DNA of 64,000 nucleotides, taken from sequence record NC_041911.1; one strand, written 5' to 3'. The notes under the pieces were generated by a model that worked only from the letters and a program-made list of their open reading frames with translations, was not told the origin of the DNA and did no database searches. How positions within the stretch are numbered: the stretch's first letter is position 1; the number at the start of each line of letters is the position of its first letter. Shown here piece after piece: positions 1 through 64,000 of the stretch. Position numbers and translations under genes: made by a program.

Positions 1-8470: not shown

Positions 8471-8542
8471 AGTGATAGGATACAGATACAGTGTGAGTCT
8501 CTGCATGAAATAAAGACAACGTGTATTTTTTTACTCTACTTC

Positions 8543-9418
8543 TTAGTTTGCGCCAACGAGCCAATTAGCCAAACGCTTGATACCCGCGAGCAACTTGCCG
8601 AAGATACCTTGCGGTTTGGACGTAGTAGCAGCGCTAACGGCTTCAGGTTGAATTGCTGGCTCTGCAACCACTGCTTTCTCTTCAGAGGCAGGAACTTCCG
8701 GCTCCTGTTCTACAGGATCGCGAAGTACGATCCCGTCACCGAAGGCCGGGTACGGTGCTGCGTCGTAGTCTTCCTGATCCATCAGAAGCTCGTTAGTCCA
8801 CTGGTACGTGGCGTGGAAGCCGCTGAGGATATCGAGCCACCAAACGCTACCAGTCGGAGACGGCGTGATGGCGATCTTGTGCTCAGTGCCTTCTTCGTCA
8901 GTGACGATCAGGCAAGGCATGGCCAGCCACTTGTACTGCTCCTTGATTGTGCGGCTCTTGAATGCAAACTCCACACGGATGTCGTGCGGCTTCAGGAAGG
9001 TGTTTTCGAACTGCTTGTTTACCTTAAGCGAGCGGAACACCGATTCGTATTCTTGCTTCGCCAGCGCCTCCTTGTTCTTCACGCAGGAGATGCCGAGGTT
9101 GCACACAGCATCGCAGAACACGAACCAGCGGTTGAAGCGCTCGGCGAATTCCTTTGGCGCGAGTTTTTCCTTCTTGATGGCGGACAGTTGGTCGGCCACG
9201 ATGTGCGGCAAAGCAGCCACGAACTCGTCGCGGTCGAAGTAGTAACCGTCGGCTTGTGCACGCTCTTCATCGATGTTCTTCTGGACTTCTTCCAGCGTAC
9301 CGAGGATGCGGTTGTAATTCGGATCGATGTGCTCGATCGCTGCAATTTCTTCATTCACCGCAGCCACGCCTGCTGCAATGTCGTCTTGTACTTCCTTCGG
9401 GATATTAGAATCACTCAT
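8543..9418 (-). CDS. Hypothetical protein
   Basis: ORF with biased codon usage; start moved to MSDSNIP. Confidence 0.8.
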   Translation of the reverse strand: MSDSNIPKEVQDDIAAGVAAVNEEIAAIEHIDPNYNRILGTLEEVQKNIDEERAQADGYYFDRDEFVAALPHIVADQLSAIKKEKLAPKEFAERFNRWFVFCDAVCNLGISCVKNKEALAKQEYESVFRSLKVNKQFENTFLKPHDIRVEFAFKSRTIKEQYKWLAMPCLIVTDEEGTEHKIAITPSPTGSVWWLDILSGFHATYQWTNELLMDQEDYDAAPYPAFGDGIVLRDPVEQEPEVPASEEKAVVAEPAIQPEAVSAATTSKPQGIFGKLLAGIKRLANWLVGAN

Positions 9419-9492
9419 GATGGGTCTCTGGGTTAGGGTGCAGTGAGAAGTTGCACCAAGATGATAAGGGCTACTGGTTAAAACTAGATTGA

Positions 9493-9522
9493 CGGCATAA
9501 AGGGGAGGCAAAACGCCTCCCC
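9493..9522 (-). terminator. Hairpin plus TTTATGCCG
   Basis: cggcataaa-ggggaggc-aaaac-gcctcccc. Confidence 0.8.
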
Positions 9523-9558
9523 TCTGGGTTAGTTATTCGCTTTCCCGTAAAACCTACT

Positions 9559-9909
9559 TCACGATACCGTGTCTTCAATCACGATATCGAAACTTGGTGC
9601 TCGAACCAACGCACACGCTCGAACATTCGGCGTCACGTGGTGAGTAACCAGCTCTAGTCCAGTCTGATGACAGAAAGTGATCAGCTGACTCAGTTTGACA
9701 GCTTTAGTTGCCGGTTCGATGAAGGTTTCCCTCATTTCGCCCAGCAGCTGACTTTTCTTCCGATTAAATTGAACGGATTGATGCCCATCCTTCGTTCGAC
9801 TACGCGAGAGGACCAGCCTGTTTCCGTCCATTGCTACTGTTGCAGATTCACTGACGAGAATGTCGACTTCATCAATCAGGTCAATGCAACGTTTAAAGGC
9901 AACGTCCAT
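9559..9909 (-). CDS. Hypothetical protein
   Basis: 116 aa, AGGAG SD. Confidence 0.7.
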   Translation of the reverse strand: MDVAFKRCIDLIDEVDILVSESATVAMDGNRLVLSRSRTKDGHQSVQFNRKKSQLLGEMRETFIEPATKAVKLSQLITFCHQTGLELVTHHVTPNVRACALVRAPSFDIVIEDTVS

Positions 9910-10000
9910 TGTTTTTAACTCCTATGCAGTTGGTCTCTACTGCATAAGATAACTAGCCGGCACAAAAGACGGGGAATTTCCCCGTCTCTTATGTTGCTGT

Positions 10001-10603
10001 TTAAACGATCGGGTTCTGGGTGCCGATTTGCTTGTCGTACTTGCCGCCACGGTCTTTGTAGCTGACTTTGCACTCGGCATCAGTACGATTGAAGATCAGC
10101 TGTGCGATGCCTTGGTCGATGTAGACCTTGGCGTGCGCCGCCGTGCTATTGACAATCTCGACCACGAGCTGACCTTCCCAGGTCGGTTCCAGCGGAGTCA
10201 CCAGCGGGAAGATACCGACACGAGCGTAAGTGCTCTTGCCCAGACACGTCACCAGGATATCGCGCGGCACTTTGAAATACTCGGGAGTGTGGCCCAGCAG
10301 CATGCTGCCCGGCGGAATCACCACGTATTCCAGACCGTCTTCGTCCACACACAGTTTCGGCTCGGTGTAAACGTCAGCATGCAGGTTACGCGGATCGGCG
10401 AGCACGCCGTTCAGGTTGGTGAACAGCTTCAGCTCTTTCTTCGTAAGGCGAATGTCATAGCCGTAGGACGACACGCCATACGACAAGATCTTCTGGAGAC
10501 CCTTGTCAGTTTCCATGGTCTTGACAGACTCGTTCACGAAGGGGGTGATCATCCCTTCTTTTTCACAACGTTCAATAATCTGCCAGTCTGCGAGAATGCT
10601 CAT
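10001..10603 (-). CDS. dcd: dCTP deaminase
   Basis: SSYGYDIRL, GKSTYARVGI, PLEPTWEGQLVVEI. Confidence 0.95.
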   Translation of the reverse strand: MSILADWQIIERCEKEGMITPFVNESVKTMETDKGLQKILSYGVSSYGYDIRLTKKELKLFTNLNGVLADPRNLHADVYTEPKLCVDEDGLEYVVIPPGSMLLGHTPEYFKVPRDILVTCLGKSTYARVGIFPLVTPLEPTWEGQLVVEIVNSTAAHAKVYIDQGIAQLIFNRTDAECKVSYKDRGGKYDKQIGTQNPIV

Positions 10604-10646
10604 GATGAATTTCTTTTCCCTGATGGTTGATGGTTAAGATTGTTGC

Positions 10647-11015
10647 TTAGGCGATTTTTCTGCTCCAAACTACACGATAGAACTCGTAGTGATAACGAGT
10701 GCCATCACCGCGCTCGACGTAGAAACCACGATCGTCACGAAAGCCAACCAATCGCGTCGTGTAATCCGTCACCTTGAACATCCAGACACTGCGTCTCATT
10801 TGAATGTTCACTGCTGCGATTGGAGGAATGCGGTGAGCGGCTTTGGTCAGTCTTCGACGATGCATGCGTAACATGTGGCTTACCTCTAAAGCAAAAGAAG
10901 GATCTTTAACGAAAATCGAACGCTCGATATCTACGTAGGTAATATGTCGCCAAAGAATTCTAGAGTTGATTTCTATACATGCGATGAAATGCACCGGTAT
11001 TTTTCTTAGCGACAT
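10647..11015 (-). CDS. Hypothetical protein
   Basis: 122 aa ORF. Confidence 0.65.
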   Translation of the reverse strand: MSLRKIPVHFIACIEINSRILWRHITYVDIERSIFVKDPSFALEVSHMLRMHRRRLTKAAHRIPPIAAVNIQMRRSVWMFKVTDYTTRLVGFRDDRGFYVERGDGTRYHYEFYRVVWSRKIA

Positions 11016-11048
11016 AAGGCCAGGGATTTCTCCCTGGCCGCTATGCTG

Positions 11049-12851
11049 TTACGTCAACTTCGTGATCGCGCCGTTGGTTTCCAGCCGATAGGTTCCGCCC
11101 ACCGTACTGGTCACCACACGAGGCGAGCCAAAGAAGTCATGCGGCTTTAGTCCGACGATCTCTTGGATCGATCCGGACTTGTACGCATAGACTTTGCTGG
11201 TTTGCGCGTCGATGAGTACCGTCCCGGGATTAGCAGCCGCTGCAGCTACTGCTGTTGCACAAGCAGTGCTAGTTGCATAGATAGCCGCAGTCAAACTATC
11301 CGACGTCTGGAGCTTGCCCTGCATCAGATTCTCGAAGTAAGCCACCTGCATCGATACTGACTTCAATTGCTGCTGAGCCGATGGCGCTACATAACCTTTC
11401 ATGGTGTTGAAAACCATGGTCAGGCCATTTCGCAGAGGCAAATCACCGATCATGTCGCGATAGCTCTTATACTTCGAGGAAAGACTGACGTGACCGGACT
11501 CCGCATCGAACTCAGGTCGAACAATGGTCAACGACTTAGTATAACTGAACGGAATCGCGATTGCCTGTTGGACCGTATCATTCTTCCGCATCGGAGTGCG
11601 GTTCGCAGCGCCTGCATACCAGTAGGTGTACGATTGTCCGCCGGAATAGTAAACCTCACCAATCCGTTTTCCATTCAGCAGGATCTCGCCCCACACCGTC
11701 CCAAGATTCGAACCATCCAGACTCATGGAGAGATCAACTTTCCCACCCCAGTCAGCCCAAGCCTTCCCACCATTAGTCTCTAGCAAACCGGAGGATGGGT
11801 TGGTCGACTTCGCAAAGACGAATTCCGTACCTTGGATGTTGTACACGAACTTGTCTGAGTACATCGAGCCATCGCTCGTCAAAGCCAGCACATTGATCGT
11901 GTTCAGGCCGTTAGCAGAGACATTTTGCGAAGGAACTGAACCAGGAGCGTAAGTAGTAGCTGACGGCGCAACTACGCGAGACTCCGAAGCACCTGCTGCT
12001 ACGTAATCCGTATCAGCCATCCCTGCGTACAGTGGGTGATCACCATAAGTCGTCCGCAGGAAGCCCACCTGCACTGGTGTACGGTCGTAATTACCAGTGA
12101 AATACGTACCGAACTTCGAAACGATTGCATTAGCTGTTTTGAAGAAGGCGGGATCAGCCGTACTAATGTCAGCGATCGTATTGAGGTTATAACCGTGGTC
12201 AGTGATCACCACCACGCCATTACCATTTTGACGATATGTCGCAACGTCAGTACAGGCTTGCGCTGTGATCTTCGAAACAGTTGACCAGCTCGAACTGATG
12301 AACACTACGCAAGCATATTGCTCCATTTCGGATAGCGTAGGGTTAAGCGTTCCACCATAATCATTGCTATCTTTAATAGTTGGTGTGAAACCCGCCACTG
12401 AGCAAATCGCATTGATCGTGTTGTAGAAGCCAGAAGAACCTGTGCTCTTGATGGGATAGTTACCAGTAACAATGTCGTCACCGAGAAACAGTACCTTCTT
12501 GTTACCCGCTGCAACTTTAGTGGGATTGGCTACCCAGTTCAGTGCGTTGTACAAATACTTCCCAGCCGGAGTCAGTGCGGAGAAGCTTGCGGGACTAGCG
12601 GGATTGGCACTGTTGTAGAATTTCGGGAACCCGCCGTCATACACTACGCGACCGTTACCGTCTTCCGTCACTGCGATAAACGGATTAGGTGGTGTCAGCG
12701 TGTCATACGCGATGTATTTGGAAATGCTGGGAGGAGCGCCGTTCAGCGTAATTGCTACTTGCGTAACGTCTGCTCGAAAAGTAAATGAAACGTTCTGGGC
12801 GCTACCATACGCCCCCGGGGTAATGCTAGGAGTAGTCGCTGGCAACGTCAT
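11049..12851 (-). CDS. Putative virion structural or fibre-associated protein
   Basis: 600 aa, Thr/Ser/Gly/Asn-rich beta character, AGGAG SD, in structural block. Confidence 0.7.
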   Translation of the reverse strand: MTLPATTPSITPGAYGSAQNVSFTFRADVTQVAITLNGAPPSISKYIAYDTLTPPNPFIAVTEDGNGRVVYDGGFPKFYNSANPASPASFSALTPAGKYLYNALNWVANPTKVAAGNKKVLFLGDDIVTGNYPIKSTGSSGFYNTINAICSVAGFTPTIKDSNDYGGTLNPTLSEMEQYACVVFISSSWSTVSKITAQACTDVATYRQNGNGVVVITDHGYNLNTIADISTADPAFFKTANAIVSKFGTYFTGNYDRTPVQVGFLRTTYGDHPLYAGMADTDYVAAGASESRVVAPSATTYAPGSVPSQNVSANGLNTINVLALTSDGSMYSDKFVYNIQGTEFVFAKSTNPSSGLLETNGGKAWADWGGKVDLSMSLDGSNLGTVWGEILLNGKRIGEVYYSGGQSYTYWYAGAANRTPMRKNDTVQQAIAIPFSYTKSLTIVRPEFDAESGHVSLSSKYKSYRDMIGDLPLRNGLTMVFNTMKGYVAPSAQQQLKSVSMQVAYFENLMQGKLQTSDSLTAAIYATSTACATAVAAAAANPGTVLIDAQTSKVYAYKSGSIQEIVGLKPHDFFGSPRVVTSTVGGTYRLETNGAITKLT

Positions 12852-12861
12852 TGCTTACTCC

Positions 12862-13218
12862 TTATACTTCAGCCAACACCGCGAAGACGCGGATAATGAA
12901 CGACAACGTGCTGGCGTGTTGGTTGACGACGCGCACTTGGCCGGTTTCTTTGTAGCCGATAGCGGCAACACCAAGGGCCGAAACGTAAAAGCCATTGGTT
13001 GGAGAGGCAGCATCGTTATCCAGTACGAATACTTGGATTTCGGTGCGAGTTAAATCGTATTTGGATGCATCAGCGCCAAGTGCGGCCGCCATATCGTAAT
13101 CCCAAGTTTGATTTGTATTCAGATCAACGTGGGCAACAGTTTGATAAGCGTGACGACCATACAGAGTGCCTTTCGTTACGAGAATCGCACCGTTCAGGTT
13201 CGGGAAAGGAGTGGCCAT
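12862..13218 (-). CDS. Putative small virion structural protein
   Basis: 118 aa, beta-rich, co-transcribed with the 600 aa gene. Confidence 0.65.
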   Translation of the reverse strand: MATPFPNLNGAILVTKGTLYGRHAYQTVAHVDLNTNQTWDYDMAAALGADASKYDLTRTEIQVFVLDNDAASPTNGFYVSALGVAAIGYKETGQVRVVNQHASTLSFIIRVFAVLAEV

Positions 13219-13287
13219 ATCTTTTTTCTTCCAACAAGAGGGAACAACAGCCTGCTTTATTGCAGGCTATACTCATAGTAATCGAGG

Positions 13288-13324
13288 CAGCATAAAGCCC
13301 GGGTTTCCCCGGGCCCATATGCCG
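13288..13324. terminator. Hairpin flanked by inverted GCATA/TATGC arms
   Basis: cagcataaa-gcccggg-tttc-cccgggc-ccatatgccg. Confidence 0.75.
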
Positions 13325-13336
13325 TTGAAGTTAGGA

Positions 13337-14377
13337 TTACATGGCTTGGAAGAGGCCCACGAACACCATCAGTCCTGCGAGCCCGCCAACGTAACGATAG
13401 AAGTCAGCGGGACGGGTCTTGAAGTAACTGGCCGAGATAGCACCGCACTTGTGAACCGGGGACAACAGATAACCGGCGTATTCTGCCATCAGGATGATCG
13501 GGAAATACTGGATACCGAATAGCAACGTCATTGCCACACAGATACCAGCGTACTTACCGCTCGAACCCAGCGCAAACGATGCTGCGAAGCCGCCAGCAAC
13601 AGCCACACCGATCAGGCCAGGAGTCAGTGTGCCCATGTGTGCGATTTTGAAGAAGTTCTGGATGGCATCCGAGTTCATCTTCAGGTAGTTCGACAACACG
13701 ATCACCCCAGCAACCAACAGCAAGGTATCCCACTTGATGAAGGAGAGCAGTTCTTCAGCTCGCACTCGGTTAGTGATAACGTAGAACAATGCCACCACTG
13801 GGAAGATGAAATACGGTTCGCAGAAGATGCTTGCCGCCAGACCAGCCAAGAATGGCACGATTTGCAGCACTTCCAAAGCCGAATACGACTTGCGCACCGT
13901 TGACAGCTCGATGTCATCTTCCTGCACGTAGTTGAACACCACGAACACGAGGTAAGCCACGTAGGCGAGCAGCGGCCAAACGGTGTAGGCCAACAGTTGC
14001 GAGTACGTAAGGCTCAAACCAGCCATCATGATCAGCACGGACTTCTCCAGCGGCGACCACAAGTAGTAGTGATGTGTTGCCACGAAATCGAGCACACCCA
14101 TCTTGCCACGCGAAGCATGCGCCGAGCAACAACTGTCACGCGGTGTCTTGACGAGCGAGTCGAGGATCGGCGCTGAGACACTGACACGCCCTTCCACCGG
14201 CAGCACACCGGAGATCAGGGAGATGCCGAGCAGTGCGAGTCGTTTCGACCGCACTTTGTCAACAAACGCGACAAAGGCCGGGATGAACAACCCTCGCGTC
14301 TTGAAGATGCCTCCGATGATAAAGGCGCTCAGCAGCACGAGCAGGGCCTCCTGGCCCGAGAAGAGAAGTTTAAGCAT
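13337..14377 (-). CDS. Multi-pass membrane transporter (IT/ArsB-NhaD-CitMHS-like)
   Basis: About 10 hydrophobic segments; ISGVLPVEGRVSVSAP re-entrant motif; start overlaps the U32 stop. Confidence 0.65.
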   Translation of the reverse strand: MLKLLFSGQEALLVLLSAFIIGGIFKTRGLFIPAFVAFVDKVRSKRLALLGISLISGVLPVEGRVSVSAPILDSLVKTPRDSCCSAHASRGKMGVLDFVATHHYYLWSPLEKSVLIMMAGLSLTYSQLLAYTVWPLLAYVAYLVFVVFNYVQEDDIELSTVRKSYSALEVLQIVPFLAGLAASIFCEPYFIFPVVALFYVITNRVRAEELLSFIKWDTLLLVAGVIVLSNYLKMNSDAIQNFFKIAHMGTLTPGLIGVAVAGGFAASFALGSSGKYAGICVAMTLLFGIQYFPIILMAEYAGYLLSPVHKCGAISASYFKTRPADFYRYVGGLAGLMVFVGLFQAM

Positions 14378-15410
14378 GTTGTTGATTTTCCTTGATTTTA
14401 GCGACCGTGTCTTCACACACAGTGCACTTCCAGCAATTGAACCGACAGGTTCGGATGGTTTTCAACCAGATCTTGCGATCCAGCTCCGGCAGCACTGACA
14501 AGGCTTGACGGTAAGGATCATCGATCATTTCCCGTCGCACGAACTGCCGAACGATTTTCAGCGTCTGGTAGAACGTGTGCTTACTCTCTCGCCCATGCAT
14601 CTTGAAGACATCGACGTAGTTCGAGAGATTATCGAGCGTGCTATAGAAAGAGGGGATACTGGCAGCTTTCAGCGCCCAGAGAATGGAGTTCTCGTCCTTG
14701 ATCTTGCAGGGCGAGATATCAAACATCTCCGAAGCGAAATAGGCCTTGTCTTTCTCAGCACGACGAAGGTTGTAAGTGTAATGGTCCTGATGTACCGGAC
14801 AGTTCCCTTCACACATTTCGTTATACAGCAACGAGATGTAGAGCTTTCTTCCCAGCTTCCTTTCCATCGCTAATTTAGCAGCGTGGACTTCTTTCAGCGT
14901 GCGCTCGTCACGCATCAGAGTCCGGTCGAGGTTGATATAATCGAACCCATCTTGGAAAAGCACTGCAACTTCCGAAGCTGTCTGTACACGGCTGAGAATC
15001 GTGTTCTTGACAAACAGTTCCGGAAACTCCTGCTTCAGTCCAAACCGCAACCATGCCGTATTCGGAATGGTGACGATTCGGATACCTTCGTCATAAAGCG
15101 GACGAAAGTGCTTCACGAACGTTTGATAGTTCGCAAAGCTGGGTGAAACGGTGATGTTGTTGAAAGTAGGAGAGGCATGCAGTCCAAAGCGGTCAGCAAC
15201 GATCATCGCATTACGCGTAACTGTTGCGACTTCTTCAGGGACAATCACACCGCCCATGGCATCGTTTTGGAACGGGGGTAGCCGGCAGGTGAAGTACAAG
15301 TCCGAGATAACGTCCTTGCACTCCTCCAGAAACGGATACACATCCCGCTCGATCTCCTCTGGACTCAAACCGGGCCACAGAGGGATCGAGAACTGGATGT
15401 CTTTCAGCAT
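14370..15410 (-). CDS. U32-family-like Fe-S protein
   Basis: DYINLDRTLMRD, YNEMCEGNCP, distal SPC, FKMHGRE, C-terminal CxxxCxxCxxC. Confidence 0.7.
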   Translation of the reverse strand: MLKDIQFSIPLWPGLSPEEIERDVYPFLEECKDVISDLYFTCRLPPFQNDAMGGVIVPEEVATVTRNAMIVADRFGLHASPTFNNITVSPSFANYQTFVKHFRPLYDEGIRIVTIPNTAWLRFGLKQEFPELFVKNTILSRVQTASEVAVLFQDGFDYINLDRTLMRDERTLKEVHAAKLAMERKLGRKLYISLLYNEMCEGNCPVHQDHYTYNLRRAEKDKAYFASEMFDISPCKIKDENSILWALKAASIPSFYSTLDNLSNYVDVFKMHGRESKHTFYQTLKIVRQFVRREMIDDPYRQALSVLPELDRKIWLKTIRTCRFNCWKCTVCEDTVAKIKENQQHA

Positions 15411-16058
15411 TTAGCGATCCTGTAAGGCCAGTTGCTGATCGCGAACATCGCGCAGAGCATTCTGCGTGACGATAGCTTGACCTTGCGCCAGCGACAGAAT
15501 GCTCTGCTGCTGTTCCAGCGGCAGGTTCAGGATAGCTTCCAGAGTGCCTTTGTTGATGGTGCCGAAGTTGATCAGGTCAGAATGCACGCCACGCGCCAAC
15601 TTGTGCGTCCAGAAGTGCGCTTCGTTGACTGCGTGGAAGTTCGGATCTTGCAGCTCCTTGAGCAGCTTTTCTTTGCCGCCGAAATGCTCATCGGCAAGCT
15701 TGATCAACTGATCATTGAAGAACTGGACTTCAGCGTTCTGCTGACTCAAGATGGACTGCTTGCGATTCAGCTCGAACTCGTACCGGCGGATCTGTACATC
15801 TTGCAGCTGGCTTTCGAGTTTGTTGAACGAGCCTACTTTTTCTTTCGCTTGCTCGGCCTGCTGTTTCTTGATCTGCAACTCCTCGATATCGAAACCGATC
15901 GAGGTGATGTTTTCAAGACGTGCGCGCGTCTCGACGATAATCTGCCGCAGCTTGCGATACGGCGTGATCTGATCCTTGATCACGAAATTATCCATCTGGA
16001 ATACCGACATGCCATTCGACATATGCGGTTCGAGACTGAGGTAAAGGCTGATGTCCAT
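15411..16058 (-). CDS. Coiled-coil hypothetical protein
   Basis: Heptad-rich middle, FWTHKLARGVHSDLINFGTINKGTLEAI tail; stop abuts next ATG. Confidence 0.8.
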   Translation of the reverse strand: MDISLYLSLEPHMSNGMSVFQMDNFVIKDQITPYRKLRQIIVETRARLENITSIGFDIEELQIKKQQAEQAKEKVGSFNKLESQLQDVQIRRYEFELNRKQSILSQQNAEVQFFNDQLIKLADEHFGGKEKLLKELQDPNFHAVNEAHFWTHKLARGVHSDLINFGTINKGTLEAILNLPLEQQQSILSLAQGQAIVTQNALRDVRDQQLALQDR

Positions 16059-16072
16059 CTTGGTTACCAGGG

Positions 16073-16549
16073 TTAGAGGTTATAGTGGAGATTCTTGCGG
16101 ATGTAGGTACGTGCGTCCTCGGCAGTCGTCAGTGCATTCACGGCATCGACGTACGTTTGCACGATGTCGTCAGCAATGTCATACATCCGTTTCTTGTCAG
16201 GAATCCAGACGTTGAGCATCAGCCATTTCATGTAATCGAGCTGGATGGTCAACTGGTCTTCGCTATAAATAATAGCCCGCCTGTTTTTATTATCCACCTC
16301 AGTGCCAAACGCTACTTCCCCGTTGAAAGGGTCATACCAAAGCTTACGCCCTTGCGGGTGCTGGTAGAAGATGTGTTTGGCGTACTGCTCGTCCGGATAG
16401 TCGACAACGAACTCCGCATTCGGGGTAGTCGGACACACGACGATGAACAGGCGGTTTTCCAGTGCGCCGCCGCCTACGATTTCAAAACCATCCGGTTGCT
16501 GACTGTGATCAAACGTACCGGACTGATTCTTAACAATGAAGAATGCCAT
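16073..16549 (-). CDS. Hypothetical protein
   Basis: 158 aa; ATG abuts upstream stop. Confidence 0.8.
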   Translation of the reverse strand: MAFFIVKNQSGTFDHSQQPDGFEIVGGGALENRLFIVVCPTTPNAEFVVDYPDEQYAKHIFYQHPQGRKLWYDPFNGEVAFGTEVDNKNRRAIIYSEDQLTIQLDYMKWLMLNVWIPDKKRMYDIADDIVQTYVDAVNALTTAEDARTYIRKNLHYNL

Positions 16550-17476
16550 TTAGAACCCCTGCATCATCTGGCCAGATGACTGGGCAAGCACCAGATCCGG
16601 CAAAGTGGCGATAGCTTCGGTGGCAAGCGAGATGCGCTGGCACAGACCGTGCTGCGTATTGCCGTAACGACCCGTGGTGTCGGAGTAACCAGCCATCATA
16701 AAGCCATAACTGCTGTTCGCCAGAGCATGACTCTCACCGAAGTTGTACGAGTAGGATGAAGCTACTGTGAAGGCTTGAATCGTTGAACCGCTGACATCAA
16801 GACGGACGTTGCGACCAAGCATACCAACGAAGTAGCCGCGAGTGTTATTCACGCTCATGCCGCACGGAATCTGGATATTGCTGTCCAATGCTGATGGGCC
16901 ACCAATGCCGGACGCTACCGCCTTCGTCGTGAAGTTGAGCGTAGTAACGGATTGGTTAGCCGGCGTCAGGAAGAAACCAGCCGAGCCCGTACCGATAGCT
17001 TGTCGAGTGCTACCGTAAGGTGCACTGGAAAGCAAACCTTGGCTTGTCGGCGTATCGGTCGTCAAATCAACCTTATACCAGTCACCATCGATACTAGCTT
17101 GGATCGACGGATTGACTGTAGCCAAAATCCAAGCCTGCGAATAGACGTTCAAGTCGGACACTGACACACTCGGATCGCGCGCAGTAGTGAACGATGCAGA
17201 TGCGCTGGCGGTGATGTAGTTGAACTTGTTGTATGCTGTCGTATCACTGATCGAGAAGTAACCATTGTACGCCCCAGAAATACCAGGGCGGTAATTACGC
17301 TGGTAACCAGTGTCATACACGAGCTGCCCTACTTGCGTAGTCGTGTTGAACAGCTGCACTTTGGAGTGCACAGTAGAGTCTTTGTAGCCACCTTGCAGGT
17401 AGCCAATCGAGCGTTGTACCGGTCCCAAGTTCCCCGGGACCGTACGATTTCTCGTGAGTGCTTTTAAGAGACCCAT
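16550..17476 (-). CDS. Kelch-like beta-propeller protein
   Basis: Repeated G-Y/F-x-x-G-G blades (GYLQGG, GYFSI, GFFL, GYFVG, GFMMAG); start MGLLKAL with GAGG SD. Confidence 0.65.
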   Translation of the reverse strand: MGLLKALTRNRTVPGNLGPVQRSIGYLQGGYKDSTVHSKVQLFNTTTQVGQLVYDTGYQRNYRPGISGAYNGYFSISDTTAYNKFNYITASASASFTTARDPSVSVSDLNVYSQAWILATVNPSIQASIDGDWYKVDLTTDTPTSQGLLSSAPYGSTRQAIGTGSAGFFLTPANQSVTTLNFTTKAVASGIGGPSALDSNIQIPCGMSVNNTRGYFVGMLGRNVRLDVSGSTIQAFTVASSYSYNFGESHALANSSYGFMMAGYSDTTGRYGNTQHGLCQRISLATEAIATLPDLVLAQSSGQMMQGF

Positions 17477-17487
17477 GTTTCCCTCAA

Positions 17488-18000
17488 TTAGGCAGTATTG
17501 GCCAGGATAGCGATCGTCAGATCGGTAAGCGTGGCATCTTGCGTAGATGGCAGGCACTTCATGGCAAATTGGTCGCCCGGGTTGAGTAACAGGTCAGTTG
17601 CCAGAGTAAACGTGCCGTTGGTCGCATTCGCAGCAAAGTTCAGCGTACCAACCTGTACACCGTTCTTCATAATCGCAATGTCGAACGAAGCAGAGGCTGC
17701 AATACTACAGAAAGCAAAGCTACCCGGACAGCCAGCCAGAATCTTGACTGTGCGAACAGAAATCGCACGCATCAAGATTTCCTGTACGAGCGGCTTGCCG
17801 TTGATGAAGTTGTGAAAGTCATAGGTAGACGGACCAGCAGGTCCTTGAATACCCTGGGAGCCCGTCGCTCCGGTAGCACCCTGCACACCTTGCGGGCCCG
17901 CAGGCCCGGCAGGCCCTTGGGGTCCCGCAGGAATAGCGGCTACCTTGCCATCGACATAGCCTTGCGATGCGAGCGCTTTGCCATTAACAGGAAAAGTCAT
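17488..18000 (-). CDS. Short collagen-like fibre protein
   Basis: LASQGYVD motif, about 11 Gly-X-Y triplets, C-terminal beta-sandwich. Confidence 0.8.
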   Translation of the reverse strand: MTFPVNGKALASQGYVDGKVAAIPAGPQGPAGPAGPQGVQGATGATGSQGIQGPAGPSTYDFHNFINGKPLVQEILMRAISVRTVKILAGCPGSFAFCSIAASASFDIAIMKNGVQVGTLNFAANATNGTFTLATDLLLNPGDQFAMKCLPSTQDATLTDLTIAILANTA

Positions 18001-18148
18001 TTTTATTCCGCCACGAATATGAGTTAAAAGATACTCGACCCCTTATAAGGGTCGTAAGCTCATAGTAATCTCAGTCGCAACGGCATAAACGGCGGTGGGG
18101 GAAACCCACCGCCTTGGGTGCTCCTTAGCCCCTAAGTGCAGCCAGTGT

Positions 18149-18766
18149 TTAAGCCAGCCACGGTAAAGCAGCAGTGTCTAGGAAATTCATGCTCTTGGCG
18201 AAGAAACTAGCGCTGACGAACATGAGAAATCCGTGATACTGTTGAACGAACTTCGAACTACTTTGTACTAACCCCCTGAAGCCATCACGAACGATGGCCA
18301 TGCTGCCAAAATTGCTGTCACTGCCACCAGTTAACACATTCTCACTCTCGTGGAACACCGGCTCAATGTACGTCTGCCAATAATCCACCGCATTGCCTTC
18401 ATGCGGCTTGAAAGTGCTTCCATCCCATACAAGCAAGAACGCTTGCCCGCGAACCAGAGCTTGATCCGGATCACGCAACAATACTACACGCTCTTTACCT
18501 GCAGCGACCAAATAGCGGCTTTCCAGGATACTGTTGCCATCCAATCCGATGCGTTCACGACAGATATACTGCATCGGTTGACGGCGGTATCGCTGAGGAT
18601 AGTGCGCACTATCCTCATGTTGACTTGTTAGAAAGTCAAATGGAAGTACCTCAGTTTGTCGACATAAACGATTGCGCACATTCCGATACAGCATTTGATA
18701 CGACTGGAACTTCAAACGTTCCTGCATCGGAATTTCACTGCACGCGTCTTCGCACATATCTAGCAC
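18149..18766 (-). CDS. Hypothetical protein
   Basis: 205 aa ORF followed by hairpin 18081-18113. Confidence 0.65.
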   Translation of the reverse strand: MLDMCEDACSEIPMQERLKFQSYQMLYRNVRNRLCRQTEVLPFDFLTSQHEDSAHYPQRYRRQPMQYICRERIGLDGNSILESRYLVAAGKERVVLLRDPDQALVRGQAFLLVWDGSTFKPHEGNAVDYWQTYIEPVFHESENVLTGGSDSNFGSMAIVRDGFRGLVQSSSKFVQQYHGFLMFVSASFFAKSMNFLDTAALPWLA

Positions 18767-18977
18767 TTTACCTTTCTTTGAGGTTGTTGGATAGAAAGGA
18801 TTTATCGAGTTTGGCCTTCTCCTCGCGTTGGCTTTTATTCGCTCTCTGATTCTTTTTTCTTTATGGCCAGTATTATTGTTGTCAGGAAAAACCCTTCCAC
18901 CAAGATAGACCTATTGGTAAAAATTACATTTTACTCATCAGACATAGGGAGCGGCAATTAAGCCACTCCCTGATAAC

Positions 18978-19064
18978 TTAAAAACAGATGCACTCTACGT
19001 CCCAGTACCCGCAGTTGGGGCAAGTGAGATCATACGAGCTTACCTTAACTTTTCGGTATTTCAT
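18978..19064 (-). CDS. 28-aa Cys-rich micro-protein
   Basis: MKYRKVKVSSYDLTCPNCGYWDVECICF; AGGAGG SD; followed by terminator hairpin. Confidence 0.55.
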   Translation of the reverse strand: MKYRKVKVSSYDLTCPNCGYWDVECICF

Positions 19065-19073
19065 ACCCACCTC

Positions 19074-19421
19074 CTAGCGAGCAATGACAATGCCCTTGAC
19101 CCGTGTCTTCTTGAGCGGTTTAGCGTATTGCAGTCGCTTAGCTTCAGAGCGCTTGTGGCGCTCCTTGCGACTCTGCTGCAAGCTCGCTTCCTTAGCCAGC
19201 GAGTTCTGCCAACCAGCACGTGACAAGAGTCGCTTGTGCTCTGCAAAGCTCAGATCTCGTACAAGGTACTCCAGATTGTGGAGATACGTACCGGGGAACT
19301 GTTCCAGCTGATGCATCGAGAGCAGATTAGTTTGTGCAGACCTTCTCAGGCCCTCGATCAAGGCTCTAGACATAGCCGAACTAGCACCAGAACCACCTAT
19401 CACTACGACTCTTCGTTCCAT
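19074..19421 (-). CDS. Hypothetical basic protein
   Basis: 115 aa, GGAAGAA SD. Confidence 0.6.
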   Translation of the reverse strand: MERRVVVIGGSGASSAMSRALIEGLRRSAQTNLLSMHQLEQFPGTYLHNLEYLVRDLSFAEHKRLLSRAGWQNSLAKEASLQQSRKERHKRSEAKRLQYAKPLKKTRVKGIVIAR

Positions 19422-19432
19422 TATTCTTCCTT

Positions 19433-19621
19433 CTACTCTTTGGGATGGAAATGCAGAATAGCCAGCAACTCTTGGCGAGTGTAGTTACCGTTCAGATTCA
19501 CGTAAGGTACGGAATTACAACGGTCTCCCCAAAACAACTCGGTTAGGTTCAATCCACTTTTAGTACCCGTACCGCCAAGGATTTTATCAGCTTGTTCATC
19601 TGTCATCAGTGACATGATCAC
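19433..19621 (-). CDS. Hypothetical protein
   Basis: 62 aa, AGGAG SD. Confidence 0.6.
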   Translation of the reverse strand: MIMSLMTDEQADKILGGTGTKSGLNLTELFWGDRCNSVPYVNLNGNYTRQELLAILHFHPKE

Positions 19622-19927
19622 TCCTTTAGTGTCTTCCTTATAATGCTCTATAACAGGTTTATTCTCTACTTATAGTCAGAGCTTCGCTAGGTTAGCTAGA
19701 GGAGCGCTATGACGCTCCTAGGTACTCTAGAAGGGAAGATAAAGGATGGTCGTGCTATGGCACGACAAATGTTTACTAGCAAAACGACCCCATTGGGCAT
19801 CACTCGGTGTCTCTACAACCCGAAGGTCGTAGGGACGCGTCTCAGAGCAGTAGCAAGCTGCTCCATGGGATAAGGAAGGGGTGTAAAAAAGCAGCATAAA
19901 GAGAGGGCCGAAGCCCTCTCCTCATTT

Positions 19928-20251
19928 TTAACGCCAGTGGAAACCACCACCGCTACCAGTCTTCGGAGGCGGAGGAGTAACACCAGTTGGGTTGACGATG
20001 ACGTGAACAGACGCACGCGTCATGGCGGGGGTAGCAGGACTCAGTTGTGTTGCTTTGTTGACGTGAGTCTTACCGGTTGCCTTGAGCGAGTAAATGTTCG
20101 ACTTGACCTTGGCCGCGTAAAACACGACTCCATGTTTGACAGTTGCAGCAGGACTGGGGTACGTCGAGCTGATGCTCCCGTACTGGCCGCCCCAACGGAC
20201 AGGAGGACCAAGCCCAGTCATGCAACTGACCTTAGCGATCACTCCTGCCAT
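19928..20251 (-). CDS. Small basic protein, GGGFHWR family (copy 3)
   Basis: Ends GSGGGFHWR; TAA-ATG coupling to upstream gene. Confidence 0.8.
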   Translation of the reverse strand: MAGVIAKVSCMTGLGPPVRWGGQYGSISSTYPSPAATVKHGVVFYAAKVKSNIYSLKATGKTHVNKATQLSPATPAMTRASVHVIVNPTGVTPPPPKTGSGGGFHWR

Positions 20252-21937
20252 TTAGGTCGATGCCTCCACAACAACGTCGCCGATGCCATTGATACTGATC
20301 GGAACGAGCGTATCGCCAGTCGTGCTGGTCGTTACCGAAGTGGTCGTTGCGCCACCCGCGAAGGTAGCGTTACCACTGGTGATGGCCAGATTCAGGTTCT
20401 GAGCGATGCGCACGCCGGACGAGTTCCAGATGTTCACGTGAGCGTTCGTATTGATCGCAGCACCACTAAAGGTGTAGATCGAATTGTCGAACGTCACAGA
20501 TACACTGTTCGGCAGGTTTTCCGGGTTGATGTAATACAGCACTGCACCATTACCAGACTGGTTACCGCTACTGCCTTCGATCATCCAGATCCGTTCTTGC
20601 GAGTCAACGCCAATCGCAATGAACTGACCAGCATACTCGCTCACCTTTTGGAAGAGCGTGGCATCATTGAACTTGTAGATCGCGATACGGTCAGCCTGAC
20701 GCACCACCAGACGATCGTGCGCGTCAGACGTGAACATGGTGTGGTAAGCACGAGCATTATCAGCAATGCTGAATTTCTGAACGAATTTCAGCGTGCTCTT
20801 GCTGGTGATTTCGAACAGAACGCCGACGTGGGAAGCCTGGGCTTCCAGGGTACTGGCTGGCGCTTCCGTGATCGTCACAAGCAGATAAACCTTGCCTGTA
20901 GTCGAAGTACGATCGATGATGGATGCGCGGATCTTGCGTGCGCTCGGCTGAGCGCGACTCAGTGCTGGGAATGCGGACACGCCACCATTGCCAGTCCAGT
21001 CGTAAGTGCAGGCCGCCAGCGTAGCGGTCGGCGTGGTCGGTATGGTATCGACAGTAATGGTCGACACCGAAATATTGTCAGAACCAGCAGTCGACTCAGC
21101 TACGAAGAAATAACCGCGCGCCGAAGTCTCGTTGATGATGTGCGACGGAACCGCACCGCAGTGGTCAACGCTCGCAGCGCCGGTGATAGCAGCACTCAGA
21201 GTCGTCAGCGTTTTTGCTTGACGGTTAATCACGGCAACAGTAGCGGCGTCAGTAGCTGTTTGCCACTGTTTGTTACTGTAAAGAACAGCGAAGCTGCCCA
21301 GAATACCAGTGATTGTCCGACCGTGGGACTGCCCGGAGAACGAACCCATCAGTGGAGAGTTTGCTGTATTGAAGTCAGCAGCTGCATTCGTAACTTGGCT
21401 CGAACCAAAACCCATCGCTTGCAGGATGTTGATGTAAGAGCCGGAGACTGCTGGCAGCCAAGATGAGATCGCGTTGTACTGATCCAGGGAGCCAGTCCAG
21501 CTAGCATAAGAAGCCAGCGCATCCATGGTAGCGCGATCGCGCTTGAACATGCCGTTACGCGCACCCAACCCGCCACCACCAGCCACCACAACGAAATTCT
21601 CGCCGGGTTGCGGCGGGACGTAATTGGGAGTGCCGTTGGCCAGCAGGCCAGCATTCATGTAATCGGAGCAACCGCCGCCAGCATCGCTAGCCGCAGCTAT
21701 AAACATGGCGTTCGGTGTAGCCGAATAGATGACGCGAGGAAGCGCCATGTACCAGCCTGGACCACCGTCAGGAGTAGTGCCAGAATAAGGTAATGGCGCG
21801 CTCGGACCTTGGCGATAGTTGTCGCCAAGCGGAGCCAGCGTGGTGGGGTTATACGGGGAACCGTCGATATAGAGAGTGCCGTCAATGTCGACGACGTTCA
21901 TCCCCAAACCACGACGCAGGGTTTTGAACTTAATCAT
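20252..21937 (-). CDS. Large fibre/receptor-binding-like protein (paralog 3)
   Basis: 561 aa; shares RRGLGMNVV, ARKIRASIIDRT and C-terminal Ig-like domain with 22259..23956. Confidence 0.8.
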   Translation of the reverse strand: MIKFKTLRRGLGMNVVDIDGTLYIDGSPYNPTTLAPLGDNYRQGPSAPLPYSGTTPDGGPGWYMALPRVIYSATPNAMFIAAASDAGGGCSDYMNAGLLANGTPNYVPPQPGENFVVVAGGGGLGARNGMFKRDRATMDALASYASWTGSLDQYNAISSWLPAVSGSYINILQAMGFGSSQVTNAAADFNTANSPLMGSFSGQSHGRTITGILGSFAVLYSNKQWQTATDAATVAVINRQAKTLTTLSAAITGAASVDHCGAVPSHIINETSARGYFFVAESTAGSDNISVSTITVDTIPTTPTATLAACTYDWTGNGGVSAFPALSRAQPSARKIRASIIDRTSTTGKVYLLVTITEAPASTLEAQASHVGVLFEITSKSTLKFVQKFSIADNARAYHTMFTSDAHDRLVVRQADRIAIYKFNDATLFQKVSEYAGQFIAIGVDSQERIWMIEGSSGNQSGNGAVLYYINPENLPNSVSVTFDNSIYTFSGAAINTNAHVNIWNSSGVRIAQNLNLAITSGNATFAGGATTTSVTTSTTGDTLVPISINGIGDVVVEAST

Positions 21938-21954
21938 GAAGCATCCTTAAAAGG

Positions 21955-22257
21955 TTATCTCCAATGGAAGCCACCGGCTTTTCCAGTTGGGTAGATGGGG
22001 TTAGCGGGTCCGGAAACGTTGGTGGTGGAAATCGCTTTTGCTACGGCGCGCTTTTGGTTGACCGGTGACGTCAGAGAAACCTTATAGCAGTGAGCACTCG
22101 CCTTAGCACGAATTCTGTCATTCAGCGATTTCGAGTCCATTACTTTTGCCGATGCTAGAACGTAAGCAGTCGGTTGGCGAGAACGAGCTGTCGTTCTCGC
22201 CTTCAAAGCAGGACCTTTACCATCCAACACGAGAGTGTGAAGGATGATGCCTGGCAT
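21955..22257 (-). CDS. Small basic protein, GGFHWR family (copy 2)
   Basis: Start MPGIIL 1 nt after upstream TAA; ends GKAGGFHWR. Confidence 0.8.
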   Translation of the reverse strand: MPGIILHTLVLDGKGPALKARTTARSRQPTAYVLASAKVMDSKSLNDRIRAKASAHCYKVSLTSPVNQKRAVAKAISTTNVSGPANPIYPTGKAGGFHWR

Positions 22258-22258
22258 A

Positions 22259-23956
22259 TTAAGTCGTAGCCTCGATAACCACGTCACCAATGCCGATGAT
22301 GTTCACCGGAACTTGCAGCGTAGCTGTAGTCAATGTGGTTACGGTCGTTTGCGTCGTACCATCTTGGAACTTCGCATTGCCACTCGTGATCGTGATCGTC
22401 ACGTTGCCGGCTTTGCGTACACCAGCGGCCGTGCGGAGATCCACGTTCAGGTTCGCAGCTACCGGAGTGCCTGCGAATTGATACGTACCGCTATCGAATG
22501 AAACCGACAGGCTATTTGGAATACTTTCCGGATTCACGTAGTAGAGCGACGGACCTTGTGCAGACAGGTTACCGGCCGTTACATCAATCATCCAGATGCG
22601 TTCGGTGCTATCCACACCCACGCCGCCCCAAACACCGCTGTACTCAGCCAATTTGGCGAAGTAAGTACCGTCGGTAAACTTATAGACAGCGATACGGTCA
22701 ACTTGCTTCACGATCAGACGATCGTGGGTATCGCTGGTCCACAACGTACCGTTAGCGCGCGCGTTGTCAGCCAAACTGATTGACTGTACGAACTTCAGAC
22801 TGGTGGGTGTGGTGATCTCGAACAGCAGACCCTTCATAGCTGCTTGAGCTTCGAAGGATGACGAAGTCGGTTCAGTCACCATTACGAAGAGATAGCGTTT
22901 ACCTGCTGTAGCTGTGCGGTCAATGATGGATGCGCGGATCTTGCGCGCGCTGGACGTGTTGCGACTCAGCGCGGTAAAGGCAGTCACACCGCCATTGTTG
23001 GTCCAATCAATGGTTGCCACTTGATTGGAGGCAGTCGGAGTACCAGTACAATCCACCGACACTACGTTAATAGCGACGTTATCGCCACCGGCAATCGACT
23101 CCGGCGCGTAGAAATAACCCGTGCTGGCGCCAGTATAGGTCATTTCCGAAGCAACGCTGCCGGCGCGATCCTGCGACGCCGCGCCAGTAACTGCTGTGCT
23201 TACCGCAGTAGCTACTCTGGTTTGGCGATTTACTACGTGCAAAGTATTCGCGGCAGTGGCCGGAGAAGCATTGGCTAGCGAACTGAAGAATACTGCGTAA
23301 CTACCAAGAATACCTACACACTGACGGATCTTGAAGTCATTACCGATGGAAGTACCGAAATACACTGATGGGGCGGTTGTGAAGTCAGCCGGTATGTTTT
23401 CGACGATATTCGAATAAGCATCTGCGCGTTGCGCCCACATCAGGTAGCTACCGCTGACGTTGGGTAGCCACATGGACATATGCATGTACCAGCCCGATTG
23501 GTTGGCGTAAGAACCACTACCTACACCAGGCATGGCAGCGAGCGCATCCATCGTAGCGCGATCGCGCTTGAACATGCCGCCGGTATAGCCCAAGCCAGCA
23601 CCGCCCGCCACGACGAGGAAGTTTTCACCGGACTGCAGCGGCACATATCCAGCAGTACCATTAGCAGTCAAACCAGCGTTCATGTAGTCGCTGTTATTAG
23701 CGCCACAATCAGAAGTCATATTGGCGACTACACCGTTAGCAGGACACCAGATGGTGGCGCGCTGTAGTGCCATGAACGGTGGGAATGCCCAATCCGTACC
23801 AAGAGCGTCGAGCTGTCTGGCCGGGCCTTGTTTGTAGTTGTCGCCAAGCGGAGCGAGTGTTTGAAGGTTGTAAGGAGAGCCATCGATGTACAGAATGCCA
23901 TCGATTTCTACAACGTTCATGCCGAGCCCTCGGCGGCAATTCTTGAACTTGATCAT
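22259..23956 (-). CDS. Large fibre/receptor-binding-like protein (paralog 2)
   Basis: 565 aa, clear paralog of 20252..21937. Confidence 0.8.
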   Translation of the reverse strand: MIKFKNCRRGLGMNVVEIDGILYIDGSPYNLQTLAPLGDNYKQGPARQLDALGTDWAFPPFMALQRATIWCPANGVVANMTSDCGANNSDYMNAGLTANGTAGYVPLQSGENFLVVAGGAGLGYTGGMFKRDRATMDALAAMPGVGSGSYANQSGWYMHMSMWLPNVSGSYLMWAQRADAYSNIVENIPADFTTAPSVYFGTSIGNDFKIRQCVGILGSYAVFFSSLANASPATAANTLHVVNRQTRVATAVSTAVTGAASQDRAGSVASEMTYTGASTGYFYAPESIAGGDNVAINVVSVDCTGTPTASNQVATIDWTNNGGVTAFTALSRNTSSARKIRASIIDRTATAGKRYLFVMVTEPTSSSFEAQAAMKGLLFEITTPTSLKFVQSISLADNARANGTLWTSDTHDRLIVKQVDRIAVYKFTDGTYFAKLAEYSGVWGGVGVDSTERIWMIDVTAGNLSAQGPSLYYVNPESIPNSLSVSFDSGTYQFAGTPVAANLNVDLRTAAGVRKAGNVTITITSGNAKFQDGTTQTTVTTLTTATLQVPVNIIGIGDVVIEATT

Positions 23957-24018
23957 GCCTTTACCCTTTACGAGTGAAACAGGCCACGCTATAAAGCGTG
24001 GCCTTTATGCCGCTACTC

Positions 24019-24435
24019 TTACGGCTGTTCTTGTTCAGTCACCGGAGCAGACAAGATGGCGGTCACGCGATCTTCAGTCAGCAGATTTTGGGTCACGTAG
24101 AACTCCATTCCAGCCTTGACATCCGGATCTTCCAGATCAATGAACTTAGCCAGCATCAGTCGATCATAGATCGCACGCACAGTCGGAACCGTCTGGGCAG
24201 CAGCCAGAATGCCGGCGTGCTCAGCCAGAGTGAAGCGACGTACCAGCGCCAGCGTAGTGATCTTGCGCGACAGAGTGCCTTGCATATTCTTGATCTCCGA
24301 AGTAGCCCAGGCTTCCGCAGTTGCTGCGTCAGCCCATGGTTGTTGAGTGTTGGGGTCAAACGGCTGCACCACGGTGTCAACACCATTGCATTGGATGGTC
24401 AGCACGCCATTGACGTAAGTAAACGTGTAATTCAT
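24019..24435 (-). CDS. Putative tail-fibre assembly chaperone
   Basis: RKITTLALVRRFT...IDLEDPDVKAG...LLTEDRVTAIL pattern; located in fibre cluster. Confidence 0.6.
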   Translation of the reverse strand: MNYTFTYVNGVLTIQCNGVDTVVQPFDPNTQQPWADAATAEAWATSEIKNMQGTLSRKITTLALVRRFTLAEHAGILAAAQTVPTVRAIYDRLMLAKFIDLEDPDVKAGMEFYVTQNLLTEDRVTAILSAPVTEQEQP

Positions 24436-24489
24436 TTTCCTATCCTTTTACTGGATGAAAGGGGAACCCGAAAGCTCCCCTTGTATCGA

Positions 24490-24771
24490 TTACCGCCAGT
24501 GGAACCCACCGCCTTTGCCGCCGCCATTCGACATTTTGACAAAATTGCAGCGAGAAGCAATCGTTGCAGCCACAGGCACAATCCCAGGCGCAACCAGTTT
24601 AACACTGGCCTTGACGCGTTGAGTCAAGAGCGGTTTCCCGCTCACGACTTTTGCTTTCACGCGCTTAAATGCCAGTTGGTTGACGGTGGCCTGGCCATGC
24701 ACGCTAACCACTTGGTTCTTTACAGTCCCAGGGTCAAACGTGACGCGAGACGTTACCGTTGCTCTGGTCAT
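24490..24771 (-). CDS. Small basic protein, GGGFHWR family (copy 1)
   Basis: Ends GKGGGFHWR; ATGA overlap with upstream gene. Confidence 0.8.
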   Translation of the reverse strand: MTRATVTSRVTFDPGTVKNQVVSVHGQATVNQLAFKRVKAKVVSGKPLLTQRVKASVKLVAPGIVPVAATIASRCNFVKMSNGGGKGGGFHWR

Positions 24772-26426
24772 GATGTAGCCGCATCGATCGAAATATCACC
24801 AGGAGCGGTGATAGTGAATGGAACCAGCGTCGGGCCAGTAGCAGACGTGGTGAACGTCGTCTGAGACAGCGTCACGTTCGTCGACGGCGTCAGCGTCACG
24901 TTTGCAGCAACATAGTTACCATTCGCATCCGTTACGGAGACCGTCAGTGTACCGCTAGCCGGCGCGCCGCTGTACGAGTAGCTGCCGCTATCAAACGACA
25001 GGTTGATCGTGTTAGCGGTGCCAGTCGGGTTGATGTACCACAGCTCCCATTCACACATCGTTGCGGGCGTAGCCGAAATCGGGTTGATGTACCAGAAGCG
25101 ACCAGCGGAGTCAAAGCCATGCGACCAAGCACCGTAATACTGAGTAGCGCTGACACGACCCAGTGTAACAGTGTTGGTCTTATTCAGGACACCACCAGTA
25201 CCGACCGACCAGAACTCGTAGCGGTCATCGTAGGCAACCACAAAGTTCATGCCATTGTCGTCTGCCGTGGTCATCGAGCGCGGGCTCGGTGCCAAGTTAT
25301 ACGTGCCCACGTAAGTGGCTGTATTTTTGTCGGTCAGCTTGTACACGTACATTTTCTGCAATGCCGTCGTCGGAGTGGCAGCACTGTTTTCGAAGCCGAT
25401 CACCAGTAGATATTTGTTACCATCCGTGTGGTTGATCAGTTGTACACGCATCACACCGACTTGCGTCAGTGTCATTGGGTTTTGATCCAAGGTCACCAAG
25501 TTATTGGTGATCGCTGGTGTTGCGTCCAGGCTACTCATAGCTACGCGATGGATTTCCATCGCAGTAGCGGAGCGCCAGATCACGTAGGAACTTTTCTCGT
25601 TAGAGAGAGTATCCCAAGCAAAGGACGGAGCAGATTGCGCATAACCCATGCCGGTGCTAATGGTAGAGGCTCCCGCCGGTGCACCCAGCGAGGTCGAGTA
25701 GGCAATTGCTGCCAGCGTTGCTTTAGCAACGGCTCGAACCTCCATTGTAGCCTGAATCGCGCTGGCGCCAACATACGTGTCGACAAAATACCAACGATTG
25801 GTGTCTTCGCCGACACGATGCGCGGCGAACATGGGTCCCAGAGCCCTAGAGCCAAACAAAAGCGTTGTTTGGCCAGCAGTGGTAGTGCCAACAGGAAAGC
25901 TTTCAACGCTCGCAGACAGATACGAGTTGCTGTAGTGCCGAGTCATAGCAAGCCGGCCAGCATTCACCGATGGTAACCAAACAGCTTCATGGTTCCACAG
26001 AGAAGTCGTATAGGTACTCGCACTAGCCGGATTACTGACGTTGCCGGTATTCGGGTCCCAGTCGTAAACCATAGCCAAACCAGCGTCGGAGAAGTTCCGG
26101 ATATTGCCATTCGGCAACGTCTGATGGCAAATCTCCACGCCGTTCCAGCGACCGCAAAGCACCATATCGAAATCGCTTGCGATCTGGCCCGGCGAACCTC
26201 CAGCAACGTTTGGTGTCATTGGCTGATAACCGCGCATCATTCGAATAGTCCATGCGTTGTTATACGCCACCGGTGACATGCTCGATGTCATCGGAGCCGC
26301 AGGAGCGCCGATGACTTCACTCAGGTCACTTACCCGGTACACTTTGTTATCGATGTGCAGGTTATTACCCAACTGAACAGCGAGGCGGTTGGGGAACATG
26401 CCCCGATAAGTCTTAAGTTTAGGCAT
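24768..26426 (-). CDS. Large fibre/receptor-binding-like protein (paralog 1, more divergent)
   Basis: 552 aa; C-terminal SFDSGSYSYSGAP...GDISIDAATS matches paralogs 2 and 3. Confidence 0.75.
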   Translation of the reverse strand: MPKLKTYRGMFPNRLAVQLGNNLHIDNKVYRVSDLSEVIGAPAAPMTSSMSPVAYNNAWTIRMMRGYQPMTPNVAGGSPGQIASDFDMVLCGRWNGVEICHQTLPNGNIRNFSDAGLAMVYDWDPNTGNVSNPASASTYTTSLWNHEAVWLPSVNAGRLAMTRHYSNSYLSASVESFPVGTTTAGQTTLLFGSRALGPMFAAHRVGEDTNRWYFVDTYVGASAIQATMEVRAVAKATLAAIAYSTSLGAPAGASTISTGMGYAQSAPSFAWDTLSNEKSSYVIWRSATAMEIHRVAMSSLDATPAITNNLVTLDQNPMTLTQVGVMRVQLINHTDGNKYLLVIGFENSAATPTTALQKMYVYKLTDKNTATYVGTYNLAPSPRSMTTADDNGMNFVVAYDDRYEFWSVGTGGVLNKTNTVTLGRVSATQYYGAWSHGFDSAGRFWYINPISATPATMCEWELWYINPTGTANTINLSFDSGSYSYSGAPASGTLTVSVTDANGNYVAANVTLTPSTNVTLSQTTFTTSATGPTLVPFTITAPGDISIDAATS

Positions 26427-29400
26427 TAGTTGTACTCCAAAGTAATCAACATGTCGGAACCGCTGCTACCCACTACTTGGAGGGAAACATTGCTTCCGGC
26501 AGGGAGACTGTTAGTTTCAGCCACATACATGTTGGTTTGACCGGCTGCCAGTGTGAGCGAGATATTATCGCTCGTACCGTCGGCATGATGGACAACGGCA
26601 TTCACCACGAGGTCAGTGGTAGCTACCGTACCCAGCTGCAGCCGGATACCAGCCAAGGCATGGGCATCTGCAGGCGGATACCAATTCATCGGAATCGAAG
26701 TGGTCTGAGTGATCGGACCATCGAAGGCAGCGGTCTTCTGACGGGTGAGCGTCAGCGCAGACCAAGCACCATTCTGACGAACGTAAACACCGTTGTCCTT
26801 CGGTGCCTCCAGAACATCTACCGGAATCCAGTTACCATCCTTGCGAGCGTAGAGCACGTCGTCAAAGTTGGCATCGTAGACGTTACCACCACCAAGGTAA
26901 CCCAACGCGCTCCAGGCCACCGTAGAGGTTTTCTGGAAGAACTGCAGCGATGCCGAGTTGAGGAAGTAATCCCCTACAGTGCCGTCGGCAGCCGATGGGT
27001 TGCGGGACAGTACGATCCAGCGAGTGCCCGGATCACCCTTGACACCTTGTACGCCCTGAATACCCTGAGCGCCTTGAATACCTTGAATACCCTGCAAGCC
27101 ACGCACACCCTGCGGGCCTTGGATCGGACCAACATCGATGAATGCTGTACCTGTCCATGCCCAACCATGCAGAGTGTCCTGAGCAATGTACATATCGCCA
27201 GGATTGGTGGAGGTAGCAGGCAGGTTAGCACTGGTATTAACCGTACCCAAGATTTTTACACCAGGACCCATCGGACCTTGGTCACCTTGCGGACCCTGAG
27301 CACCAGCTGCGCCAGGATCGCCTTGTGGTCCCTGAGCACCAGTATCGCCCTTTACGCCCTGCAGGCCTTGGATACCTTGGTCACCCTTGTCACCCTTCCA
27401 CTGCCCGGCATCAAGCCAGCTGACACCGTTCCACACGAAGAGATGATCGCCTACGCGATAAGCATCGCCGATGTTGTTGGTGCCGCTGACAGGCAGGGAA
27501 TTTTGGTCAGGCAGAATACCAAGCACCTTGATGCTGTTACCGGTATCGCCCTTATCACCTTTGTCACCTTTATCGCCCTTCAGGCCCTGGATACCCTGAA
27601 TACCCTGGATACCTTGTAGACCTTGTGCACCAGTGTCGCCTTTATCGCCTTTGACACCCTGTAAACCCTGAGGACCTACCGGACCTTGAATGACACCCAT
27701 GTCCGTGTACTGTGTACCATCCCAGCCCCAGAAGTGGCCGCCAATCAAATAACCCTCACCCAGCGTACCGGTAGCCGGCAGTTGCGAGGTATCTGTGAGT
27801 GTGCCAACGATACTGATGCCGGGACCCATCGGACCCTGCACACCCTGCGGACCCTGGATACCTTGGTCCCCTTGAATACCCTGGATACCCTGATCGCCTT
27901 TGTCACCTTTAATACCCTGGATACCTTGAATACCCTGGATACCTTGGTCCCCTTGAGCACCACGGAACGGACCAGCGTTCGTCCAATCAGTGCCGAGGAA
28001 GATATAAAGGTCGGTGCCTACAATGTAAGCGTCTTCCTGCGCGGGATTGGCAGGTAGTGACGGAACGTCCGCCACGACACCTTTGATCGCCAAACCACGC
28101 CCCATCGGACCCTGAGGACCGATATCGCCCTTAGCACCGACCAGCGAATTCAGCCAAGAATTCAGGTCACCTACGTAGCCATTTTCAACAGCCACTTGGT
28201 AAGCCGTAAGGCCAGCCGTGCCTTGCAGCGAAGCGATCCACTGGTCAATAGTACCAGTGAAACCACCAGCGACGGCAATATCAAAGGCAGAAGCACCGGT
28301 GGTGCCGGTATCGCCTTTCAAGCCCTGCAGACCCTGCAGACCTTGAGGTCCAGTATCACCTTTCGGACCTTGTACCAAACCGCAATCAACGAAGGCGGTG
28401 CCGGTCCACGCCCAGCCGTGCAGTGTATCGAGGGCGATATACATATCGCCCGGATCAGTGGAGGTTGCCGGGAGATCCGTGCTGCTCGGAACCGTGCCAA
28501 GAATCTTGACGCCCGGACCCATATCGCCCTTGTCGCCTTTCAGGCCTTGGGGACCAACGGGACCAATCGGTCCAATCAGAGTAGCAAGCCAGTCGGTCTG
28601 CGAGCCGGTAAAGCCATTGGCGACTGCCACATCAAAAGCAGACTTACCAACCAGCGAAGCCAACCACGCAGTCTGACCGCCTACGAAACCATTCGCTTGC
28701 GCAATCTGGTACGAAGACTTACCTTGCAGCGAAGCGATCCACTGCGACAACGTCATCGATTGCGGGATCAGGCCAGCATCCTTGGCCAGTTGGTAAGCAG
28801 ACTTACCTGCCGGACCCACCTGACCCACCGGAACCCAGTTCGTAGCGTCCCACACCCACATCACCGAGTCGATGATATACGCGTCGCCCGGAGAGTTGTT
28901 CTGCGCCGGAAGATCGCTGGTGGATTGGAACGAACCCTGAACTTTCAGGCCGATACCATCTGCGCCATGCAGAGAAGCCAGCCAATCGGCTTCCGTACCG
29001 CCAAAACCAGCCAATTGTGCCAGTTCATAGGCACTCTTGCCTTCGGGACCTTGCAGGTTGCCGAGATTCACCCACTGACCGCCCGTCACAGCCCAGAATT
29101 GCGGCCCGATCAGATAGCAATCGCCTTCTTGCGACGTAGTAACGTCAGGCAATTGAGATTGATCGGCCACAGCACCAAGCAAACGAGCACCGTTACCGAT
29201 CGGACCTTGTGCTCCGGTGTCGCCTTTGTCACCTTTCGGGCCTTTGAGCGACGCCGACCACTCAGCTTCAGTACCCGTAAAGCCACCGGCAACAGCGATA
29301 TCGTAAGCCGATGGGCCAGTATCGCCTTTGACACCTTGGATACCCTGATCACCCGGGATACCTTGGATACCTTGGTCACCTTTATCGCCCTTGTCGCCCT

Positions 29401-29698
29401 TCAGGCTGGCGACCCAGTCTGCTTCAGTACCGACAAAGCCGAGAGCGACAGCAGCGTCGTAAGCGCTCTTGCCATCCAAAGAAGCCAGCCATTCAGCTTC
29501 GGTGCCTACGTAGCCGGCTTCAACAGCGACCTGATAGGCGCTCTTACCAGCTACGAACAGTTGATCCAGAGTGAACTTGACGTTCTTACCATCCTGGACT
29601 GCCTCCACCACTTCTGCACCAGTGATCGGTGCAGCAGGCGGCAGGTCGGTAATCCGATAATACAAGGAGGGATCGAGAGAATTGGGATCGCTCATCAT
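26426..29698 (-). CDS. Long collagen-like tail fibre
   Basis: Gly-X-Y runs (GDKGDQGIQGIQG), GKSAYxxA repeats, repeated G..LP..GD.Y..W.W.G..W modules. Confidence 0.9.
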   Translation of the reverse strand: MMSDPNSLDPSLYYRITDLPPAAPITGAEVVEAVQDGKNVKFTLDQLFVAGKSAYQVAVEAGYVGTEAEWLASLDGKSAYDAAVALGFVGTEADWVASLKGDKGDKGDQGIQGIPGDQGIQGVKGDTGPSAYDIAVAGGFTGTEAEWSASLKGPKGDKGDTGAQGPIGNGARLLGAVADQSQLPDVTTSQEGDCYLIGPQFWAVTGGQWVNLGNLQGPEGKSAYELAQLAGFGGTEADWLASLHGADGIGLKVQGSFQSTSDLPAQNNSPGDAYIIDSVMWVWDATNWVPVGQVGPAGKSAYQLAKDAGLIPQSMTLSQWIASLQGKSSYQIAQANGFVGGQTAWLASLVGKSAFDVAVANGFTGSQTDWLATLIGPIGPVGPQGLKGDKGDMGPGVKILGTVPSSTDLPATSTDPGDMYIALDTLHGWAWTGTAFVDCGLVQGPKGDTGPQGLQGLQGLKGDTGTTGASAFDIAVAGGFTGTIDQWIASLQGTAGLTAYQVAVENGYVGDLNSWLNSLVGAKGDIGPQGPMGRGLAIKGVVADVPSLPANPAQEDAYIVGTDLYIFLGTDWTNAGPFRGAQGDQGIQGIQGIQGIKGDKGDQGIQGIQGDQGIQGPQGVQGPMGPGISIVGTLTDTSQLPATGTLGEGYLIGGHFWGWDGTQYTDMGVIQGPVGPQGLQGVKGDKGDTGAQGLQGIQGIQGIQGLKGDKGDKGDKGDTGNSIKVLGILPDQNSLPVSGTNNIGDAYRVGDHLFVWNGVSWLDAGQWKGDKGDQGIQGLQGVKGDTGAQGPQGDPGAAGAQGPQGDQGPMGPGVKILGTVNTSANLPATSTNPGDMYIAQDTLHGWAWTGTAFIDVGPIQGPQGVRGLQGIQGIQGAQGIQGVQGVKGDPGTRWIVLSRNPSAADGTVGDYFLNSASLQFFQKTSTVAWSALGYLGGGNVYDANFDDVLYARKDGNWIPVDVLEAPKDNGVYVRQNGAWSALTLTRQKTAAFDGPITQTTSIPMNWYPPADAHALAGIRLQLGTVATTDLVVNAVVHHADGTSDNISLTLAAGQTNMYVAETNSLPAGSNVSLQVVGSSGSDMLITLEYN

Positions 29699-29708
29699 TT
29701 ATCCTTTA

Positions 29709-30257
29709 TTAAGAAATTGTGTTTTCGAGCACGCGAATGCGGAGATTCTGATCCGTCGGAATCTGACCATTTTCTCCACGTGCAGCCGGTAAAGGAGCAT
29801 TCGGAGTGTAGGGGAAGAAGTAATCCCCCGGTAGCCATGCAAGCGACGTATCGGTAATCGTTACGGTAATGCCGTTGATCGGCAGAGTGTCGAGCGGAGT
29901 GTCTTCTACCTCGGAGGTCACCAGATCCAGGCCGAGGCCGGCGTTGATCTGGGGCAGGATAGCGTGCACGGTTGTTGGGAAGGTGATGGGATCAAACGGA
30001 ACCAACTCCCCCGGGGGAAGACGTTTCAATGCATCGAAGCTCAGTCGCTTGTAATTGATGGCCAACGGTTCATCCTGGCGCGTCGTCGTGTATGCTTCGG
30101 CCTGCACCGTGGTAGAACCTTCAACGGGTGCAGAACCGAGTTCCGGCGCACCAAAATTGAAATTCACGGCGCTGGGAAGAACCGGCTGTTGCGCACTACG
30201 GATCAACTGTGACAGTCGCGCCTGGCTCGTGCCAGCATAGGGCTTGATACGAGACAT
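29709..30257 (-). CDS. Putative virion structural protein (fibre attachment)
   Basis: Directly upstream of fibre; start MSRIKPY. Confidence 0.65.
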   Translation of the reverse strand: MSRIKPYAGTSQARLSQLIRSAQQPVLPSAVNFNFGAPELGSAPVEGSTTVQAEAYTTTRQDEPLAINYKRLSFDALKRLPPGELVPFDPITFPTTVHAILPQINAGLGLDLVTSEVEDTPLDTLPINGITVTITDTSLAWLPGDYFFPYTPNAPLPAARGENGQIPTDQNLRIRVLENTIS

Positions 30258-30360
30258 TATTCGACCTTGTCTAACTGGTTGAAGAAATAAGCGTAGCACG
30301 AGATACGTAAATACCTCGCGCCCATAAAATTGGGAAGCTAAAAAAATACAGGAGAAACGA

Positions 30361-30398
30361 CGGCATAAAGGCCCGGGGAAAACCCGGGCCTGTTATGT
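30361..30398. terminator. Hairpin plus TTTATGCCG
   Basis: cggcataaa-ggcccggg-gaaaa-cccgggcc-tgttatg. Confidence 0.8.
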
Positions 30399-30412
30399 TG
30401 CTGCGTTATTGC

Positions 30413-31615
30413 TTAGAAGCCGAGGTCGATATCCCCACCGATGACTTCTTTCGACACGTTCTCAGTGGAGACCGTGTTGATAAGGTACTGGTTGTTGTCC
30501 TGTTCTTGCGGAGACGACTGTTTCTCGTTGATGTCGATCCAGTCGCGCATGTAGTTAAGCGGCAGTTGTTGCGGCATTTGCACGCCCAGTTCCATTTCCA
30601 CTTCAGCCAGCACACCGAAAGTCACACAAACGTGGCGACCGTTGAACAACGACCAGTCCTTCAGCTTTTGCGGAGTCACACCCGGCAGTTCATCGCCATC
30701 GCTGTGCAAATAGTCAACCCAGGACATTTCATTACGCAGCAGTTCGATCAACGCGCGAATGATGATCGGACGAACAGCCTGGAATGCAGCGCGACCCCAT
30801 TCGGTAGCCAACAGGTTACGAAGAACTTCTTCGCCATACGGCACATGGTTGTTGTACTCGTCGCGTGCGATCAACTGGATAGCCGAGCCAATCGGTTCGA
30901 ACAGGCCCAGTTCGCAGATACCGAAGGTCACCGCGAAGGAGGCCATGAACTGGATACGTTCCAGCATGTACACTGCCGCCACCAACAGCACCACGGCTTG
31001 TTCCATTTCCTTGGTGCGCTTGCGGGTGAGTTGCCATTCGAGGCAGGCGGCAGAAGCTTTCGCGAAGATTTCGCCGACCACCGCCATGCGGCCATGCGCT
31101 TCCCGCACCGACAGAATCTCGTTCAGTATTGCCGACGGATCTTCGAACGAACCACGCACGATCTCGGAGTAGGTCAGGGCATGCAGGTTTTCGTTATCTG
31201 CGATACGGACATAGCCGCAACGGATTTCGGTGGCGGTACAGAACGGCACCATCACTTCCGCCAGACCACGAGCAGCAACCGAGTCACCCTCCCACTGCCA
31301 TGCCAGCGTGCGGATCATCATCCGGTAGATCGATGGCGAGCAGGTCTTGAATTCCGGCATGCAACGCGAGTAATCAAACTCGTTATGCTTCCAGTCCATC
31401 GACTTCAGTTCTTCATAGAGACGGAAGATGTCCGGATACGGACGATGGATGGTATCGAGCAGGCCGCCGGGTTGGCCCAAGAACAGCTCGGGCTTTTCGT
31501 AGTCGGTCTTGTGAAGGTTGAAGATCGCCGGGTTCAGTGTTTCCCCGCGCTGAGCCAGCGAGAGGTTAATGTAGTCGACGGTTTCAAAGTTATGCGCTTG
31601 TACGAGTTCAGTCAT
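30413..31615 (-). CDS. nrdB: Ribonucleotide reductase class Ia beta subunit
   Basis: Iron ligands and radical Tyr: EGDS, ENLHALTY, LERIQF, RDEYNNH. Confidence 0.95.
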   Translation of the reverse strand: MTELVQAHNFETVDYINLSLAQRGETLNPAIFNLHKTDYEKPELFLGQPGGLLDTIHRPYPDIFRLYEELKSMDWKHNEFDYSRCMPEFKTCSPSIYRMMIRTLAWQWEGDSVAARGLAEVMVPFCTATEIRCGYVRIADNENLHALTYSEIVRGSFEDPSAILNEILSVREAHGRMAVVGEIFAKASAACLEWQLTRKRTKEMEQAVVLLVAAVYMLERIQFMASFAVTFGICELGLFEPIGSAIQLIARDEYNNHVPYGEEVLRNLLATEWGRAAFQAVRPIIIRALIELLRNEMSWVDYLHSDGDELPGVTPQKLKDWSLFNGRHVCVTFGVLAEVEMELGVQMPQQLPLNYMRDWIDINEKQSSPQEQDNNQYLINTVSTENVSKEVIGGDIDLGF

Positions 31616-31752
31616 TTTTGTTCACTAACGAGAGATGGAAAGAGGGGTGGATTCATTCAATACCAATGCCCGGTATTTTCTCATCTAAAGGAATTGGGAG
31701 CATAAACAGAGAGGAGGAAACCTCCTCTCTGCCTACACTTCTGTCTTACTGC

Positions 31753-34413
31753 TTACAGCTTGCAGGCGCCACCGCCACAAGCGTCTTCCTGCTCAGACTC
31801 GACGTACTCGACAGACGGCATCGTGTACAGCTTGATCCAGCTTTCACTGTTCCAAACGTACCAGGACTCACCGATCAAGTAGCTGTCACCGAAACGATCG
31901 CTTCCCTTCGGCAACATGCCTTCCTCTTTCACAGTGCCGCAGCAATGTACCAGGAACGTATCACCGAACAGTTCACGAGCTTTCACGAAGATCTCGTATG
32001 CTTCATCGCCCTCAGTACGGACGTAACCGCCGCTCTCATCCGTGCCGATAGCGGTCGGAATATTGAGAGCCGCAGTTTGCAGTCGACTGATCACCGCTTT
32101 AGTCTCGGTGTTCGCTTCGGCTTCCGTTGCAACGGCAGCTTCTGCTGCACCAGGAATGCTGGCCACCAGCGACACGGTCGCTTCCATCGACTTGACCTTC
32201 GGACGGAGTGAGTTGGTGTAATAACGACTCTTCATGCCCGATGCGATCATGTAAAGGAAACGTTCCACCACTTCCTTTTCCGTCACGGTCGTTTCGCCGG
32301 GAGCGAACTTCCGGTACTCGTCAGCCGAAATACCTTGGTCAGTCCATTTCTGGCCGAGCGCGTAGAGGTCGATCAGATCCTTGTAGTGCAGATCCCAGAC
32401 GGACTGGTAGGCGTCACCCAGCAGGTCACCATCCACAGCGGCCCAACGCAGGATGTTGTTTTCCCCGTCAGTCTTGGTGATCACCACCGAACGGATCGGA
32501 TAGATCGAGTTGGTGGAGCCAAGAGCCTTCGACGACGATTCACCCGGCATCATGGCCGACAACACGCTGTGAGCGATACCACCGTTCGCGATCAGCTCTT
32601 GCGACAGAGCATCCCAGTCATAGACGTTCTCGAACTTGCCGATCTTGTCCACATTACGGTTGTAAGTCTGCAGCGGAGTCCAACCTTCCGGCCACTTGGT
32701 CTTGTGAATCCACGGAGCCAGACCACGTTCCTTCGAGATCTTGATCGAAGCCTTGATCAGGAAGTACATGTGACGTTCGAAGATGCGGTGGATCTCAGCC
32801 TTGCCTTCCAGCGTATCGTAGCGCAGACCCTTACGAGCCATCCAGGTAGCCAGACCCATGATGCCCACGCCGGCATTCATGCGCTTGTGCGCGGTGAACT
32901 TGAGGTGCGGGAACGGGTACTCGCCGTTGAGGATCGTGTAGTCGATCATCTTCAGCGCGTAGTAGCAGGCGTCGAGGTACTCGTCGTCATCTTCACCGAT
33001 GTTCTCGATCGGAATCGCAGCCAGGTTACACATCGCGATTTCGCCGCGACCGTGATCTTCCTCGGTGTACAGATCGCGCATGTCGAAGTACGGTGCCTGG
33101 ATTTCAGCGATTTCCTGGCACAGGTTCATCGAGTGGATGCGGTGATCCGGCGAGATCTTGAACGGCGTATGACGGTTGATCTCGTGGATGTTCTGCACGT
33201 AGGCCGTGCCGGTATCGAACGCTTCAGCGTACGAGTGCAGCACCAGCTTACGCGCATTTACGTACTTCTTCGGGAACAGCGGGTTGTCTTCGTACTGCTT
33301 GTACAGTTCGACGAAACGCTTGATGTCCGGCGAGAAGAATGCATCGAACAGATCCGGTGCCGAAAACTCCGTGAAGGTGAAGATGTCTTCGCCTTTCTGG
33401 ACTTTGGCAGCGAACCACGGGTTTACCAGCATCGAGAAGTGCAGGTCACGCAGCTGCTTGTCTTCCGGCTGCATCGGGTTGCGATACTGCACGATGTCGA
33501 TCGCTTCCGGGTCGAAACCACTGAAGCTGGTCGTACCAGCGCCAGCGCGGGCCGCTTGCTTGTTCGCGATGGTCGCTGCCGCGTTGGCCTTCAGGTAGCG
33601 ATACTTACCACCGTGCATCACACGACCGCCAGCAATCGGATCACCCACGGTACGAGTCGAGATGAACGAGCCCAGACCAGCCGAGTTCACGGTCATCATG
33701 TACGCAATGTGGTCACCGATGGCCAGCGAGTTGGCATCGTCAGCCGCCGTGAAGATGCAGCACGATGCCCAGCCGTTGTGCGGCGTGCCCAGGTACAGGT
33801 AGTTCGGAGTCGGCGCCGACAGCTTCTTGCCGGAGAACTTGTCGTAGAACTTGCGCAACACCTGCATACGGACGGATGGGTCTTCATTTTCCGCCAGCGT
33901 CATTGCCATGCGCATATACAGGTGCTGCGGCGTCTCGAAGACCTCGCCAGTCACGTGGTTGCGGATCGCGTACTTGTCACGGATCTGCTTGAGTGCAAAT
34001 TCCGGATAGAAGAAATCCTTGTTGTGATCGATGAGGGATTCGATCTCGGCGTATTCCTCTTTGGAATACTGGAGCGGACGCATCAGCGTCAGCCCTTCCA
34101 GCTTTTTGTGCTGGTCAAACACCGACGGCGGGTTAATACTGCCGTAAATGTCCTTGCGATACACAGTCGCAAACAGGCGCCCGGCCATCAGGTAGGCCGG
34201 CCAGGTCCGAATTGCCAACAGTTCTTCGATCAGGACGAGCATCAGCTCGCGAGTGGTGGCCTTTTCAGGCAGTTTTGCAACAGCAGCGAGAGCAGCTTGA
34301 GACCAGTCCACACGACCTTGGAGGTGATTGGCGGCCCATTCTCCCCAGCCATTGAGTTTTGCAGGGATCAGGGGCTCTTCGGAGCCATTCCGTTTGATGA
34401 GAGTTTGCAACAT
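31753..34413 (-). CDS. nrdA: Ribonucleotide reductase class Ia alpha subunit with extended C-tail
   Basis: SAPTP, SCC, NLCQEI, MCNLA, MPGESSS, YY, terminal CGGGAC. Confidence 0.97.
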   Translation of the reverse strand: MLQTLIKRNGSEEPLIPAKLNGWGEWAANHLQGRVDWSQAALAAVAKLPEKATTRELMLVLIEELLAIRTWPAYLMAGRLFATVYRKDIYGSINPPSVFDQHKKLEGLTLMRPLQYSKEEYAEIESLIDHNKDFFYPEFALKQIRDKYAIRNHVTGEVFETPQHLYMRMAMTLAENEDPSVRMQVLRKFYDKFSGKKLSAPTPNYLYLGTPHNGWASCCIFTAADDANSLAIGDHIAYMMTVNSAGLGSFISTRTVGDPIAGGRVMHGGKYRYLKANAAATIANKQAARAGAGTTSFSGFDPEAIDIVQYRNPMQPEDKQLRDLHFSMLVNPWFAAKVQKGEDIFTFTEFSAPDLFDAFFSPDIKRFVELYKQYEDNPLFPKKYVNARKLVLHSYAEAFDTGTAYVQNIHEINRHTPFKISPDHRIHSMNLCQEIAEIQAPYFDMRDLYTEEDHGRGEIAMCNLAAIPIENIGEDDDEYLDACYYALKMIDYTILNGEYPFPHLKFTAHKRMNAGVGIMGLATWMARKGLRYDTLEGKAEIHRIFERHMYFLIKASIKISKERGLAPWIHKTKWPEGWTPLQTYNRNVDKIGKFENVYDWDALSQELIANGGIAHSVLSAMMPGESSSKALGSTNSIYPIRSVVITKTDGENNILRWAAVDGDLLGDAYQSVWDLHYKDLIDLYALGQKWTDQGISADEYRKFAPGETTVTEKEVVERFLYMIASGMKSRYYTNSLRPKVKSMEATVSLVASIPGAAEAAVATEAEANTETKAVISRLQTAALNIPTAIGTDESGGYVRTEGDEAYEIFVKARELFGDTFLVHCCGTVKEEGMLPKGSDRFGDSYLIGESWYVWNSESWIKLYTMPSVEYVESEQEDACGGGACKL

Positions 34414-34702
34414 GTTTGTTGGTCTTTAGAGAGAAAGTTGGCAAAAGTAGCTACGTAGAACGGAATGATGGTTCATTCAACATAGCATCCGATGGACGTG
34501 TTAAAAATTCACGAGCGAAATACAGTCCCCGTCCGACACGAGCATGCTATTTGGGGTAGCGCTCGTGTCTTTGAGAGTGGCTGTAACACCTCCTCTCTAG
34601 GGCAGGCATAACATTGGAGTAACCCTCTAAGCCTCTCGAAACCAAAAAATAAATAGCGAGCATAAACTCCCGTAGACCACGAGGGTCTACGGGAGCGATG
34701 CA

Positions 34703-35158
34703 TCAGGAGAGTGCGATAACGGACTCAGGAACCACTGCGTCGGCTGACAATTCCAGCACCAGAGGTTCGAATTGCAGCGATTCCGAGCGCTTGGCCTTGT
34801 GCTTTTCGATGACTTGGCCCGGAATGATCTTCATCACAGACGGAATCACCGAAATAGTCCGCTTCTCAGCGTCAACTCGGTAGTTGTACATGACGTAATG
34901 GATGTCATCCCACGACAAAGCCGTTGTATCGCAAGTGGCTGCCTCGGGAATCTCACCGGTGAGTTCGATATTGCAGATGTCACCATAGAGAGCGCCAGCC
35001 GTAGCAGCAGCGTGCACTGCCTGTTGCTCGGTGACACCGCAACACTGTTGCAATACAGCTGCAGTGTTCTTGCACCATTCCAGCAACTGTTGGAGACGCG
35101 GTTCATTACGCTTCATCACTTCAGCAGCCAGTTGTTCCAGAAAAGTCACTTCATTCAT
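34703..35158 (-). CDS. Hypothetical protein
   Basis: 151 aa, ATGA coupling. Confidence 0.7.
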   Translation of the reverse strand: MNEVTFLEQLAAEVMKRNEPRLQQLLEWCKNTAAVLQQCCGVTEQQAVHAAATAGALYGDICNIELTGEIPEAATCDTTALSWDDIHYVMYNYRVDAEKRTISVIPSVMKIIPGQVIEKHKAKRSESLQFEPLVLELSADAVVPESVIALS

Positions 35159-35736
35159 CTAAATTTCCCCGATTGACAGTCTTCACTCTCCAGATAGTAG
35201 AATATCTGGGATGGATTCATCATTCTAAAATACACGTTACCAAAATCATCGATGTGGTCGAGCCGATAGATGCAGCCATAGTCTTGGATAGCTGGAGCAC
35301 CAGTGCGCGACAGAACTCCGATTATCGAATTCAAGAAAGTCTGCAGTGCGGTAGTTAGCATCGCCATCGAGTCTTGCAGCGCTGTTTCTGCTGTCACGGC
35401 ACAGCCGAGATTACGGATGAGTCCCACACGAGCCTCTTCAATGATCGCTTCGTTAAGGAACTCATCCGTAATGGCCACCACACTATCCCAGTCGCAGTAG
35501 TAGAAGCAGGCGAGATCAATCGCCTCTTCAATCTCGACTTCGAACTGCTGAGGCATCGACGTGAGGAACGTGTCCATTTCTCCGAGCATGTTGATCGAGA
35601 ACAGCTGTGGATAAGACAGTTGTATCAGCGGCCAGCGTAGCTCGTACTCGTCGTCACTATAGACAGGTATCTCAGACAGGAGAAGATTGTCGACACCCTG
35701 CATGAAGTAACGATCGTCTCCGATAGGTACGTTCAT
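35155..35736 (-). CDS. Acidic hypothetical protein
   Basis: TAATG coupling at 35736. Confidence 0.75.
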   Translation of the reverse strand: MNVPIGDDRYFMQGVDNLLLSEIPVYSDDEYELRWPLIQLSYPQLFSINMLGEMDTFLTSMPQQFEVEIEEAIDLACFYYCDWDSVVAITDEFLNEAIIEEARVGLIRNLGCAVTAETALQDSMAMLTTALQTFLNSIIGVLSRTGAPAIQDYGCIYRLDHIDDFGNVYFRMMNPSQIFYYLESEDCQSGKFR

Positions 35737-36386
35737 TATTCCCCCACGTATGCAATCACGAACTCCTCCCAAGTCCGCAATCTCAATACCAGCAAACCTT
35801 TCTCGAATTTCTCAGCCGTGTAGACCGATTCCGTCTCGACGAGTGGGAAGCGCGCATTGACCAGATAGTTCTGGACCATTGTTGCGACTTCGTACATAGT
35901 GCCAACAGCATCGTTGAAAGGCTCGCCCATTAAGCAGGCAGCTTCATCTTCCGCACCGAGCCTCGCTTGGATTTCAGATGAGATCTCTTCCTCGAAAGAA
36001 TTCCACAGCACGTCGCCAATGTTAGAGTCTTCACCGAGGAAATCGCAAGCCACGTCTGCAACCGTCTTGACGTCGATCACGCTGTAGCCCGGATTATCGC
36101 CGACACGCAGGAACTGTAGAATGTCGTGCATGTCGATGAATACGTAGAGTGAGAGTCCCTCCGTATATTGCAGGTAGTCTTCTTTCCCATCGAAGGAATC
36201 GAATGGCCGACGAACCAGACTGGCGTATTCTCCGGGAGTGATGGGCTTCCGGAAGAACTTGTCATTGGAGCCGTACAACTCGATCCCCCGCTCTTTGTTT
36301 TCCGGCGAATCCGGATCAAAGTCGCCTATATTCCTCATAACTGGTTCTATCGCCTCCTCGAAATCCCATTCGTTGTTGAGCCGCAT
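35736..36386 (-). CDS. Acidic hypothetical protein
   Basis: 216 aa, strongly Asp/Glu-rich. Confidence 0.75.
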   Translation of the reverse strand: MRLNNEWDFEEAIEPVMRNIGDFDPDSPENKERGIELYGSNDKFFRKPITPGEYASLVRRPFDSFDGKEDYLQYTEGLSLYVFIDMHDILQFLRVGDNPGYSVIDVKTVADVACDFLGEDSNIGDVLWNSFEEEISSEIQARLGAEDEAACLMGEPFNDAVGTMYEVATMVQNYLVNARFPLVETESVYTAEKFEKGLLVLRLRTWEEFVIAYVGE

Positions 36387-36394
36387 TCTTGCCG

Positions 36395-36841
36395 CTAAAG
36401 CCTCTTTAATACGTATTCGACCAACTGCATGTTGTCAAGTTTTTCGAATACCATCAGTTTTTGGTTAGTTCTTGCGATTTTGTAAGGGAACAAATTCCGG
36501 AAATCATTCGTTACCCTCGCCAGTAGTTCATCGTACTTGGCCAAGAAGGCCGCATCCAGCACTTCGTCAACCATAGCGGACATACCGGCGCTATGAGACG
36601 TCACTATCTGGCGCCGACGCCAGTCGTTTGCATTGGTGAGCTGCAAAGCATCTTGCAGATCGATGATTCGTTCTGACCAGATATCAGCAGGCACCATTAC
36701 ATACGCTTGCTGCATTACCTTGTGATTCTGCGTGACGAGATGCTTCGGATACGGTTTGACGGTATCGAAGTAATACTTCATCGTCACGTGATCCGTCAGC
36801 CCTAGTCCCAGCTGTCGAATCTCATTAGAGAGCTGATTCAT
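36395..36841 (-). CDS. Hypothetical protein
   Basis: Start moved to MNQLSNE. Confidence 0.7.
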   Translation of the reverse strand: MNQLSNEIRQLGLGLTDHVTMKYYFDTVKPYPKHLVTQNHKVMQQAYVMVPADIWSERIIDLQDALQLTNANDWRRRQIVTSHSAGMSAMVDEVLDAAFLAKYDELLARVTNDFRNLFPYKIARTNQKLMVFEKLDNMQLVEYVLKRL

Positions 36842-37013
36842 AGTTCTGATCCTCGTAAGAAAGTCATCTATCAAATTCGTGCTCAGGGTAAAAAGCGCCG
36901 CGGCAGCATAAGAGCCAGCCCGAGAGCTGGCCAAATGAAAAAGACCTCGGGAGAGCGGGGCTTCAACCCTCCCGAGGCAAACTTCCTCCTATCTCGACAG
37001 GAAGAGGAAGACT

Positions 37014-38975
37014 TTAAGGCTCTCCAGTAATGAAGAGGCTGAGGAACACGCGGTAATCTATAATTTCGATACCGAGCAAGTTGGCTTTGCGGGCATTGCT
37101 GCCAGGGCGTTCACCGACCACAACGTAATCGGTTTTAGCACTGACACTACCGGACACGAGACCACCAGCTGCCAATACCTTGTTTTCCATGGTATCCCGC
37201 GATTCCGGGAACTTACCAGTGAAGACAAAAGTCTTGCCAGCCACACCTTCGATGGTTTGGATCTCTCCCATTTCAGGAATATGCAGTCGTGCATGGAGAT
37301 CCATTGCATCCTGCTTCTTCTGCGGGTTCGAGAAGTAGGCAGCGATGTTAGCGGCCGTACTTGGTCCGACATCTGGTACTTTCAATTCGAGCACCTTGTC
37401 TGGCGTGTCGAGTTCGAAGAGTGCCTGGTGCTTAAGAATCCGCTGAGCGAGCTTTCGCGCAGTTGACTTCCCAACCTCTAGGATGCCCAAGGACATGATG
37501 AAGCGATCCATAGTGGTGTCTCGCGAATTCCAGATGGCTCGGTGCAGCTTGGCAGCCGAATACTCGGTATAACCCTCCAGTTTGGCGATTTCTGCGACTT
37601 CTAGCTTATAGAGGTCAGCTGCACATTTCACGATCCCGGCTTTGAGCATGAGATCGATCGTCTGCTCAGCCAAACCATCTACGTCCAGTACATCACGCGA
37701 CACGGCATACGCAATGCTAGCCACTGCCTGTGCTTCGCAGTGCGGGTTCTCGCAGTAGTAAGCTGCACCGCGCTTCACGATCGGAGTCTGGCAACACGGG
37801 CAGTTGGTCGGGAACACTACGGGCCGGGCATCCGGCACAGCCTTGATGAGTTTGCCAAAGTGAGGAATTACGTCACCCGAGCGATACACCTCGTAGCTAT
37901 TACCAATCGCGATCTGACGCTCGCGCATGCGGTCTTCGTTGTGCAGTGATACCGATGTTACCACCACCCCCATAAGCGGCGTCGCTGTGATCTTCGCAAC
38001 CGGCGCAATTTCACCAGTACGACCCACCTGGAACACCACATCAACAACCGTACATTCACCTTTCGTCGGCGGGAACTTATAGGCGAAGGCCCAACGCGGA
38101 GAATGAGACGTTTCACCCAACTCAGCCTGCTTGGCGGTATCATTAATCTTGAAGACCATTCCGTCAATGTCAAACGGAATGTCTCCTCGCTCACGGATTT
38201 CCGTAATCGAGTCGAATACCTCCTGAATAGAGATGGGCGAAAGGAGGAAACAGCTAAGCATCGAGAACCCAAGATTCTTGAGCGTTTCGAGCTTGTCGGT
38301 GTACGCATTGAAGACAAAGTCAGCTCCTTCGATATCGTAAGGAACAAACGAGATGCCGTGCGTAAAGTTGTTGGGCTGGTCGCGGTTGAGCATACCAGCT
38401 ACCGCATTGCGGCAGTTGGCGTACTTATCCGGACCTGTGTTCATGAACTCCAGCCAGGCCTTCTTGATCAGCGCTTCCCCACGAACTTCCACCATACCCT
38501 TGGCGTCAATTCTATCACGCACAAACTGCGCGGCGTGTTTGGTTACGTCCTCGCCGTACTCGCCGTCGCCACGTGTCAGTGCACGGGAGAAGATGCCATC
38601 GATGTACAGCAGAGATAGCGCCATGCCGTCGTACTTGAATTCGCCGACGACCTTTACTTCTGGATCGAACTTCGTTGACCAAAGGTTGATCCAACTTTGC
38701 AGCTCGTCCTCGTCGAGCGCATTCTCCAGAGAGAGCATCGGGAATTCGTGACGCAGATGCTCGTTCTTGTTGCTGGCCTTGATAGCACCCACCTTGAACG
38801 TCGGAGAGAGTTCCAGCGTTTTGTCCGGATGCTTGGTTTCCCACGCGATCAGTTCCTTGCGAAGCTTATCGTATTCGTGGTCGGGAATGAGTTCAGTGCC
38901 GTCGATGTGGTAAGCACGATGGTATTCCGCCATCTTGCTCACGAGACTGACGTAAGACAAGTAATCGTTTATCAT
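37014..38975 (-). CDS. ligA: NAD-dependent DNA ligase
   Basis: EFKYDG, TRGDG, DGMVFK, QVGRTG, C4 Zn finger, HhH, BRCT (GKTFVFTG). Confidence 0.97.
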   Translation of the reverse strand: MINDYLSYVSLVSKMAEYHRAYHIDGTELIPDHEYDKLRKELIAWETKHPDKTLELSPTFKVGAIKASNKNEHLRHEFPMLSLENALDEDELQSWINLWSTKFDPEVKVVGEFKYDGMALSLLYIDGIFSRALTRGDGEYGEDVTKHAAQFVRDRIDAKGMVEVRGEALIKKAWLEFMNTGPDKYANCRNAVAGMLNRDQPNNFTHGISFVPYDIEGADFVFNAYTDKLETLKNLGFSMLSCFLLSPISIQEVFDSITEIRERGDIPFDIDGMVFKINDTAKQAELGETSHSPRWAFAYKFPPTKGECTVVDVVFQVGRTGEIAPVAKITATPLMGVVVTSVSLHNEDRMRERQIAIGNSYEVYRSGDVIPHFGKLIKAVPDARPVVFPTNCPCCQTPIVKRGAAYYCENPHCEAQAVASIAYAVSRDVLDVDGLAEQTIDLMLKAGIVKCAADLYKLEVAEIAKLEGYTEYSAAKLHRAIWNSRDTTMDRFIMSLGILEVGKSTARKLAQRILKHQALFELDTPDKVLELKVPDVGPSTAANIAAYFSNPQKKQDAMDLHARLHIPEMGEIQTIEGVAGKTFVFTGKFPESRDTMENKVLAAGGLVSGSVSAKTDYVVVGERPGSNARKANLLGIEIIDYRVFLSLFITGEP

Positions 38976-39679
38976 GGTTTTATAGGCTCGTCAAATATGA
39001 AATGTGTCTCTGGAAAAGCATTCTCGCTGTCAGGATGTTCGTCGGTCAGAACGAATCCATGAGCCGGGATAGCGTAATCCTTTTCCTCTCTAATCATCGT
39101 TTTTATCCATTCTTCAGCGAACTCGTCATTTACGAGCATCAGATCGTACGTTGGTGTGAGTTTTTCATCAACGAAGTCATAGGCACGATCATGGTTTACA
39201 TATTTGCCATCAACGTACAATCGATTAATGCGGCAAGCGATCGGATGACCGTCAACCGTAGTCTCTTTGGCACGTAGTGCTTTGCGGATGAGCTTTGGCA
39301 CCTCTTGCGCTTTAAAACTAGGATTGAGTACCCTAGGGTCGTATTTCACCGACAGCAGCGCATGAAGCGTTATATCGCCTTTATGCGATGACTCCTCAGG
39401 GAACAATAGCAACGCGACTTCATCGTTGATCCGCTCACCCTCGACTCCGGAGCCTTTCAGAATCAGTGATTGAAATTTACCATCTTTGTAATTGACGCTG
39501 GCCTCTAGGCCGTAGTTGTCGTAAGAAAGTCGGAACTCGCGCGACGGATGCGTCGCAAGGCACTCCATTACTTTCGCCGTAATATTTTTTCGTGCTATCC
39601 GTACACTGCGATGTTTCGGGAATTCCACGGGATGCATTACAATCGATCTTGTCGAAGGCGTCTTCTTGGGTTTATCCAT
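38972..39679 (-). CDS. Degenerate LigA adenylation-domain paralog
   Basis: SYDNYGLEASVNYKDGKFQSLILKGSGVEGE aligns to [31 protein letters not shown]; catalytic Lys absent. Confidence 0.6.
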   Translation of the reverse strand: MDKPKKTPSTRSIVMHPVEFPKHRSVRIARKNITAKVMECLATHPSREFRLSYDNYGLEASVNYKDGKFQSLILKGSGVEGERINDEVALLLFPEESSHKGDITLHALLSVKYDPRVLNPSFKAQEVPKLIRKALRAKETTVDGHPIACRINRLYVDGKYVNHDRAYDFVDEKLTPTYDLMLVNDEFAEEWIKTMIREEKDYAIPAHGFVLTDEHPDSENAFPETHFIFDEPIKP

Positions 39680-39771
39680 GGTCTCATCTTTCCTCTGTAC
39701 ATATTTTAACCGTCGTAGTAAAAACGGCATAAAACCCACTAAGAAGCCGAAGCCTCCTAGTGGGTTTGTGT

Positions 39772-40047
39772 TTAATGCAGGTGTTTGGTCGGTTCGAAAG
39801 GAGTCCACGCAAAAACCTGTCCCGGCGTGAAGACGCTCACAATTTCGTCATCGGTATCGATGAACACTGGTTCAACCGTGCACGACTCGCCATCGAGGTC
39901 GAACGAAATGGTGCCAACGACGGCGCGCAGTTCCTCACCATCACGTAACTGGATAATGACGACTTGCCCCTGTTCCGGCCAGTAAGCAGCGGGATGAGGC
40001 TCTAGTGATGTTGCATTTTTCCACAACTGGATCATTAACTCAGACAC
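39772..40047 (-). CDS. Hypothetical protein
   Basis: 91 aa, AGGAGG SD. Confidence 0.7.
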   Translation of the reverse strand: MSELMIQLWKNATSLEPHPAAYWPEQGQVVIIQLRDGEELRAVVGTISFDLDGESCTVEPVFIDTDDEIVSVFTPGQVFAWTPFEPTKHLH

Positions 40048-40099
40048 ACTGCACCTCCTATCAAGAAGCTCTATAGGATTTAGCAGAGCTTGTTACGTG

Positions 40100-40618
40100 T
40101 TACTGAACTGCTGTTTCTTTCGCATCAACGGACTTCTCGTCTTTCTGTTCGGTAATACTGTTTTGATTGTTGCGATCTGCATACGAAACATGTGCAGGCA
40201 ACGCCGCCGGGAGTTTCGGGCGAGAAGCAGCCAAGCTTTGCGGTACAACTGCATGATACGGATCATCGCCAGAATACAACTTCGGCTTGGTAGTGGGAGG
40301 CATGCGTTGAATTTTCACCGAACGCAAAGGTGCTTCGGTATGGGATGCGGAGGCAGTACCGAAACGCGGAATATTTACAGTACGGGCTGGCGGTTCAATG
40401 TGTGTCGTAGGAGCAGAACCGAAGCGTTGGATGTTTACCTGGCGTGCTGGTGCTTCGACGTGTGAACTGGATGCAGAGCCAAAGCGCTGGATGCTTACAG
40501 CGCGAGCGGGTGCCTCGATATGCGGCGCCGGCACTTGAGACGGAGCAATGATACTGACTTTGCCGGCTTGGACTTGACTGGCTGCAAACAGAAGGAAACC
40601 TGCGAGGAACATTTTCAT
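40100..40618 (-). CDS. Secreted protein with 4 x 20-aa repeats
   Basis: Signal peptide MKMFLAGFLLFAASQVQA; repeat HxEAPARxVxIQRFGSA. Confidence 0.75.
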   Translation of the reverse strand: MKMFLAGFLLFAASQVQAGKVSIIAPSQVPAPHIEAPARAVSIQRFGSASSSHVEAPARQVNIQRFGSAPTTHIEPPARTVNIPRFGTASASHTEAPLRSVKIQRMPPTTKPKLYSGDDPYHAVVPQSLAASRPKLPAALPAHVSYADRNNQNSITEQKDEKSVDAKETAVQ

Positions 40619-40687
40619 GATTCTGCCTTTCTTTCTAATAAGGGAATAAAGCCCGGGGATTTCTCCCCGGGCGTTTATGCCGCTAGA

Positions 40688-42517
40688 TTAGCGGACGCTG
40701 GTGATCGTGATGCGTTCGAAGGTGCCGTTCTTCAGCTTGGCCAGCAGAACCGTGCCAACACGACAGAAGATACCACCAACACCCTTACCACCGGCAGACA
40801 CATCCATTGGCATCTTCTTCGACAACTCGGTCAGAGCACGGGAGTGACCGAAGTGCTCGCTGCGAATCATCGTACCCAAGATGCAGCTGCCATACTGGCT
40901 CAGCGCGTTGTAGAAGTTGGGAGCGAAGCCTTCGATGTGAAGGATGTAGCCGCTGTCCTCTTGTTCAGGACGAGCAACACGGACCACGGCTGCAACATCG
41001 ATCGATGCCGGCGGAGTAACAATCGAAGTTTCACCAGCCCACTCAGCGATCACGCTGTAGTGGTACGGTTGAGGAGTCGTCAACAGCAGAGAGGTATCGT
41101 GGATACCGTCAACGAAGTTCAGCAGCTGAGCGTGATCACCTTCTTCAGCGGCAGCGGTAACGAATACCGGCAACATGGAAGTCGATTCATGGGTAATTTC
41201 CAGCGACTGATATTCCGACAGACCGCGGATGAACTCGATGAGCGACATGGTCTTGCGTACTTCGACGTCACCGAGGATCTCATCCATCTTTGCGTTGGCC
41301 TTCAGATCCGGGTTCTTCTGCTGCTTCAGTTCACCGAAAGCAGCGTCGAGAGCGGAACCAACCGGGCCGGCTTCAACTTGCTCTGCAGCAGCCCCTTTCC
41401 AGACGACTTGCTTGGCTTCGTCGAGCGGCAACAGGCGACGCGACAGCGAGCCACGCAGGTTGTTCTCGGTCAGGAACTTGAACGTTTGTTCGAGCGAAGC
41501 TTCGGAGGCTTCGGCCGTCTTCTGTTTGTAGTTCTCGCCGGCAGTGGCTTGCTTCAACAGGGCCTTAACACGGGTCAGGGCGGCGGCCATGTCGTCGCTG
41601 TCTTTCAGCTCAATGGTAACGTCGAGCACGATGCCCAGCAGCGAACCGTTGATGTGTCGCATCCAGGAGTTGTCGTTCACTTGCAGCAGCGACCACAGGT
41701 ACAACGGGCCATTGCGCGACTCGGTCTGCACGCGACGCACGCTGCGGATCAGTTCGACCAGCGCGTCACCGCGACCCAGCGCAGTGTGGTCTTGATCGCC
41801 GATGTTGGCTTTGACGTACACGAGTACCTTGGCCAGCAGGTCGACATTCAGCCCGTGCCAGATGATCTGCTGGAACAGGCGATCCACGTACTGGAAGTCA
41901 GCGAACGAAGTACGCTTGCGGTTGTACTCACGCACCAGGTTAACGTCTTCGACGCCGTAGAAGTGCTGGAAGCCGCCAACAACGCGCTCGGTCAGCAGCT
42001 TTTCCGACAGACGTGCCAGCGGCATGTAACCAGGCCGGCTACGCTCGCCGTTGGACAGTTCTTCCATGACCTTGGCGATGATCTCATCGGAGTCAGCGAT
42101 GCTACGAGCTGCTTCGAGAACCGGATAAGACAGCTGACCGTTTTCGTCCATGGCGGCGATGCCAGCCATTTCAGCCCAAACGCTGCGACAGTAGTCGCAG
42201 TTGAAGTGTTGATGCATGCTGGCCGGCAGGGCATTACGCCAATGGAAGAAGTTCAGCGGACCGTAGCTGGCGAGGTATTCACCCGGACGAGTGCCGTAGG
42301 TGGCCTTCTCTTGCACCAGAACTTTGCCGCTTTGCAGAGCTGCGGTAATGTGCGCGCCGATGGCGCGGCGGAAAGCGTCGTAGGAGCGATCAGCTACGTC
42401 TTGATCCGGATGGATGTCGTCGCGACCACCTTCCTTACTTGCTACCGCAGCATCGACAGCCTCAACGATTTTGGGGGTATTGCTTTGTTCATCCATTACG
42501 CTTACTTCGATGTTCAT
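40688..42517 (-). CDS. Large hypothetical protein (CxxC), strongly codon-biased
   Basis: 609 aa, HFNCDYCR; long antisense shadow ORF indicates codon bias. Confidence 0.85.
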   Translation of the reverse strand: MNIEVSVMDEQSNTPKIVEAVDAAVASKEGGRDDIHPDQDVADRSYDAFRRAIGAHITAALQSGKVLVQEKATYGTRPGEYLASYGPLNFFHWRNALPASMHQHFNCDYCRSVWAEMAGIAAMDENGQLSYPVLEAARSIADSDEIIAKVMEELSNGERSRPGYMPLARLSEKLLTERVVGGFQHFYGVEDVNLVREYNRKRTSFADFQYVDRLFQQIIWHGLNVDLLAKVLVYVKANIGDQDHTALGRGDALVELIRSVRRVQTESRNGPLYLWSLLQVNDNSWMRHINGSLLGIVLDVTIELKDSDDMAAALTRVKALLKQATAGENYKQKTAEASEASLEQTFKFLTENNLRGSLSRRLLPLDEAKQVVWKGAAAEQVEAGPVGSALDAAFGELKQQKNPDLKANAKMDEILGDVEVRKTMSLIEFIRGLSEYQSLEITHESTSMLPVFVTAAAEEGDHAQLLNFVDGIHDTSLLLTTPQPYHYSVIAEWAGETSIVTPPASIDVAAVVRVARPEQEDSGYILHIEGFAPNFYNALSQYGSCILGTMIRSEHFGHSRALTELSKKMPMDVSAGGKGVGGIFCRVGTVLLAKLKNGTFERITITSVR

Positions 42518-42686
42518 GTTTCAACTCTTTCAGATGGTTGTCTCAACTACGATGGGATTGGCGCTACATATTCTTCAAGCGCCAGGTTAAAAAAGCCACA
42601 GCGTCATAAAAGCCCCCGCAACCACATGGCTGCGGAGGCCCTGTTTCTACAGTTGTGAGAGAGAACTAGGGTGAAGCCAAGGTGAT

Positions 42687-43346
42687 TCAGTAAGTGTTGC
42701 GGGCAACGAGCATAGCTGTTGCGACCGGAGGCTCTTTGGCGGCGGCGAAAGTGGCAGCACTTGCTGAAACAGGATAGTATCCCTTAGGATTTTCGAAACG
42801 AGAGGCTACGGTAATGGGAAGCTCATTCTCGAATCGGTACTGAATTTCGGCCTTCCGGGCCTCGTTGTGACCAGCTTTAAGCTTGGCGTAATAGTTTTTG
42901 GCGTTACTGGAGTAACACCGTTGAAGGGCGCGTTTCAAATTGCCGCGGTTGCTATCGATACAATCGGAGAGAATCTGAGTTCCCACTTCGATATTCGTTT
43001 CGATGTTTGTCGGACTTCGTCCTCGCAGTTTATCACGGTGGAAGCGTGGGACGACTTGCATGAGGCCCTGTGCCCCATAGCTACTTCGAGCAGTGGTTCG
43101 GAACCGACTTTCGGTTTTGATAAGGGAAATGATCAGAAGCGGGTCCAGCCCTTGTTTTTTGGCATTGGAGAAAACCGCGTTCACAATACGAACAGCTTCA
43201 GCCTTGTGGACTTTGTTGTTCGACTGATCCATAACGACGTTCACCATCGCAGCTTTGGAGTGAACGATTTCATCGGCGAATGCAGGAAGTGCAATCGTCA
43301 TCAGCATTGCGATCGCCACAATCGCTCGCTTGATTAGTGCAGTCAT
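42687..43346 (-). CDS. SLT-family lytic transglycosylase
   Basis: Catalytic TES, GAQGLMQV, NIEVG; N-terminal signal/anchor. Confidence 0.9.
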   Translation of the reverse strand: MTALIKRAIVAIAMLMTIALPAFADEIVHSKAAMVNVVMDQSNNKVHKAEAVRIVNAVFSNAKKQGLDPLLIISLIKTESRFRTTARSSYGAQGLMQVVPRFHRDKLRGRSPTNIETNIEVGTQILSDCIDSNRGNLKRALQRCYSSNAKNYYAKLKAGHNEARKAEIQYRFENELPITVASRFENPKGYYPVSASAATFAAAKEPPVATAMLVARNTY

Positions 43347-43506
43347 GAGTAACCTCCATGAGATAGTTGAACCACACACCACTGGTTAGAGTAGTGAGTG
43401 ATTGAAATAGCCTGATTTCTCTAGGCTATGGCGCGCGCATAGGATATAGGTCAAGAAAAGGATAAGCGGGCCAGCCGAAGCCAGCCCGCTCCCTTAAGAG
43501 TGTGGA

Positions 43507-43890
43507 TTACTTAGAACGCCAGCCGTGATGCACTGCCTCGGAATAGTAACCGCTCGACGTCCCTAACCAGCGAACATCGACGTAACCCTTCAGAGTTGCG
43601 AACTTGTAGAACGTCCAGGTAGACGACTCACCCCATCTCGTATCCTCTTCACTCTCATGTTCAATCTCTTCAGCCATCAGCAGGGGTGAACCCACTAAGT
43701 CTTGAAGATCGCCCACGATAGATTCGATGTTTACGGATTCGCAGCAGTCTTGGTAATGACAAAACACATACTTCCGCCCATCTTGCAGCGTAAATACGAG
43801 TTCATCTTCACCATCTACCTCGATGTGTTCAACATTCACCATCACCTGACCCAGCAAATCATCCAGCACATTCACGTTAATAGCATTCAT
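43507..43890 (-). CDS. Hypothetical phage protein (HxQDCCE motif)
   Basis: HYQDCCESVNIE...WLGTSSGYYSE. Confidence 0.8.
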   Translation of the reverse strand: MNAINVNVLDDLLGQVMVNVEHIEVDGEDELVFTLQDGRKYVFCHYQDCCESVNIESIVGDLQDLVGSPLLMAEEIEHESEEDTRWGESSTWTFYKFATLKGYVDVRWLGTSSGYYSEAVHHGWRSK

Positions 43891-44016
43891 TTGTATTCTC
43901 CGATTTTGGAAAGCGATCCGCTTCTCGGAAAAACACTAAGTCTGCTATTGGGTCAGGCTCACTCTTTACTTCAACTGTGATTAATGCGTTACATCTGCAT
44001 AACTAATGCCATAACG

Positions 44017-44039
44017 GTAATATATTGCCAGCGAATTTT
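44017..44039 (-). promoter_or_regulatory. phiKZ-type early promoter box (TATTAC)
   Basis: AAAATTCGCTGGCAATATATTAC, near-identical to 60822-60844. Confidence 0.6.
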
Positions 44040-44099
44040 ACAGACCAAAAATAAAATGACGACATAAAGGCAGGGCTTTCGCCCTGCCGCTGTGCCGGA

Positions 44100-45110
44100 T
44101 TAAATCCAGCGCCGTTCAAACAGTGCCTGGATCATCTCCAGACCCTCGCTTAAGGGCATGATGAAGCTTGCTGCACACTTATGCCCACCGCCGCCGAAGC
44201 GCTCTGCTACTTGCTTAGCGAAGCCCTTCTCTTCGTCGGTAGAGCGTACGTTGAATACCACGACATTGCGCTTCACTCGGAAACCGATCGAAACATCCAC
44301 TTCGAACTTCTTGCAGATGAAACCACCCAGTTGGGAATGAATGATGCCCAAGCCATTGTGAACAGCATAGCGCGCGATCTTCACCTTTGTCTTTGGTGGA
44401 GTCCACGATCCCTCCGCTACAGGCTGACTCGGGACGTCATCGGGAGGCAGTCCTACTTGCTCTTTGGTAACGTTGCAAGGATTGTCCACCCACTCCACGA
44501 AATCACCGAAGCCCATATTGCTGCCAACGCTAGTGATGCTGTGCATCACGCTCTCGTTGTACTGCTCGATGGTCTTGCCGGTCTTGATAGCGTGTTCCAT
44601 CGCTTCCGGAACAGTGCAGAGCAGATCCCACTTCGCCCAGTTCTGACGAACACGATCGAAATGCAACCAGGACTCGAAAGCACCAGTGTCAGGGTACTTC
44701 CATGCCCACATGTCGAAGTCATCAACCAGCAAGCAAGCCAGCGGCGCCGAACTATCGGGGAAGAAGTATTCCCATGCCAACAGAGCACCAGACTTGGTCT
44801 TATCGAAGAAGGCGTACGGCGCGGCCTTCAATTGCTCTTCAGCAGTAGCGTGGTGATCGAGTACCTTCAGCAGGCCGACTTTCTCGTAGACCTTGTCGAG
44901 AGTCTGACGATCGTACGAGAAGTCCAGAATGTAGACCTGGTCTTCTTTGGTGAAGGAATCGATGTCGTACGGAAAGGGTTGCTTGTATTGAACTTCCCGG
45001 AACTGGATGGTGCTAACATCGATCCCGATGTTATCCTTGAAATGGCGCCAAGCAGCGTACGCGGCGAATCTGCCATCCGAATCCGCGTGATGTAAAACGT
45101 AAATGGTCAT
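44100..45110 (-). CDS. DHH/DHHA1 phosphoesterase
   Basis: HHADSDG, ILDFS, LDHH, KSGALLAW, GGGGHKCAASF. Confidence 0.9.
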   Translation of the reverse strand: MTIYVLHHADSDGRFAAYAAWRHFKDNIGIDVSTIQFREVQYKQPFPYDIDSFTKEDQVYILDFSYDRQTLDKVYEKVGLLKVLDHHATAEEQLKAAPYAFFDKTKSGALLAWEYFFPDSSAPLACLLVDDFDMWAWKYPDTGAFESWLHFDRVRQNWAKWDLLCTVPEAMEHAIKTGKTIEQYNESVMHSITSVGSNMGFGDFVEWVDNPCNVTKEQVGLPPDDVPSQPVAEGSWTPPKTKVKIARYAVHNGLGIIHSQLGGFICKKFEVDVSIGFRVKRNVVVFNVRSTDEEKGFAKQVAERFGGGGHKCAASFIMPLSEGLEMIQALFERRWI

Positions 45111-45162
45111 GGTAGGGTCTTTTCGAAAGGGATGCCATACAAAACCCAACTCGTGTAATAAA

Positions 45163-45193
45163 CGGCATAAAGCGAGTGGGTTTCCCCACTCGC
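45163..45193 (-). terminator. Hairpin plus TTTATGCCG
   Basis: cggcataaa-gcgagtggg-tttc-cccactcgc. Confidence 0.8.
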
Positions 45194-45199
45194 CCACAC

Positions 45200-47488
45200 T
45201 TACCAGCTAAGCTTCGTTGGTGCTGCGATGATAACCGTCTCCGATTCTGCCCCTACCGACAGCGATACGCTGCGATGAGTTCTAACGTGAGGACCGCCGT
45301 GTACCCATTCCGCGCCATCGGAGAAGTAATGGAACGGATCGAGGCTTTCTTCACCAGATACCAGGGATGGCTCACTCCGCGATGCGCTCACTGAGTGCTG
45401 AGTCAGCTCACTGAGTTCATTATCGATAAAACCAAAGAACTCATGACCGTCAACCAGCTCCTCCAGACCCACTGACGAACCAGCCGTACCCAGCATCGCT
45501 TCGACTTGAGACTTGGACCATGCCATGATGTCCAGAGAACGAGTGGAGATGTTAGGCTCCTTGCCCGTATCCAGATACACGTCCCAGATTTGCACGACTT
45601 CAGTCTGACCCAGACGATCCACACGCGAGCAAGCCTGTTCGTATTCGTGATCCCGGAACGGAGCATTCAGGAACACGACAGAGTTGGCCATGATCAGCGG
45701 TACTGCAGTGGACAGAGACTGCAGCGTAGCGATCAGCGGATTGCTGCGCTTGTCCTTATCGAACTGCGAAACAATCTGCGGAAGTTCACCGTTTGTCTGT
45801 CCGTAGACTTTCAGCGGGAAACCACCCTCGTCACGAATGATCTCTGCGCAGCGATCGACCACTTCGACGTAACTCGTGAATACCACCGTCTTCTTGATGG
45901 AGTTCTCGATGATGTCAACCAGTGTAGTGTCGAACTTCTCACCCGTCTGCATATCGGTGACTTTGTACGAGTCCCAGGCAGATAGCATGTCCACGTTACA
46001 CTGTGTCCGCTTCTTGCCGAGGATACGACCCAAAGCCTCGCCTTGCACTTTGAGCTTCACGTACTTGTAAACCGAACGAGAGTCTTTGAACGACTCTTTC
46101 AGTTCCTTCGGTAGAGCCGGGAGGATAAATTTCTTCTCATAGGCGTTACAGAAGATCGGTTCGGTCTTGTGCACCATCGGATCGTACGAGGTATGCAGCA
46201 GCTTCGCAGTGCGTACGTATTCATCGAAGGCCTTGACTTCCGCAGAGGTCTTCAGGGTACGTTCGTAGAAGCGCAGACCAGCTTGGTAGTTCTCGATGTA
46301 CGTCTTCATGTTCGCCCGGTAGTAATCCAGACGTTCCTTGACGAACTTCGTCATTTCCTTGCTGATGTTCGCCAGCGTGTAGTCGTCGCCATTCTTCAGC
46401 GTGACATCCACACGGTACTTCTCCACCGTGTTGCCAACGATCTGCTGTTTGTCGATCTTGAAGGTCATGTACCCCAAGCGGTGAGCAAGGATGTCCAGAC
46501 CACGAGCCGAGGAGAGGCCGAAGATGGCGCGGAAGCGCTCTTCTGCTTCCTGATCGAAGAACGGGTCGATCGAACGCAGGATCGGAATCACTTCCGAACC
46601 CATGGCCTTGATCGGAGTACCGGACGTCCAGAGAACGTCTTGGCAGTCAACGATCTTGCAGAGCTGCAAGAACAGCTCGGTACGCATCGACTTCAGTTCG
46701 TTCAGGTTGTGCGACTCATCCAGAACGATGTTGATCTTCTTGCCTTTGAAGGCCGGATCTTTGAAGAACTCGACCATTCGGTCAAGTTGCTCGTAGTGAG
46801 CTACGTAGTAGCGGTAGCCTTTCTTCAGCTCGTCACCCGAAGTCGAGTACCAGTACGGCTGCTTCTCTTTGAAGATCCACGACAGAGTGTCGTGCCAAAC
46901 GCGCTCCACCGCATTCTTCGGCACGATACAGATCGTGATATCCGTTTCCAGACATTCCGAGACAGCAATAGCTGCGATCGTCTTACCCGAACCCGGAGCC
47001 GCACCAAGGATGGCACCTTTCAACTGCCAGCGAGATACTGACTCGTTGTAATACGCCAAGAACTGATTCTGATGCGGAAGCATGTCCTTGGTCAGGCGAT
47101 TCAGGGCTTTGAGATTCAGGCGCGGGGTGAACGTCTCGGCAAAGGCCGTCTTCATCCAGGTGTTGGTTTGCAGCTGGTCAATTACTTCTTGCAATGCGTT
47201 ACGATTCACACGAGCGCGACGCTCACCCATCAGGCGCTTACAGACGTAGTAGAAGTCAGGAGCGAAGAAGGGATGGAAGTCCAGCTGGCGGCTTTTAACC
47301 TTACGGAATAGGTTGCCGGAGATCTTGCTCGTCTTCCAGAGCTTATCGATCTCGTAAAGGAAAGGTGGCATTTTCATGCCAAGGACGCGGATGGTTCTCA
47401 GATCAATCTGATTGACCTCCGTGCCCGTAAAAAATGACAGAGCTGATTCGAACATGATCTTTGGCTTCTGGGGAAAAATAGGGCTCAA
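45200..47488 (-). CDS. SNF2-like SF2 helicase
   Basis: APGSGKT, LDESH, TSGT, QACSRVDRLGQ; start may be 47455. Confidence 0.9.
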   Translation of the reverse strand: MSPIFPQKPKIMFESALSFFTGTEVNQIDLRTIRVLGMKMPPFLYEIDKLWKTSKISGNLFRKVKSRQLDFHPFFAPDFYYVCKRLMGERRARVNRNALQEVIDQLQTNTWMKTAFAETFTPRLNLKALNRLTKDMLPHQNQFLAYYNESVSRWQLKGAILGAAPGSGKTIAAIAVSECLETDITICIVPKNAVERVWHDTLSWIFKEKQPYWYSTSGDELKKGYRYYVAHYEQLDRMVEFFKDPAFKGKKINIVLDESHNLNELKSMRTELFLQLCKIVDCQDVLWTSGTPIKAMGSEVIPILRSIDPFFDQEAEERFRAIFGLSSARGLDILAHRLGYMTFKIDKQQIVGNTVEKYRVDVTLKNGDDYTLANISKEMTKFVKERLDYYRANMKTYIENYQAGLRFYERTLKTSAEVKAFDEYVRTAKLLHTSYDPMVHKTEPIFCNAYEKKFILPALPKELKESFKDSRSVYKYVKLKVQGEALGRILGKKRTQCNVDMLSAWDSYKVTDMQTGEKFDTTLVDIIENSIKKTVVFTSYVEVVDRCAEIIRDEGGFPLKVYGQTNGELPQIVSQFDKDKRSNPLIATLQSLSTAVPLIMANSVVFLNAPFRDHEYEQACSRVDRLGQTEVVQIWDVYLDTGKEPNISTRSLDIMAWSKSQVEAMLGTAGSSVGLEELVDGHEFFGFIDNELSELTQHSVSASRSEPSLVSGEESLDPFHYFSDGAEWVHGGPHVRTHRSVSLSVGAESETVIIAAPTKLSW

Positions 47489-47583
47489 AAGATTGGTCGT
47501 ATCAGCCGTGTGAAAACAAAAAATAAAGAGTAGACATAAAAGGGAGAGGCCGAAGCCCCTCCCTCTGAATTCAACTGCCTTTC

Positions 47584-48123
47584 TTATTCAGCAGGGAAGA
47601 CTGCCTGTACCAACTTGGTGAAGGAAGTCAATGGCATGCTTTCATCTTCAATAGCCGCAAGCATGCCATGAATTACCGTCTCACGCATGCCGGGGCCATA
47701 GTAGATGCTCACGAACTTGCGGATGCGTGCTTCCACTTCATCGGGAGAGATGCAACAGCGCTCTACCAGTTCCTTGAATGTCACGAAGTAGACATTGGAC
47801 ATCGGTTCATCTGCGCGGCCACAGGCAGCCGCGATCGTTTTGTGCATGGCCAGAGACGCAGTAGCCATAGCTGTAGCTATAACGTCATCGTGCACCTGCA
47901 TCTGTTCAGCCACGTCTTCTACCGATTGCTTCATTTCGAAAGGAACGATCGGCAGAATAGGTGCACCAGGCGGAGTGTCGAGTTCGCGCTGCATTTGCGC
48001 CATGTCGTTACGCAGCTTGATAATGCGTTCACGCAACTCACCGCAGTACATTGAATCGTAAAGCGGATTTTCGAGATAACGGTCGACACCATCAACAGCT
48101 TCGAATAGTACATCAGAAATCAT
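47584..48123 (-). CDS. Hypothetical protein, paralog family A
   Basis: YFVTFKELVERCCISPDEVEARIRKF...KLVQAVFPAE. Confidence 0.75.
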   Translation of the reverse strand: MISDVLFEAVDGVDRYLENPLYDSMYCGELRERIIKLRNDMAQMQRELDTPPGAPILPIVPFEMKQSVEDVAEQMQVHDDVIATAMATASLAMHKTIAAACGRADEPMSNVYFVTFKELVERCCISPDEVEARIRKFVSIYYGPGMRETVIHGMLAAIEDESMPLTSFTKLVQAVFPAE

Positions 48124-48140
48124 AACACTCTCCTAATCTC

Positions 48141-48575
48141 CTAAAATGTAGGAGGATACTTGCCAGAATCGATATCCGCTTGTGTCACGACTTTATCCAC
48201 CGGTAATCCAGATGAGCCAATTCGTCTCTCTTCAGGAAAGACTGCAGCTATCAGTTTAACGAAGGTAGGCAGCCCCATGTTTCGATCAATAGATGCCTTC
48301 AAGAGGTTGTTGACCAGCATCGGGGCGCTGGAAGCCGAGTATTGGGTATTTGCGAATTTGCGGACACGCCGTTCCAATTCTTCGGACGTAATCTCGCATT
48401 TCATCAGCAACTCATTGAACGCCACGAAGTAAACCGTAGTCAGTTCCGCATCGTGAAATTTTTTACGATATTGTTCCACGTCCTGTCCGCGCACTCGCGC
48501 ACGCATAAGCGTTTGTTGCATGTGGTCAGAGACAGCTTGCATAGCGATGCTTATGATGTCCTGTTCGTTTGCCAT
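48141..48575 (-). CDS. Hypothetical protein, paralog family A
   Basis: YFVAFNELLMKCEITSEELERRVRKF...KLIAAVFPEE. Confidence 0.75.
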   Translation of the reverse strand: MANEQDIISIAMQAVSDHMQQTLMRARVRGQDVEQYRKKFHDAELTTVYFVAFNELLMKCEITSEELERRVRKFANTQYSASSAPMLVNNLLKASIDRNMGLPTFVKLIAAVFPEERRIGSSGLPVDKVVTQADIDSGKYPPTF

Positions 48576-48611
48576 GGTACTTCCTTTCCTTTACAGTGGT
48601 GTGGTGCAGCC

Positions 48612-48992
48612 TTATTCATCCCAGTTAGGGCAGAGTTCTGCAGTCCAATCCCAGCAGCGCGCCATCACTTCACCGACACGCAAGAGACCCTCTCGGTCGC
48701 AGGAATGCATGTAGTTGTTCTGGAGTTCGTCCAGTATCCAGTCAGAACAACCATCCCACTTTACGCTACCGTGTAGGAAGACTTCCGCATCTTCCAGTTT
48801 TTCGACAGGAGACGGAGAAGATGAAGCGTCCTTTTCATGCCAAAGCGGTGCGTCGTCTGGTCCGATGCCTTCGATATGGTAGACTGTGTATTCCACCCGG
48901 TATTCAGCCGGGACCGCTACCACGGTGAAGTTAAGATCCAGAAAATGTTTGATGTGCTTAACCGGTGCTTCCTGCTTAGTAGGCTGTGACAT
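48612..48992 (-). CDS. Hypothetical protein
   Basis: 126 aa, GSVKWDGCSDW. Confidence 0.75.
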   Translation of the reverse strand: MSQPTKQEAPVKHIKHFLDLNFTVVAVPAEYRVEYTVYHIEGIGPDDAPLWHEKDASSSPSPVEKLEDAEVFLHGSVKWDGCSDWILDELQNNYMHSCDREGLLRVGEVMARCWDWTAELCPNWDE

Positions 48993-48999
48993 TACTACA

Positions 49000-49350
49000 C
49001 TATCCTTTCTTCAGTATTTGCTGTGCTTGCTTTGTGCAGAATTGACGGAACTGCTGCTGCAGCGTTTCGCTAGTATAACGCCAGCCCCATGGGTATGCGC
49101 TGCACTTTTCCTTGGTCACATCAGTGCCTTCGTAAAGTTCACTCTCGAAAGCTAAGGCGCTTTCCGCCATGGATTTTTCCAATGGTGTTTTGGATTCATC
49201 CAGCATGGCTGTAAGCTGACCGATGGAGAGCGCTGCTTTGATGCAATCGCGGATGCCTTGTTGTTCGCGCGGAAGCAGGCACGAGTAATCGCCTTGCCGA
49301 AGATACTTAGCGATCAACTCGTCAGTGATCTGATTAGGAGTCTTACTCAT
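49000..49350 (-). CDS. Hypothetical protein
   Basis: 116 aa, ATGA coupling. Confidence 0.7.
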   Translation of the reverse strand: MSKTPNQITDELIAKYLRQGDYSCLLPREQQGIRDCIKAALSIGQLTAMLDESKTPLEKSMAESALAFESELYEGTDVTKEKCSAYPWGWRYTSETLQQQFRQFCTKQAQQILKKG

Positions 49351-49583
49351 CGTTTCTTCTTTCTATTCATGAGGTGCTGGATGCAGAAACCGCCGAGAAA
49401 CGTCACCGCCGGAGCTATCGGCCACAGAAGAACGGCTAATACAGCAGTAATGCCGGCTATCCATTTGTAATCTGTAGCACCGTAAAGCGTTAGAGAGATG
49501 GTGACCGACCCGACTCTGAATACGTAGATGAGAAGCCAACCTACAAAAGACCAAAGTAGGAAGGCGATCAGGTAGTCGCCCAT
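49347..49583 (-). CDS. Small two-TM membrane protein
   Basis: Two hydrophobic segments, basic C-terminus. Confidence 0.7.
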   Translation of the reverse strand: MGDYLIAFLLWSFVGWLLIYVFRVGSVTISLTLYGATDYKWIAGITAVLAVLLWPIAPAVTFLGGFCIQHLMNRKKKR

Positions 49584-49586
49584 ACC

Positions 49587-49922
49587 TTAGCCTTTAGCTG
49601 GAAAGACTGCAGCGATCAGCTTGGAGAAAGTGGACACCGACATATTCTTGTCGTCAGCCGCTTTCAGAAGGTTGCTGGTTACAGCTTGCTGGGAGCGCTT
49701 GGGATAATGCGTATCAGCAAACTCGCGAATACGTTGTTCCTTTTCTTCAGGAGTGATCTCGCACTTCTCCAGAAGCTCTTTGAACGTGATGTAGTAAATC
49801 GATGTAAGCACCGTACCGGCGCCGTGACGGGCAGCCATTACAGTTTGGTGCATGTGCTTAGCGGCAGTTTCCATAACAACACCAGCTACGTCTTGATGAT
49901 TCGTCATTTGAATTTCTTTCAC
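49587..49922 (-). CDS. Hypothetical protein, paralog family A
   Basis: YYITFKELLEKCEITPEEKEQRIREF...KLIAAVFPAK. Confidence 0.75.
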   Translation of the reverse strand: MKEIQMTNHQDVAGVVMETAAKHMHQTVMAARHGAGTVLTSIYYITFKELLEKCEITPEEKEQRIREFADTHYPKRSQQAVTSNLLKAADDKNMSVSTFSKLIAAVFPAKG

Positions 49923-49987
49923 AATGGTTTACGGCATAAAGAGAGGTAGGATTCCCCGCCTCTTCTCTGGATCACTATTCCACATTA

Positions 49988-49996
49988 GTAATATGT
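49988..49996 (-). promoter_or_regulatory. TATTAC early promoter-like box
   Basis: ACATATTAC upstream of 49922. Confidence 0.5.
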
Positions 49997-50075
49997 CTCT
50001 CAGTAATTTTTAGATCCAGAATCATGTGTACTAGGGTAACCTAGTCGTTTCACACCTTCCACCCACTAACAAAAG

Positions 50076-50534
50076 GTGACAGAAATGGGGATGAAAATTG
50101 CCTTTTGGAAAGGCACTGATCCTGGCTTCGGCGGGGTCTTGGACCGTTCTATCCGCTGGTGGACGAACGGCTCGTATTCGCATTGCGAACTTATCTTCTC
50201 CGACGGCTGGACGGGCTCTTGCTCGTGGTCGGAGGGCGGCGTTGTTCTTCTCCAGCGTAGTGCTAGCTACTATGATCCCAAGAACTGGGACATCGTAGAA
50301 ATCGAAGGCGACGAAGCAGCAGCCCGTGCTTGGTTTAAGAAGAACCGTGGTACACCGTATGACTTACTCGGTGACTTCGGTTTTGTTTGGCGTCCGATTC
50401 GTGGTGAGGATGGCGCATACTTCTGCTCAGAAGCTATTGCACTGTCGCTCGGCTGGCCGAATGCTTGGCGCTACGATCCGAACACCCAGGCAGATGTACT
50501 TCGTATTCCGAAGTATCGGCCTGCAGCAGTTTAA
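50076..50534 (+). CDS. Permuted papain-like (YiiX/NlpC-P60-like) amidase
   Basis: YSHCEL, PYDLLG, YFCSE (His before Cys); the only credible plus-strand gene. Confidence 0.8.
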   Translation: MTEMGMKIAFWKGTDPGFGGVLDRSIRWWTNGSYSHCELIFSDGWTGSCSWSEGGVVLLQRSASYYDPKNWDIVEIEGDEAAARAWFKKNRGTPYDLLGDFGFVWRPIRGEDGAYFCSEAIALSLGWPNAWRYDPNTQADVLRIPKYRPAAV

Positions 50535-50598
50535 ACTGCAAAAAAAAAACGCATAGTGCGAGAGAGTACGCCCGTACGGGCGTACTCTCTTTATGCCA

Positions 50599-51039
50599 TT
50601 ACTTTCCAGATTCGAATATTAGACCAGAGATATTCATAACCGGATGGACGTCAGAACCTTCCGATGGAATGCCAGTGCTAAATAAGCCGGTGAAGATGAC
50701 GGAGTGCCCTTCTTCTAGCACACGTTTCAACACCAACCCCATCGGAGTCCCGAGTACCTCGAAATGCACCGTGATTTTGGTAACCACATCGCTGTCGCCT
50801 GTAATTGCATATTCTGTTACCCGCGCCGCGGCGGCTTCGATCTTCAGGCCAGTTCTCCAGCCCGTCAGCGGATCAACAACAATGTAACCGAGCACTTGGC
50901 CGGAGTACACTCTTCCAGAGAAGAAATAGGCATCAGCGATGGCTTTATCCAAACGCAGCTTTCTACCGCTATAAAGCACGTTGCTGTCGTAGATATCGGC
51001 ACTGTAAATGCCTTCTTTTACCTTTGAAACTTGTCCCAT
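50599..51039 (-). CDS. Hypothetical protein
   Basis: 146 aa, AGGA SD. Confidence 0.7.
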   Translation of the reverse strand: MGQVSKVKEGIYSADIYDSNVLYSGRKLRLDKAIADAYFFSGRVYSGQVLGYIVVDPLTGWRTGLKIEAAAARVTEYAITGDSDVVTKITVHFEVLGTPMGLVLKRVLEEGHSVIFTGLFSTGIPSEGSDVHPVMNISGLIFESGK

Positions 51040-51115
51040 GTCAATTCCTAAAAAGAAAATATGTCTGGAAGAGAGAGGGAGTGCCTGCAGGCACTCCCTC
51101 TATTAGCGCTACCGG

Positions 51116-51592
51116 TTATTCCTTGAACTGGAAGATCACCAGTGCACCATCTTGGTAAACGTACAGAGCAATTGCTTGGTTGAACGGATTGGAATCAGCG
51201 CCGAAGCGAACGTCGTTACCAGTCCGTACCTCCAGGACACCAACGATGTGCTTCAGTGCCTCGTGGTACTTGAAGTCAAGACCGGAATGCTCCAGAGCTT
51301 CTTGCAGGCTGTTTTTGCCTTCGAAGGTCGGAGTATCGGACTTGAGCATTTCGATGGCTTGGTCAACCAGCACACAACTGCCGTCTTCTGCGCGCAGTTG
51401 AATCGCACGCAGGTGGTAGCTCACGTTTTCGTGGTCAGCTACCACGAAGTGAGTAGGGCGCACCCTCATGGTGCGGCTCGGACCTTCCGAGAATTCGTAT
51501 TCGCTTTTAGCTGGCGAATTGTAGCGAGTCACGACGCGAGCTTCAGCACCGAGGATGGCTTGCAGTTCATTGATGACGTATACGTATTCCAT
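51116..51592 (-). CDS. Hypothetical protein
   Basis: 158 aa, AGGA SD. Confidence 0.75.
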   Translation of the reverse strand: MEYVYVINELQAILGAEARVVTRYNSPAKSEYEFSEGPSRTMRVRPTHFVVADHENVSYHLRAIQLRAEDGSCVLVDQAIEMLKSDTPTFEGKNSLQEALEHSGLDFKYHEALKHIVGVLEVRTGNDVRFGADSNPFNQAIALYVYQDGALVIFQFKE

Positions 51593-51635
51593 GATCTTTC
51601 CTTTTTAGAGTTTGGTGCGGTGGTAAAACGAGTGC

Positions 51636-52172
51636 TTAGTTCGAACCGAAGACTTTGCTGTGCTTGACGAAGAACGTACGGAAGGCAGTGCCATCGTCCA
51701 GCCCGTGCAGTTGCTCGCGGCTTACTTCTTTATCCGTGTCGACGTAAGTTACGGAAACGAAGTCATCTTCTTCAGTGGCTGCAGCGATGTTGAGGAAACG
51801 CCCGCCGAGGTCTTCATCCGGGCACTTCATGGTCGAGTAAGCGATGCGCTTGACTTCAGGATAGGCTTCGATGAAAGCCTTGCCCCAATCGGTATCCAGA
51901 ATACCAAAGTGATCGGTTTCACTTACCGATACTTCCAGCAACTTGGCGGCGCTAAACGAGTCTTTCGCCATGGTGGACATGGCGGTCAGGAAATACTCCA
52001 CGAAAGCATCGCTACCGTTTTCGCCGTGGAAAGTCGTAACTGCAAATCCGAGCTTGTTGTTGTCGGAGAAGTAGTGCAGTGACTCGATACCATCGGCATC
52101 AGCGGGGAAGTGCTTACCCACTTTCAGGGATTGGGATTCCAGGTAGGCATTAAGAGCTTGGGAGGTTTGCAT
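51636..52172 (-). CDS. Hypothetical acidic protein
   Basis: 178 aa, AGGA SD. Confidence 0.75.
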   Translation of the reverse strand: MQTSQALNAYLESQSLKVGKHFPADADGIESLHYFSDNNKLGFAVTTFHGENGSDAFVEYFLTAMSTMAKDSFSAAKLLEVSVSETDHFGILDTDWGKAFIEAYPEVKRIAYSTMKCPDEDLGGRFLNIAAATEEDDFVSVTYVDTDKEVSREQLHGLDDGTAFRTFFVKHSKVFGSN

Positions 52173-52324
52173 GGAACATTTCCTTATCTAAAATTAGAAT
52201 ATTGAGTGCCTTTGCTTGGCATTACTCAAGTTAACTATATGTGGTTGAAACTTTTTCCATTTCAACCGAAGACAAAAAGAGAAAACAGCATAGAAGCGGA
52301 GAGGGGAATCCCCTCTCCTTATGC

Positions 52325-52840
52325 TTAGTCGGCTCTGAAACGAGAGTGATAGAAGATCTTGTCGTAGCCTTTTTCTTTAGCATGCGCGACCCAGTCAGCA
52401 ACCAGCAGGATATGCGGATCGAACATGCCATCCACCTGACCGTGCTCAACAATCCCTACAGCTTCAGAGATCGTTTTGCAGTCTTTCATCAAGTAGGTGA
52501 AAGCTTCGCCAGTGTCACGCGAGGCATGCAACAGCGAGAACTTCTTGCTGACCACTGGTATCATGGAGATCGTGTTCTCTTCGCTATCGATCACCATCGT
52601 GAACACCTCGCCATCATTGCTGACATGTACAGCGTGAGCATGACAGGCGTCCTTCGGCAGTTCGTCCTTCATGCCGCGACGAATCCAGCGAATGAACTGG
52701 TAGGCTGACGCAGTGCTTGGGATGAACAGGCCGTATTCGGTGCCGAACATCTCGTACGGCTCGACATACGTAGTGCAAGGCTGGCTGCCTTCTTTTTGCG
52801 GGATAGCAACGGACTCACGGTTGTAGAGGATGTTGTACAT
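52325..52840 (-). CDS. Hypothetical protein
   Basis: TAATG coupling at 52840. Confidence 0.7.
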   Translation of the reverse strand: MYNILYNRESVAIPQKEGSQPCTTYVEPYEMFGTEYGLFIPSTASAYQFIRWIRRGMKDELPKDACHAHAVHVSNDGEVFTMVIDSEENTISMIPVVSKKFSLLHASRDTGEAFTYLMKDCKTISEAVGIVEHGQVDGMFDPHILLVADWVAHAKEKGYDKIFYHSRFRAD

Positions 52841-53733
52841 TACTTGGCCTTCTCTTTCGGTTCTTCGTAGCCGGTGATTTCCACAGCAGCCTTCCACGCC
52901 TTGGTACGTTTCGCTTCAGGAGTAGAAAAGCCAAACATCGGATTGCGAGAGAAGGATACTTTGCCATCCTTCATCTTACCCATCGACAGGAACGCAGCAA
53001 TCATCTCAGTGATCGATTTACGCACCATGTTGGCTTCTACTTCCGTACAAGCCCCATCCTTCAGCTCTTTCTTGATTTGTGCTTGAGCAAATATGTGCAT
53101 CGCGTCCAAGAAAGTTTCATCACACACCGGCGGAAAGTCGTCCGTCAAATCATCCTTCACGGTGAACGTGTCGATTGTCGTGCCTGTAGGGCACCCGCTC
53201 AAACGTAGGGCGTAGTAGATTTCTTCGGTCGGTACACCGTGATCAAGCAAGATGGCTGCCATCTTCTTACCAGATCCCACGATCAGCGCTTCTTGATTGC
53301 TGTACTTGCTCCAGCCCTTGCCATCACCAACGAAGGTGTTTTCGTGTGTCATCACAAGCAAACCAGAGCCATCTGCGTCCATATCTTTGGAAAGCCGATG
53401 CCCGATTAGATCGCGGATGCGACGGCACGTAAGACGAAACCTTGCGAAGGCACGAATGTCTTTGATTGTCTTGAACATGCGGTGCTTGGTGAAGCGGTCT
53501 TCCGTGAAGAAGTTCAGTGCGCAGATCACTGAAAGCTTTTGCTCGAAAGTCGTTTTAGCGTTTGCACCTACTTCATGCGGAGAGAACTCGAAGCCCGTCG
53601 TCCCATACAGACAGTAGGGTGTCTTGGTAATCTTGGGTTCGTCACGCAGTCCAATCATGCCAACTTTAAAGTAGTTGACAACCTTACGGCGGTCTGCTAC
53701 GAGCACGCCTTCCCTAGCGATAATTGTTGTCAC
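52840..53733 (-). CDS. HslV/proteasome-beta-like Ntn hydrolase
   Basis: N-terminal (M)TTIIA...ADRR, IVGSG; GTG start. Confidence 0.65.
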   Translation of the reverse strand: MTTIIAREGVLVADRRKVVNYFKVGMIGLRDEPKITKTPYCLYGTTGFEFSPHEVGANAKTTFEQKLSVICALNFFTEDRFTKHRMFKTIKDIRAFARFRLTCRRIRDLIGHRLSKDMDADGSGLLVMTHENTFVGDGKGWSKYSNQEALIVGSGKKMAAILLDHGVPTEEIYYALRLSGCPTGTTIDTFTVKDDLTDDFPPVCDETFLDAMHIFAQAQIKKELKDGACTEVEANMVRKSITEMIAAFLSMGKMKDGKVSFSRNPMFGFSTPEAKRTKAWKAAVEITGYEEPKEKAK

Positions 53734-53826
53734 GGGCCAGATTCCTTATTTTTGTACAAAAGACAAATGCGGCATAGCGACCCAGTGAAGCCGAAGCTTC
53801 ACTGGGCGTGTCAGGTCAGGATGCGA

Positions 53827-54171
53827 TTAACGCAGCGGGCGCGACGGAGCGTCGAAGCGATCCGACGGGGATTGCTTGGCGCTGGTCTTGGTCATCTTGC
53901 CTGCTGCGGCAGTGGCTTCCGGCAGTGCAGAACGGAACACCTGGTTGATCACGTAGGACACTTCGGCTTCTTCTTCGGCCGGGCTGGCGCCGCGCGCTTC
54001 TTCGACGGTCACGTCGTAGATGCCGGCAGGCTGGCGCACTTCATCGGTCTGGTCAAAGCTCAGTTGGGTGTTCTTGTCGGAGAAGGTCACCTTGACTTCG
54101 GTGTGGGTGGCGATGATGGTCTGGCCGATACCGAAGACAGCTACGAGCTTTTGAGCGATGCTGGAAGACAT
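53827..54171 (-). CDS. Hypothetical protein
   Basis: 114 aa, biased codon usage. Confidence 0.7.
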   Translation of the reverse strand: MSSSIAQKLVAVFGIGQTIIATHTEVKVTFSDKNTQLSFDQTDEVRQPAGIYDVTVEEARGASPAEEEAEVSYVINQVFRSALPEATAAAGKMTKTSAKQSPSDRFDAPSRPLR

Positions 54172-54312
54172 GTGATACCTTTCTACTGGTTGTTTGTGGA
54201 GAGAAACGGGATGCTATTGCAGCTATCCTCAAGATGGTGATATGTTGTTAAAAGTTATTTAGATTAAGGCGACATAAAACGAGGAGAGGCGAACCTCTCC
54301 TCGCTATGCTGG

Positions 54313-55203
54313 TCAGAACTTAACGGTGTCCGGGGAAAAACGACGCATGCTGTTCAACATCTCTTGTTGTGCGGCGCGCGCGGAATCCGTCATCCTGATA
54401 ACATCCGCTTTAGTAAACGAACCATCCCATTCGACCGGGGCCAAGCCAGCAACGACGCGGAGAGTGTTGAGGTTGACCAGCGGGCCAAGATCACCTTCAT
54501 CCTCGTCGGTAACGTGGAAGAACTCGTGCAGCGATCCGCCAATGTCCATCTCGCCGAAAGGATGCGTCCAGTGATGGCCGTTCTCCCTACACCACTCGAT
54601 CTCGCTGAAGTCCTTGGTCTCCGCAACCATCGGGATGATCTTGAAACCAGGGATATAGACTGCACTGCCGTCCAGCATTGACAGGATGGAGAAGGCCAGT
54701 CCCGACAATGCATCAACTCGGTCATGACCAGGCTGGTTCGCCCAGTAATGACAAAGGTGCTTCACATGCGAAAGAACCACAGTGCGGATGGCATCTTTCG
54801 TATATGGCTTCGGCTTGAACTGCGGCTCTTCCAGCTTTTCATCCATGAGCGTGCTGAGCATCTCAACGATAAACGACATCGCTTTCTCGTTGAGTTCCAT
54901 CACCTCATCGAATTGCTGTATTGGTGTCTCGCTCTTGAGCTTCTCCAGCGTAATGGAAATTCCATCACACTGGTATTCGCCCTTGTCGAACTTGTCTGCC
55001 GTTTGGATGAGAAGTTCCTCTCGCTTTTCGGATCTCCAATCGAGCTTATCCAAAGCTTCGCTGAACCGATCGATCAGCAGCATGCGTGCGTGCGCGATGG
55101 TGATATGCATGCCGTCGTTGCTAGCCATATAGTGCGCTATGCCAACTTCGAAACCATTCACCTCGACCGTGCCCGCTATTTTCAGAAGTGGCATTAGTGA
55201 CAT
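54313..55203 (-). CDS. Hypothetical protein
   Basis: 296 aa, flanked by hairpins. Confidence 0.75.
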   Translation of the reverse strand: MSLMPLLKIAGTVEVNGFEVGIAHYMASNDGMHITIAHARMLLIDRFSEALDKLDWRSEKREELLIQTADKFDKGEYQCDGISITLEKLKSETPIQQFDEVMELNEKAMSFIVEMLSTLMDEKLEEPQFKPKPYTKDAIRTVVLSHVKHLCHYWANQPGHDRVDALSGLAFSILSMLDGSAVYIPGFKIIPMVAETKDFSEIEWCRENGHHWTHPFGEMDIGGSLHEFFHVTDEDEGDLGPLVNLNTLRVVAGLAPVEWDGSFTKADVIRMTDSARAAQQEMLNSMRRFSPDTVKF

Positions 55204-55292
55204 TTCGTTATTCTCTCTGAGTAATGTAGATCCAACATAAAAAGAAGCGGGGTAAAAAACCCCGCTCCCATTATGCCGTACTTACTCGACGT

Positions 55293-55616
55293 TTAGTCTT
55301 CCAGCGGATCGCGATCGTCCGGCTCGGATTCGTCGTCCGGGTCCGGGAACTCATCTTCGCCCGGTTGATCGGCGCCAGCCAAAGCTGGCTCGTTATCGAA
55401 CAGGCTGACGTCGATCGATACTTCGTACTGGAAGAGGCTGGGGTTGAGATTGTGCATGGCTTCCACAACTTCTTCTTCCTGGTCGTTGTGGGTCGGGCAA
55501 GCGACGTTGGTCACGTCGTCAAAGCCATGGGCATTGAGGTTTGCGGTGATCAGACGGGAAACGAGTTCGCCATCACTCTGATCGTCGGCCATTACTTCTA
55601 CGGAGATGCGAGGCAT
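55293..55616 (-). CDS. Small highly acidic protein
   Basis: 107 aa, Asp/Glu-rich tail, GAGGA SD. Confidence 0.75.
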   Translation of the reverse strand: MPRISVEVMADDQSDGELVSRLITANLNAHGFDDVTNVACPTHNDQEEEVVEAMHNLNPSLFQYEVSIDVSLFDNEPALAGADQPGEDEFPDPDDESEPDDRDPLED

Positions 55617-55698
55617 GTTGAGTTCCTCTAAGTGGTTAGTAAGACAGGGTTAGATCGCCTACTTCATGGAGCGGCGTAATTGAAAACTAGGTCTATGC

Positions 55699-56223
55699 CT
55701 AGCGACTAGGGAAGAAACGAACCATCTCCATCACCACGGATGGATGGGTATCGTCCCCACCGAAGAGTTCGGTGCGTTCTTCGATCTCGTAGAACGGCCA
55801 GTCCGGCGCCATGACACACGTTTCGTCGAGAGGAGTCCTCACACCAATACGTGACACATAGGCAAGGTCTGTGTGCGCTTCAGCTGCCTTAAACAGCTCT
55901 TTGCCACCGATTACGAAGGTCGAGCGCAAGCGGCTCTTATCTACGCAGTCAGCCAACGCTGCTTCCAGCGTCGGGAAGACCAATGCACCCGGTGCTTCGT
56001 AATCCGGGTTTCTGCTGATCACGTAGTTATTGCGATTCGGCAGCGGTTTCTTGGGTAGTGACTCCCAAGTCTTACGACCCATGATCACATTGCCGCCTTC
56101 AGTCAGGGACTTGAAGAACTTGAAGTCGTGCGGACTGTGCCATGGGATGGTGTTGTTCTTGCCAATGATGCCGTTCTCGTCTTGAGCGAAAACAAGGGCA
56201 AGTGGCGGTACGGTTATTGACAT
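55699..56223 (-). CDS. folA: Dihydrofolate reductase
   Basis: GIIGKNNTIPW, VIMGRKTWESLP, LPNRNNYV, VIGG. Confidence 0.95.
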   Translation of the reverse strand: MSITVPPLALVFAQDENGIIGKNNTIPWHSPHDFKFFKSLTEGGNVIMGRKTWESLPKKPLPNRNNYVISRNPDYEAPGALVFPTLEAALADCVDKSRLRSTFVIGGKELFKAAEAHTDLAYVSRIGVRTPLDETCVMAPDWPFYEIEERTELFGGDDTHPSVVMEMVRFFPSR

Positions 56224-56265
56224 GTTGCTCCTTTCTTCCAATAGTTTACTGTTCGGTGTTAAAAA

Positions 56266-56895
56266 TTAGCGAGCATCTTCAACATCTGCATCGGCACATA
56301 CGACGTTATCATTTTCTAATAACATCCGAGCCGCTTGTGATCCCCTGCTTGCATGGAGCTTCAACATGCGTTCACGCAGTTCATTACGTCTTTGCTCCGG
56401 CAGTTCCTTCTTCCGTATAATGACTTTGTTCCCCAAGCACCACTGCTGAGTAGCTCTAAAGTAACCATAGTCAACCATCACTACCCTGCCATCCGGACGA
56501 ATACCGATATTGCTCGGCTTCAGGTCAGTGAGAAAATCAAGGTTCTTATAACGATTCTCGATGATCTCTGCGCAGCGTAAGTATTCCGGATCAGAGCACC
56601 GCTCGTACTCTTTCTCCAGATGCTCTAGCGTATCAACACGCTCCATCACTACGCACAAACCGAAACGATCCGCCCAGTAGATCTGCGCTAAGTGATTGGT
56701 GCTGCGATATTCGTCATACCACAGATCAGGGTCTTGGACGGTACTATCAGCACACCACCAAGAGCGTTCGTGTAGGTTTTCCATCACGCCCAGTATGAAG
56801 CTCAACCAAGAGGTAAACTTCGGGATCTTGATCACTCGCTTCTTAAAGACGAATACGAAACGGCGACTGCCGGACTTGATCTGAAACCATGCCAT
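56266..56895 (-). CDS. Minimal protein-kinase-like protein
   Basis: GSRR loop, VIKIPK, VMER hinge, DLKPSN, DYG. Confidence 0.75.
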   Translation of the reverse strand: MAWFQIKSGSRRFVFVFKKRVIKIPKFTSWLSFILGVMENLHERSWWCADSTVQDPDLWYDEYRSTNHLAQIYWADRFGLCVVMERVDTLEHLEKEYERCSDPEYLRCAEIIENRYKNLDFLTDLKPSNIGIRPDGRVVMVDYGYFRATQQWCLGNKVIIRKKELPEQRRNELRERMLKLHASRGSQAARMLLENDNVVCADADVEDAR

Positions 56896-57602
56896 TAAGC
56901 GGTTCTTCCTGTAGTGTCGAGAATGAAATTGCGAATGGCTTGCAGGTTCAGCTGGGTTACGCGTGACGTAAACTCGTTGTGCTTGACATTCGCAAACTGA
57001 TTCGTACGGATCACCTGGGCCGTAGTCTCGAAGGGGTTGGTTTTGTTGCTGAACAGAGTGCGCAGCGCAATGCGCATGGTATCTCGTTCATGCTTGTTCT
57101 GCTTCGCTGGAGAGCCGAGCCAACGGAGCATACTCTCGTTAGCCTTCTTGATTACCACATCCTTAGGCGTATCGCCGGGCGCGCACACGAAGCGCGTGAC
57201 CTTGTTGAATGGCGAGTAGACTTGGAAGAGGACGTGTATTTGCTCCGCCGCATCACCACGCATCGTTGCCACGCGTTTCTTGCCTTGGAGAGCCATCCAC
57301 TGTTCAACAGTGGGGCGACCATGGATCGGCAGAACGAAGAACTGGAACTCGGTGTTGTGCTCCAGCATTTGGTGCACTGTCAGCGCCACCTTATCCCATT
57401 TCGGCCCGAATCGGGTACGCAGCGTGCTGTAGTAGGCCAACGGATTCTTAGCCCACGTAGCGTAATACTGACCGGTGGAGGGATGGTAAACCATGATCCC
57501 CTTCCAGAAAGGGATATCGCCCTTTTGGGTTGTAGGGGTCACTTCGCGCAACAACACGCGGATATCGTCGGTAATGACCAGTTTCGAATGAGAGATTTTC
57601 AT
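56895..57602 (-). CDS. Hypothetical protein (possible degenerate GIY-YIG repeats)
   Basis: GIMVYHPSTGQYYAT and LFQVYSPFNKVTRFV segments; TAATG coupling. Confidence 0.65.
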   Translation of the reverse strand: MKISHSKLVITDDIRVLLREVTPTTQKGDIPFWKGIMVYHPSTGQYYATWAKNPLAYYSTLRTRFGPKWDKVALTVHQMLEHNTEFQFFVLPIHGRPTVEQWMALQGKKRVATMRGDAAEQIHVLFQVYSPFNKVTRFVCAPGDTPKDVVIKKANESMLRWLGSPAKQNKHERDTMRIALRTLFSNKTNPFETTAQVIRTNQFANVKHNEFTSRVTQLNLQAIRNFILDTTGRTA

Positions 57603-57661
57603 AGCCGGTTTCGTAGTTACGGCATAGCCGGAGGGACAAGCCCTCCGACCATTTGCCTGGT

Positions 57662-59044
57662 TTAGAACGGCGGTTCTTCGAGGATGCGCTTCATGGAAGA
57701 CTTCAGCACCGCAGCGATATCAAGCCCCAGCGAGTCGTACACCGAGACCATAAAGCGAGCAGTTTTGACCTTGTTGTTCAGGTCATTATCCAGCATCGTC
57801 TGAAAATCAAACAATGCGGTGAAGAAGGCCTCGAACGTACCATGCCCACGCGAGATCGCGATAAACGCTTTACGTAGGTACTTGGATGGATTGAGAAGAC
57901 GACTGTTGATAGCCGTCACGTTCAGCGTCACATTGTGTTCAGCCAGTAACACTGTTTCTACCGAACCCTGTACTTTAGCCGGCAGTGCTGCGTTGAGCGC
58001 ACGGATCAATTGCAGGATGAGGTAGTAGTTCTTCGGCCGAATAGTTCGCGCAACTTGTGCATATTCCACACGCACCGGGTAGTCGCCGAACTTACTGAGC
58101 GGGATTTCCGTCAGTTCGTAGACAGACTTGGTGTCGAAGTCCTTGTTGACCTTGTCGTAACCCTTCAGCGACACACGAGCATGATCGCGCGCGTCCATGT
58201 ACATCAGCACGAGATCGCGCAGCAGATCTTGCGATTCCGGACTGACTTGACTGAACTGGTCCGTCGACACAAACACGCCATAGTTGGTGGCGAGGTCGCT
58301 GCCGAGTACCGCATTGACGAAGTTGAACAGCAGCTCTTCCCGCGCCAATGTTTCCATATTGCGAACTTCGACGTCCACCCGGCGCAGCAGTCTCTCGATA
58401 GTGTCTTTATCGATCACACCGTGATAGCCGCGGTGTTTGCTGAACACGTTTTCATTACCGACGAATCGGTAATGCCCTTCCCGCACCAGCGCACGGTAGG
58501 CGTTGTTTGCCTCCAGTGGCTTCTTCGGATGGAAGAGCATGACGATCTTGTTCTTCTCGGCATTGAGGTTCATCGTCAGATCGACGTTTTCCGTCTCACT
58601 GTAGTTCTTGATGGCCTCGGCCACCGAATCCGTCACGGCCGGTACAAACTCGTCCGGGTCGATAGAGGCTTCGATGTCTTCACCGCGCATCTCTGCCACC
58701 CACATCTTACCGATCGCTTTGGAGAACTTCTCGATGTCTTCCGGTGTCAAGTTCTCCTCATCTCCTTCCAGAACTTTCCCCATGCTTACGAGGTCTGCGG
58801 TCGTGAACTTATCCGGAGTTGGCTGACTATTATCAGCTTTCGGATTTTCGGCGGGCTTGTCTTTTCCGAGCATCCAGCCGAAAGCATTAGACAACCTCTC
58901 AACATCCTCAGGAGAAATGCTTTCGGGGTTATCCAGATTGATTGTTCGGGAGATGCCGTTTTCCATTAAAACGGCGACGTTCTCCGGAGGAGGAGATTCC
59001 CCGGCATTAGTTTCGCCGGTAGAAGGTTTCTGTCTCTTTGTCAC
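57662..59044 (-). CDS. Hypothetical protein
   Basis: 460 aa, acidic N-terminus with duplicated (I/L)xPED(V/I)ExxSxAxG. Confidence 0.8.
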   Translation of the reverse strand: MTKRQKPSTGETNAGESPPPENVAVLMENGISRTINLDNPESISPEDVERLSNAFGWMLGKDKPAENPKADNSQPTPDKFTTADLVSMGKVLEGDEENLTPEDIEKFSKAIGKMWVAEMRGEDIEASIDPDEFVPAVTDSVAEAIKNYSETENVDLTMNLNAEKNKIVMLFHPKKPLEANNAYRALVREGHYRFVGNENVFSKHRGYHGVIDKDTIERLLRRVDVEVRNMETLAREELLFNFVNAVLGSDLATNYGVFVSTDQFSQVSPESQDLLRDLVLMYMDARDHARVSLKGYDKVNKDFDTKSVYELTEIPLSKFGDYPVRVEYAQVARTIRPKNYYLILQLIRALNAALPAKVQGSVETVLLAEHNVTLNVTAINSRLLNPSKYLRKAFIAISRGHGTFEAFFTALFDFQTMLDNDLNNKVKTARFMVSVYDSLGLDIAAVLKSSMKRILEEPPF

Positions 59045-59098
59045 GATGTGCTCTCCTTTAATAAGGCCGGTGGTTAGCCGGCCTTTGTTGCGACAACC

Positions 59099-60181
59099 TT
59101 AAAAGGGAAGACCTTCGTCGCTGATACGCTGACTGGATTCTCTCACCAGCGTTTCGAACGGCATGTCGATGCGAGCCAAGTAGCCGAAGTAGCAATCCAG
59201 CTCGTAGGTGATTGCGATGAAGTGTTCCTTCAGTGCTTCGGACAACTCGACGATCTGGTCCAGCAATTCCGACAACGGCTTCCGGTTCTGGATGAAGTCG
59301 GAAGTGATGTCCCGCAGGCGCGCCGATTTCGCCTGCAGCCTGGCGATCGTCTGGTGCGTGGTATTGGGGTAGCGCATGGCCGGAATGTGGTCCTGGATCA
59401 CCGTGGTCGGAATCACGCGGTTGAAGAAGGAGGCCAAGTCACGAATACGATGGAGCAATACACGTGGCTGAGTTTCGCGGAACTTGGGTTGCAGCTCGTC
59501 GAGGATTGGCATCAGCAGACTTTCCTGCGTGTAGCGGTAGTCCCACTGTTTCCAGGTGGTAAGCGCTTCTCGCATCCGAGGGATGAAGTTGATGGTCATC
59601 TCCAGCAACTGCATCTCTTCATCCGTGAGAATGCCATTCACCACAGCAGGTCGAGCCGGATGCCTGAGGCCGACGTGATTCGATGTCCAGGCTTCCTGTA
59701 CACCAAAGCTACCGGTCGGCAGCAACGCGGTATTCACGATGTACTCGCGATCGCCGTCGGCCAGCAAGTCTTCGAGGTCGTACTTGCGTTCCAGGTTCTT
59801 CAGCTTCTTGATGGCCTCACGCACCTTTTGCATCTGCATCCACCAGTCGGTGTTGCCGGTATACGGGATCGTGAAGATGCGAGCAATCTCGTTGTCCACC
59901 AGCGCCTTACTGAAGAACTGGCTGTTTTTCTGAGTCTCTTCCGAGAGATTGAGGACCGGGGAGAAAGACAGCGGTTCGCGCGCCTTGTTGTAGCTCTTCT
60001 GATCACCCCAGATATCGGAAGCGAGCTTGTTGGATTTCTCCGTCAAGGTTTTGGAGTATTCCGTGTCCCAGGGCGCGGTGTCGCTGTACGGCGCGAACGG
60101 AATGATCGGTGCTTGATCGGGCGCCGCTACGGCTACCGGCTTTTCCTGCTGTACTGCAGGTTTTTCATTCTTCGGTTTCAT
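59099..60181 (-). CDS. Hypothetical protein
   Basis: 360 aa ORF. Confidence 0.8.
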   Translation of the reverse strand: MKPKNEKPAVQQEKPVAVAAPDQAPIIPFAPYSDTAPWDTEYSKTLTEKSNKLASDIWGDQKSYNKAREPLSFSPVLNLSEETQKNSQFFSKALVDNEIARIFTIPYTGNTDWWMQMQKVREAIKKLKNLERKYDLEDLLADGDREYIVNTALLPTGSFGVQEAWTSNHVGLRHPARPAVVNGILTDEEMQLLEMTINFIPRMREALTTWKQWDYRYTQESLLMPILDELQPKFRETQPRVLLHRIRDLASFFNRVIPTTVIQDHIPAMRYPNTTHQTIARLQAKSARLRDITSDFIQNRKPLSELLDQIVELSEALKEHFIAITYELDCYFGYLARIDMPFETLVRESSQRISDEGLPF

Positions 60182-60246
60182 TGGCTTCTCTTTCGAAGGA
60201 GCGAGGGGTTAAAGAGGATATCTACAATTAACTCGCTACGGGTAAA

Positions 60247-60780
60247 TTAGGACTCTACTGCAGCGCATTCGATGCCGGCGAGTTCGAATACCGACTTGGG
60301 ATCGTATCCGTCGCAGTAGATCATTTCGAAAGCCGTCTCAACATCGATCATTCGCATGTCTTTGTTGGGTAGGCCTTCTTTACGTACCAGCATGTGCCAA
60401 ATTGCAGCACTCCAGGGACGTCTTGCCGACAAGATATCCGTCATGAACTCTGACGCCATCTTGTTGAACTTTTGGTCTTTCGAATGATGGAAGTTATACG
60501 ACGCAGTTTCGGCATTCGTGTCATCCACGAGAAAGCGAGCGATCTCGTAGATTTCTGCCAAGTCCTCTTTGGAGCCAGAGAACACCATATCGTCCACCGC
60601 ACCGAAGCAGCCGCTTTTGGTACGTACTTCATCTTCAGACACAAACACCATCTTGCTACCGTAGTAGACTTCAGCACGCACGAAATACTTGAGCGCTGCT
60701 TGCGGTGTCATTTGACGATCCTCGCAGACCATAACACCCCGCGCATCGTCGAACGTGCGAGTGTAATAATGCTTGATCAT
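60247..60780 (-). CDS. Hypothetical protein
   Basis: Start MIKHYY with AGGAAG SD, downstream of TATTAC box. Confidence 0.75.
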   Translation of the reverse strand: MIKHYYTRTFDDARGVMVCEDRQMTPQAALKYFVRAEVYYGSKMVFVSEDEVRTKSGCFGAVDDMVFSGSKEDLAEIYEIARFLVDDTNAETASYNFHHSKDQKFNKMASEFMTDILSARRPWSAAIWHMLVRKEGLPNKDMRMIDVETAFEMIYCDGYDPKSVFELAGIECAAVES

Positions 60781-60821
60781 TCTTCTTCCTTTCGTTGTCA
60801 CTACCAGATGTATTCCCAGTA

Positions 60822-60844
60822 GTAATATGTTGCCAGCGAATTTT
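60822..60844 (-). promoter_or_regulatory. phiKZ-type early promoter box (TATTAC)
   Basis: AAAATTCGCTGGCAACATATTAC; matches 44017-44039 at 22 of 23 nt. Confidence 0.6.
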
Positions 60845-60862
60845 TGAGAAAAAGAAACCACC

Positions 60863-60908
60863 AACATAAAAGCGAGGAGACCCGAAGGTCTCCTCGCTCG
60901 TTATGCCG
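60863..60908. terminator. Hairpin flanked by CATAAAA and TTATGCCG
   Basis: gcgaggagac-ccgaag-gtctcctcgc. Confidence 0.8.
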
Positions 60909-61638
60909 TGCGTTGTTTCTCAATGACTGTCGCTGTCACGTACAAGACGAAGGATAACAACAGGAGGTATGTGGAGAGTGCCATGGCGTTGTCGAACTCA
61001 AACAAGTGAAACCGCTCAAAGATTTCAGTCGTCATGACTTTAGGCCAATACGCAAACACCACGATCACTCCAAACATCGATAGACCAAACGACGTACAGG
61101 TCACGAAAATCCGCACCAAACCCCTCAGATTGCTCCGAATGTAGATTTGGACTGCAACTGTACGTCGCGATGCTCCGAGCGCGTAGGCGGCCTCTAGAAT
61201 GTCTCTATTGGTGCCTCTGAATACTTGAGCCACCAACACAATGCAGTAAGGAGTCAGGCAGTACAGCTGCGCCACCAATAGCCCTAACCACGTATTGACG
61301 AAGATGTCGCCAAACAGCATTCCAAAGATGCCGCTCTTGCCGTAGAGCATTAACAAAGCCACGCCAAGCACGATGTCCGGTACTGCGAGCAACAGCCCAC
61401 TGACCAAAGACATCACCGTCCCAGCGCGACTTGGTACAGCCATCGCGAATGCAACAGGAAACGCCAGCACGAGCGCTCCTAGAGAAGCTAGAGCGCTTAG
61501 GAGTAGCGATGTACCGAGTGCAGGCAGACACTCGACAAGCACCGCTACATTGAACGAGAACTGACTCAGTACGTACAGAACAGGCGCCATCAGCCACAGA
61601 CAAATGACGCCGTTCGTGACTGATAGTGCGCGACCCAT
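60901..61638 (-). CDS. ABC transporter permease (ModB/WtpB/CysT-like)
   Basis: About 6 TM, EAA motif EAAYALGAS, PDIVLGVALL; TAATG coupling. Confidence 0.85.
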   Translation of the reverse strand: MGRALSVTNGVICLWLMAPVLYVLSQFSFNVAVLVECLPALGTSLLLSALASLGALVLAFPVAFAMAVPSRAGTVMSLVSGLLLAVPDIVLGVALLMLYGKSGIFGMLFGDIFVNTWLGLLVAQLYCLTPYCIVLVAQVFRGTNRDILEAAYALGASRRTVAVQIYIRSNLRGLVRIFVTCTSFGLSMFGVIVVFAYWPKVMTTEIFERFHLFEFDNAMALSTYLLLLSFVLYVTATVIEKQRTA

Positions 61639-62426
61639 TACTGGATCAGACCCAGGCTCTTGAAGGACTGGATGTTCTTCGGATCAGCCAGGAACTTCAC
61701 GAAGGCAGCCGTTTCCGGACGGTTGTTCATGATGCCCACACCGAACGAGGACACGTGACCCGGCACCTTTTCACCGTTCTTCAGCGTGTACGACACTTGA
61801 CTGTAGTCATAGTTCGGATTATCCAGACCGTACGGCGCCGGCAGTTCGAAGAACTTCTGCTTCGAGCCGACCGCGAACGACTTGTAGGTGAAGATCACGT
61901 CGAGGTTGCCGGCCTTCATCAGGTTGAACAGATCCGTGGTCTCGTTACGGTCGTACTTCGACACCGCCTGGAACTTGGTGCCGTGTGCTTGGTTGTACAG
62001 ACCGAAGATGAAGTGTGCGTAGTAGCCCAGCGGGTCAGCATTCGGGTTCGAGAAACCGTAGTTCAGCTTGGACAGCTTTTGCATCCAGTTGTCCTTGGTG
62101 AAACCCGGGTCCTTGAGGTAGACCAGCACGATCGGATCGATGGCGATCTGTTGGGCACGCACGTCTTTGAAGCGCGAGAGAAGCCAGGTGTCTTCGGTGA
62201 AGAACAGATCCGGCTTGTAGCCTTGCTTGAGGTAGTTCGCCAGGCCGGTCACGGACTCGGTTTCGCGCAGCTTGGTGGTGTGACCGGTAGCCTTGTCGAA
62301 GGCCGGAGCCAGTTGTTTCACCAACGGGAACGGGCTGTCTTCGGAGTACACCGACAGGTTGCTGGCGAAGACCGCGAACGAGATGAATGCCGTGGCAATG
62401 GCGGCAAAGAAGTGCTTGAGTTTCAT
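61638..62426 (-). CDS. ABC substrate-binding protein (WtpA/ModA-like)
   Basis: Signal peptide; GFSNPNADPLGY, RNET, LDVIFTYKS. Confidence 0.75.
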   Translation of the reverse strand: MKLKHFFAAIATAFISFAVFASNLSVYSEDSPFPLVKQLAPAFDKATGHTTKLRETESVTGLANYLKQGYKPDLFFTEDTWLLSRFKDVRAQQIAIDPIVLVYLKDPGFTKDNWMQKLSKLNYGFSNPNADPLGYYAHFIFGLYNQAHGTKFQAVSKYDRNETTDLFNLMKAGNLDVIFTYKSFAVGSKQKFFELPAPYGLDNPNYDYSQVSYTLKNGEKVPGHVSSFGVGIMNNRPETAAFVKFLADPKNIQSFKSLGLIQ

Positions 62427-62497
62427 GTTGATCTCAGGTTTGGAGGGGATTTAAAGCGAAACGGCCGAAACCGTTTCGCCCCTTTGGTTGCTCTTGA

Positions 62498-63418
62498 TTA
62501 CAGGTCGTACCACGGCCAGCCGCCATGGTTGTTCGCATCCACTTCTTGCCACTTCGGATGCGTGCCGGTCTTGTCCTGGATGTCACCCAGCTTGGCGTTG
62601 AAGCAAGCGCGCATGGACTTCAGCTTGTCTTGCATGCCAGCCGAACGATACACACGGGACACGAGCAGCGCTTGGGTAGCCACCGATTGCACGCCTGCGG
62701 CGTTCAGGTTGGCGTAGGACAGCTTGGCCGGGAAGTACAGCTTCGAAGCTGCCAGCTTGCTCACGAGGTCAGCGGGAATCGGCAGGATCTTGAACGAAGC
62801 CGGCAGAGTCTTCACCATCGGGTGCGGTGCGCCGCCAACGACCAGGATCGCATCCAGTTCACCCGACAGCAGTTTGGCTTTCAGCTGGTCATTGTTTGCC
62901 ACCGGCAGCACTTTGAAGCCTAGACCGGAGTTGGCAGCCACGACGGAAGCGGAAGCGATCGAACCACCCACGGCGCCGACGTTGCGACCGCGCAGGTCCG
63001 ACAGTGTCTTGAACTGAACGTCCTTGGCACCCAGGGAAGTACCGAAGTAGCCACCTTCTTTCTTCACATCAGCACGTGCGATGAAGTGCAGCTCTTCGGG
63101 ATGCAGAGCTAGCAGGGTCTTGATATTCGCGACCTTGGAGGCATCGGTACGGCGCTCGAATTCGAGCATGTCGGCCTGGACGATGGCTGCGTTGACTTGG
63201 TTGCCGATCAGCAGGTTCTTGTTGTCGATACCGCCGGTGGTGGTCTGTTCTTGCCAGTTGCCGTTGCCGCAGACGGCGGCCAGCTCGTTGAACATGATGC
63301 TGTAGGTCGAGCCGCCCTTGCGGTCGCCGGTAGCGACGATGATCTTTTCTTGCGCGAATGCTTGCGCGGTAAACGCGAACGCCAGCAGCGCTGCGATCGA
63401 GGCGATGAACTTCTTCAT
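62498..63418 (-). CDS. TAXI-family TRAP solute receptor
   Basis: Signal peptide MKKFIAS; ATG...STY, TTGGIDN, IVQAD, LHPEELHFIAR. Confidence 0.85.
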   Translation of the reverse strand: MKKFIASIAALLAFAFTAQAFAQEKIIVATGDRKGGSTYSIMFNELAAVCGNGNWQEQTTTGGIDNKNLLIGNQVNAAIVQADMLEFERRTDASKVANIKTLLALHPEELHFIARADVKKEGGYFGTSLGAKDVQFKTLSDLRGRNVGAVGGSIASASVVAANSGLGFKVLPVANNDQLKAKLLSGELDAILVVGGAPHPMVKTLPASFKILPIPADLVSKLAASKLYFPAKLSYANLNAAGVQSVATQALLVSRVYRSAGMQDKLKSMRACFNAKLGDIQDKTGTHPKWQEVDANNHGGWPWYDL

Positions 63419-63452
63419 TTCAGTTTCTTCCTTGCTTCTTGGTTGAGAGAGA

Positions 63453-63596
63453 TTACAGCTTGTAACCGGAGTCTTGAGCAGCAGGCTCGGCGGCTGCAGG
63501 AGCAGCTTCAACCGGGGCTTGCGACTGGTTCGTGGCGAAGTACAGACCGCCGAGGATGGCGAGCATCAGTACGCCGCCGATGATACTGGCTTTCAT
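63453..63596 (-). CDS. Small membrane-anchored protein (47 aa)
   Basis: MKASIIGGVLMLAILGGLYFATNQSQAPVEAAPAAAEPAAQDSGYKL; ATGA overlap. Confidence 0.65.
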   Translation of the reverse strand: MKASIIGGVLMLAILGGLYFATNQSQAPVEAAPAAAEPAAQDSGYKL

Positions 63597-64000
63597 GCGA
63601 TCACCTTGACGTTTTCGATGGGTTTCAGAATGTTGCCCAGGATCACGCCGCCTTCAGCCGTATAGTTGATGGCGCGCACTTCTTGACCCTTGATCTGGTC
63701 ACGGACGTAGTTGTCGTCGGCGAGCGCCATGCGCAGCTGAGCGATGGCTTTGGCGTTGGTGTTGTCGACTTCGTCGAACGCAACCTCTTCCTTGAACTTC
63801 GACATGAAGTCCTCGCCAGCATTCATAGCCGCACCGGTCTCGACCGCGGCCAGCGACATCTCGTACAGATCCTTGGCTTTCACGACGTTGCGCTTGAACA
63901 CTTCCAGCGACGTCTTGGCATCCTTGAACTGGTCAACGCGGTAAGCCAGCAACCGCTCGAAGTCGCTAAGCTGATCCTGATAGGTTCTGGCTTCTTCCGG
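63593..64000 (-). CDS. Helical hypothetical protein, 5'-truncated by window edge
   Basis: Frame stays open to base 64000. Confidence 0.7.
   Translation of the reverse strand, partial: PEEARTYQDQLSDFERLLAYRVDQFKDAKTSLEVFKRNVVKAKDLYEMSLAAVETGAAMNAGEDFMSKFKEEVAFDEVDNTNAKAIAQLRMALADDNYVRDQIKGQEVRAINYTAEGGVILGNILKPIENVKVIA

Follow-up and report, generated by a model that had tools for sequence, protein, structure and literature searches.

A divergent U32-superfamily protein within a conserved gene module in the fibre region of Ralstonia phage RP12

Organization of the gene block

The window analysed here, a 64-kb stretch, corresponds to record positions 124001-188000 of the Ralstonia jumbo phage RP12. 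The block under study comprises six genes, ORF143 to ORF138, all located on the minus strand and each annotated as hypothetical in the RP12 record. The genes and the sequence features at their borders are listed from the upstream edge.

18091..18113, minus strand, GC-rich hairpin following ORF144, the gene before the unit, and marking its upstream border (sequence reading and folding)
18059..18069, minus strand, 11-base motif ATTACTATGAG, 58 bases upstream of the ORF143 start
17488..18000, minus strand, ORF143, 170 aa, collagen-repeat virion fibre protein (Pfam, PHROG, RP31 virion mass spectrometry)
16550..17476, minus strand, ORF142, 308 aa with a revised start (17428 in the record), Kelch-like propeller (AlphaFold2, Foldseek)
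16073..16549, minus strand, ORF141, 158 aa, no recognisable family (Pfam, NCBIfam and PHROG searches)
15411..16058, minus strand, ORF140, 215 aa, all-helical (coiled-coil) protein (phrog_1409, E 9e-69)
14370..15410, minus strand, ORF139, 346 aa, TIM barrel, putative catalytic subunit (AlphaFold2, PDB fold search, hhalign)
13337..14377, minus strand, ORF138, 346 aa, multi-pass membrane protein, DUF401 / TIGR00529 (Pfam, NCBIfam, hydropathy)
13288..13324, minus strand, strong GC-rich hairpin starting 13 bases past the ORF138 stop codon
13272..13282, minus strand, second copy of ATTACTATGAG, just after ORF138 and upstream of the next gene, ORF137

The stop of ORF142 (16550) abuts the start of ORF141 (16549), the stop of ORF140 (15411) abuts the start of ORF139 (15410), and the end of ORF139 (14370) overlaps the start of ORF138 (14377) by 8 bases. 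The gap between ORF141 and ORF140 is 14 bases, and that between ORF143 and ORF142 is 11 bases when ORF142 is taken to begin with the ATG at 17476, which is favoured by homologues over the recorded start at 17428. The initial annotation had described six coupled genes, and these were found, all co-directional, where it placed them, with appropriate labels for five of the six (collagen repeat, propeller, helical protein, U32 likeness and DUF401 permease).

Both edges of the block carry a GC-rich hairpin followed by the identical 11-base motif. Exact copies of ATTACTATGAG occur only twice in the 64 kb, each preceded by a GC hairpin and followed by a second small hairpin, and the hairpin at 18091..18113 has the same layout as the one 3' of ORF138. 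Upstream of ORF143, the motif is a candidate phage promoter or transcript-start element. The hairpin at 13288..13324 (-27.8 kcal/mol, z -5.2; none of 200 shuffles folds as well) likely represents a transcript end. The proposal that one terminator closes the unit thus stands in part: a strong hairpin does follow ORF138, but it fails the intrinsic-terminator rule and was not called by the consensus terminator scan. We suggest that ORF143-ORF138 would constitute a single co-directional transcription unit in the RP12 fibre region.

Fibre-like proteins

ORF143 includes a short collagen-like run of about 10 Gly-X-Y triplets (residues 25-57) and a fibre-tip-like domain at the C-terminus. The match to Pfam Collagen (E 4.8e-6) is slightly under the Pfam cut-off, and PHROG tail-fibre families cover the repeat and the C-terminal domain alike. 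The ORF143 orthologue in RP31, ORF140 (17.1 kDa), was found in purified virions by mass spectrometry (PMC5468394 Table S3), and so was ORF136 (PMC5468394). Orthologues of ORF138-142 are all missing from the same list, which was obtained from excised gel bands (PMC5468394); because this proteomic survey was shallow, their non-detection is weak evidence. With the collagen protein as the only one of the six detected in virions, the idea of a surface-displayed module is unsupported.

According to the AlphaFold2 model (mean pLDDT 77, pTM 0.81), ORF142 folds as a six-bladed Kelch-like beta-propeller, and Foldseek matches it to the Kelch domains of KLHL12 and Keap1 with a TM of about 0.7. In spite of the common fold, identity to these propellers is only ~11-12% and Pfam Kelch is unmatched. 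Unlike them, ORF142 belongs to a multi-paralogue phage family (phrog_1417), of which each genome carries 1-3 members, and ends in a conserved, flexible C-terminal tail. Of 125 unique members of the propeller family, 112 have a Gly-x-Ser-Ser-Gly/Ala motif close to the C-terminus, at a distance of 8-10 residues; this motif may have just a structural role. In other phages, the family has an N-terminal domain in common with the cyanophage virion protein T4-GC_347.

ORF141, ORF140 and the permease ORF138

Pfam and NCBIfam searches with ORF141 gave no matches, leaving its own PHROG as the sole family match. The slot of ORF141 is occupied in other phages by a protein that we call f3, and profile comparison detected no similarity between the two. 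The family of ORF140, phrog_1409, is the same as cyanophage T4-GC_353 and has conserved motifs; comparison of its profile with the PDB yielded nothing informative.

ORF138 matches PF04165 (DUF401) over its full length and above the cut-off of 24 (40.9 bits, E 2.2e-10), in agreement with the ion-transporter-type permease predicted earlier. The TIGR00529 match (E 5e-12) scores far under the curated cut-off, a CitMHS match is weak, and a crude hydropathy scan disclosed at least 7 hydrophobic segments. As a multi-pass protein, ORF138 thus resembles the DUF401 / TIGR00529 (AF0261) proteins of the ion-transporter superfamily and would probably act as a permease. To our knowledge, no substrate has been assigned to this family. 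ORF138 is set apart within DUF401 by its closest relatives among the loci examined, which are phage-encoded and adjoin a U32-like gene.

ORF139, a divergent U32-type protein

The AlphaFold2 model of ORF139 (pLDDT 92) is a TIM barrel whose best TM-score among PDB matches is with the U32 protein Mk0906 (5d88, TMt 0.69). Among viral structures, the first annotated match (rank 4) is a phage "Peptidase" (TMt 0.72). Comparison of the ORF139 family profile with a U32 profile by hhalign gave 93.5% probability (E 2.3e-7) over barrel strands 2-6, while reversed controls reached 0.2-0.3%. In a low-confidence extended alignment, the invariant FK[ML]HGRE of the ORF139 family is opposite the U32 KIEGR block, and C200 is opposite the C193 region of UbiU, so that a Lys-x-x-Gly-Arg block and CX3C would be equivalently placed. 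No Pfam model, PF01136 included, and no NCBIfam model matches ORF139. By fold and profile-profile comparison it belongs, as the initial annotation had surmised, to the U32 proteins, within which it is strongly diverged. Its TIM barrel is nearest to a solved U32 protein, and the nearest known systems are the oxygen-independent U32 hydroxylases UbiU/UbiV, TrhP/YegQ and RlhA.

The cysteine pattern noted originally (CxxxC, a distal Cys and a CxxxCxxCxxC tail) is real and conserved across family representatives. Of 87 representatives, 84-85 retain C200 and C204 (CX3C) and H210, and 63 retain C235; at the C-terminus, every one of the 62 that align there has the complete CX3CX2CX2C. In addition to cysteines, about 12 polar barrel residues are nearly invariant, including N84, K135, R167, E198, K270 and R274. 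Differences from the U32 hydroxylases accompany these features. Of the cysteines in the U32 motif CX6CX15CX3/4C, the first two are missing from ORF139, which leaves a 4Fe-4S cluster uncertain; the Cys-Cys-His trio would be just as compatible with a mononuclear metal site, and zinc binding by Cys2His is possible. The invariant His, the distal Cys and the C-terminal four-cysteine site are extra to U32 hydroxylases. Furthermore, ORF139 is phage-encoded beside fibre genes, and its partners are a propeller and a helical protein instead of a second U32 subunit or an SCP2 protein. Characterised U32 enzymes target ubiquinone precursors, tRNA U34 and rRNA C2501, in all cases small molecules or RNA and never proteins (PMC6747719, PMC10990095).

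Conservation of the module in other phages

Co-conservation was counted over 14 dereplicated phage lineages. The U32-like gene is accompanied by the propeller in 13 of them, by the helical ORF140 family in 13, by f3 in 10, by a methyltransferase in 9 and by DUF401, beside or near it, in 7. In S-CAM4 the permease is 58 kb away from the U32-like gene. Core genes travel together in phiKZ-like, T4-like and other phages at identities of 40% or less, and in one locus (L071) they remain together although their order is shuffled. In RP12 as well as in T4-like cyanophages and uncultured phages, the neighbours of the module are tail-fibre, Peptidase_S74 or baseplate genes. Co-occurrence in other genomes, on which the original reading depended, is thereby observed.

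Relatives of ORF143 were found in 4 of 14 lineages, and homologues of ORF141 are confined to RP12-like loci (3 of 14). As far as these homologues indicate, both genes are specific to the RP12 clade. The six-gene unit is in this way upheld for its propeller, helical and U32-like core, often with DUF401, but not for ORF143 and ORF141. The RP12 unit would be a composite of a clade-specific pair (ORF143, ORF141) and a widely conserved accessory module (ORF142, ORF140, ORF139, ORF138).

Judged by gene content, the RP12 module is a reduced form of a larger one, which in other phages also contains an O-methyltransferase together with either a radical SAM enzyme or a 2OG oxygenase. RP12 carries no methyltransferase at all. 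Elsewhere the U32-like domain is fused to a Methyltransf_24 O-methyltransferase, or the gene is followed by a methyltransferase, a pairing that the logic of hydroxylation and subsequent methylation predicts for U32 enzymes. A radical SAM gene is located directly upstream of the U32-like gene in a large clade of uncultured phages, replaced by a 2OG oxygenase in one locus (L093). Marine loci have a tryptophan halogenase and 2OG oxygenases alongside the module. A Rieske protein gene adjoins a distant relative, and one distant relative, in a cellular-looking contig, has no partner genes. In line with the initial annotation, the gene set is not known to correspond to any described pathway.

Proposed function and alternatives

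We tentatively propose, with a probability of about 0.4, a module that works inside the cell to modify or mature proteins associated with fibres, by means of a U32-type enzyme. ORF139, together with ORF140, would act within the infected cell as a redox enzyme similar to oxygen-independent hydroxylases. The metal centre of ORF139 would be formed by C200, C204, H210 and perhaps C235, with a second site at the four C-terminal cysteines. Modification of a fibre-associated protein would take place before or during assembly, and the best candidate substrate would be the propeller family, through the flexible tail and its fixed motif. In phages with the O-methyltransferase, the new hydroxyl would subsequently be methylated, and in some lineages radical SAM or 2OG oxygenase may contribute an additional step. 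The DUF401 permease, in the inner membrane, would transport a small anion, either co-substrate or product, through the host membrane. Speaking against fibre modification, adjacency to fibre genes could stem from a common hypervariable region rather than from function, substrates of characterised U32 enzymes are of other kinds, the S-CAM4 permease is distant, and one distant relative stands without partners.

An auxiliary metabolic or nucleic-acid module, in which a small molecule or RNA base is hydroxylated and methylated, the permease handles a metabolite and proximity to fibre genes is accidental, is possible but rather unlikely. It would agree with all characterised U32 enzymes, which act on small molecules or RNA (PMC6747719, PMC10990095), with a permease of the metabolite-carrier type, and with the halogenase and oxygenases neighbouring the marine modules. 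The JGI name for the methyltransferase domain in phage fusions, "predicted O-methyltransferase YrrM", recalls Bacillus yrrM-yrrN-yrrO. These genes encode TrmR and TrhP1/2, a U32 pair with an ho5U methylase, for tRNA mo5U. The coupling of a U32-type enzyme to a YrrM-like class I O-methyltransferase is similar, but the phage methyltransferase matches Methyltransf_24 weakly and is absent from RP12, the partner genes are different, and there is no tRNA link within the window, where the sole tRNA, tRNA-Asn (GTT), has no U34. Against this reading, the enzyme is found with the propeller in 13 of 14 lineages and with the helical protein in as many, these genes remain together even after rearrangement, and the module is always within fibre or baseplate blocks, in very different phage types. 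An unlikely alternative is that ORF140 and ORF139 are non-catalytic assembly factors, chaperoning propeller or fibre proteins, with cysteines holding structural zinc. Tail-fibre assembly chaperones, such as T4 gp57A/gp38 and the Tfa proteins, are encoded beside fibre genes. Similarly, ORF140 and ORF139 lie directly 3' of fibre-like genes, ORF140 is small, helical and coiled-coil, orthologues of both are missing from the RP31 virion list, and Cys2His and Cys4 patterns are typical for zinc sites. Sequence and profile searches nevertheless found no similarity to these chaperones, the near-invariant polar residues of the enzyme-like barrel resemble an active site, fusion of the U32-like gene to genuine enzymes or location next to them (methyltransferase, radical SAM, 2OG oxygenase or Rieske protein) is seen repeatedly, and the permease has no obvious chaperoning role.

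We regard as improbable a sugar or glycan pathway, with ORF139 as a metal-dependent aldolase-, isomerase- or hydrolase-like enzyme, a sugar that decorates virion proteins or alters the host surface, and a permease importing a sugar acid. Class II aldolases, DERA, GH84/GH5 and KDO8P synthase are listed by Foldseek for ORF139 at similar E-values, but these matches are clearly poorer in TM-score and rmsd than the U32 structure, and the profile-profile match is to U32. Relatives of DUF401 among ion transporters include citrate carriers (the CitMHS match). The conserved set is without a glycosyltransferase, and the Maf-like flagellin-glycosylation gene on the contig of a distant relative is three genes off, on the opposite strand. 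That the six genes are mere neighbours in a dense phage genome is very hard to maintain. In its favour, genes in the RP12 genome are generally packed tightly with overlapping ends, matches to promoter- and terminator-like consensus occur in the region no more often than by chance, and clade specificity applies to two of the six; yet the matched hairpin and 11-mer frame precisely ORF143-ORF138, and the shared travel of the divergent, even rearranged, core across phage types largely refutes it.

A set of propeller, helical and U32-like genes, often with a permease, is thus found repeatedly next to the tail-fibre genes of unrelated phages, among them cyanophages of the ocean.

Organization of the gene block

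The six genes of the block, ORF143 to ORF138, are all annotated as "hypothetical protein" in the record (6/6). The 4.66-kb segment is 100% identical to Ralstonia phage RP12 (NC_041911.1; 279,845 bp) and likewise to RP31, its sibling; the two are phiKZ-related jumbo phages. Its surroundings consist of a long run of minus-strand genes, including the tail fibre ORF153, the Ig-like ORF152, and the virion protein ORF136. The sole tRNA of the window, tRNA-Asn (GTT; 7988-8063, minus strand), shows about 81% identity to E. coli tRNA-Asn. Record positions were converted to window positions by subtracting 124,000, and the elements referred to below are as follows.

13337-18000, minus strand: six-gene block, ORF143 (collagen-like), ORF142 (propeller), ORF141, ORF140 (helical), ORF139 (U32-like), and ORF138 (DUF401)
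18059-18069, minus strand: exact copy of the 11-mer ATTACTATGAG, upstream of ORF143
16550-16600, minus strand: C-terminal tail region of ORF142 with a conserved motif, from comparison of the propeller family (loci L002-L088)
13288-13324, minus strand: hairpin downstream of ORF138 (-27.8 kcal/mol, z -5.2)
13272-13282, minus strand: exact copy of ATTACTATGAG, just past the ORF138 hairpin

Our ORF table reproduced the coordinates of the six ORFs in the initial annotation together with its abutting stop/start pairs, 16550/16549 and 15411/15410, while the start of ORF138 (14377) and the end of ORF139 (14370) overlap by 8 bases. An interval of 14 bases separates ORF141 from ORF140, and spacing across the block ranges from -8 to +14 bases, on the same strand throughout. 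A single terminator had been proposed to close the unit. A very stable hairpin indeed follows ORF138 on its 3' side, but it is not listed by the consensus scan for intrinsic terminators, which as a whole performed at chance level; consensus matches to sigma-70-type promoters in the region were likewise not above chance. The 11-mer ATTACTATGAG has only two copies within the 64-kb window. In front of each lie a GC hairpin and a TTTATG stretch, and behind it a smaller second hairpin. Two exact copies are not statistically rare on their own, as 9 of 100 shuffles reach that number. Because the matched context of hairpin and 11-mer is located at exactly both edges of the block, a terminator-promoter pair at each edge is plausible, and the two components may represent a phage-specific terminator-promoter cassette. 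Given this layout, ORF143-ORF138 may form one transcription unit.

ORF139 belongs to the U32 superfamily

The structural model of ORF139 is a TIM barrel (pLDDT 92). Among its top PDB matches, the best TM-score and rmsd were obtained with the U32 protein Mk0906 (5d88; TMt 0.69, 4.4 A, E 3.4e-6), while MTHFR, aldolases, and other barrels had similar E-values with TMt of at most 0.5. In the fold search through viral models, the first annotated match (rank 4) was a phage "Peptidase" with TMt 0.72.

Profile comparison was done by hhalign, using 88 representatives of the ORF139 family and a U32 profile of 81 sequences, built of E. coli UbiU, UbiV, and YegQ (TrhP) and the 78 usable of 80 bacterial and archaeal genome loci. 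The two profiles matched with 93.5% probability (E 2.3e-7) over 129 columns, which align ORF139 residues 38-177 to UbiU 24-154; reversed-sequence controls gave 0.2-0.3%. The signal needs deep profiles on both sides, and shallow ones were not significant (1.6% with the three-sequence U32 alignment, and 17%). A low-confidence extension of the alignment places the invariant FK[ML]HGRE block on the U32 KIEGR block, and C200 on the region of UbiU C193. The Pfam U32 model PF01136 did not match ORF139 or the other 21 members of its alignment at a reporting limit of E = 10, nor 10 distant members of the family at E 0.01. Searching PDB sequences with the family profile returned no U32 entry, and ORF139 itself gave nothing useful against PDB chains. 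Weak matches to an amylase C-domain and Get3 were discarded as chance. On the basis of the fold search and the deep-profile alignment, we place ORF139 in the U32 superfamily as a very divergent member; the likeness to U32 recognized in the initial annotation thus holds despite the lack of a PF01136 match. The nearest known enzymes, UbiU/UbiV, TrhP, and RlhA, have fold and detectable ancestry in common with ORF139, which differs from them in escaping the U32 HMM, in its cysteine pattern, and in its partner genes.

The U32 motif is CX6CX15CX3/4C, and its variants in UbiU and UbiV bind 4Fe-4S clusters (PMC6747719). Of these four cysteines, ORF139 retains CX3C alone (C200, C204; 85/87 family representatives), with no Cys within 30 residues upstream. 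H210, six residues past CX3C, is conserved in 84/87 representatives, while the distal C235 is less constant (63/87). The CxxxC and distal Cys described previously are therefore real, as is the additional C-terminal cysteine tail, CX3CX2CX2C at residues 322-332, which is intact in every one of the 62 representatives whose alignment reaches this region. Judging from these residues, the center could possibly be a three-Cys or Cys2His cluster with an open site, or a mononuclear metal site. As CX3C alone is kept, Fe-S binding is only putative and a mononuclear site is equally possible. ORF139 was also considered as a radical SAM enzyme, in view of its C-terminal CX3CX2C, and rejected, because no Radical_SAM or Fer4_12 match was found and the C-terminal Cys motif lies past the barrel; other phages do encode a genuine radical SAM protein, but in a separate gene that neighbours the U32-like one.

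Other proteins of the block

ORF142 was previously labelled a propeller, and Foldseek comparison of its model (pLDDT 77, pTM 0.81, 21 strands; graded as fair) with the Kelch domains of KLHL12 and Keap1 agrees with six blades (TM 0.67-0.74). No Pfam Kelch match to ORF142 was detected, nor anything useful in a sequence search against PDB chains, so that, as modelled, ORF142 is a Kelch-type six-bladed propeller at the level of fold only. The record places the start at a TTG (17428; 292 aa). In each of the 27 homologues aligned, the N-terminus reaches about 16 residues further than this TTG would allow, the extension being conserved and opening with Met-Gly, and for this reason the true start is probably ATG at 17476, 11 bases past the ORF143 stop, giving 308 aa. 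At the opposite end, 112 of 125 unique propeller-family sequences, representing all clades, carry Gly-x-Ser-Ser-Gly/Ala at a distance of 8-10 residues from the C-terminus, compared to 8% of other 40-residue windows in the same proteins. Residues around the motif vary by clade (…SSGHCGW… in the largest uncultured one, …SSGQMMQGF in RP12, …SSATMSW… in one marine form). Model confidence is low in the tail, consistent with a flexible and exposed segment.

ORF141 has no recognisable relatives beyond the RP12 clade. In other phages its slot is filled by the f3 protein family, and comparison of the two rejected the possibility that ORF141 is a diverged f3 copy. The coiled-coil label of ORF140 is appropriate, as the protein is all-helical and a member of the large family phrog_1409, whose profile retrieved only generic coiled coils among PDB sequences; weak matches to hemerythrin and TraM were discarded as chance.

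ORF138, proposed to be an ion-transporter-type protein, matches PF04165 (DUF401) over its full length (span 27-352) with 40.9 bits, against a cut-off of 24. TIGR00529 was found at E 5e-12, far under its curated score cut-off, the match to CitMHS was weak, and a crude hydropathy scan indicated at least 7 hydrophobic segments. PDB chains again gave nothing useful in a sequence search. By sequence, ORF138 is a permease of the DUF401/ion-transporter superfamily, with predicted transport activity.

The collagen-like character of ORF143 is due to about 10 uninterrupted Gly-X-Y triplets in residues 25-57 of 170 aa, which bring the Pfam Collagen match (E 4.8e-6) to 26.7 bits, 0.5 bit short of the cut-off of 27.2. 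Its C-terminal domain is common to phage tail-fibre families, according to tail-fibre PHROG matches. Six separate collagen-repeat stretches (Pfam E 3.6e-34) are present in the annotated tail fibre ORF153 (26426-29695, minus strand), indicating that such segments are a recurring building block of RP12 fibres and are not specific for ORF143. We also weighed whether the former "collagenase" name of the U32 proteins might connect them with the collagen gene, and dropped the idea since this gene is outside the conserved set. Mass spectrometry of RP31 virions detected the ORF143 orthologue, RP31-ORF140 (17.1 kDa, 2 peptides), and the orthologue of ORF136; orthologues of ORF138-ORF142 are absent from this list, which is based on excised gel bands and is not deep (PMC5468394, Table S3).

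Distribution and composition of the module

The gene set is widespread: IMG/VR yielded at least 596 matching stretches, and matches are also present in 123 records of cyanophage isolates. Within isolated phages, members of the ORF139 family were found only in RP12/RP31 and in these 123 records of T4-like cyanophages, where the ORF139 homologue is T4-GC_354 and the preceding gene, T4-GC_353, is the homologue of ORF140. For the census, ORFs of the best 80 of the at least 596 IMG/VR loci and of several metagenome contigs were clustered and searched with family HMMs, and dereplicating the loci by their U32-like protein (80% identity) left 14 lineages.

Occurrence of module genes in 14 lineages (census of the best 80 IMG/VR loci and metagenome contigs)
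Propeller (ORF142 family, 1-3 paralogues): 13/14
Helical protein (ORF140 family): 13/14
f3 protein, ~245 aa: 10/14
Methyltransf_24 O-methyltransferase, fused or adjacent: 9/14
DUF401 permease: 7/14
Collagen-type gene (ORF143 family): 4/14
ORF141 family: 3/14
Radical SAM: 2/14

The initial annotation named co-conservation elsewhere as one test of its cassette. The genes do co-occur in other phages, but what is conserved is not all six of them: the conserved unit is comprised of the propeller, the helical protein, and the U32-like enzyme, often accompanied by DUF401. In the marine clade of loci L005/L059, a remote relative of f3 occupies the f3 position. Searches for fusions of the U32-like domain with helical or propeller proteins found none, and Pfam scans of distant and extended ORF139-family members for extra domains revealed methyltransferase only.

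Forms of the module
Largest clade (uncultured): large fibre-like protein, three propellers, helical protein, f3, radical SAM, then U32-like, methyltransferase, f5, DUF401, f8 (f5 and f8 being further module families)
Marine cyanophages: methyltransferase fused to the U32-like domain, without radical SAM, DUF401 usually absent
Contig L093: 2OG oxygenase in the radical SAM slot, DUF401 present
Locus L071: same genes together, order shuffled
L095 (214-kb contig): divergent U32-like gene and DUF401 directly after baseplate and fibre genes
RP12-like loci: exact order of the six genes, 33-59% identity

No methyltransferase or radical SAM gene was found in the RP12-like loci or in the rest of the window, and the RP12 module is the minimal form. 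In marine cyanophages, a tryptophan halogenase and 2OG oxygenases often follow downstream.

The radical SAM protein of the large uncultured clade (333 aa; L027 7988-8989, with equivalents in about 60 loci) is encoded by the gene directly preceding the U32-like one. Among NCBIfam models it most resembles viperin-like, tungsten-cofactor maturase, and NrdG-type enzymes, and no relatives were found in isolated phage records. In L089 (the metagenome-assembled Synechococcus phage metaG-MbCM1), the annotation splits each of the homologues of f3 (T4-GC_352) and the helical protein (T4-GC_353) into two pieces, and a DUF401 gene is located less than 1 kb downstream of the U32-like fusion, between genes for "tail fiber protein" and "tail fiber assembly". 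The DUF401 protein of L093/L094 carries the NCBI label "MAG: Proteobacteria bacterium"; since the contig contains the whole module together with Peptidase_S74 fibres and genes resembling T4 gp13 and gp15, it represents a T4-like phage and not a bacterium. In an RP12-like metagenome contig (L002/L003, 197-3945), the fibre block is closely preceded by genes for the anaerobic ribonucleotide reductase NrdD, for its radical SAM activase, and for a fusion of dCTP deaminase and dUTPase. RP12 itself encodes a dCTP deaminase, ORF134, on the downstream side of the cassette at a distance of a few kb.

Distant relatives of ORF139 were found in three other contexts (L097, L096, L092), without the phage partner genes. 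The first adjoins a Rieske [2Fe-2S] protein; the second is located on a bacterial MAG contig, together with a Maf-like flagellin-glycosylation gene and an acetyltransferase; and the third is flanked by an S8 peptidase and Calx-beta proteins on a 111-kb contig of cellular appearance. These cellular contexts are too few to build on. In virion proteomics of three cyanophages, T4-GC_346 and 347 are flagged as structural and T4-GC_348-354 are not, although the phages analysed may lack the latter genes (PMC3037559).

Possible function of the module

We favour, with a probability of about 0.4, an intracellular module for modification or maturation of fibre-associated proteins. This reading follows from the association of a catalytic-looking barrel with the propeller and with fibre or baseplate blocks in 13 of the 14 lineages, across phage types, and the opposite notion, that these genes are mere neighbours, is highly improbable. 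It is also indicated by the different oxidative or methylating partners that the barrel recruits according to lineage, and by the module products being unseen in virions in which the neighbouring fibre protein is seen. A module that modifies metabolites or RNA is the foremost of the alternatives, if somewhat unlikely; a sugar pathway is very doubtful. Non-catalytic assembly factors with zinc sites are improbable.

If modification of fibre-associated proteins is the role, the C-terminal tail of the propeller would be the most concrete candidate substrate. The most likely chemistry would be hydroxylation, favoured by analogy with U32 enzymes and by the recurrent coupling to an O-methyltransferase, and the permease may serve a small anionic co-substrate or product. 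Substrate, chemistry, and the role of the permease are what we infer from gene content and comparison. A more far-reaching proposal, which we regard as unlikely, is that several unrelated phage lineages share a dedicated system for post-translational modification of fibre-associated Kelch propellers, consisting of the U32 core, a helical adaptor, lineage-specific enzymes, and a permease. The core would then represent a new branch of the oxygen-independent U32 hydroxylases, one that has a protein as its substrate and is assisted by the helical adaptor; lineage-specific O-methyltransferase, radical SAM, or 2OG-oxygenase steps would extend the modification, and the phage-encoded permease would serve it. 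A protein substrate, if true, would be the first for the U32 superfamily.

In the literature, we found no paper which describes the module or links the cyanophage U32 protein with the tail fibre, and nothing on DUF401. What is new is a U32 branch within an undescribed, widespread, fibre-linked phage module. The module is located in the part of the genome that decides host recognition, and all of its members are annotated as "hypothetical". Even under the alternative explanations, it contributes a new U32 branch covered by no current Pfam model, the first consistent genomic partner for the orphan DUF401 permease family, and a family of phage Kelch propellers distinguished by a striking C-terminal motif in a fixed position. 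If the barrel is an enzyme that alters fibre-associated proteins, the recently recognised U32 hydroxylases would gain a new class of substrate, and a hidden stage of virion maturation would come to light in abundant phages of ocean and soil.

Follow-up and report, generated by a model that had tools for sequence, protein, structure and literature searches.

The stretch of DNA analysed here (the window; 64,000 nucleotides of record NC_041911.1) belongs to the 280-kb genome of RP12, a jumbo phage of the plant-wilt bacterium Ralstonia. Downstream of a collagen-like tail-fibre gene, ORF153 (26426–29698; 1090 aa; Pfam Collagen, E=3.6e-34), lies an array of three paralogous large genes, each accompanied by a small ORF for a basic protein. 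All six cassette ORFs are on the minus strand, as are the neighbouring genes and hairpins described below. The stop codon of ORF153 overlaps the start of large1 (TAATG), which is ORF152 (24768–26426; 552 aa) and encodes a putative receptor-binding head. The start of its partner, small1 or ORF151 (24490–24771; 93 aa, pI 12, net charge +14), in turn overlaps the large1 stop in an ATGA junction. The codons for the terminal GGFHWR of small1 occupy 24493–24510, and a hairpin with a weak U tract lies immediately 3′ of the gene (24454–24487; −16.9 kcal/mol, z = −3.0).

Next is ORF150 (24019–24435), which encodes an acidic protein of 138 aa and unknown function (PHROG 25252) and is followed by a GC-rich hairpin (23981–24004; fold energy −28 kcal/mol, z = −4.8). 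The second large gene, large2 or ORF149 (22259–23956), encodes 565 aa when counted from its first ATG; RefSeq places the start 12 codons further downstream, while the annotation of phage RP31 gives 565 aa, and it is the first ATG that yields the conserved N-terminus. A TAA-T-ATG junction leads to small2 (21955–22257; 100 aa from its ATG, pI 10.9; GGFHWR codons at 21958–21975), which is absent from the RP12 RefSeq annotation. Large3, or ORF148 (20252–21937; 561 aa; PHROG 20698), starts 17 nt beyond small2 with no hairpin in the gap, and is joined by TAA-ATG to small3, or ORF147 (19928–20251; 107 aa, pI 10.5; GGFHWR codons at 19931–19948). The array ends in a hairpin resembling an intrinsic terminator, with a 13-bp stem and a T run (19896–19925; −22.8 kcal/mol, z = −4.0). 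These junctions bear out the initial annotation, which had described three large paralogs of 552–565 aa, each coupled to a small ORF of 93–107 aa.

Predicted fold of the large proteins

Across their whole length, large2 and large3 have 54% identity, and BLAST aligns large1 with large3 over the C-terminal ~240 aa at 29% identity. In a full-length multiple alignment, large1 also has the conserved N-terminus common to the paralogs. The AF2 model of large1 (pLDDT 84.1, pTM 0.82) is nearly all beta strand and is predicted to have three parts: a beta domain at the N-terminus, then a beta-propeller and, at the C-terminus, an Ig-like domain with seven predicted strands, the full Ig-like set. The shared C-terminal Ig-like domain that had been noted for the paralogs is thus retained, with the qualification that their likeness extends well beyond it; the description of the proteins as fibre-like is inexact, as the large1 model is that of a propeller head and not of a fibre.

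Foldseek matches to the large1 model include a propeller-plus-Ig sialidase, a YVTN propeller with a PKD domain and Seh1, and the second-best structural match is the BFVD model of large3. The best fold match in the PDB is the Micromonospora viridifaciens sialidase (E=4e-7), which consists of a propeller, an Ig-like linker and a sugar-binding module. At 10% identity and a TM of about 0.3 to large1 the likeness is at the level of fold only, where it agrees with a sugar-binding or sugar-cleaving head. The Pfam model Big_1 matches ORF152 residues 492–551 with 21.1 bits (E=3.3e-4), below its cut-off of 34.9 bits, and is matched by 4 of 71 members of the large family. This family is unnamed and has 296 related clusters; a profile built from 10 members gave no match at E≤1 against all PDB sequences. 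Its aligned members carry a D...R.W motif in a late blade (D439 in 71/71, R443 in 68/71 and W445 in 70/71), and each of the RP12 paralogs can be aligned to them through the N-terminal adaptor, this motif and the Ig-like end.

Overall, the large proteins resemble modular receptor-binding heads, in agreement with the earlier proposal, with a conserved N-terminal adaptor, a variable propeller and an Ig-like end. Their position is in line with such a role: they directly follow a tail-fibre gene or, on a lambda-like contig, fill the side-fibre slot. One report describes propeller heads at the fibre tips of phiKZ-type phages, with paralogs that have common N-termini (PMC13250141). Like phiKZ gp131 and its paralogs gp132–135, RP12 has a predicted propeller beside a fibre gene, ORF153, and an N-terminus conserved across the family. 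Unlike gp131, the RP12 proteins add a C-terminal Ig-like domain, and the passages of that report considered here mention no small tail-tagged partner. Phage phiKZ gp131 is absent from the best 50 Foldseek PDB matches of the large1 model.

The small partners and their C-terminal tail

The three small proteins end in KGGGFHWR, KAGGFHWR and SGGGFHWR. They are basic (pI 10.5–12, net charge +11 to +14), rich in V, A, K, G and T, and as widely diverged as first described, with body identities of 21–32% in pairwise and multiple alignments. The partners of large2 and large3 are 28% identical, against the 54% of the large proteins themselves. A six-frame search of the window found three GFHWR-stop sequences and no more; across the whole genome, 3 of 3413 open frames (40 codons or longer) end in GFHWR, all of them in the array, to which GGFHWR is confined. 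The codons of the hexapeptide differ among the copies (Gly GGG/GGC/GGT, His CAC/CAT/CAC, Arg CGG/AGA/CGT), and since these differences are synonymous, conservation acts on the peptide. The terminal motif of the RP12 small proteins is more than chance.

The small protein is without a predicted fold of its own, small1 modelled alone by AF2 reaching a pLDDT of 36.7. None of the RP12 small proteins has a Pfam match at E≤0.1, and nine relatives gave none at E≤1 except one at chance level. Searches of Pfam, PHROG, NCBIfam and the PDB returned no match that would name the partner, the PHROG hits being to itself or to families of unknown function. Reading of the sequences by eye found no obvious signal peptide or membrane-spanning stretch.

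Small ORFs of relatives are coding and under purifying selection, as judged from low dN/dS. Values in one clade are 0.21–0.32, with 0.17–0.21 for the large partners, and the small ORFs of phages FLC1-1B and FLC4-3B differ at 7 of 528 nt with one amino-acid change (dN/dS 0.06).

Distribution across relatives

Which bacteria a phage recognises depends on its receptor-binding genes and on their helpers, most of which cannot be annotated in uncultured phages. Distinct small proteins adjoining large-family genes were collected from jumbo-phage and lambda-like contigs. In all 45, position −4 is F and position −2 is W. The last residue is mostly G (31 partners) or R (10), with H in two and A and N in one each, and L is often found at −6. 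The tetrapeptide taken at first to be invariant is therefore so only at its two aromatic residues; FHWR itself is not, and the invariant unit is F-x-W-x-COOH, far more general among relatives than the GFHWR end.

A tagged partner adjoins large-family genes in at least 16 loci, and at each locus no other ORF of 60 codons or more, in any of the six frames, has an F.W. end. The two genes overlap by 1–4 nt or are separated by 2–3 nt. Partner bodies of different clades have no detectable homology (hhalign probability 0.1%). In the Ralstonia-phage clade the partners carry a net charge of +11 to +34 (pI 10.5–12); outside it their pI is 4–9 and the tail is still kept. The Gly linker and the basic charge are traits of the RP12 clade and not of the motif family, which removes the linker from the motif as it was originally drawn. 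Among sister phages the orthologous partners differ at positions −1, −3, −5 and −6 (FAWR, FRWH, FGWR, FSWR, FRWN, FRWR, FTWR), and their large proteins are 41–47% identical. No column of the large-protein alignment tracks whether the tail is of the R or the G type.

The pairing is not strictly one-to-one, since at one locus (L012) the tagged gene lies upstream of two large genes; two related loci, L025 and L026, have no tagged neighbour. On a 63-kb lambda-like contig the large gene lies where a side-fibre gene would be, with a GpJ-like tail-tip gene on one side and holin/amidase lysis genes on the other. The pairing occurs in many uncultured phages, and this cassette of a head and a tail-tagged partner appears to be undescribed. 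It can now be recognised as a propeller-plus-Ig head with an N-terminal adaptor, together with a small ORF ending in F-x-W-x, a signature that provides a simple sequence handle for finding such cassettes. Annotation pipelines now miss them or call them hypothetical; one of the three RP12 partner genes is unannotated. Among phage assembly factors it is unusual for otherwise dissimilar partners to keep a common four-residue C-terminal signature. In cultured phages, the family was found only in RP12, RP31 and two FLC phages, which makes these four the natural material for a structural description.

Roles proposed for the tail and its carrier

On balance, we favour a cassette composed of a receptor-binding protein and a cognate accessory or chaperone-like partner, anchored by its C-terminal aromatic tail, most likely on the large protein. 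The RP12 region would then hold three paralogous copies of a host-recognition cassette drawn from a widespread phage module. Here, the conserved N-terminal beta domain of the large protein (~45 aa) presumably plugs the head onto the fibre, followed by a propeller of six or seven predicted blades that differs between paralogs and by the C-terminal Ig-like domain. Translational coupling would allow the small protein to be made in step with the large one. Its fast-evolving body may wrap or pair with the cognate large protein, while the F-x-W-x end, with its free carboxylate and frequent L at −6, could fit into a site conserved in the module, either as an inserted edge strand or as a plug. We infer both the physical binding and its site, and likewise the role of the small protein, which may serve as an assembly chaperone or remain bound as a clamp or accessory subunit. 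Strong basicity of the body would be a further acquisition of the Ralstonia-phage clade. Binding within the pair is favoured over a common docking site because the large protein is the only neighbour that always co-occurs with the tail: between jumbo myophage and lambda-like contexts nothing recurs but the large protein and, in most cases, the fibre domain. Points that count against the favoured reading are the two loci with no tagged neighbour, the gene order at L012, the lack of an alignment column that follows the tail type, and a proteomic survey of RP31 virions (described below) in which neither large nor small proteins were detected.

The arrangement is like that of the tail-fibre chaperones, of which lambda Tfa, Mu gpU, P2 gpG, T4 gp38, the cyanophage Pam3 chaperone and the ‘cap’ chaperones of the Alteromonas phages V22 and A5 were compared. 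In these systems, too, the receptor-binding gene is followed directly by a small gene that is expressed together with it and diversifies in parallel. The fibre-plus-chaperone module transfers between unrelated phage families (PMC10579305; PMC9608196). The RP12 partners differ in having no sequence relation to Tfa-type chaperones (Caudo_TAP and others) in Pfam, PHROG, NCBIfam or the PDB, and no predicted fold. The client in RP12 is a predicted beta-propeller head, whereas that of the tail-fibre chaperones is a trimeric fibre tip. The four-residue tail is the only family-wide feature of the RP12-type partners, and we know of no such C-terminal tail in tail-fibre assembly chaperones.

A less probable but serious possibility is that the tail is a docking tag: the body would bind its own large protein and the tail would plug into a third component common to all the cassettes of a phage, so that interchangeable heads mount on one fibre. 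All three RP12 partners end in an identical GGFHWR despite their divergent bodies and different codons, which weighs against binding within the pair, as a shared reader explains it better than three independent interactions. Together with the variation of the tail between sister phages, this keeps the idea alive and suggests a reader that is phage-specific and common to the cassettes of that phage. One candidate receiver is the C-terminal domain of ORF153 (~100 aa), which is common to the fibre genes upstream of large-family genes and was aligned across 12 loci. ORF153 also has a weak foldon-like stretch (Fibritin_C, E=0.017; weak fibritin matches in the PDB). The other candidate is ORF150, which is single-copy in RP12, has no PDB or NCBIfam match, and follows the large–small pair in the FLC phages and at every ORF152-like metagenomic locus examined. 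Against these candidates, three loci (L017–L019) have no such fibre gene adjacent, and relatives of ORF150 are confined to one clade; nor does either recur as constantly as the large protein across the jumbo myophage and lambda-like contexts. The tag of the initial annotation thus survives as a real, selected, tag-like terminal element, while docking or sorting at a common virion site is not established.

A more speculative and rather unlikely proposal is that F-x-W-x-COOH is a strand donated in trans, which would complete or lock a beta-sheet otherwise left open in the propeller head or in the terminal domain of the fibre. Partner-supplied edge strands with alternating hydrophobic residues are found in Seh1–Nup85, in the complexes of Sec13 and in chaperone–usher donor-strand complementation, and the RP12-family tail resembles such a strand (L at −6, F at −4, W at −2). 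Seh1 is among the top structural matches to the large1 model (TM 0.46–0.51, normalised to the target). These systems have no homology to the RP12 cassette and serve as a mechanistic analogy only, and the Ig-like domain of the large1 model, with its seven predicted strands, is already complete. If true, phage receptor-binding proteins would have a new principle of assembly, strand donation, in which unrelated disordered partners converge on, or retain, a C-terminal key of four residues; through the shared key GGFHWR, RP12 could mount three different heads on one trimeric collagen-like fibre.

It is less likely still that the small protein is no assembly or structural partner and has another job tied to the receptor-binding gene, for example as a basic binder of envelope polymers or nucleic acids or as an exclusion or regulatory factor, with the tail as a signal recognised by other machinery of the phage or the host. 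The extreme charge of the Ralstonia-phage clade and the lack of a predicted fold are in line with this, as is a proteomic survey by mass spectrometry of gel bands from RP31 virions (32 proteins), which detected the ORF153 orthologue and none of the six cassette proteins. However, the charge is limited to that clade, no signal peptide or membrane stretch is obvious, and its tight coupling to the large gene, with synteny kept in very different phages, suggests that the two proteins belong to one complex.

Finally, the reading of the small ORFs as untranslated, their common end being a DNA or RNA element (a terminator, ribosome-binding site or recombination site), is close to refuted already: hairpins trail two of the three copies, one small ORF is unannotated and another is annotated with a shorter start in RP31, but what lies downstream varies from copy to copy (small1 is trailed by a hairpin, small2 by the start of large3 and small3 by a strong terminator), the three sequences differ synonymously, Arg codons included, the tail is kept in 45 distinct proteins with unrelated DNA, and dN/dS values are 0.06–0.32.

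Gene order and junctions of the cassette array

The 6.7-kb region that carries the cassettes matches Ralstonia phages RP12 and RP31 at 100% identity. RP12 is a jumbo phage of 279,845 bp related to phiKZ (PMC5468394), and positions in its record are obtained by adding 124,000 to those of the window. In RefSeq the region corresponds to ORF147–ORF153, where ORF153 alone is named (tail fibre) and the others are hypothetical. All parts of it lie on the minus strand. ORF153 codes for a fibre with collagen repeats (Pfam Collagen, E=3.6e-34) and is joined to the first large gene by TAATG, in which one base is common to the stop and the start. This gene, large1 (ORF152, 24768–26426, 552 aa), ends in ATGA, the start of small1 (ORF151, 24490–24771, 93 aa), which is followed by a hairpin. 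ORF150 (24019–24435), coding for an acidic protein of 138 aa, lies between two hairpins. Large2 (ORF149, 22259–23956) has 565 aa from its first ATG and passes through TAA-T-ATG into small2 (21955–22257, 100 aa), a gene absent from the RP12 RefSeq record. Large3 (ORF148, 20252–21937, 561 aa) starts 17 bases later and is joined by TAA-ATG to small3 (ORF147, 19928–20251, 107 aa), after which the array ends at a strong hairpin that resembles a terminator. The hairpins point to three transcription units. The six ORFs, their coupled junctions and the small-protein ends described in the initial annotation were borne out at these lengths.

The existing records differ in two further starts. In RefSeq, ORF149 begins 12 codons after the first ATG and the conserved N-terminus is therefore lost; the RP31 record has the orthologue at its full 565 aa. 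The RP31 orthologue of small1 is annotated from a later start, giving 73 aa.

Several elements near the array were also noted. The hairpin at the end of the array (19896–19925) has a terminator score on both strands. The stretch 18001–20000 falls to a GC content of 0.48 vs approximately 0.52–0.55 in the flanks and, downstream of this cassette terminator, contains short annotated ORFs only (ORF144–146). ORF143 (17488–18000, minus strand) encodes a mini collagen-like protein of 170 aa; the orthologue in RP31, ORF140, is among the proteins detected in the virions. The C-terminal half of ORF143 aligns only weakly (18%) with the terminal domain of the fibres discussed below. Beyond the window, positions 84042–89152 of the RP12 record (35043–40153 of locus L007) hold a cluster of three genes with radical-SAM domains (ORF076, ORF077 and ORF079) and two hypothetical genes.

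The large proteins as putative receptor-binding heads

ORF152 was modelled with AlphaFold2 from an alignment of 71 sequences; the model is confident, with a mean pLDDT of 84.1 and a pTM of 0.82. It is nearly all beta strand with two short helices, and is divided into a small N-terminal domain, approximately 26 strands in a propeller pattern, and a seven-strand C-terminal domain. The initial annotation gave the large paralogs a common Ig-like C-terminal domain; their homology reaches further than this Ig-like end. When the model was compared to the PDB using Foldseek, the matches were beta-propellers: a bacterial sialidase with propeller plus Ig domain, an archaeal protein that combines a YVTN propeller with a PKD domain, and Seh1, whose propeller is open. 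As the TM scores are low (0.3–0.5), this similarity is at the level of fold class only. Among predicted viral structures, the best matches were RP12's own entry and the ORF148 paralog, followed by proteins of uncultured phages and three proteins of the Pseudomonas jumbo phage PaBG. At the sequence level, the large-family profile matched nothing in the PDB, and its sole Pfam match, Big_1, was below threshold.

When 1.84 billion representatives were searched with a profile of the family, 296 clusters were returned at E≤1e-3, most of which comprise proteins of 500–650 aa that match through to the C-terminus; the N-terminal signature is recognisable among the matches listed. Within 50,697 cultured phage genomes, the only carriers at BLAST level are RP12, RP31 and the related phages FLC1-1B and FLC4-3B. 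Scans of IMG/VR with RP12-like and A6 alignments found RP12 itself or nothing, and two scans of a genome collection for prophage or host information were both empty. One partner cluster carries the name of a Chromobacterium contig. No natural fusion of large and small protein occurs among 155 family members.

We call the large proteins putative receptor-binding heads, on the grounds of gene context, paralog pattern and likeness to phiKZ. The large gene comes after a fibre gene and often overlaps it. The large gene occupies the side-fibre position in a lambda-like contig of 63 kb: it is preceded by a gene for a GpJ-like tail tip and by two small genes, and is followed by the small partner and then by holins and an amidase. 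In addition, the large paralogs keep their N-terminus and vary in the propeller. In phiKZ, gp131 is a seven-bladed propeller at the distal fibre end, with paralogs that have a common N-terminal anchor (PMC13250141). One result counts against this assignment: the 32 proteins identified in RP31 virions by gel-band mass spectrometry include the orthologues of ORF153 and of the small collagen-like ORF143 and none of the six cassette proteins, an absence that carries little weight because coverage was shallow.

The fibre itself may be part of the arrangement. Within the C-terminal 150 or so residues of ORF153 (26426–26878, minus strand), a stretch with weak similarity to a foldon (E=0.017 for Pfam Fibritin_C, approximately 0.4–1.7 for fibritin in the PDB) precedes a terminal domain of approximately 100 aa. 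At 12 other loci, the fibre gene that lies upstream of a large-family gene has this domain as well. This points to fibre end, head and tagged partner as a three-part module.

The small partners and their C-terminal tail

In RP12 the C-termini of the three small partners read KGGGFHWR, KAGGFHWR and SGGGFHWR. The C-terminal motif search proposed in the initial annotation confined GFHWR plus stop to these ORFs, with three occurrences in six frames of the window and three among 3413 open frames across the complete RP12 genome. All three proteins are basic: their pI is 10.5–12 and their net charge +11 to +14. Except at the tail, the RP12 partners diverge far more rapidly than the large genes, with 28% identity between the partners of pairs 2 and 3 vs 54% between the large proteins. 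For small1 alone, AlphaFold2 gave a pLDDT of 36.7 with no residue above 50, a result that is indicative only, as the alignment behind it is shallow.

In the FLC phages and in metagenomes, each relative of ORF152 (41–47% identity) overlaps a partner ORF downstream, after which comes a homologue of ORF150; such a homologue is present at every ORF152-like metagenomic locus examined. RP12 has a single ORF150 for its three cassettes. This protein could be a second assembly factor. The overlapping partner is 176–183 aa long where the large protein is 43–47% identical to ORF152, and 85 aa long in L010, where that identity is 41%. The longer type is extremely basic (net +24 to +34) and has internal repeated motifs (L003 9680–10216; L005 3868–4416; L002 9683–10213). 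In partners of the P0009/P0008 type these repeats are F-N-P-G...K...P-V (2–3 times), R-N-[YF]-V (twice) and H-D-x-K-[TS]-A (twice). In RP12, the partners look like shortened derivatives of the 176–183-aa type that retained one F-D-P-G copy. The partner ends seen among the ORF152 relatives are FRWR, FRWH, FAWR, FGWR, FSWR, FRWN or FTWR.

More distant members were found on IMG/VR contigs of 8–372 kb, in a lambda-like clade and in two further clades. Their neighbours are ORFs of 94–135 aa, neutral or acidic (pI 4–9), which end in F-F-W-G, F-Y-W-G, F-H-W-G or F-Y-W-A. Between the partner bodies of the F-[FY]-W-G clade and those of the basic clade, hhalign found no similarity of profiles (probability 0.1%), and no library searched gives any partner a name. 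The terminal tetrapeptide, described initially as invariant, is so in RP12, where all three partners have FHWR; when 45 distinct partners are pooled, the invariants are reduced to F at −4 and W at −2 (each 45/45). Position −1 is G in 31, R in 10, H in 2, A in 1 and N in 1; position −3 is F in 21, Y in 9, H in 5, R in 4 and others in 6; and position −6 is L in 30. Among ORFs of 60 codons or more in all six frames, the tagged one alone has this kind of end at each locus, except at L025 and L026, where the large gene has no tagged neighbour. In L012 the tagged gene lies upstream of two large genes. One metagenomic partner representative has no tail and departs from its relatives part-way, which we read as a frame change.

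The small ORFs are under purifying selection. Their dN/dS is 0.21–0.32 vs 0.17–0.21 for the large partners, and between FLC1-1B and FLC4-3B the partner has a dN/dS of 0.06, with one replacement among 7 differences.

In the distant relative L026, a protein of 595 aa with Q-I-W-Y at its end (5786–7573) takes the place of a small tagged ORF after the large gene; sugar-nucleotide and methyltransferase genes are close by.

How the pair may work

The tail lies at a constant spacing from the free C-terminus and has hydrophobic residues at every second position (−6, −4 and −2), a pattern that would resemble an edge beta-strand or a C-terminal plug. Whatever reads the tail would lie within the parts common to these very different phages, which are the large protein throughout and, in most of them, the fibre terminal domain. 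On this ground we favour the small protein as a cognate accessory or chaperone-like factor, which would bind its large partner and be anchored via the tail. Candidate contacts are the late-blade family invariants D439, R443 and W445 and, less so, R383. When tail type (R or G at −1) was compared to the large-protein columns in 17 pairs, no discriminating column was found. Two large proteins without a tagged partner still hold the family invariants.

The main rival is the docking idea of the initial annotation, here taken as one tail reader per phage that is shared by its cassettes. A shared reader better explains why GGFHWR is identical in three deeply diverged RP12 partners vs its variation among sister phages. 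In addition, ORF148 and ORF149 are about as distant from ORF152 as from the clades with G-type tails, and the identity of GGFHWR therefore does not come from common descent alone. A search across RP12 for further tagged proteins, which would show a general sorting signal, found none. The remaining [FYW]-x-W-x ends in RP12 belong to unannotated frames and to ORF271, an acetyltransferase (L030 21769–22203) that ends in Y-H-W-N and is the sole annotated protein so ended outside the cassettes, probably by chance. An origin in DNA (terminator, ribosome-binding site or recombination site) is rejected, because the Gly, His and Arg codons (Arg being CGG, AGA and CGT) and the downstream contexts differ between the three copies; the motif is conserved in peptide, not in DNA.

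The proposed accessory or chaperone-like partner follows the same logic as lambda Tfa, Mu gpU, T4 gp38, Pam3 and Alteromonas V22/A5, in which a fibre gene is followed by an assembly chaperone. The V22/A5 chaperone module also moves between phage families (PMC10579305). The large protein is similar in predicted architecture to the gp131 propeller heads of phiKZ. By Pfam and PDB-sequence profile searches, the cassette belongs neither to the downstream-chaperone families nor to gp131. Unlike Tfa-type chaperones and gp131 heads, the cassette partner has no predicted fold and no detectable sequence similarity between clades, and is defined solely by its four-residue C-terminal tail.

What the first reader, a model, noticed from the sequence alone, without database searches (positions are those of the whole stretch)
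31790..32200. Tail-fibre repeat module inserted in the NrdA C-terminal tail
Between the YY motif and the terminal CGGGAC redox pair lie about 125 extra aa. They include VHCCGTVKEEGMLPKGSDRFGDSYLIGESWYVWNSESWIKL (about 31828-31956). This matches the repeat in this phage's own fibre, e.g. IKVLGILPDQNSLPVSGTNNIGDAYRVGDHLFVWNGVSWLDAG and ISIVGTLTDTSQLPATGTLGEGYLIGGHFWGWDGTQYTDMG. In class Ia RNR this tail is a flexible arm that re-reduces the active site. A fibre module here could oligomerise or localise the enzyme, and it adds a CC pair.
Basis: partly seen in the sequence, partly recalled or inferred. Interest (0 to 1): 0.7.

Follow-up and report, generated by a model that had tools for sequence, protein, structure and literature searches.

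The report
Fibre bead domain in phage RNR tail
A jumbo phage's ribonucleotide reductase carries, inside its normally floppy C-terminal redox arm, one folded copy of a small domain otherwise found as beads in collagen-like phage tail fibres; the copy is real, conserved and swapped between related phages, but its job is unknown.

Summary
The window is Ralstonia jumbo phage RP12 (phiKZ-related, with nuclear shell and PhuZ genes). NrdA (31753-34413, minus strand, 886 aa) has 154 aa after the YY dyad, against 30 in E. coli and 34 in phiKZ. Residues 821-866 are a true homologue of the 46-aa module repeated seven times in the fibre gene 2 kb downstream. Support comes from a fibre-only HMM (E 4.5e-7), a profile-profile comparison (97.9%, E 4.9e-13), a reciprocal HMM search, and a search of 1.84 billion proteins that returns multi-module collagen fibres. 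AlphaFold gives a confident helix plus four-strand mini-domain, and Foldseek returns phage tail fibres, RP12's own included.

New context changes the picture. Long tails (56-196 aa) are common among related NrdAs, and only a subset carries the module. The module is under purifying selection (dN/dS about 0.1). One NrdA (P0058) has a core 90% identical to a module-less relative but a distal tail like RP12's, so the cassette has been exchanged. The CC pair is not conserved. The module is not a recent copy of RP12's own fibre.

The function is inferred, not shown: most likely a protein-docking domain on the redox arm.

The parts
31753..34413 (-). nrdA, class Ia ribonucleotide reductase alpha subunit, 886 aa (RP12 ORF156)
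   Evidence: PF02867 (1e-78) and PF00317. TIGR02506 scores 369 bits, above its cutoff of 341. E. coli R1 structures match at E 1e-105. 100% identical to the RP12 record.
32218..34413 (-). Catalytic body, aa 1-732, ending in the Y731/Y732 radical-transfer dyad (32218-32223)
   Evidence: The alignment to E. coli R1 covers aa 5-736. Active-site Cys, Asn and Glu positions and YY are aligned. dN/dS is 0.07-0.15 between lineages.
32149..32217 (-). Proximal tail, aa 733-755. Conserved among relatives and predicted flexible.
   Evidence: 70-88% identity between lineages over aa 733-765. pLDDT 59-62.
32065..32148 (-). Ala/Glu-rich long helix, aa 756-783 (predicted spacer)
   Evidence: AlphaFold helix at model residues 24-51, pLDDT 72-81.
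32005..32064 (-). Variable, indel-rich linker, aa 784-803, predicted disordered
   Evidence: pLDDT 47-52. About 20% identity and 14-41 gap columns between lineages over aa 766-805.
31966..32004 (-). NrdA-specific helix, aa 804-816, preceding the module. It is part of the conserved cassette.
   Evidence: Predicted as a helix in both models, pLDDT 86-92. F809, A812 and F816 are invariant in 5 lineages. Fibre modules have no such helix.
31816..31953 (-). Fibre-type bead module, aa 821-866. Four predicted strands at aa 823-828, 843-847, 850-854 and 859-864.
   Evidence: Fibre-only HMM 25.4 bits, E 4.5e-7. hhalign 97.9%. pLDDT 92-95. Foldseek against BFVD returns collagen-like tail fibres, RP12's own fibre included. 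dN/dS about 0.10, with no indel in the four lineages compared codon by codon and only one 1-aa and one 2-aa insertion among all eight module-bearing lineages.
31939..31944 (-). C824-C825 pair inside the first strand of the module (specific to RP12/RP31)
   Evidence: No other module-bearing NrdA sequence has a cysteine at either position.
31756..31815 (-). Flexible acidic end, aa 867-886, with the redox pair C879/C884 (31762-31779)
   Evidence: 95% identity between lineages. pLDDT 52-59. All 83 relatives examined end in a Cys pair.
31706..31733 (-). Terminator-like hairpin between nrdA and nrdB
   Evidence: Consensus scan: 2 sites found against 0.4 expected.
30413..31615 (-). nrdB, class Ia beta subunit (RP12 ORF155)
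   Evidence: Annotation. PF00268 on the orthologues in all related loci.
29709..30257 (-). ORF154, DUF7941 / PHROG 20090 protein, always directly upstream of the fibre gene
26426..29698 (-). Collagen-like tail fibre (RP12 ORF153, 1090 aa) with seven bead modules at 29054-29191, 28814-28951, 28373-28513, 27962-28096, 27686-27820, 27398-27535 and 27119-27262
   Evidence: Collagen PF01391 at 3.6e-34. PHROG 3904 'tail fiber' at 9e-301. Seven HMM domains of 59-73 bits. Detected in RP31 virions by mass spectrometry (PMC5468394 Table S3).

Best explanation
Shown. RP12 NrdA is an intact class Ia RNR alpha subunit. Its C-terminal redox arm has been lengthened and carries one domesticated copy of the roughly 46-aa bead module of collagen-like phage tail fibres. 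An NrdA-specific helix is fused in front of the module. The pair is predicted to fold as a compact helix plus four-strand mini-domain. This domain hangs on a helical and disordered spacer of about 70 aa. It sits only 12 residues upstream of the C879/C884 pair, which remains on a flexible acidic end. The cassette is kept by purifying selection and has moved between diverged nrdA genes by recombination.

Inferred. The arm still shuttles reducing equivalents into the active site. The mini-domain most likely works as a protein-docking element that parks the end of the arm on a protein surface. Candidate surfaces, in my order of likelihood, are the alpha2 body of the same or a neighbouring enzyme, the incoming reductant, or other copies of itself, as three modules meet in a fibre bead. 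In related NrdAs the same position is taken by short linear motifs, which would be alternative docking elements.

Origin (inferred). The module was captured from a collagen-like fibre gene, plausibly the one that lies two genes downstream in this lineage, long enough ago that no DNA similarity remains.
For: Identity of the module:
- Fibre-only HMM hits NrdA at E 4.5e-7. The NrdA-only HMM hits the fibre at 3e-27 and nothing else in 280 kb. hhalign gives 97.9%.
- phmmer with NrdA aa 801-886 against 1.84 billion proteins gives 54 hits. About 48 are 2-15-module proteins with collagen GXY runs, and 2 are NrdA C-terminal fragments.
- AlphaFold gives pLDDT 88-95 over the helix plus module. Foldseek against BFVD gives probability 1.0 to phage tail fibres, including RP12's.

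Intact enzyme and arm. All 83 relatives end in a Cys pair.

Selection: dN/dS is about 0.10 in the module, against 0.3-0.5 plus many indels in the linker. 15 columns are invariant across 5 lineages.

Exchange: P0058 is 90% identical to module-less P0062 in the core and 75% in the proximal tail. Its distal 85 aa are 33% identical to P0062 but 64-66% identical to RP12 and P0002. Module-bearing cores are not monophyletic in 200 of 200 bootstraps.

Alternative cassettes: of 46 long tails, 7 carry the module, 10 a Leu/Asp-rich motif and 6 the string VRLGRR.

Neighbourhood: all module-bearing loci have a fibre with 6-7 modules 2-2.5 kb downstream (the P0002 contig L004 ends inside its fibre, which shows three).

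Established knowledge: class I tails re-reduce the active site (stated in PMC9669993). A docking of the yeast R1 C-terminal region on the neighbouring subunit is recalled from the literature and was not checked here.
Against: No experiment or multimer model bears on any binding partner, so the docking role is pure inference. The models came from a 14-sequence alignment and as monomers. I could not see coordinates, so helix-sheet packing is assumed from confidence values alone. Purifying selection on a folded insert could merely prevent misfolding. phiKZ and many relatives do well with short tails, so the cassette is dispensable for RNR chemistry. Two module-less relatives also have module-bearing fibres nearby, so neighbourhood alone does not explain the capture. 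Other phages' fibre modules are closer to the NrdA type than RP12's own, so the donor may have been foreign.
Confidence: 0.5

Rival explanations
1. Tolerated passenger. A fibre module landed in a disordered arm that accepts insertions. It folds, does nothing useful, and is conserved only because a misfolding insert would poison an essential enzyme.
For: Tails in this clade vary freely from 56 to 196 aa and most have no recognisable element (26 of 46). phiKZ manages with 34 aa. No partner is known.
Against: dN/dS is about 0.1, as low as in the catalytic core. Surface positions are invariant as well as core ones. The extra helix is conserved with the module. The cassette was acquired or retained across a recombination event in P0058. 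A useless insert would be expected to be lost in some members of the module-bearing clade, and none of the lineages sampled has lost it.
Confidence: 0.25
2. Self-assembly. As in fibres, three modules come together, so the tails cross-link alpha2 dimers into higher-order RNR assemblies.
For: In fibres the module always lies between collagen triple-helix runs, so three copies must meet. Foldseek gave weak, non-significant similarity to a collagen trimerisation domain (9bnb, E 1.9).
Against: In fibres trimerisation may be driven by the collagen runs, not the bead. The NrdA version has lost the Gly that leads back into collagen and gained a helix that may cover the former interface. AlphaFold folds it confidently as a monomer.
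Confidence: 0.15
3. Extra redox centre. The C824-C825 pair adds a redox relay to the arm.
For: Two adjacent cysteines lie in the arm of an enzyme that works by disulfide exchange.
Against: The pair is present only in RP12/RP31. The seven other module-bearing NrdA sequences have no cysteine there. It lies in a predicted buried strand.
Confidence: 0.03
4. Virion targeting. The module lets NrdA co-assemble with fibre chains or be carried on the particle.
For: NrdA shares a module with a confirmed virion protein encoded two genes away.
Against: The RP31 virion mass-spectrometry table lists the fibre (ORF150) but not NrdA (ORF153) among 32 proteins (PMC5468394). That survey was gel-band based and of limited depth.
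Confidence: 0.04
5. Chance resemblance, or an artefact of assembly or annotation.
For: The module is short (46 aa) and only 20-27% identical to RP12's own fibre modules.
Against: Reciprocal HMMs, hhalign, the database search and the fold search all agree. The same architecture, ending in the Cys pair, occurs in eight independent sequences from isolates and metagenomes.
Confidence: 0.01

Closest known systems
E. coli-type class Ia NrdA C-terminal tail (disordered redox arm)
   Same: It follows the YY dyad, ends in a Cys-x4-Cys pair two residues from the C-terminus, and the last 20 aa are predicted flexible.
   Different: It is 154 aa instead of 30, and contains a predicted long helix and a confidently folded mini-domain. 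Class I tails are described as disordered (PMC9669993).
Bead modules of collagen-like phage tail fibres (PHROG 3904 and 15437; RP12 ORF153). No Pfam or NCBIfam model exists.
   Same: Same sequence family and same predicted fold. The conserved Gly, Leu-Pro, Gly-Asp-x-Tyr and two Trp positions are all kept.
   Different: It is a single copy with no flanking Gly-X-Y runs. The terminal Gly is replaced, an extra N-terminal helix is added, and it sits in a cytoplasmic enzyme.
Folded domains in class II RNR C-terminal extensions (IscU-like and zinc-finger; Burnim et al. 2022, PMC9669993)
   Same: A folded domain within an RNR C-terminal extension, upstream of or around the reducing cysteines.
   Different: A different RNR class and different folds. 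Nothing of this kind is reported there for class I.
Yeast Rnr1 long C-terminal region (888-aa chains in the PDB list)
   Same: A class Ia alpha subunit with a tail about 100 aa longer than usual that still ends in the reducing pair. From my own knowledge it docks on the neighbouring subunit.
   Different: It is eukaryotic, unrelated in sequence, and has no fibre module. The resemblance is functional only and was not tested here.
Long-tailed NrdAs of related jumbo phages (P0060-P0084)
   Same: Same core (57-90% identical), same tail start and same acidic Cys-pair end.
   Different: The distal cassette is a short linear motif or nothing recognisable instead of the helix plus module.

Membership tests
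Class Ia RNR alpha subunit (NrdA) | Ten-stranded barrel domain and all-alpha domain | tested here: met
   PF02867 at 1e-78 and PF00317 at 5e-16. TIGR02506 above its cutoff.
Class Ia RNR alpha subunit (NrdA) | Active-site cysteines, Asn and Glu, and the YY radical-transfer dyad | tested here: met
   Aligned residue by residue with E. coli R1. YY is at 731/732.
Class Ia RNR alpha subunit (NrdA) | C-terminal reducing Cys pair | tested here: met
   C879-x4-C884 followed by KL. The same kind of ending occurs in 83 of 83 relatives.
Class Ia RNR alpha subunit (NrdA) | Partner ferritin-like beta subunit | tested here: met
   nrdB lies directly downstream. PF00268 on the orthologues.
Class Ia RNR alpha subunit (NrdA) | N-terminal ATP-cone | tested here: inconclusive
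   The N-terminus aligns with the E. coli cone region, but PF03477 is not detected. More distant relatives do have it.
Collagen-fibre bead module (unnamed; within PHROG 3904 and 15437) | Profile match over the whole 46-aa unit with the conserved positions kept | tested here: met
Collagen-fibre bead module (unnamed; within PHROG 3904 and 15437) | Same predicted fold as the modules in fibre proteins | tested here: met
   Foldseek against BFVD: 8 hits at E<=1e-3, most named hits tail-fibre or collagen-repeat proteins, RP12's fibre at 8e-4. These are predicted structures, not solved ones.
Collagen-fibre bead module (unnamed; within PHROG 3904 and 15437) | Flanked by Gly-X-Y triple-helix runs, in several copies per chain | tested here: not met
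   NrdA has one copy and no GXY run. So it is a homologue of the module, not a fibre protein.
Collagen trimerisation domains (e.g. collagen XVIII) | Significant fold similarity | tested here: not met
   9bnb at E 1.9, TM 0.35-0.48.
DUF2793 / JBD30 receptor-binding protein | Significant sequence or fold similarity | tested here: not met
   Profile E 0.25 over 16 residues. Foldseek E 1.5. No Pfam hit.
Class II-type RNR tail domains (IscU-like, zinc finger) | Four-Cys zinc site or IscU-like fold in the tail | tested here: not met
   No Pfam or NCBIfam hit in the tail. The only tail cysteines are C824/C825 and C879/C884.

The most novel reading that the evidence does not exclude
The C-terminal redox arm of class Ia RNRs in RP12-like jumbo phages is a modular docking platform. 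Interchangeable distal cassettes are swapped by recombination: the fibre-derived mini-domain, a Leu/Asp-rich motif, and a VRLGRR-containing motif. Each would recruit the enzyme to a specific partner or assembly in the infected cell, or make it self-assemble. That would be a layer of RNR organisation or regulation not known for class I enzymes.
Probability: 0.2. Interest if true: 0.75.

Novelty: new variant of a known kind. Interest (0 to 1): 0.55.

Why it matters
Class I RNR tails are treated as featureless disordered arms. Here a virion structural module has been taken over by a core metabolic enzyme, at the business end of that arm, and has been kept and exchanged among phages. This is a clean example of a domain moving from a structural protein into an enzyme. 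It also offers a handle on what the tail touches during re-reduction, and it suggests that jumbo-phage RNRs have lineage-specific partners. If it were only a tolerated passenger, it would still show how much cargo the redox arm can carry.

Tried and rejected
Pfam, NCBIfam and PDB sequence searches with the module and the tail found no curated family and no solved structure.

The weak DUF2793/JBD30 lead (E 0.25) was followed into the paper and the fold search and then dropped.

blastn between the nrdA tail and the rest of the window found only chance 12-27-nt matches, and base composition is unremarkable. So there is no recent duplication.

A tblastn hit in Rhizobium phage RHph_I1_6 lies over a tRNA region with no ORF and is spurious. 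The Phosso hit is another collagen fibre.

Scans of IMG/VR and JGI metagenome contigs with the tail alignment added no new lineages.

The word-indexed search restricted to the tail found only one relative. Widening the region to aa 600-886 was what revealed the clade.

A GYF_2 match to one collagen protein (P0032) was not shared by the NrdA or RP12 modules.

Full report
WHERE WE ARE. The window is 100% identical to Ralstonia phage RP12 and covers record positions 124001-188000. RP12 is a 280-kb phiKZ-related jumbo phage. Its record annotates a nuclear shell protein and a PhuZ tubulin. On the minus strand the genes run nrdA (31753-34413), nrdB (30413-31615), a DUF7941 protein (29709-30257), and a 1090-aa collagen-like tail fibre (26426-29698).

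THE OBSERVATION. NrdA is a complete class Ia alpha subunit.
- The barrel and all-alpha domains are present, and TIGR02506 scores above its cutoff. A residue-by-residue alignment to E. coli R1 places YY at 731/732.
- The chain ends in C879-x4-C884-KL.
- After YY there are 154 aa, against 30 in E. coli and 34 in phiKZ.
- The fibre has seven copies of a 46-aa module between Gly-X-Y runs.

IS THE LIKENESS REAL? Five independent tests say yes.
- An HMM built only from 13 fibre modules (RP12 and FLC1-1B) scores NrdA aa 825-860 at 25.4 bits, E 4.5e-7. The next six-frame piece of the window scores 4.9 bits.
- In the whole RP12 genome (3413 pieces) the module occurs only in that fibre and in NrdA. An HMM built only from five NrdA modules finds the fibre at 3e-27 and nothing else.
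- Profile against profile gives 97.9% probability, E 4.9e-13, over 41 columns.
- phmmer with NrdA aa 801-886 against 1.84 billion representative proteins gave 54 hits. About 48 are proteins with 2-15 modules and collagen runs, with E down to 4e-38. Two are C-terminal NrdA fragments.
- PHROG tail-fibre families hit the same residues weakly.

STRUCTURE. AlphaFold2 on aa 801-886, with a 14-sequence alignment, gave mean pLDDT 81.5.
- Model residues 11-60 score 88-95. They form a helix (aa 804-816) and four strands (aa 823-828, 843-847, 850-854, 859-864).
- The last 20 aa, carrying the Cys pair, score about 52-55.
- A second model of aa 733-886 adds a flexible start, a long Ala/Glu-rich helix (aa 756-783, pLDDT 72-81) and a disordered stretch (aa 784-803).
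- Foldseek found nothing significant in the PDB (best E 0.86).
- In BFVD it found eight hits at E<=1e-3 with probability 1.0. Most named hits are tail-fibre or collagen-repeat proteins, and RP12's own fibre is among them.
- These are monomer predictions. I had no access to coordinates.

CONSERVATION. The same tail architecture is found in FLC1-1B and FLC4-3B, in an IMG/VR contig (P0002), in P0057, P0058 and P0059, and in the fragments P0006 and P0007.
- Between lineages the module has dN/dS of about 0.10, like the catalytic core (0.07-0.15).
- In the four lineages compared codon by codon the module has no indel. Among all eight lineages it has only one 1-aa and one 2-aa insertion.
- The linker (aa 766-805) is about 20% identical with 14-41 gap columns.
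- Fifteen module columns are invariant in five lineages.
- The preceding helix (F809, A812, F816) and the acidic Cys-pair end are also invariant.
- The C824-C825 pair exists only in RP12/RP31.

CONTEXT THAT CHANGES THE PICTURE. A search with aa 600-886 returned 90 NrdA relatives.
- Of 83 with a recognisable YY, 37 have tails of 50 aa or less and 46 have tails of 56-196 aa. All end in a Cys pair. A long tail is therefore a common trait of this neighbourhood, which includes many contigs of 100-300 kb.
- Only 7 of the long tails carry the module. Ten carry a Leu/Asp-rich motif and six the string VRLGRR.
- On a tree of the cores, RP12, P0057, P0059, P0002 and FLC1-1B form one clade. Module-bearing P0058 sits among module-less sequences, and monophyly of the module-bearing set was found in 0 of 200 bootstraps.
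- P0058 is 90% identical to module-less P0062 in the core and 75% in the proximal tail. Its distal 85 aa are 33% identical to P0062 but 64-66% identical to RP12 and P0002.
- So the distal cassette (helix, module and Cys end) has been exchanged by recombination, or replaced in the P0062 line.

ORIGIN.
- There is no DNA similarity between the nrdA tail and the fibre gene.
- The NrdA module is 20-27% identical to RP12's fibre modules, which are 29-79% identical to one another.
- Fifty modules from other fibres score higher against the NrdA profile than RP12's best module does (45 against 23 bits).
- All module-bearing loci have a fibre with 6-7 modules 2-2.5 kb downstream; the one exception, contig L004, ends inside its fibre and shows three. 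Two module-less relatives have such a fibre too, and two do not.
- Capture from a neighbouring fibre gene long ago is plausible. A foreign donor is not excluded.

FUNCTION (INFERRED). The enzyme and its shuttle look intact. The mini-domain lies 12 residues before C879, so it must come close to the active-site entrance whenever the pair enters.
- It is under selection and it travels as a cassette. In relatives its place is taken by short linear motifs.
- I therefore favour a docking role for the end of the arm. The partner could be the enzyme body, the reductant or itself.
- The main rival is a folded passenger that is merely tolerated.
- The CC pair as a redox centre is contradicted by its distribution.
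- Virion targeting is unsupported. The RP31 virion table lists the fibre but not NrdA (PMC5468394).

LITERATURE. Neither the RP12 paper nor the FLC1-1B paper mentions the tail. The survey of RNR extensions describes class I tails as disordered and reports folded tail domains only for class II (PMC9669993). I found no report of this feature, but the searchable library is incomplete.

Noticed in passing
Relatives P0058, P0061, P0062, P0064, P0067, P0069 (VRLGRR string); P0061-63, P0065, P0066, P0070, P0071, P0079, P0083, P0084 (Leu/Asp-rich motif): Module-less long NrdA tails carry other recurrent short motifs at fixed places. P0058 has both VRLGRR and the module. These may be linear docking motifs.
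   Followed up: partly
window 26426-29698 (fibre), mainly its N-terminal half: Besides the 46-aa module and the collagen runs, the fibre holds a second repeat of about 26 aa. Units starting KSAY occur back to back from about aa 50 and again later. The same unit opens the metagenomic protein P0054.
   Followed up: no
window 31706-31733 (-): A terminator-like GC-rich hairpin lies between the nrdA stop and the nrdB start.
   Followed up: partly
window 29709-30257 (-) and the orthologues in L004, L022, L023, L026, L027: A DUF7941 / PHROG 20090 protein of about 180 aa always sits directly upstream of the collagen fibre gene, and twice in L023 and L027. It is a candidate fibre partner or attachment protein.
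   Followed up: no
window 34100-34413 (NrdA N-terminus): The first roughly 100 aa align with the E. coli ATP-cone region, but the Pfam ATP-cone model does not hit. More distant relatives (P0094-P0143) keep PF03477. The cone may be degenerate in this clade.
   Followed up: no
L023 (contig of P0058), downstream of nrdA: nrdB is called as two pieces (164 and 226 aa), so it has one break in that contig. The kind of break was not examined.
   Followed up: no
L012 / L019 (contig of P0006): The nrdA gene call starts in the middle of the protein although 470 nt of contig lie upstream, and there is a partial reverse-strand gene at the contig end. nrdA may be interrupted there.
   Followed up: no
Relatives P0063, P0071, P0080, P0081, P0098, P0102, P0113, P0116, P0127, P0142: Several related NrdAs of 900-1320 aa carry intein or homing-endonuclease Pfam domains (PF14528, PF14890, PF13392, PF13403) in the body of the enzyme.
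   Followed up: no
window 26700-26900 (fibre aa about 935-985); L010 1751-4123: The fibre's C-terminal region has a weak Fibritin_C hit (E 0.017). It also has a stretch resembling a looser variant of the module, and a similar stretch opens the collagen fibre of Sinorhizobium phage Phosso.
   Followed up: no

Follow-up and report, generated by a model that had tools for sequence, protein, structure and literature searches.

A mobile binding protein-permease gene pair of jumbo phage RP12 without an ATPase and with an acidic ModA/WtpA-type pocket

Organization of the locus

The analysed window, a stretch of 64,000 nucleotides from record NC_041911.1, corresponds to bases 124001-188000 of the 279,845-bp genome of the Ralstonia jumbo phage RP12; positions given here are those of the window. 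Two genes on the minus strand follow each other: ORF192 (61638-62426), which encodes a 262-residue periplasmic substrate-binding protein of predicted ModA/WtpA fold (PF13531, AlphaFold2 model, Foldseek), and ORF191 (60901-61638), which encodes a 245-residue ABC importer permease of the ModB/WtpB type (PF00528, match to 2onk_C). These open reading frames fill exactly the span, 60901-62426, in which the original prediction, made from the sequence alone, had placed a binding protein and a permease. It had further described them as a coupled pair, and the ORF192 stop and the ORF191 start overlap as TAATG. The label phage-encoded is likewise correct, since window positions 57000-64000 are identical to the RP12 sequence AP017924.1 over the stretch compared. 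ORF191 and ORF192 are already listed as "ABC transporter subunits" in the 2017 genome paper.

Two bases past the permease stop codon lies an intrinsic-terminator-like hairpin (60870-60899, minus strand) of 13 pairs, 8 of them G-C, with a T-rich tail. On the other side, a palindromic hairpin of nine pairs (62456-62479, no strand assigned) lies within the 71 bp that separate ORF193 from ORF192. This hairpin, the binding-protein and permease genes and the terminator together form an accessory cassette (60789-62501, minus strand), located by blastn between blocks common to phage FLC1-1B. The pair adjoins a conserved envelope trio, ORF195-194-193, predicted to encode membrane and periplasmic proteins.

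Predicted fold and family of ORF192 and ORF191

ORF192 scores 70.1 bits against Pfam SBP_bac_11 (PF13531), above the gathering cut-off of 25, and its top NCBIfam models are WtpA, although it stays below their equivalog cut-offs (TIGR03730 / NF003196), with 62.6 and 63.4 bits vs 242.75 and 355. The closest solved relative by sequence is A. fulgidus ModA/WtpA (E 6.5e-15). The AlphaFold2 model has a pLDDT of 95, and its top 10 Foldseek matches in the PDB are all archaeal ModA/WtpA proteins (E 4e-19 to 3e-16, TM 0.70-0.76), the best being 3cij_A (E 4e-19, TM 0.74). As modelled, ORF192 has the ModA/WtpA class II binding-protein fold. Profile, sequence and structure searches thus all bear out the WtpA/ModA-like assignment first proposed, and the Foldseek result therefore speaks against a grouping with an unrelated class of binding proteins.

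The first 21 residues of ORF192 (62364-62426, minus strand), read from the sequence, constitute a probable Sec signal peptide, with two lysines, a hydrophobic core of 16 residues and VFA before Ser22. The same pattern is present in the homologues, and in the AlphaFold2 model the region forms an N-terminal helix where the pLDDT is lower. ORF192 is apparently exported into the periplasm of the host.

ORF191 scores 35.1 bits against Pfam BPD_transp_1 (PF00528), above the cut-off of 26.4. Its top NCBIfam model is WtpB, matched at 76 bits, below the equivalog cut-off of 340, and its closest solved relative by sequence is A. fulgidus ModB (2onk_C), which aligns over residues 5-239 with an E-value of 7e-18. 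About six transmembrane helices are seen in a hydropathy scan. By these matches, ORF191 is classed as a type I ABC importer permease of the ModB/WtpB type, in agreement with its earlier placement among tungstate/molybdate ABC systems. The EAA loop or coupling helix, the ATPase-contacting segment in ABC importers, occupies residues 148-171 (61126-61197, minus strand) and opens with LEAAYALGAS (residues 148-157), the loop previously quoted for the permease. Across the permease alignment, in which identity drops to 28% for one member, AYALG is the longest invariant run. A further motif, VPDIVLG in TM3 (61363-61383, minus strand), carries the clade-invariant Asp88 within a predicted membrane helix. 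This residue is aspartate in 6 of 6 phage-clade permeases, vs threonine in 10, proline in 2 and histidine in 1 of a small set of 13 cellular CysT/ModB-type comparators.

An incomplete importer in a mobile cassette

In a blastn comparison of RP12 with FLC1-1B, the flanks at 60263-60788 and 62502-63825 align with 74-77% identity, and where RP12 has 1,713 bp between them, FLC1-1B has instead 605 bp with two small ORFs. The pair is absent from both related phages, FLC1-1B and FLC4-3B, and recurs in three further, otherwise unrelated, large phage-like contig groups of 20-53% GC: L007 (86 kb), L009/L010 with the P0002 contig, and L017 (82 kb, 21% GC). The last of these was found in the second of two metagenome searches, the first of which gave nothing; L012, a short near-duplicate of it, breaks off within the permease gene. 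For one homologue, the binding protein L008, no permease lies alongside. By tblastx, the carriers have only the pair in common, with no third neighbouring gene conserved across them, and the GC content of the pair tracks that of each carrier, from 20% to 56%. The pair is a horizontally mobile two-gene cassette.

A search of viral contigs with the binding protein alone returned no match, and with the permease or the alignment it returned one IMG/VR contig only. Two other leads were set aside. The profile phrog_1577 (528 positions) was considered as a binding protein-permease fusion; the match covers only its second half, and the only non-Ralstonia tblastn match in the phage collection is a fbpB permease gene of about 570 residues, so that a double-permease (FbpB-type) family seems likelier. 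A permease match labelled "Acinetobacter phage MD-2021a" was dropped as a phage example; its locus looks like a bacterial chromosome.

The pair constitutes an incomplete ABC importer, with no ABC_tran ATPase in the operon or in the RP12 genome. Across the 279,845 bp, a PF00005 search gives none above the cut-off of 25 (the best, at 19.8 bits, is a thymidylate-kinase-like ORF), and tblastn with two real transporter ATPases finds nothing better than E 0.6. No ATPase adjoins the pair in L007, L009/L010 or L017. The original remark that no ATPase lies nearby thus holds for the whole RP12 genome and, beside the pair, for the other carriers.

Such incompleteness, together with the accessory status of the genes, would fit a functionless, decaying passenger, a fragment of a captured bacterial operon. 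Against this stand two intact reading frames and dN/dS ratios of 0.07-0.25 across both genes (ORF192, 0.19-0.25; ORF191, 0.07-0.17), with dS up to 1.8. The pair is also retained, with its composition adjusted to each, in carriers of 20% to 53% GC, and the phage proteins form a monophyletic clade that conserves motifs of its own. ORF192 and ORF191 are under purifying selection, and decay, already disfavoured, is extremely improbable.

The ligand pocket of ORF192 is rich in acidic residues

The pocket was compared in an alignment of 109 sequences, comprising 7 phage-clade proteins and 102 cellular relatives, all of which match WtpA models, and in the light of published engineering of equivalent positions. 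The motifs quoted in the original prediction are all present in ORF192: SEDSP (residues 28-32), TESV (56-59), NPNADPLGYY (127-136) and RNETTD (160-165). SEDSP aligns with cellular (H/C)AGSL, and (T)ES with GS. The spacing of ligand positions in ModA also fits ORF192, with a serine, a second serine 27 residues further on, and a tyrosine 18 residues past the Val152/Glu218 position. Aligned motifs and spacing therefore argue against a misplaced pocket alignment.

In the first motif, SEDSP (62331-62345; this and the following motifs are on the minus strand), Ser31 corresponds to Ser12 of E. coli ModA, and Glu29 and Asp30 replace alanine and glycine. These columns hold alanine in 87/97 and glycine in 76/97 cellular sequences, vs glutamate and aspartate in 7/7 members of the phage clade. 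In TESV (62250-62261), Ser58 corresponds to ModA Ser39 and Glu57 replaces a glycine found in 87/96 cellular sequences; the clade has glutamate in 6/7 and aspartate in 1/7. In TEDTW (62184-62198), Glu78 (7/7 in the clade) replaces alanine (78/100 cellular) or serine (20/100), next to an Asp79 conserved family-wide. The FTED of this segment presumably resembles the Glu57 motif of FbpA, as a lead.

The fourth motif, NPNADPLGYY (62019-62048), retains Asp131, which a profile alignment to 2onk_E/3cij_A equates with Asp153 of A. fulgidus ModA, and its Tyr136 (7/7 in the clade) replaces an arginine present in 89/102 cellular relatives. In RNETTD (61932-61949), Thr163 stands at the position of A. fulgidus Glu218 and E. 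coli Val152 in 7/7 clade members, and Glu162, one residue before, replaces a lysine. The numbers Asp153 and Glu218, which we take to be those of Hollenstein et al., agree with the chain offset in the alignment. Tyr181 (FTYKS, 61878-61892) lies 18 residues past Thr163, as Tyr170 lies past Val152 in E. coli ModA, and corresponds to A. fulgidus Tyr236. A reading of Tyr135-Tyr136 as a mimic of the FbpA tandem tyrosines was dropped; the tandem pair, as we presume it to lie in FbpA, aligns nearer Tyr181.

The canonical ligand positions Ser31, Ser58, Asp131 and Tyr181 are thus retained, around which the changes are A to E29, G to D30, G to E57, A to E78, R to Y136, K to E162 and Y to F228, together with a conserved His224. 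The added acidic residues pointed out in the original prediction are confirmed and go further than it had noted, also taking in E78, E162 and the loss of Arg136 and Lys162. EDS, ES, GYY and RxE occur in all or nearly all 7 clade members, vs the A, G, G, R and K found in 57-91% of the 102 cellular relatives. The small-residue loops (AGS, GS) and basic residues (GYR, RPK) of WtpA are absent from ORF192. With five acidic residues gained and two basic residues lost, the pocket motifs change by about -7 net charges, and the full set of changes is confined to the 7 phage-clade proteins (0/102 cellular relatives). Two cellular or unknown relatives (P0021 and P0031) have partly acidic pockets, in gene contexts without a ligand clue. 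Residue 30 corresponds to Ala11 of E. coli ModA and Gly9 of the A. ferrooxidans protein, positions that have been disulfide-bridged across the pocket (3axf title; PMC11350598); Asp30 should therefore line the pocket.

Read from the alignment, ORF192 probably binds something other than molybdate or tungstate. The gain of five carboxylates and a conserved histidine and the loss of an arginine and a lysine favour a cationic ligand. A hard metal ion is the likeliest candidate, ahead of a polyamine or of an oxyanion compound that bears an amine. The four retained ligand positions therefore leave room for an oxyanion or an oxyanion-bearing ligand.

The pair might accordingly still import molybdate or tungstate with a host ModC and, while infection lasts, feed host molybdoenzymes or a phage MoaA-like radical-SAM gene; the 2017 genome paper lists such a MoaA-like gene, ORF79, in RP12. 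The family-wide WtpA matches and the retained serines, Asp131 and Tyr181 are compatible with this, and two carboxylates already serve as metal ligands, in octahedral geometry, in pockets of the WtpA type (PMC11350598). The charge change found in none of the 102 cellular relatives, the threonine at the Glu218-equivalent position and scores far under the WtpA equivalog cut-offs argue the other way. The pair does not adjoin the MoaA-like gene in RP12, and a dianion would be chemically unfavourable in so acidic a pocket. Continued molybdate or tungstate import is unlikely.

A putative chimeric phage-host importer

As RP12 encodes no ABC transporter ATPase, ORF191 would bind one of the host. The pair may thus be a "two-thirds" ABC importer that recruits a host ATPase and takes up a cationic or metal ligand, a reading to which we give an even chance. 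ORF192, once exported to the periplasm, would deliver its ligand to ORF191. The permease would sit in the inner membrane, probably forming a homodimer as ModB does, and dock a host ABC ATPase through the conserved EAA coupling helix. The nearest kind of host partner would be a ModC/CysA-type ATPase. The outcome would be a chimeric phage-host importer, presumably working inward and active during a long infection cycle, and the imported ligand would be a cation rather than molybdate or tungstate.

ATPase sharing between importers is an established precedent. In S. aureus, IsdF of the IsdEF system uses FhuC (PMC10147376), and in B. subtilis MsmX serves several sugar importers (PMC8603345); like the RP12 pair, these systems encode a binding protein and a permease without an ATPase. 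There, a single genome encodes both partners, which are members of other importer subfamilies, whereas in RP12, by analogy, a viral pair would draw on an ATPase of the host. Known ATPase sharing concerns mostly sugar or iron systems and not the ModB/CysT type.

The lack of an ATPase beside a conserved coupling helix could also serve host manipulation other than transport. An orphan permease could titrate a host ATPase and shut down its importer, or the binding protein could serve in the periplasm as a sink or sensor, for instance in superinfection exclusion or signalling. The L008 homologue, a binding protein without a permease, and the position of the RP12 pair next to the envelope trio agree with such a role. 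In the other carriers, however, no such linkage to the trio exists. The two genes are translationally coupled and co-transferred, and both are constrained from end to end, in the ligand pocket and membrane helices as well, a pattern more in keeping with ligand-dependent transport than with simple titration. Host manipulation is as improbable as molybdate or tungstate import.

In a further alternative, the binding protein would gate the permease, and a cation would follow the membrane potential through it without the help of any ATPase. The pair has no neighbouring ATPase gene in any carrier contig group, the TM3 aspartate is clade-invariant, and the membrane potential could in principle drive a cationic ligand. 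The invariant EAA coupling helix nevertheless speaks for continued binding of an ATPase partner, and no BPD_transp_1 permease is known to transport without one. ATPase-free transport is very unlikely; if true, it would be the first binding-protein-dependent, ATPase-free transporter on the BPD_transp_1 fold, a minimal two-gene uptake unit spread among large phages.

Should the viral permease instead take a host ATPase, as in the preferred reading, the pair would be a clear case of a virus that assembles a chimeric nutrient importer out of its own and host components, and a natural experiment on the exchangeability of ABC ATPases and permeases. ORF192 offers a compact ModA/WtpA scaffold, modelled with high confidence, in which a handful of substitutions turn an oxyanion pocket acidic. 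Its ligand would show a flip of specificity from anion to cation within one fold, of relevance to the design of metal-binding proteins, and would point to a resource that limits the replication of these large, diverse phages. Among the carriers are phages that infect the plant pathogen Ralstonia solanacearum and have come under consideration for biocontrol.

Comparison with known systems

The A. fulgidus ModABC/WtpABC system (2onk; 2onr, 3cij) has the same subunit folds and the same gene order, binding protein then permease. It shares with the RP12 pair the NPNxDPxGY motif with its metal-coordinating aspartate, both pocket serines, the pocket tyrosine and the EAA loop. The RP12 pair differs in having no ATPase subunit and is only 24% identical, and ORF192 is missing a β-hairpin insertion of about 26 residues present in the archaeal protein. 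From A. fulgidus to RP12, AGS becomes EDS, GS becomes ES, ADY becomes EDT, GYR becomes GYY and RPKE becomes RxET. The best-scoring cellular relative, a bacterial WtpA-like protein (P0009, locus L013; 94 bits vs the phage-clade profile), belongs with its permease to the same SBP_bac_11 / BPD_transp_1 families. Unlike the phage pair, its operon has an ATPase immediately downstream and adjoining molybdenum-cofactor genes, and its pocket is canonical (AGS, GS, GYR, RPKE).

ABC importers of huge phages (bioRxiv 10.64898/2026.10.24.761521) are likewise transport genes of large phages tied to envelope modules. They are described as complete, whereas the RP12-type cassette never has an adjoining ATPase. 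The huge-phage module places PspA/IM30 next to a complete ABC system, an arrangement not found in RP12, where the ATPase is absent too. ORF195, considered as a PspA-like protein, has no PspA Pfam match at E 0.05 or better, and for its single-sequence model (pLDDT 71) Foldseek finds nothing at or below E 0.001, Vipp1 appearing only at E ~0.3; the identification is unsupported by either search. In cyanophages, the phage periplasmic phosphate-binding protein PstS is thought to feed the ABC transporter of the host. Those phages supply the binding protein alone to a complete host PstCAB, whereas RP12 adds a permease of its own and a pocket diverged from all cellular relatives.

The binding protein and permease pair of RP12

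The gene pair is a real, constrained and mobile module of the ModAB/WtpAB lineage carried by large phages, with an acidic, remodelled pocket and without an adjoining ATPase. The window corresponds to record bases 124001-188000, and its region from 57000 to 64000 is 100% identical by megablast to RP12 (AP017924.1, 279,845 bp) and to its near-twin RP31. All genes in this region are annotated as 'hypothetical protein' in the GenBank record, and the RP12 genome paper contains no analysis of the pair's genes and states their expression as unknown (PMC5468394). That these genes are 'ABC transporter subunits' has been published before. What this analysis adds is the mobile cassette lacking an ATPase, its confinement to phage-like contigs and the acidification of the WtpA pocket.

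Both minus-strand ORFs lie exactly where they had been predicted, at 60901-62426: the binding protein ORF192 (61638-62426, 262 aa) and the permease ORF191 (60901-61638, 245 aa), with the stop of the former and the start of the latter overlapping as TAATG. Directly 3' of the ORF191 stop codon is a G+C-rich hairpin of 13 pairs that ends in a T-rich tail, and the 71-bp gap upstream of ORF192 contains a 9-pair palindrome.

The tungstate/molybdate-type assignment of the original prediction holds in both profile and fold comparisons. ORF192 matches Pfam SBP_bac_11 at 70 bits, with WtpA models as top NCBIfam matches, and ORF191 matches BPD_transp_1 at 35 bits, with WtpB as top NCBIfam match; both score well under the NCBIfam WtpA/WtpB equivalog cut-offs. 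Among solved structures, the closest in sequence are A. fulgidus ModA/WtpA for ORF192 (E 6.5e-15) and A. fulgidus ModB for ORF191 (E 7e-18, full length). All 109 aligned ORF192 relatives match WtpA models. The AlphaFold2 model of ORF192, with an input alignment of 109 sequences, has a pLDDT of 95, and its top ten Foldseek matches in the PDB are all archaeal ModA/WtpA. On inspection of the sequence, the N-terminus of ORF192 reads as a putative Sec signal peptide, and ORF191 has about six predicted membrane helices, as judged from hydropathy and ModB alignment.

Remodelling of the ligand pocket

In E. coli ModA, the ligand residues follow one another at spacings of +27, +86, +27 and +18. The ModA ligand pattern, Ser, Ser, Ala, Val and Tyr, has these same spacings in the Bacillus protein (PMC7604516), and pocket equivalences were set by this pattern together with profile alignment to the A. 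fulgidus chains. RP12 Ser31, Ser58 and Leu133 correspond to E. coli Ser12, Ser39 and Ala125, Thr163 to E. coli Val152 and A. fulgidus Glu218, Tyr181 to E. coli Tyr170 and A. fulgidus Tyr236, and Asp131 to A. fulgidus Asp153. WtpA-type proteins coordinate metal octahedrally via the Asp and the Glu (PMC11350598).

In a comparison of the seven proteins of the phage clade against 102 cellular relatives, Ser31, Ser58, Asp79, Asp131, Tyr135, Arg160 and Tyr181 are kept. Other positions are conserved within each group and differ between the groups: from cellular to phage clade, the residue changes from A to E at position 29, G to D at 30, G to E at 57, A or S to E at 78, R to Y at 136, K to E at 162, E or S to T at 163, I to S at 226 and Y to F at 228; His224 is phage-clade-specific. 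The first three are the acidic substitutions that had been noticed in SEDSP and ESV, and in the alignment they are among the positions that separate the two groups. The full signature occurs in none of the 102 cellular relatives. Mature ORF192 is basic overall (pI 8.8), with the listed acidic residues located in pocket motifs. The counterparts of position 30 are Ala11 in E. coli and Gly9 in A. ferrooxidans, which were disulfide-bridged over the pocket to the residue after the Val152/Glu position (3axf title; PMC11350598); because of this equivalence, Asp30 and Thr164 should lie opposite one another at the ligand.

A molybdate/tungstate importer of unchanged function, with the WtpA matches on its side and the clade-specific substitutions against it, is unlikely. 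The proposed ligand is instead cationic: it would be a hard metal ion, as the pocket's combination of carboxylates, His and Tyr suggests, or else either a polyamine or an oxyanion compound that bears an amine.

Partly acidified pockets are also seen in P0021 (L015:4519-5391; PES, TED and GYY motifs), which is encoded in a bacterial MAG as an orphan binding protein, with a MoaA-like gene a few genes away, and in P0031 (L016:1033-1770; DDS and GES), on a 1.9-kb contig.

ATPase search and permease conservation

A six-frame PF00005 search of the whole RP12 genome gives nothing above the cut-off, and two bona fide transporter ATPases used as tblastn queries against it reach no match better than E 0.6. 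The noted absence of an ATPase near the pair therefore stands, and the suggestion that one is encoded elsewhere in the phage does not. The top PF00005 match (19.8 bits) is the P-loop, GADGSGKST, of a thymidylate-kinase-like ORF (L003:1069-1743; record about 207481-208155), a sub-threshold 'ABC_tran' match; the RP12 genome paper also lists a thymidylate kinase, consistent with this assignment (PMC5468394).

In pairwise comparisons of RP12, L007 and L009 (dS 0.6-1.8), dN/dS ranges over 0.19-0.25 in ORF192 and its counterparts and over 0.07-0.17 in the permease genes; at such ratios, a passenger in decay is extremely improbable. The longest invariant run of the permease alignment, which includes one member only 28% identical, is the coupling-helix motif AYALG. 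Its retention would not be expected in a permease that had lost contact with an ATPase, and the case for a borrowed ATPase rests mainly on this indirect argument. Transport without any ATPase has the empty genome search in its favour and the kept AYALG against it, and is very unlikely.

Relative to a small set of 13 cellular CysT/ModB-type comparators, the phage clade has an invariant Glu36 (cellular R), an invariant Arg176 and an invariant Asp88 (in the motif at 61363-61383, permease residues 86-92) within predicted TM3, where the comparators have Thr, Pro or His. In A. fulgidus ModB the corresponding motif is PHT, with His in this place. Asp88 may be a sign that the translocation pathway has changed.

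In the preferred reading, to which we give about an even chance, the ORF191 permease would recruit a host ABC ATPase and the ligand would be cationic. Importers without their own ATPase are known to recruit one within single genomes (PMC10147376, PMC8603345), whereas the ATPase proposed for RP12 would come from the host. A role other than transport, in which the pair titrates a host ATPase or serves as a sink or sensor in the periplasm, for example, would also accommodate a pair that lacks an ATPase and keeps AYALG, and is improbable.

Distribution and mobility of the cassette

FLC1-1B is a related jumbo phage to which RP12 aligns at 74-77% over 60263-60788 and 62502-63825, and the intervening 1,713 bp of RP12 are replaced in FLC1-1B by 605 bp with two small ORFs. 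A tblastn search of 50,697 phage records finds either protein at E 1e-3 or better in RP12 and RP31 only, bar one record. This exception, 'Acinetobacter phage MD-2021a', was rejected as a phage carrier. Its locus (L014; CAKLQH020000001.1, 193522-203965), from records of 328-378 kb, contains pobA, pcaR, afuA-cysA-fbpB, iscS and phnX, and because this content resembles a bacterial chromosome the records are probably mislabelled within the phage collection.

When 1.84 billion cluster representatives were searched in full with a HMMER profile, just four proteins reached E 1e-30 or better, after which scores fall to 94 bits, where ordinary WtpA-like proteins start. The pair is present and an ATPase absent in L007, an 86-kb phage-like contig, in L009/L010 and the P0002 contig, and in L017, an 82-kb phage-like contig of 21% GC with tail-fibre-like and two radical-SAM-like genes flanking the pair. 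L012, a 1.8-kb contig that breaks off within the permease gene, nearly duplicates the L017 locus. L008 carries a 49% identical binding protein by itself, without a permease. The pair's GC tracks each carrier, from 20% to 56%. By tblastx against the RP12 genome, L009/L010 matches are limited to the pair, and those of L007 beyond it are distant and located elsewhere in RP12; a comparison of neighbours across carriers found no common third gene.

A quick tree recovers the phage clade as monophyletic (support 0.81), with the partly acidic P0031 as sister. The best-scoring cellular relative, P0009, belongs to a binding protein-permease-ATPase operon adjoining molybdenum-cofactor genes, in contrast to the phage-clade pair with no adjoining ATPase.

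In L008 (L008:1885-3560), a 70-aa ORF comes after the binding protein, and next to it an ORF truncated at the end of the contig, in which a coiled coil precedes ABC-signature-like and Walker B motifs; this truncated ORF looks SMC/Rad50-like rather than a transporter ATPase. The L017 radical-SAM/SPASM-like genes (L017:4028-5086 and L017:7978-9099) are Cys-rich and lie on either side of the pair. RP12's own radical-SAM cluster, ORF76-80, is elsewhere in its genome (PMC5468394).

The neighbouring ORF195-ORF194-ORF193 trio

The trio extends from 62498 to 64000 and beyond (L018:99-1985; record 186498-188384). In ORF195, a pair of predicted membrane helices precedes a long coiled coil; ORF194 encodes a membrane peptide of 47 aa; and ORF193, near which no TRAP membrane subunit lies, encodes a binding protein of TAXI/NMT1_3-like type. 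ORF195 has no PspA match in Pfam, and its single-sequence model gives no significant Foldseek match. A recent preprint describes complete ABC importers that adjoin PspA in huge phages (bioRxiv 10.64898/2026.10.24.761521), from which the RP12-type cassette differs in its pocket and in having no ATPase. The pair is an accessory insertion at the 3' end of the trio in RP12 and RP31, since the large-phage contigs L019 and L020 carry this trio, in genes of matching size (about 250, 50 and 305 aa), and lack the ABC pair. The ORF193 family comprises more than 130 cluster representatives.
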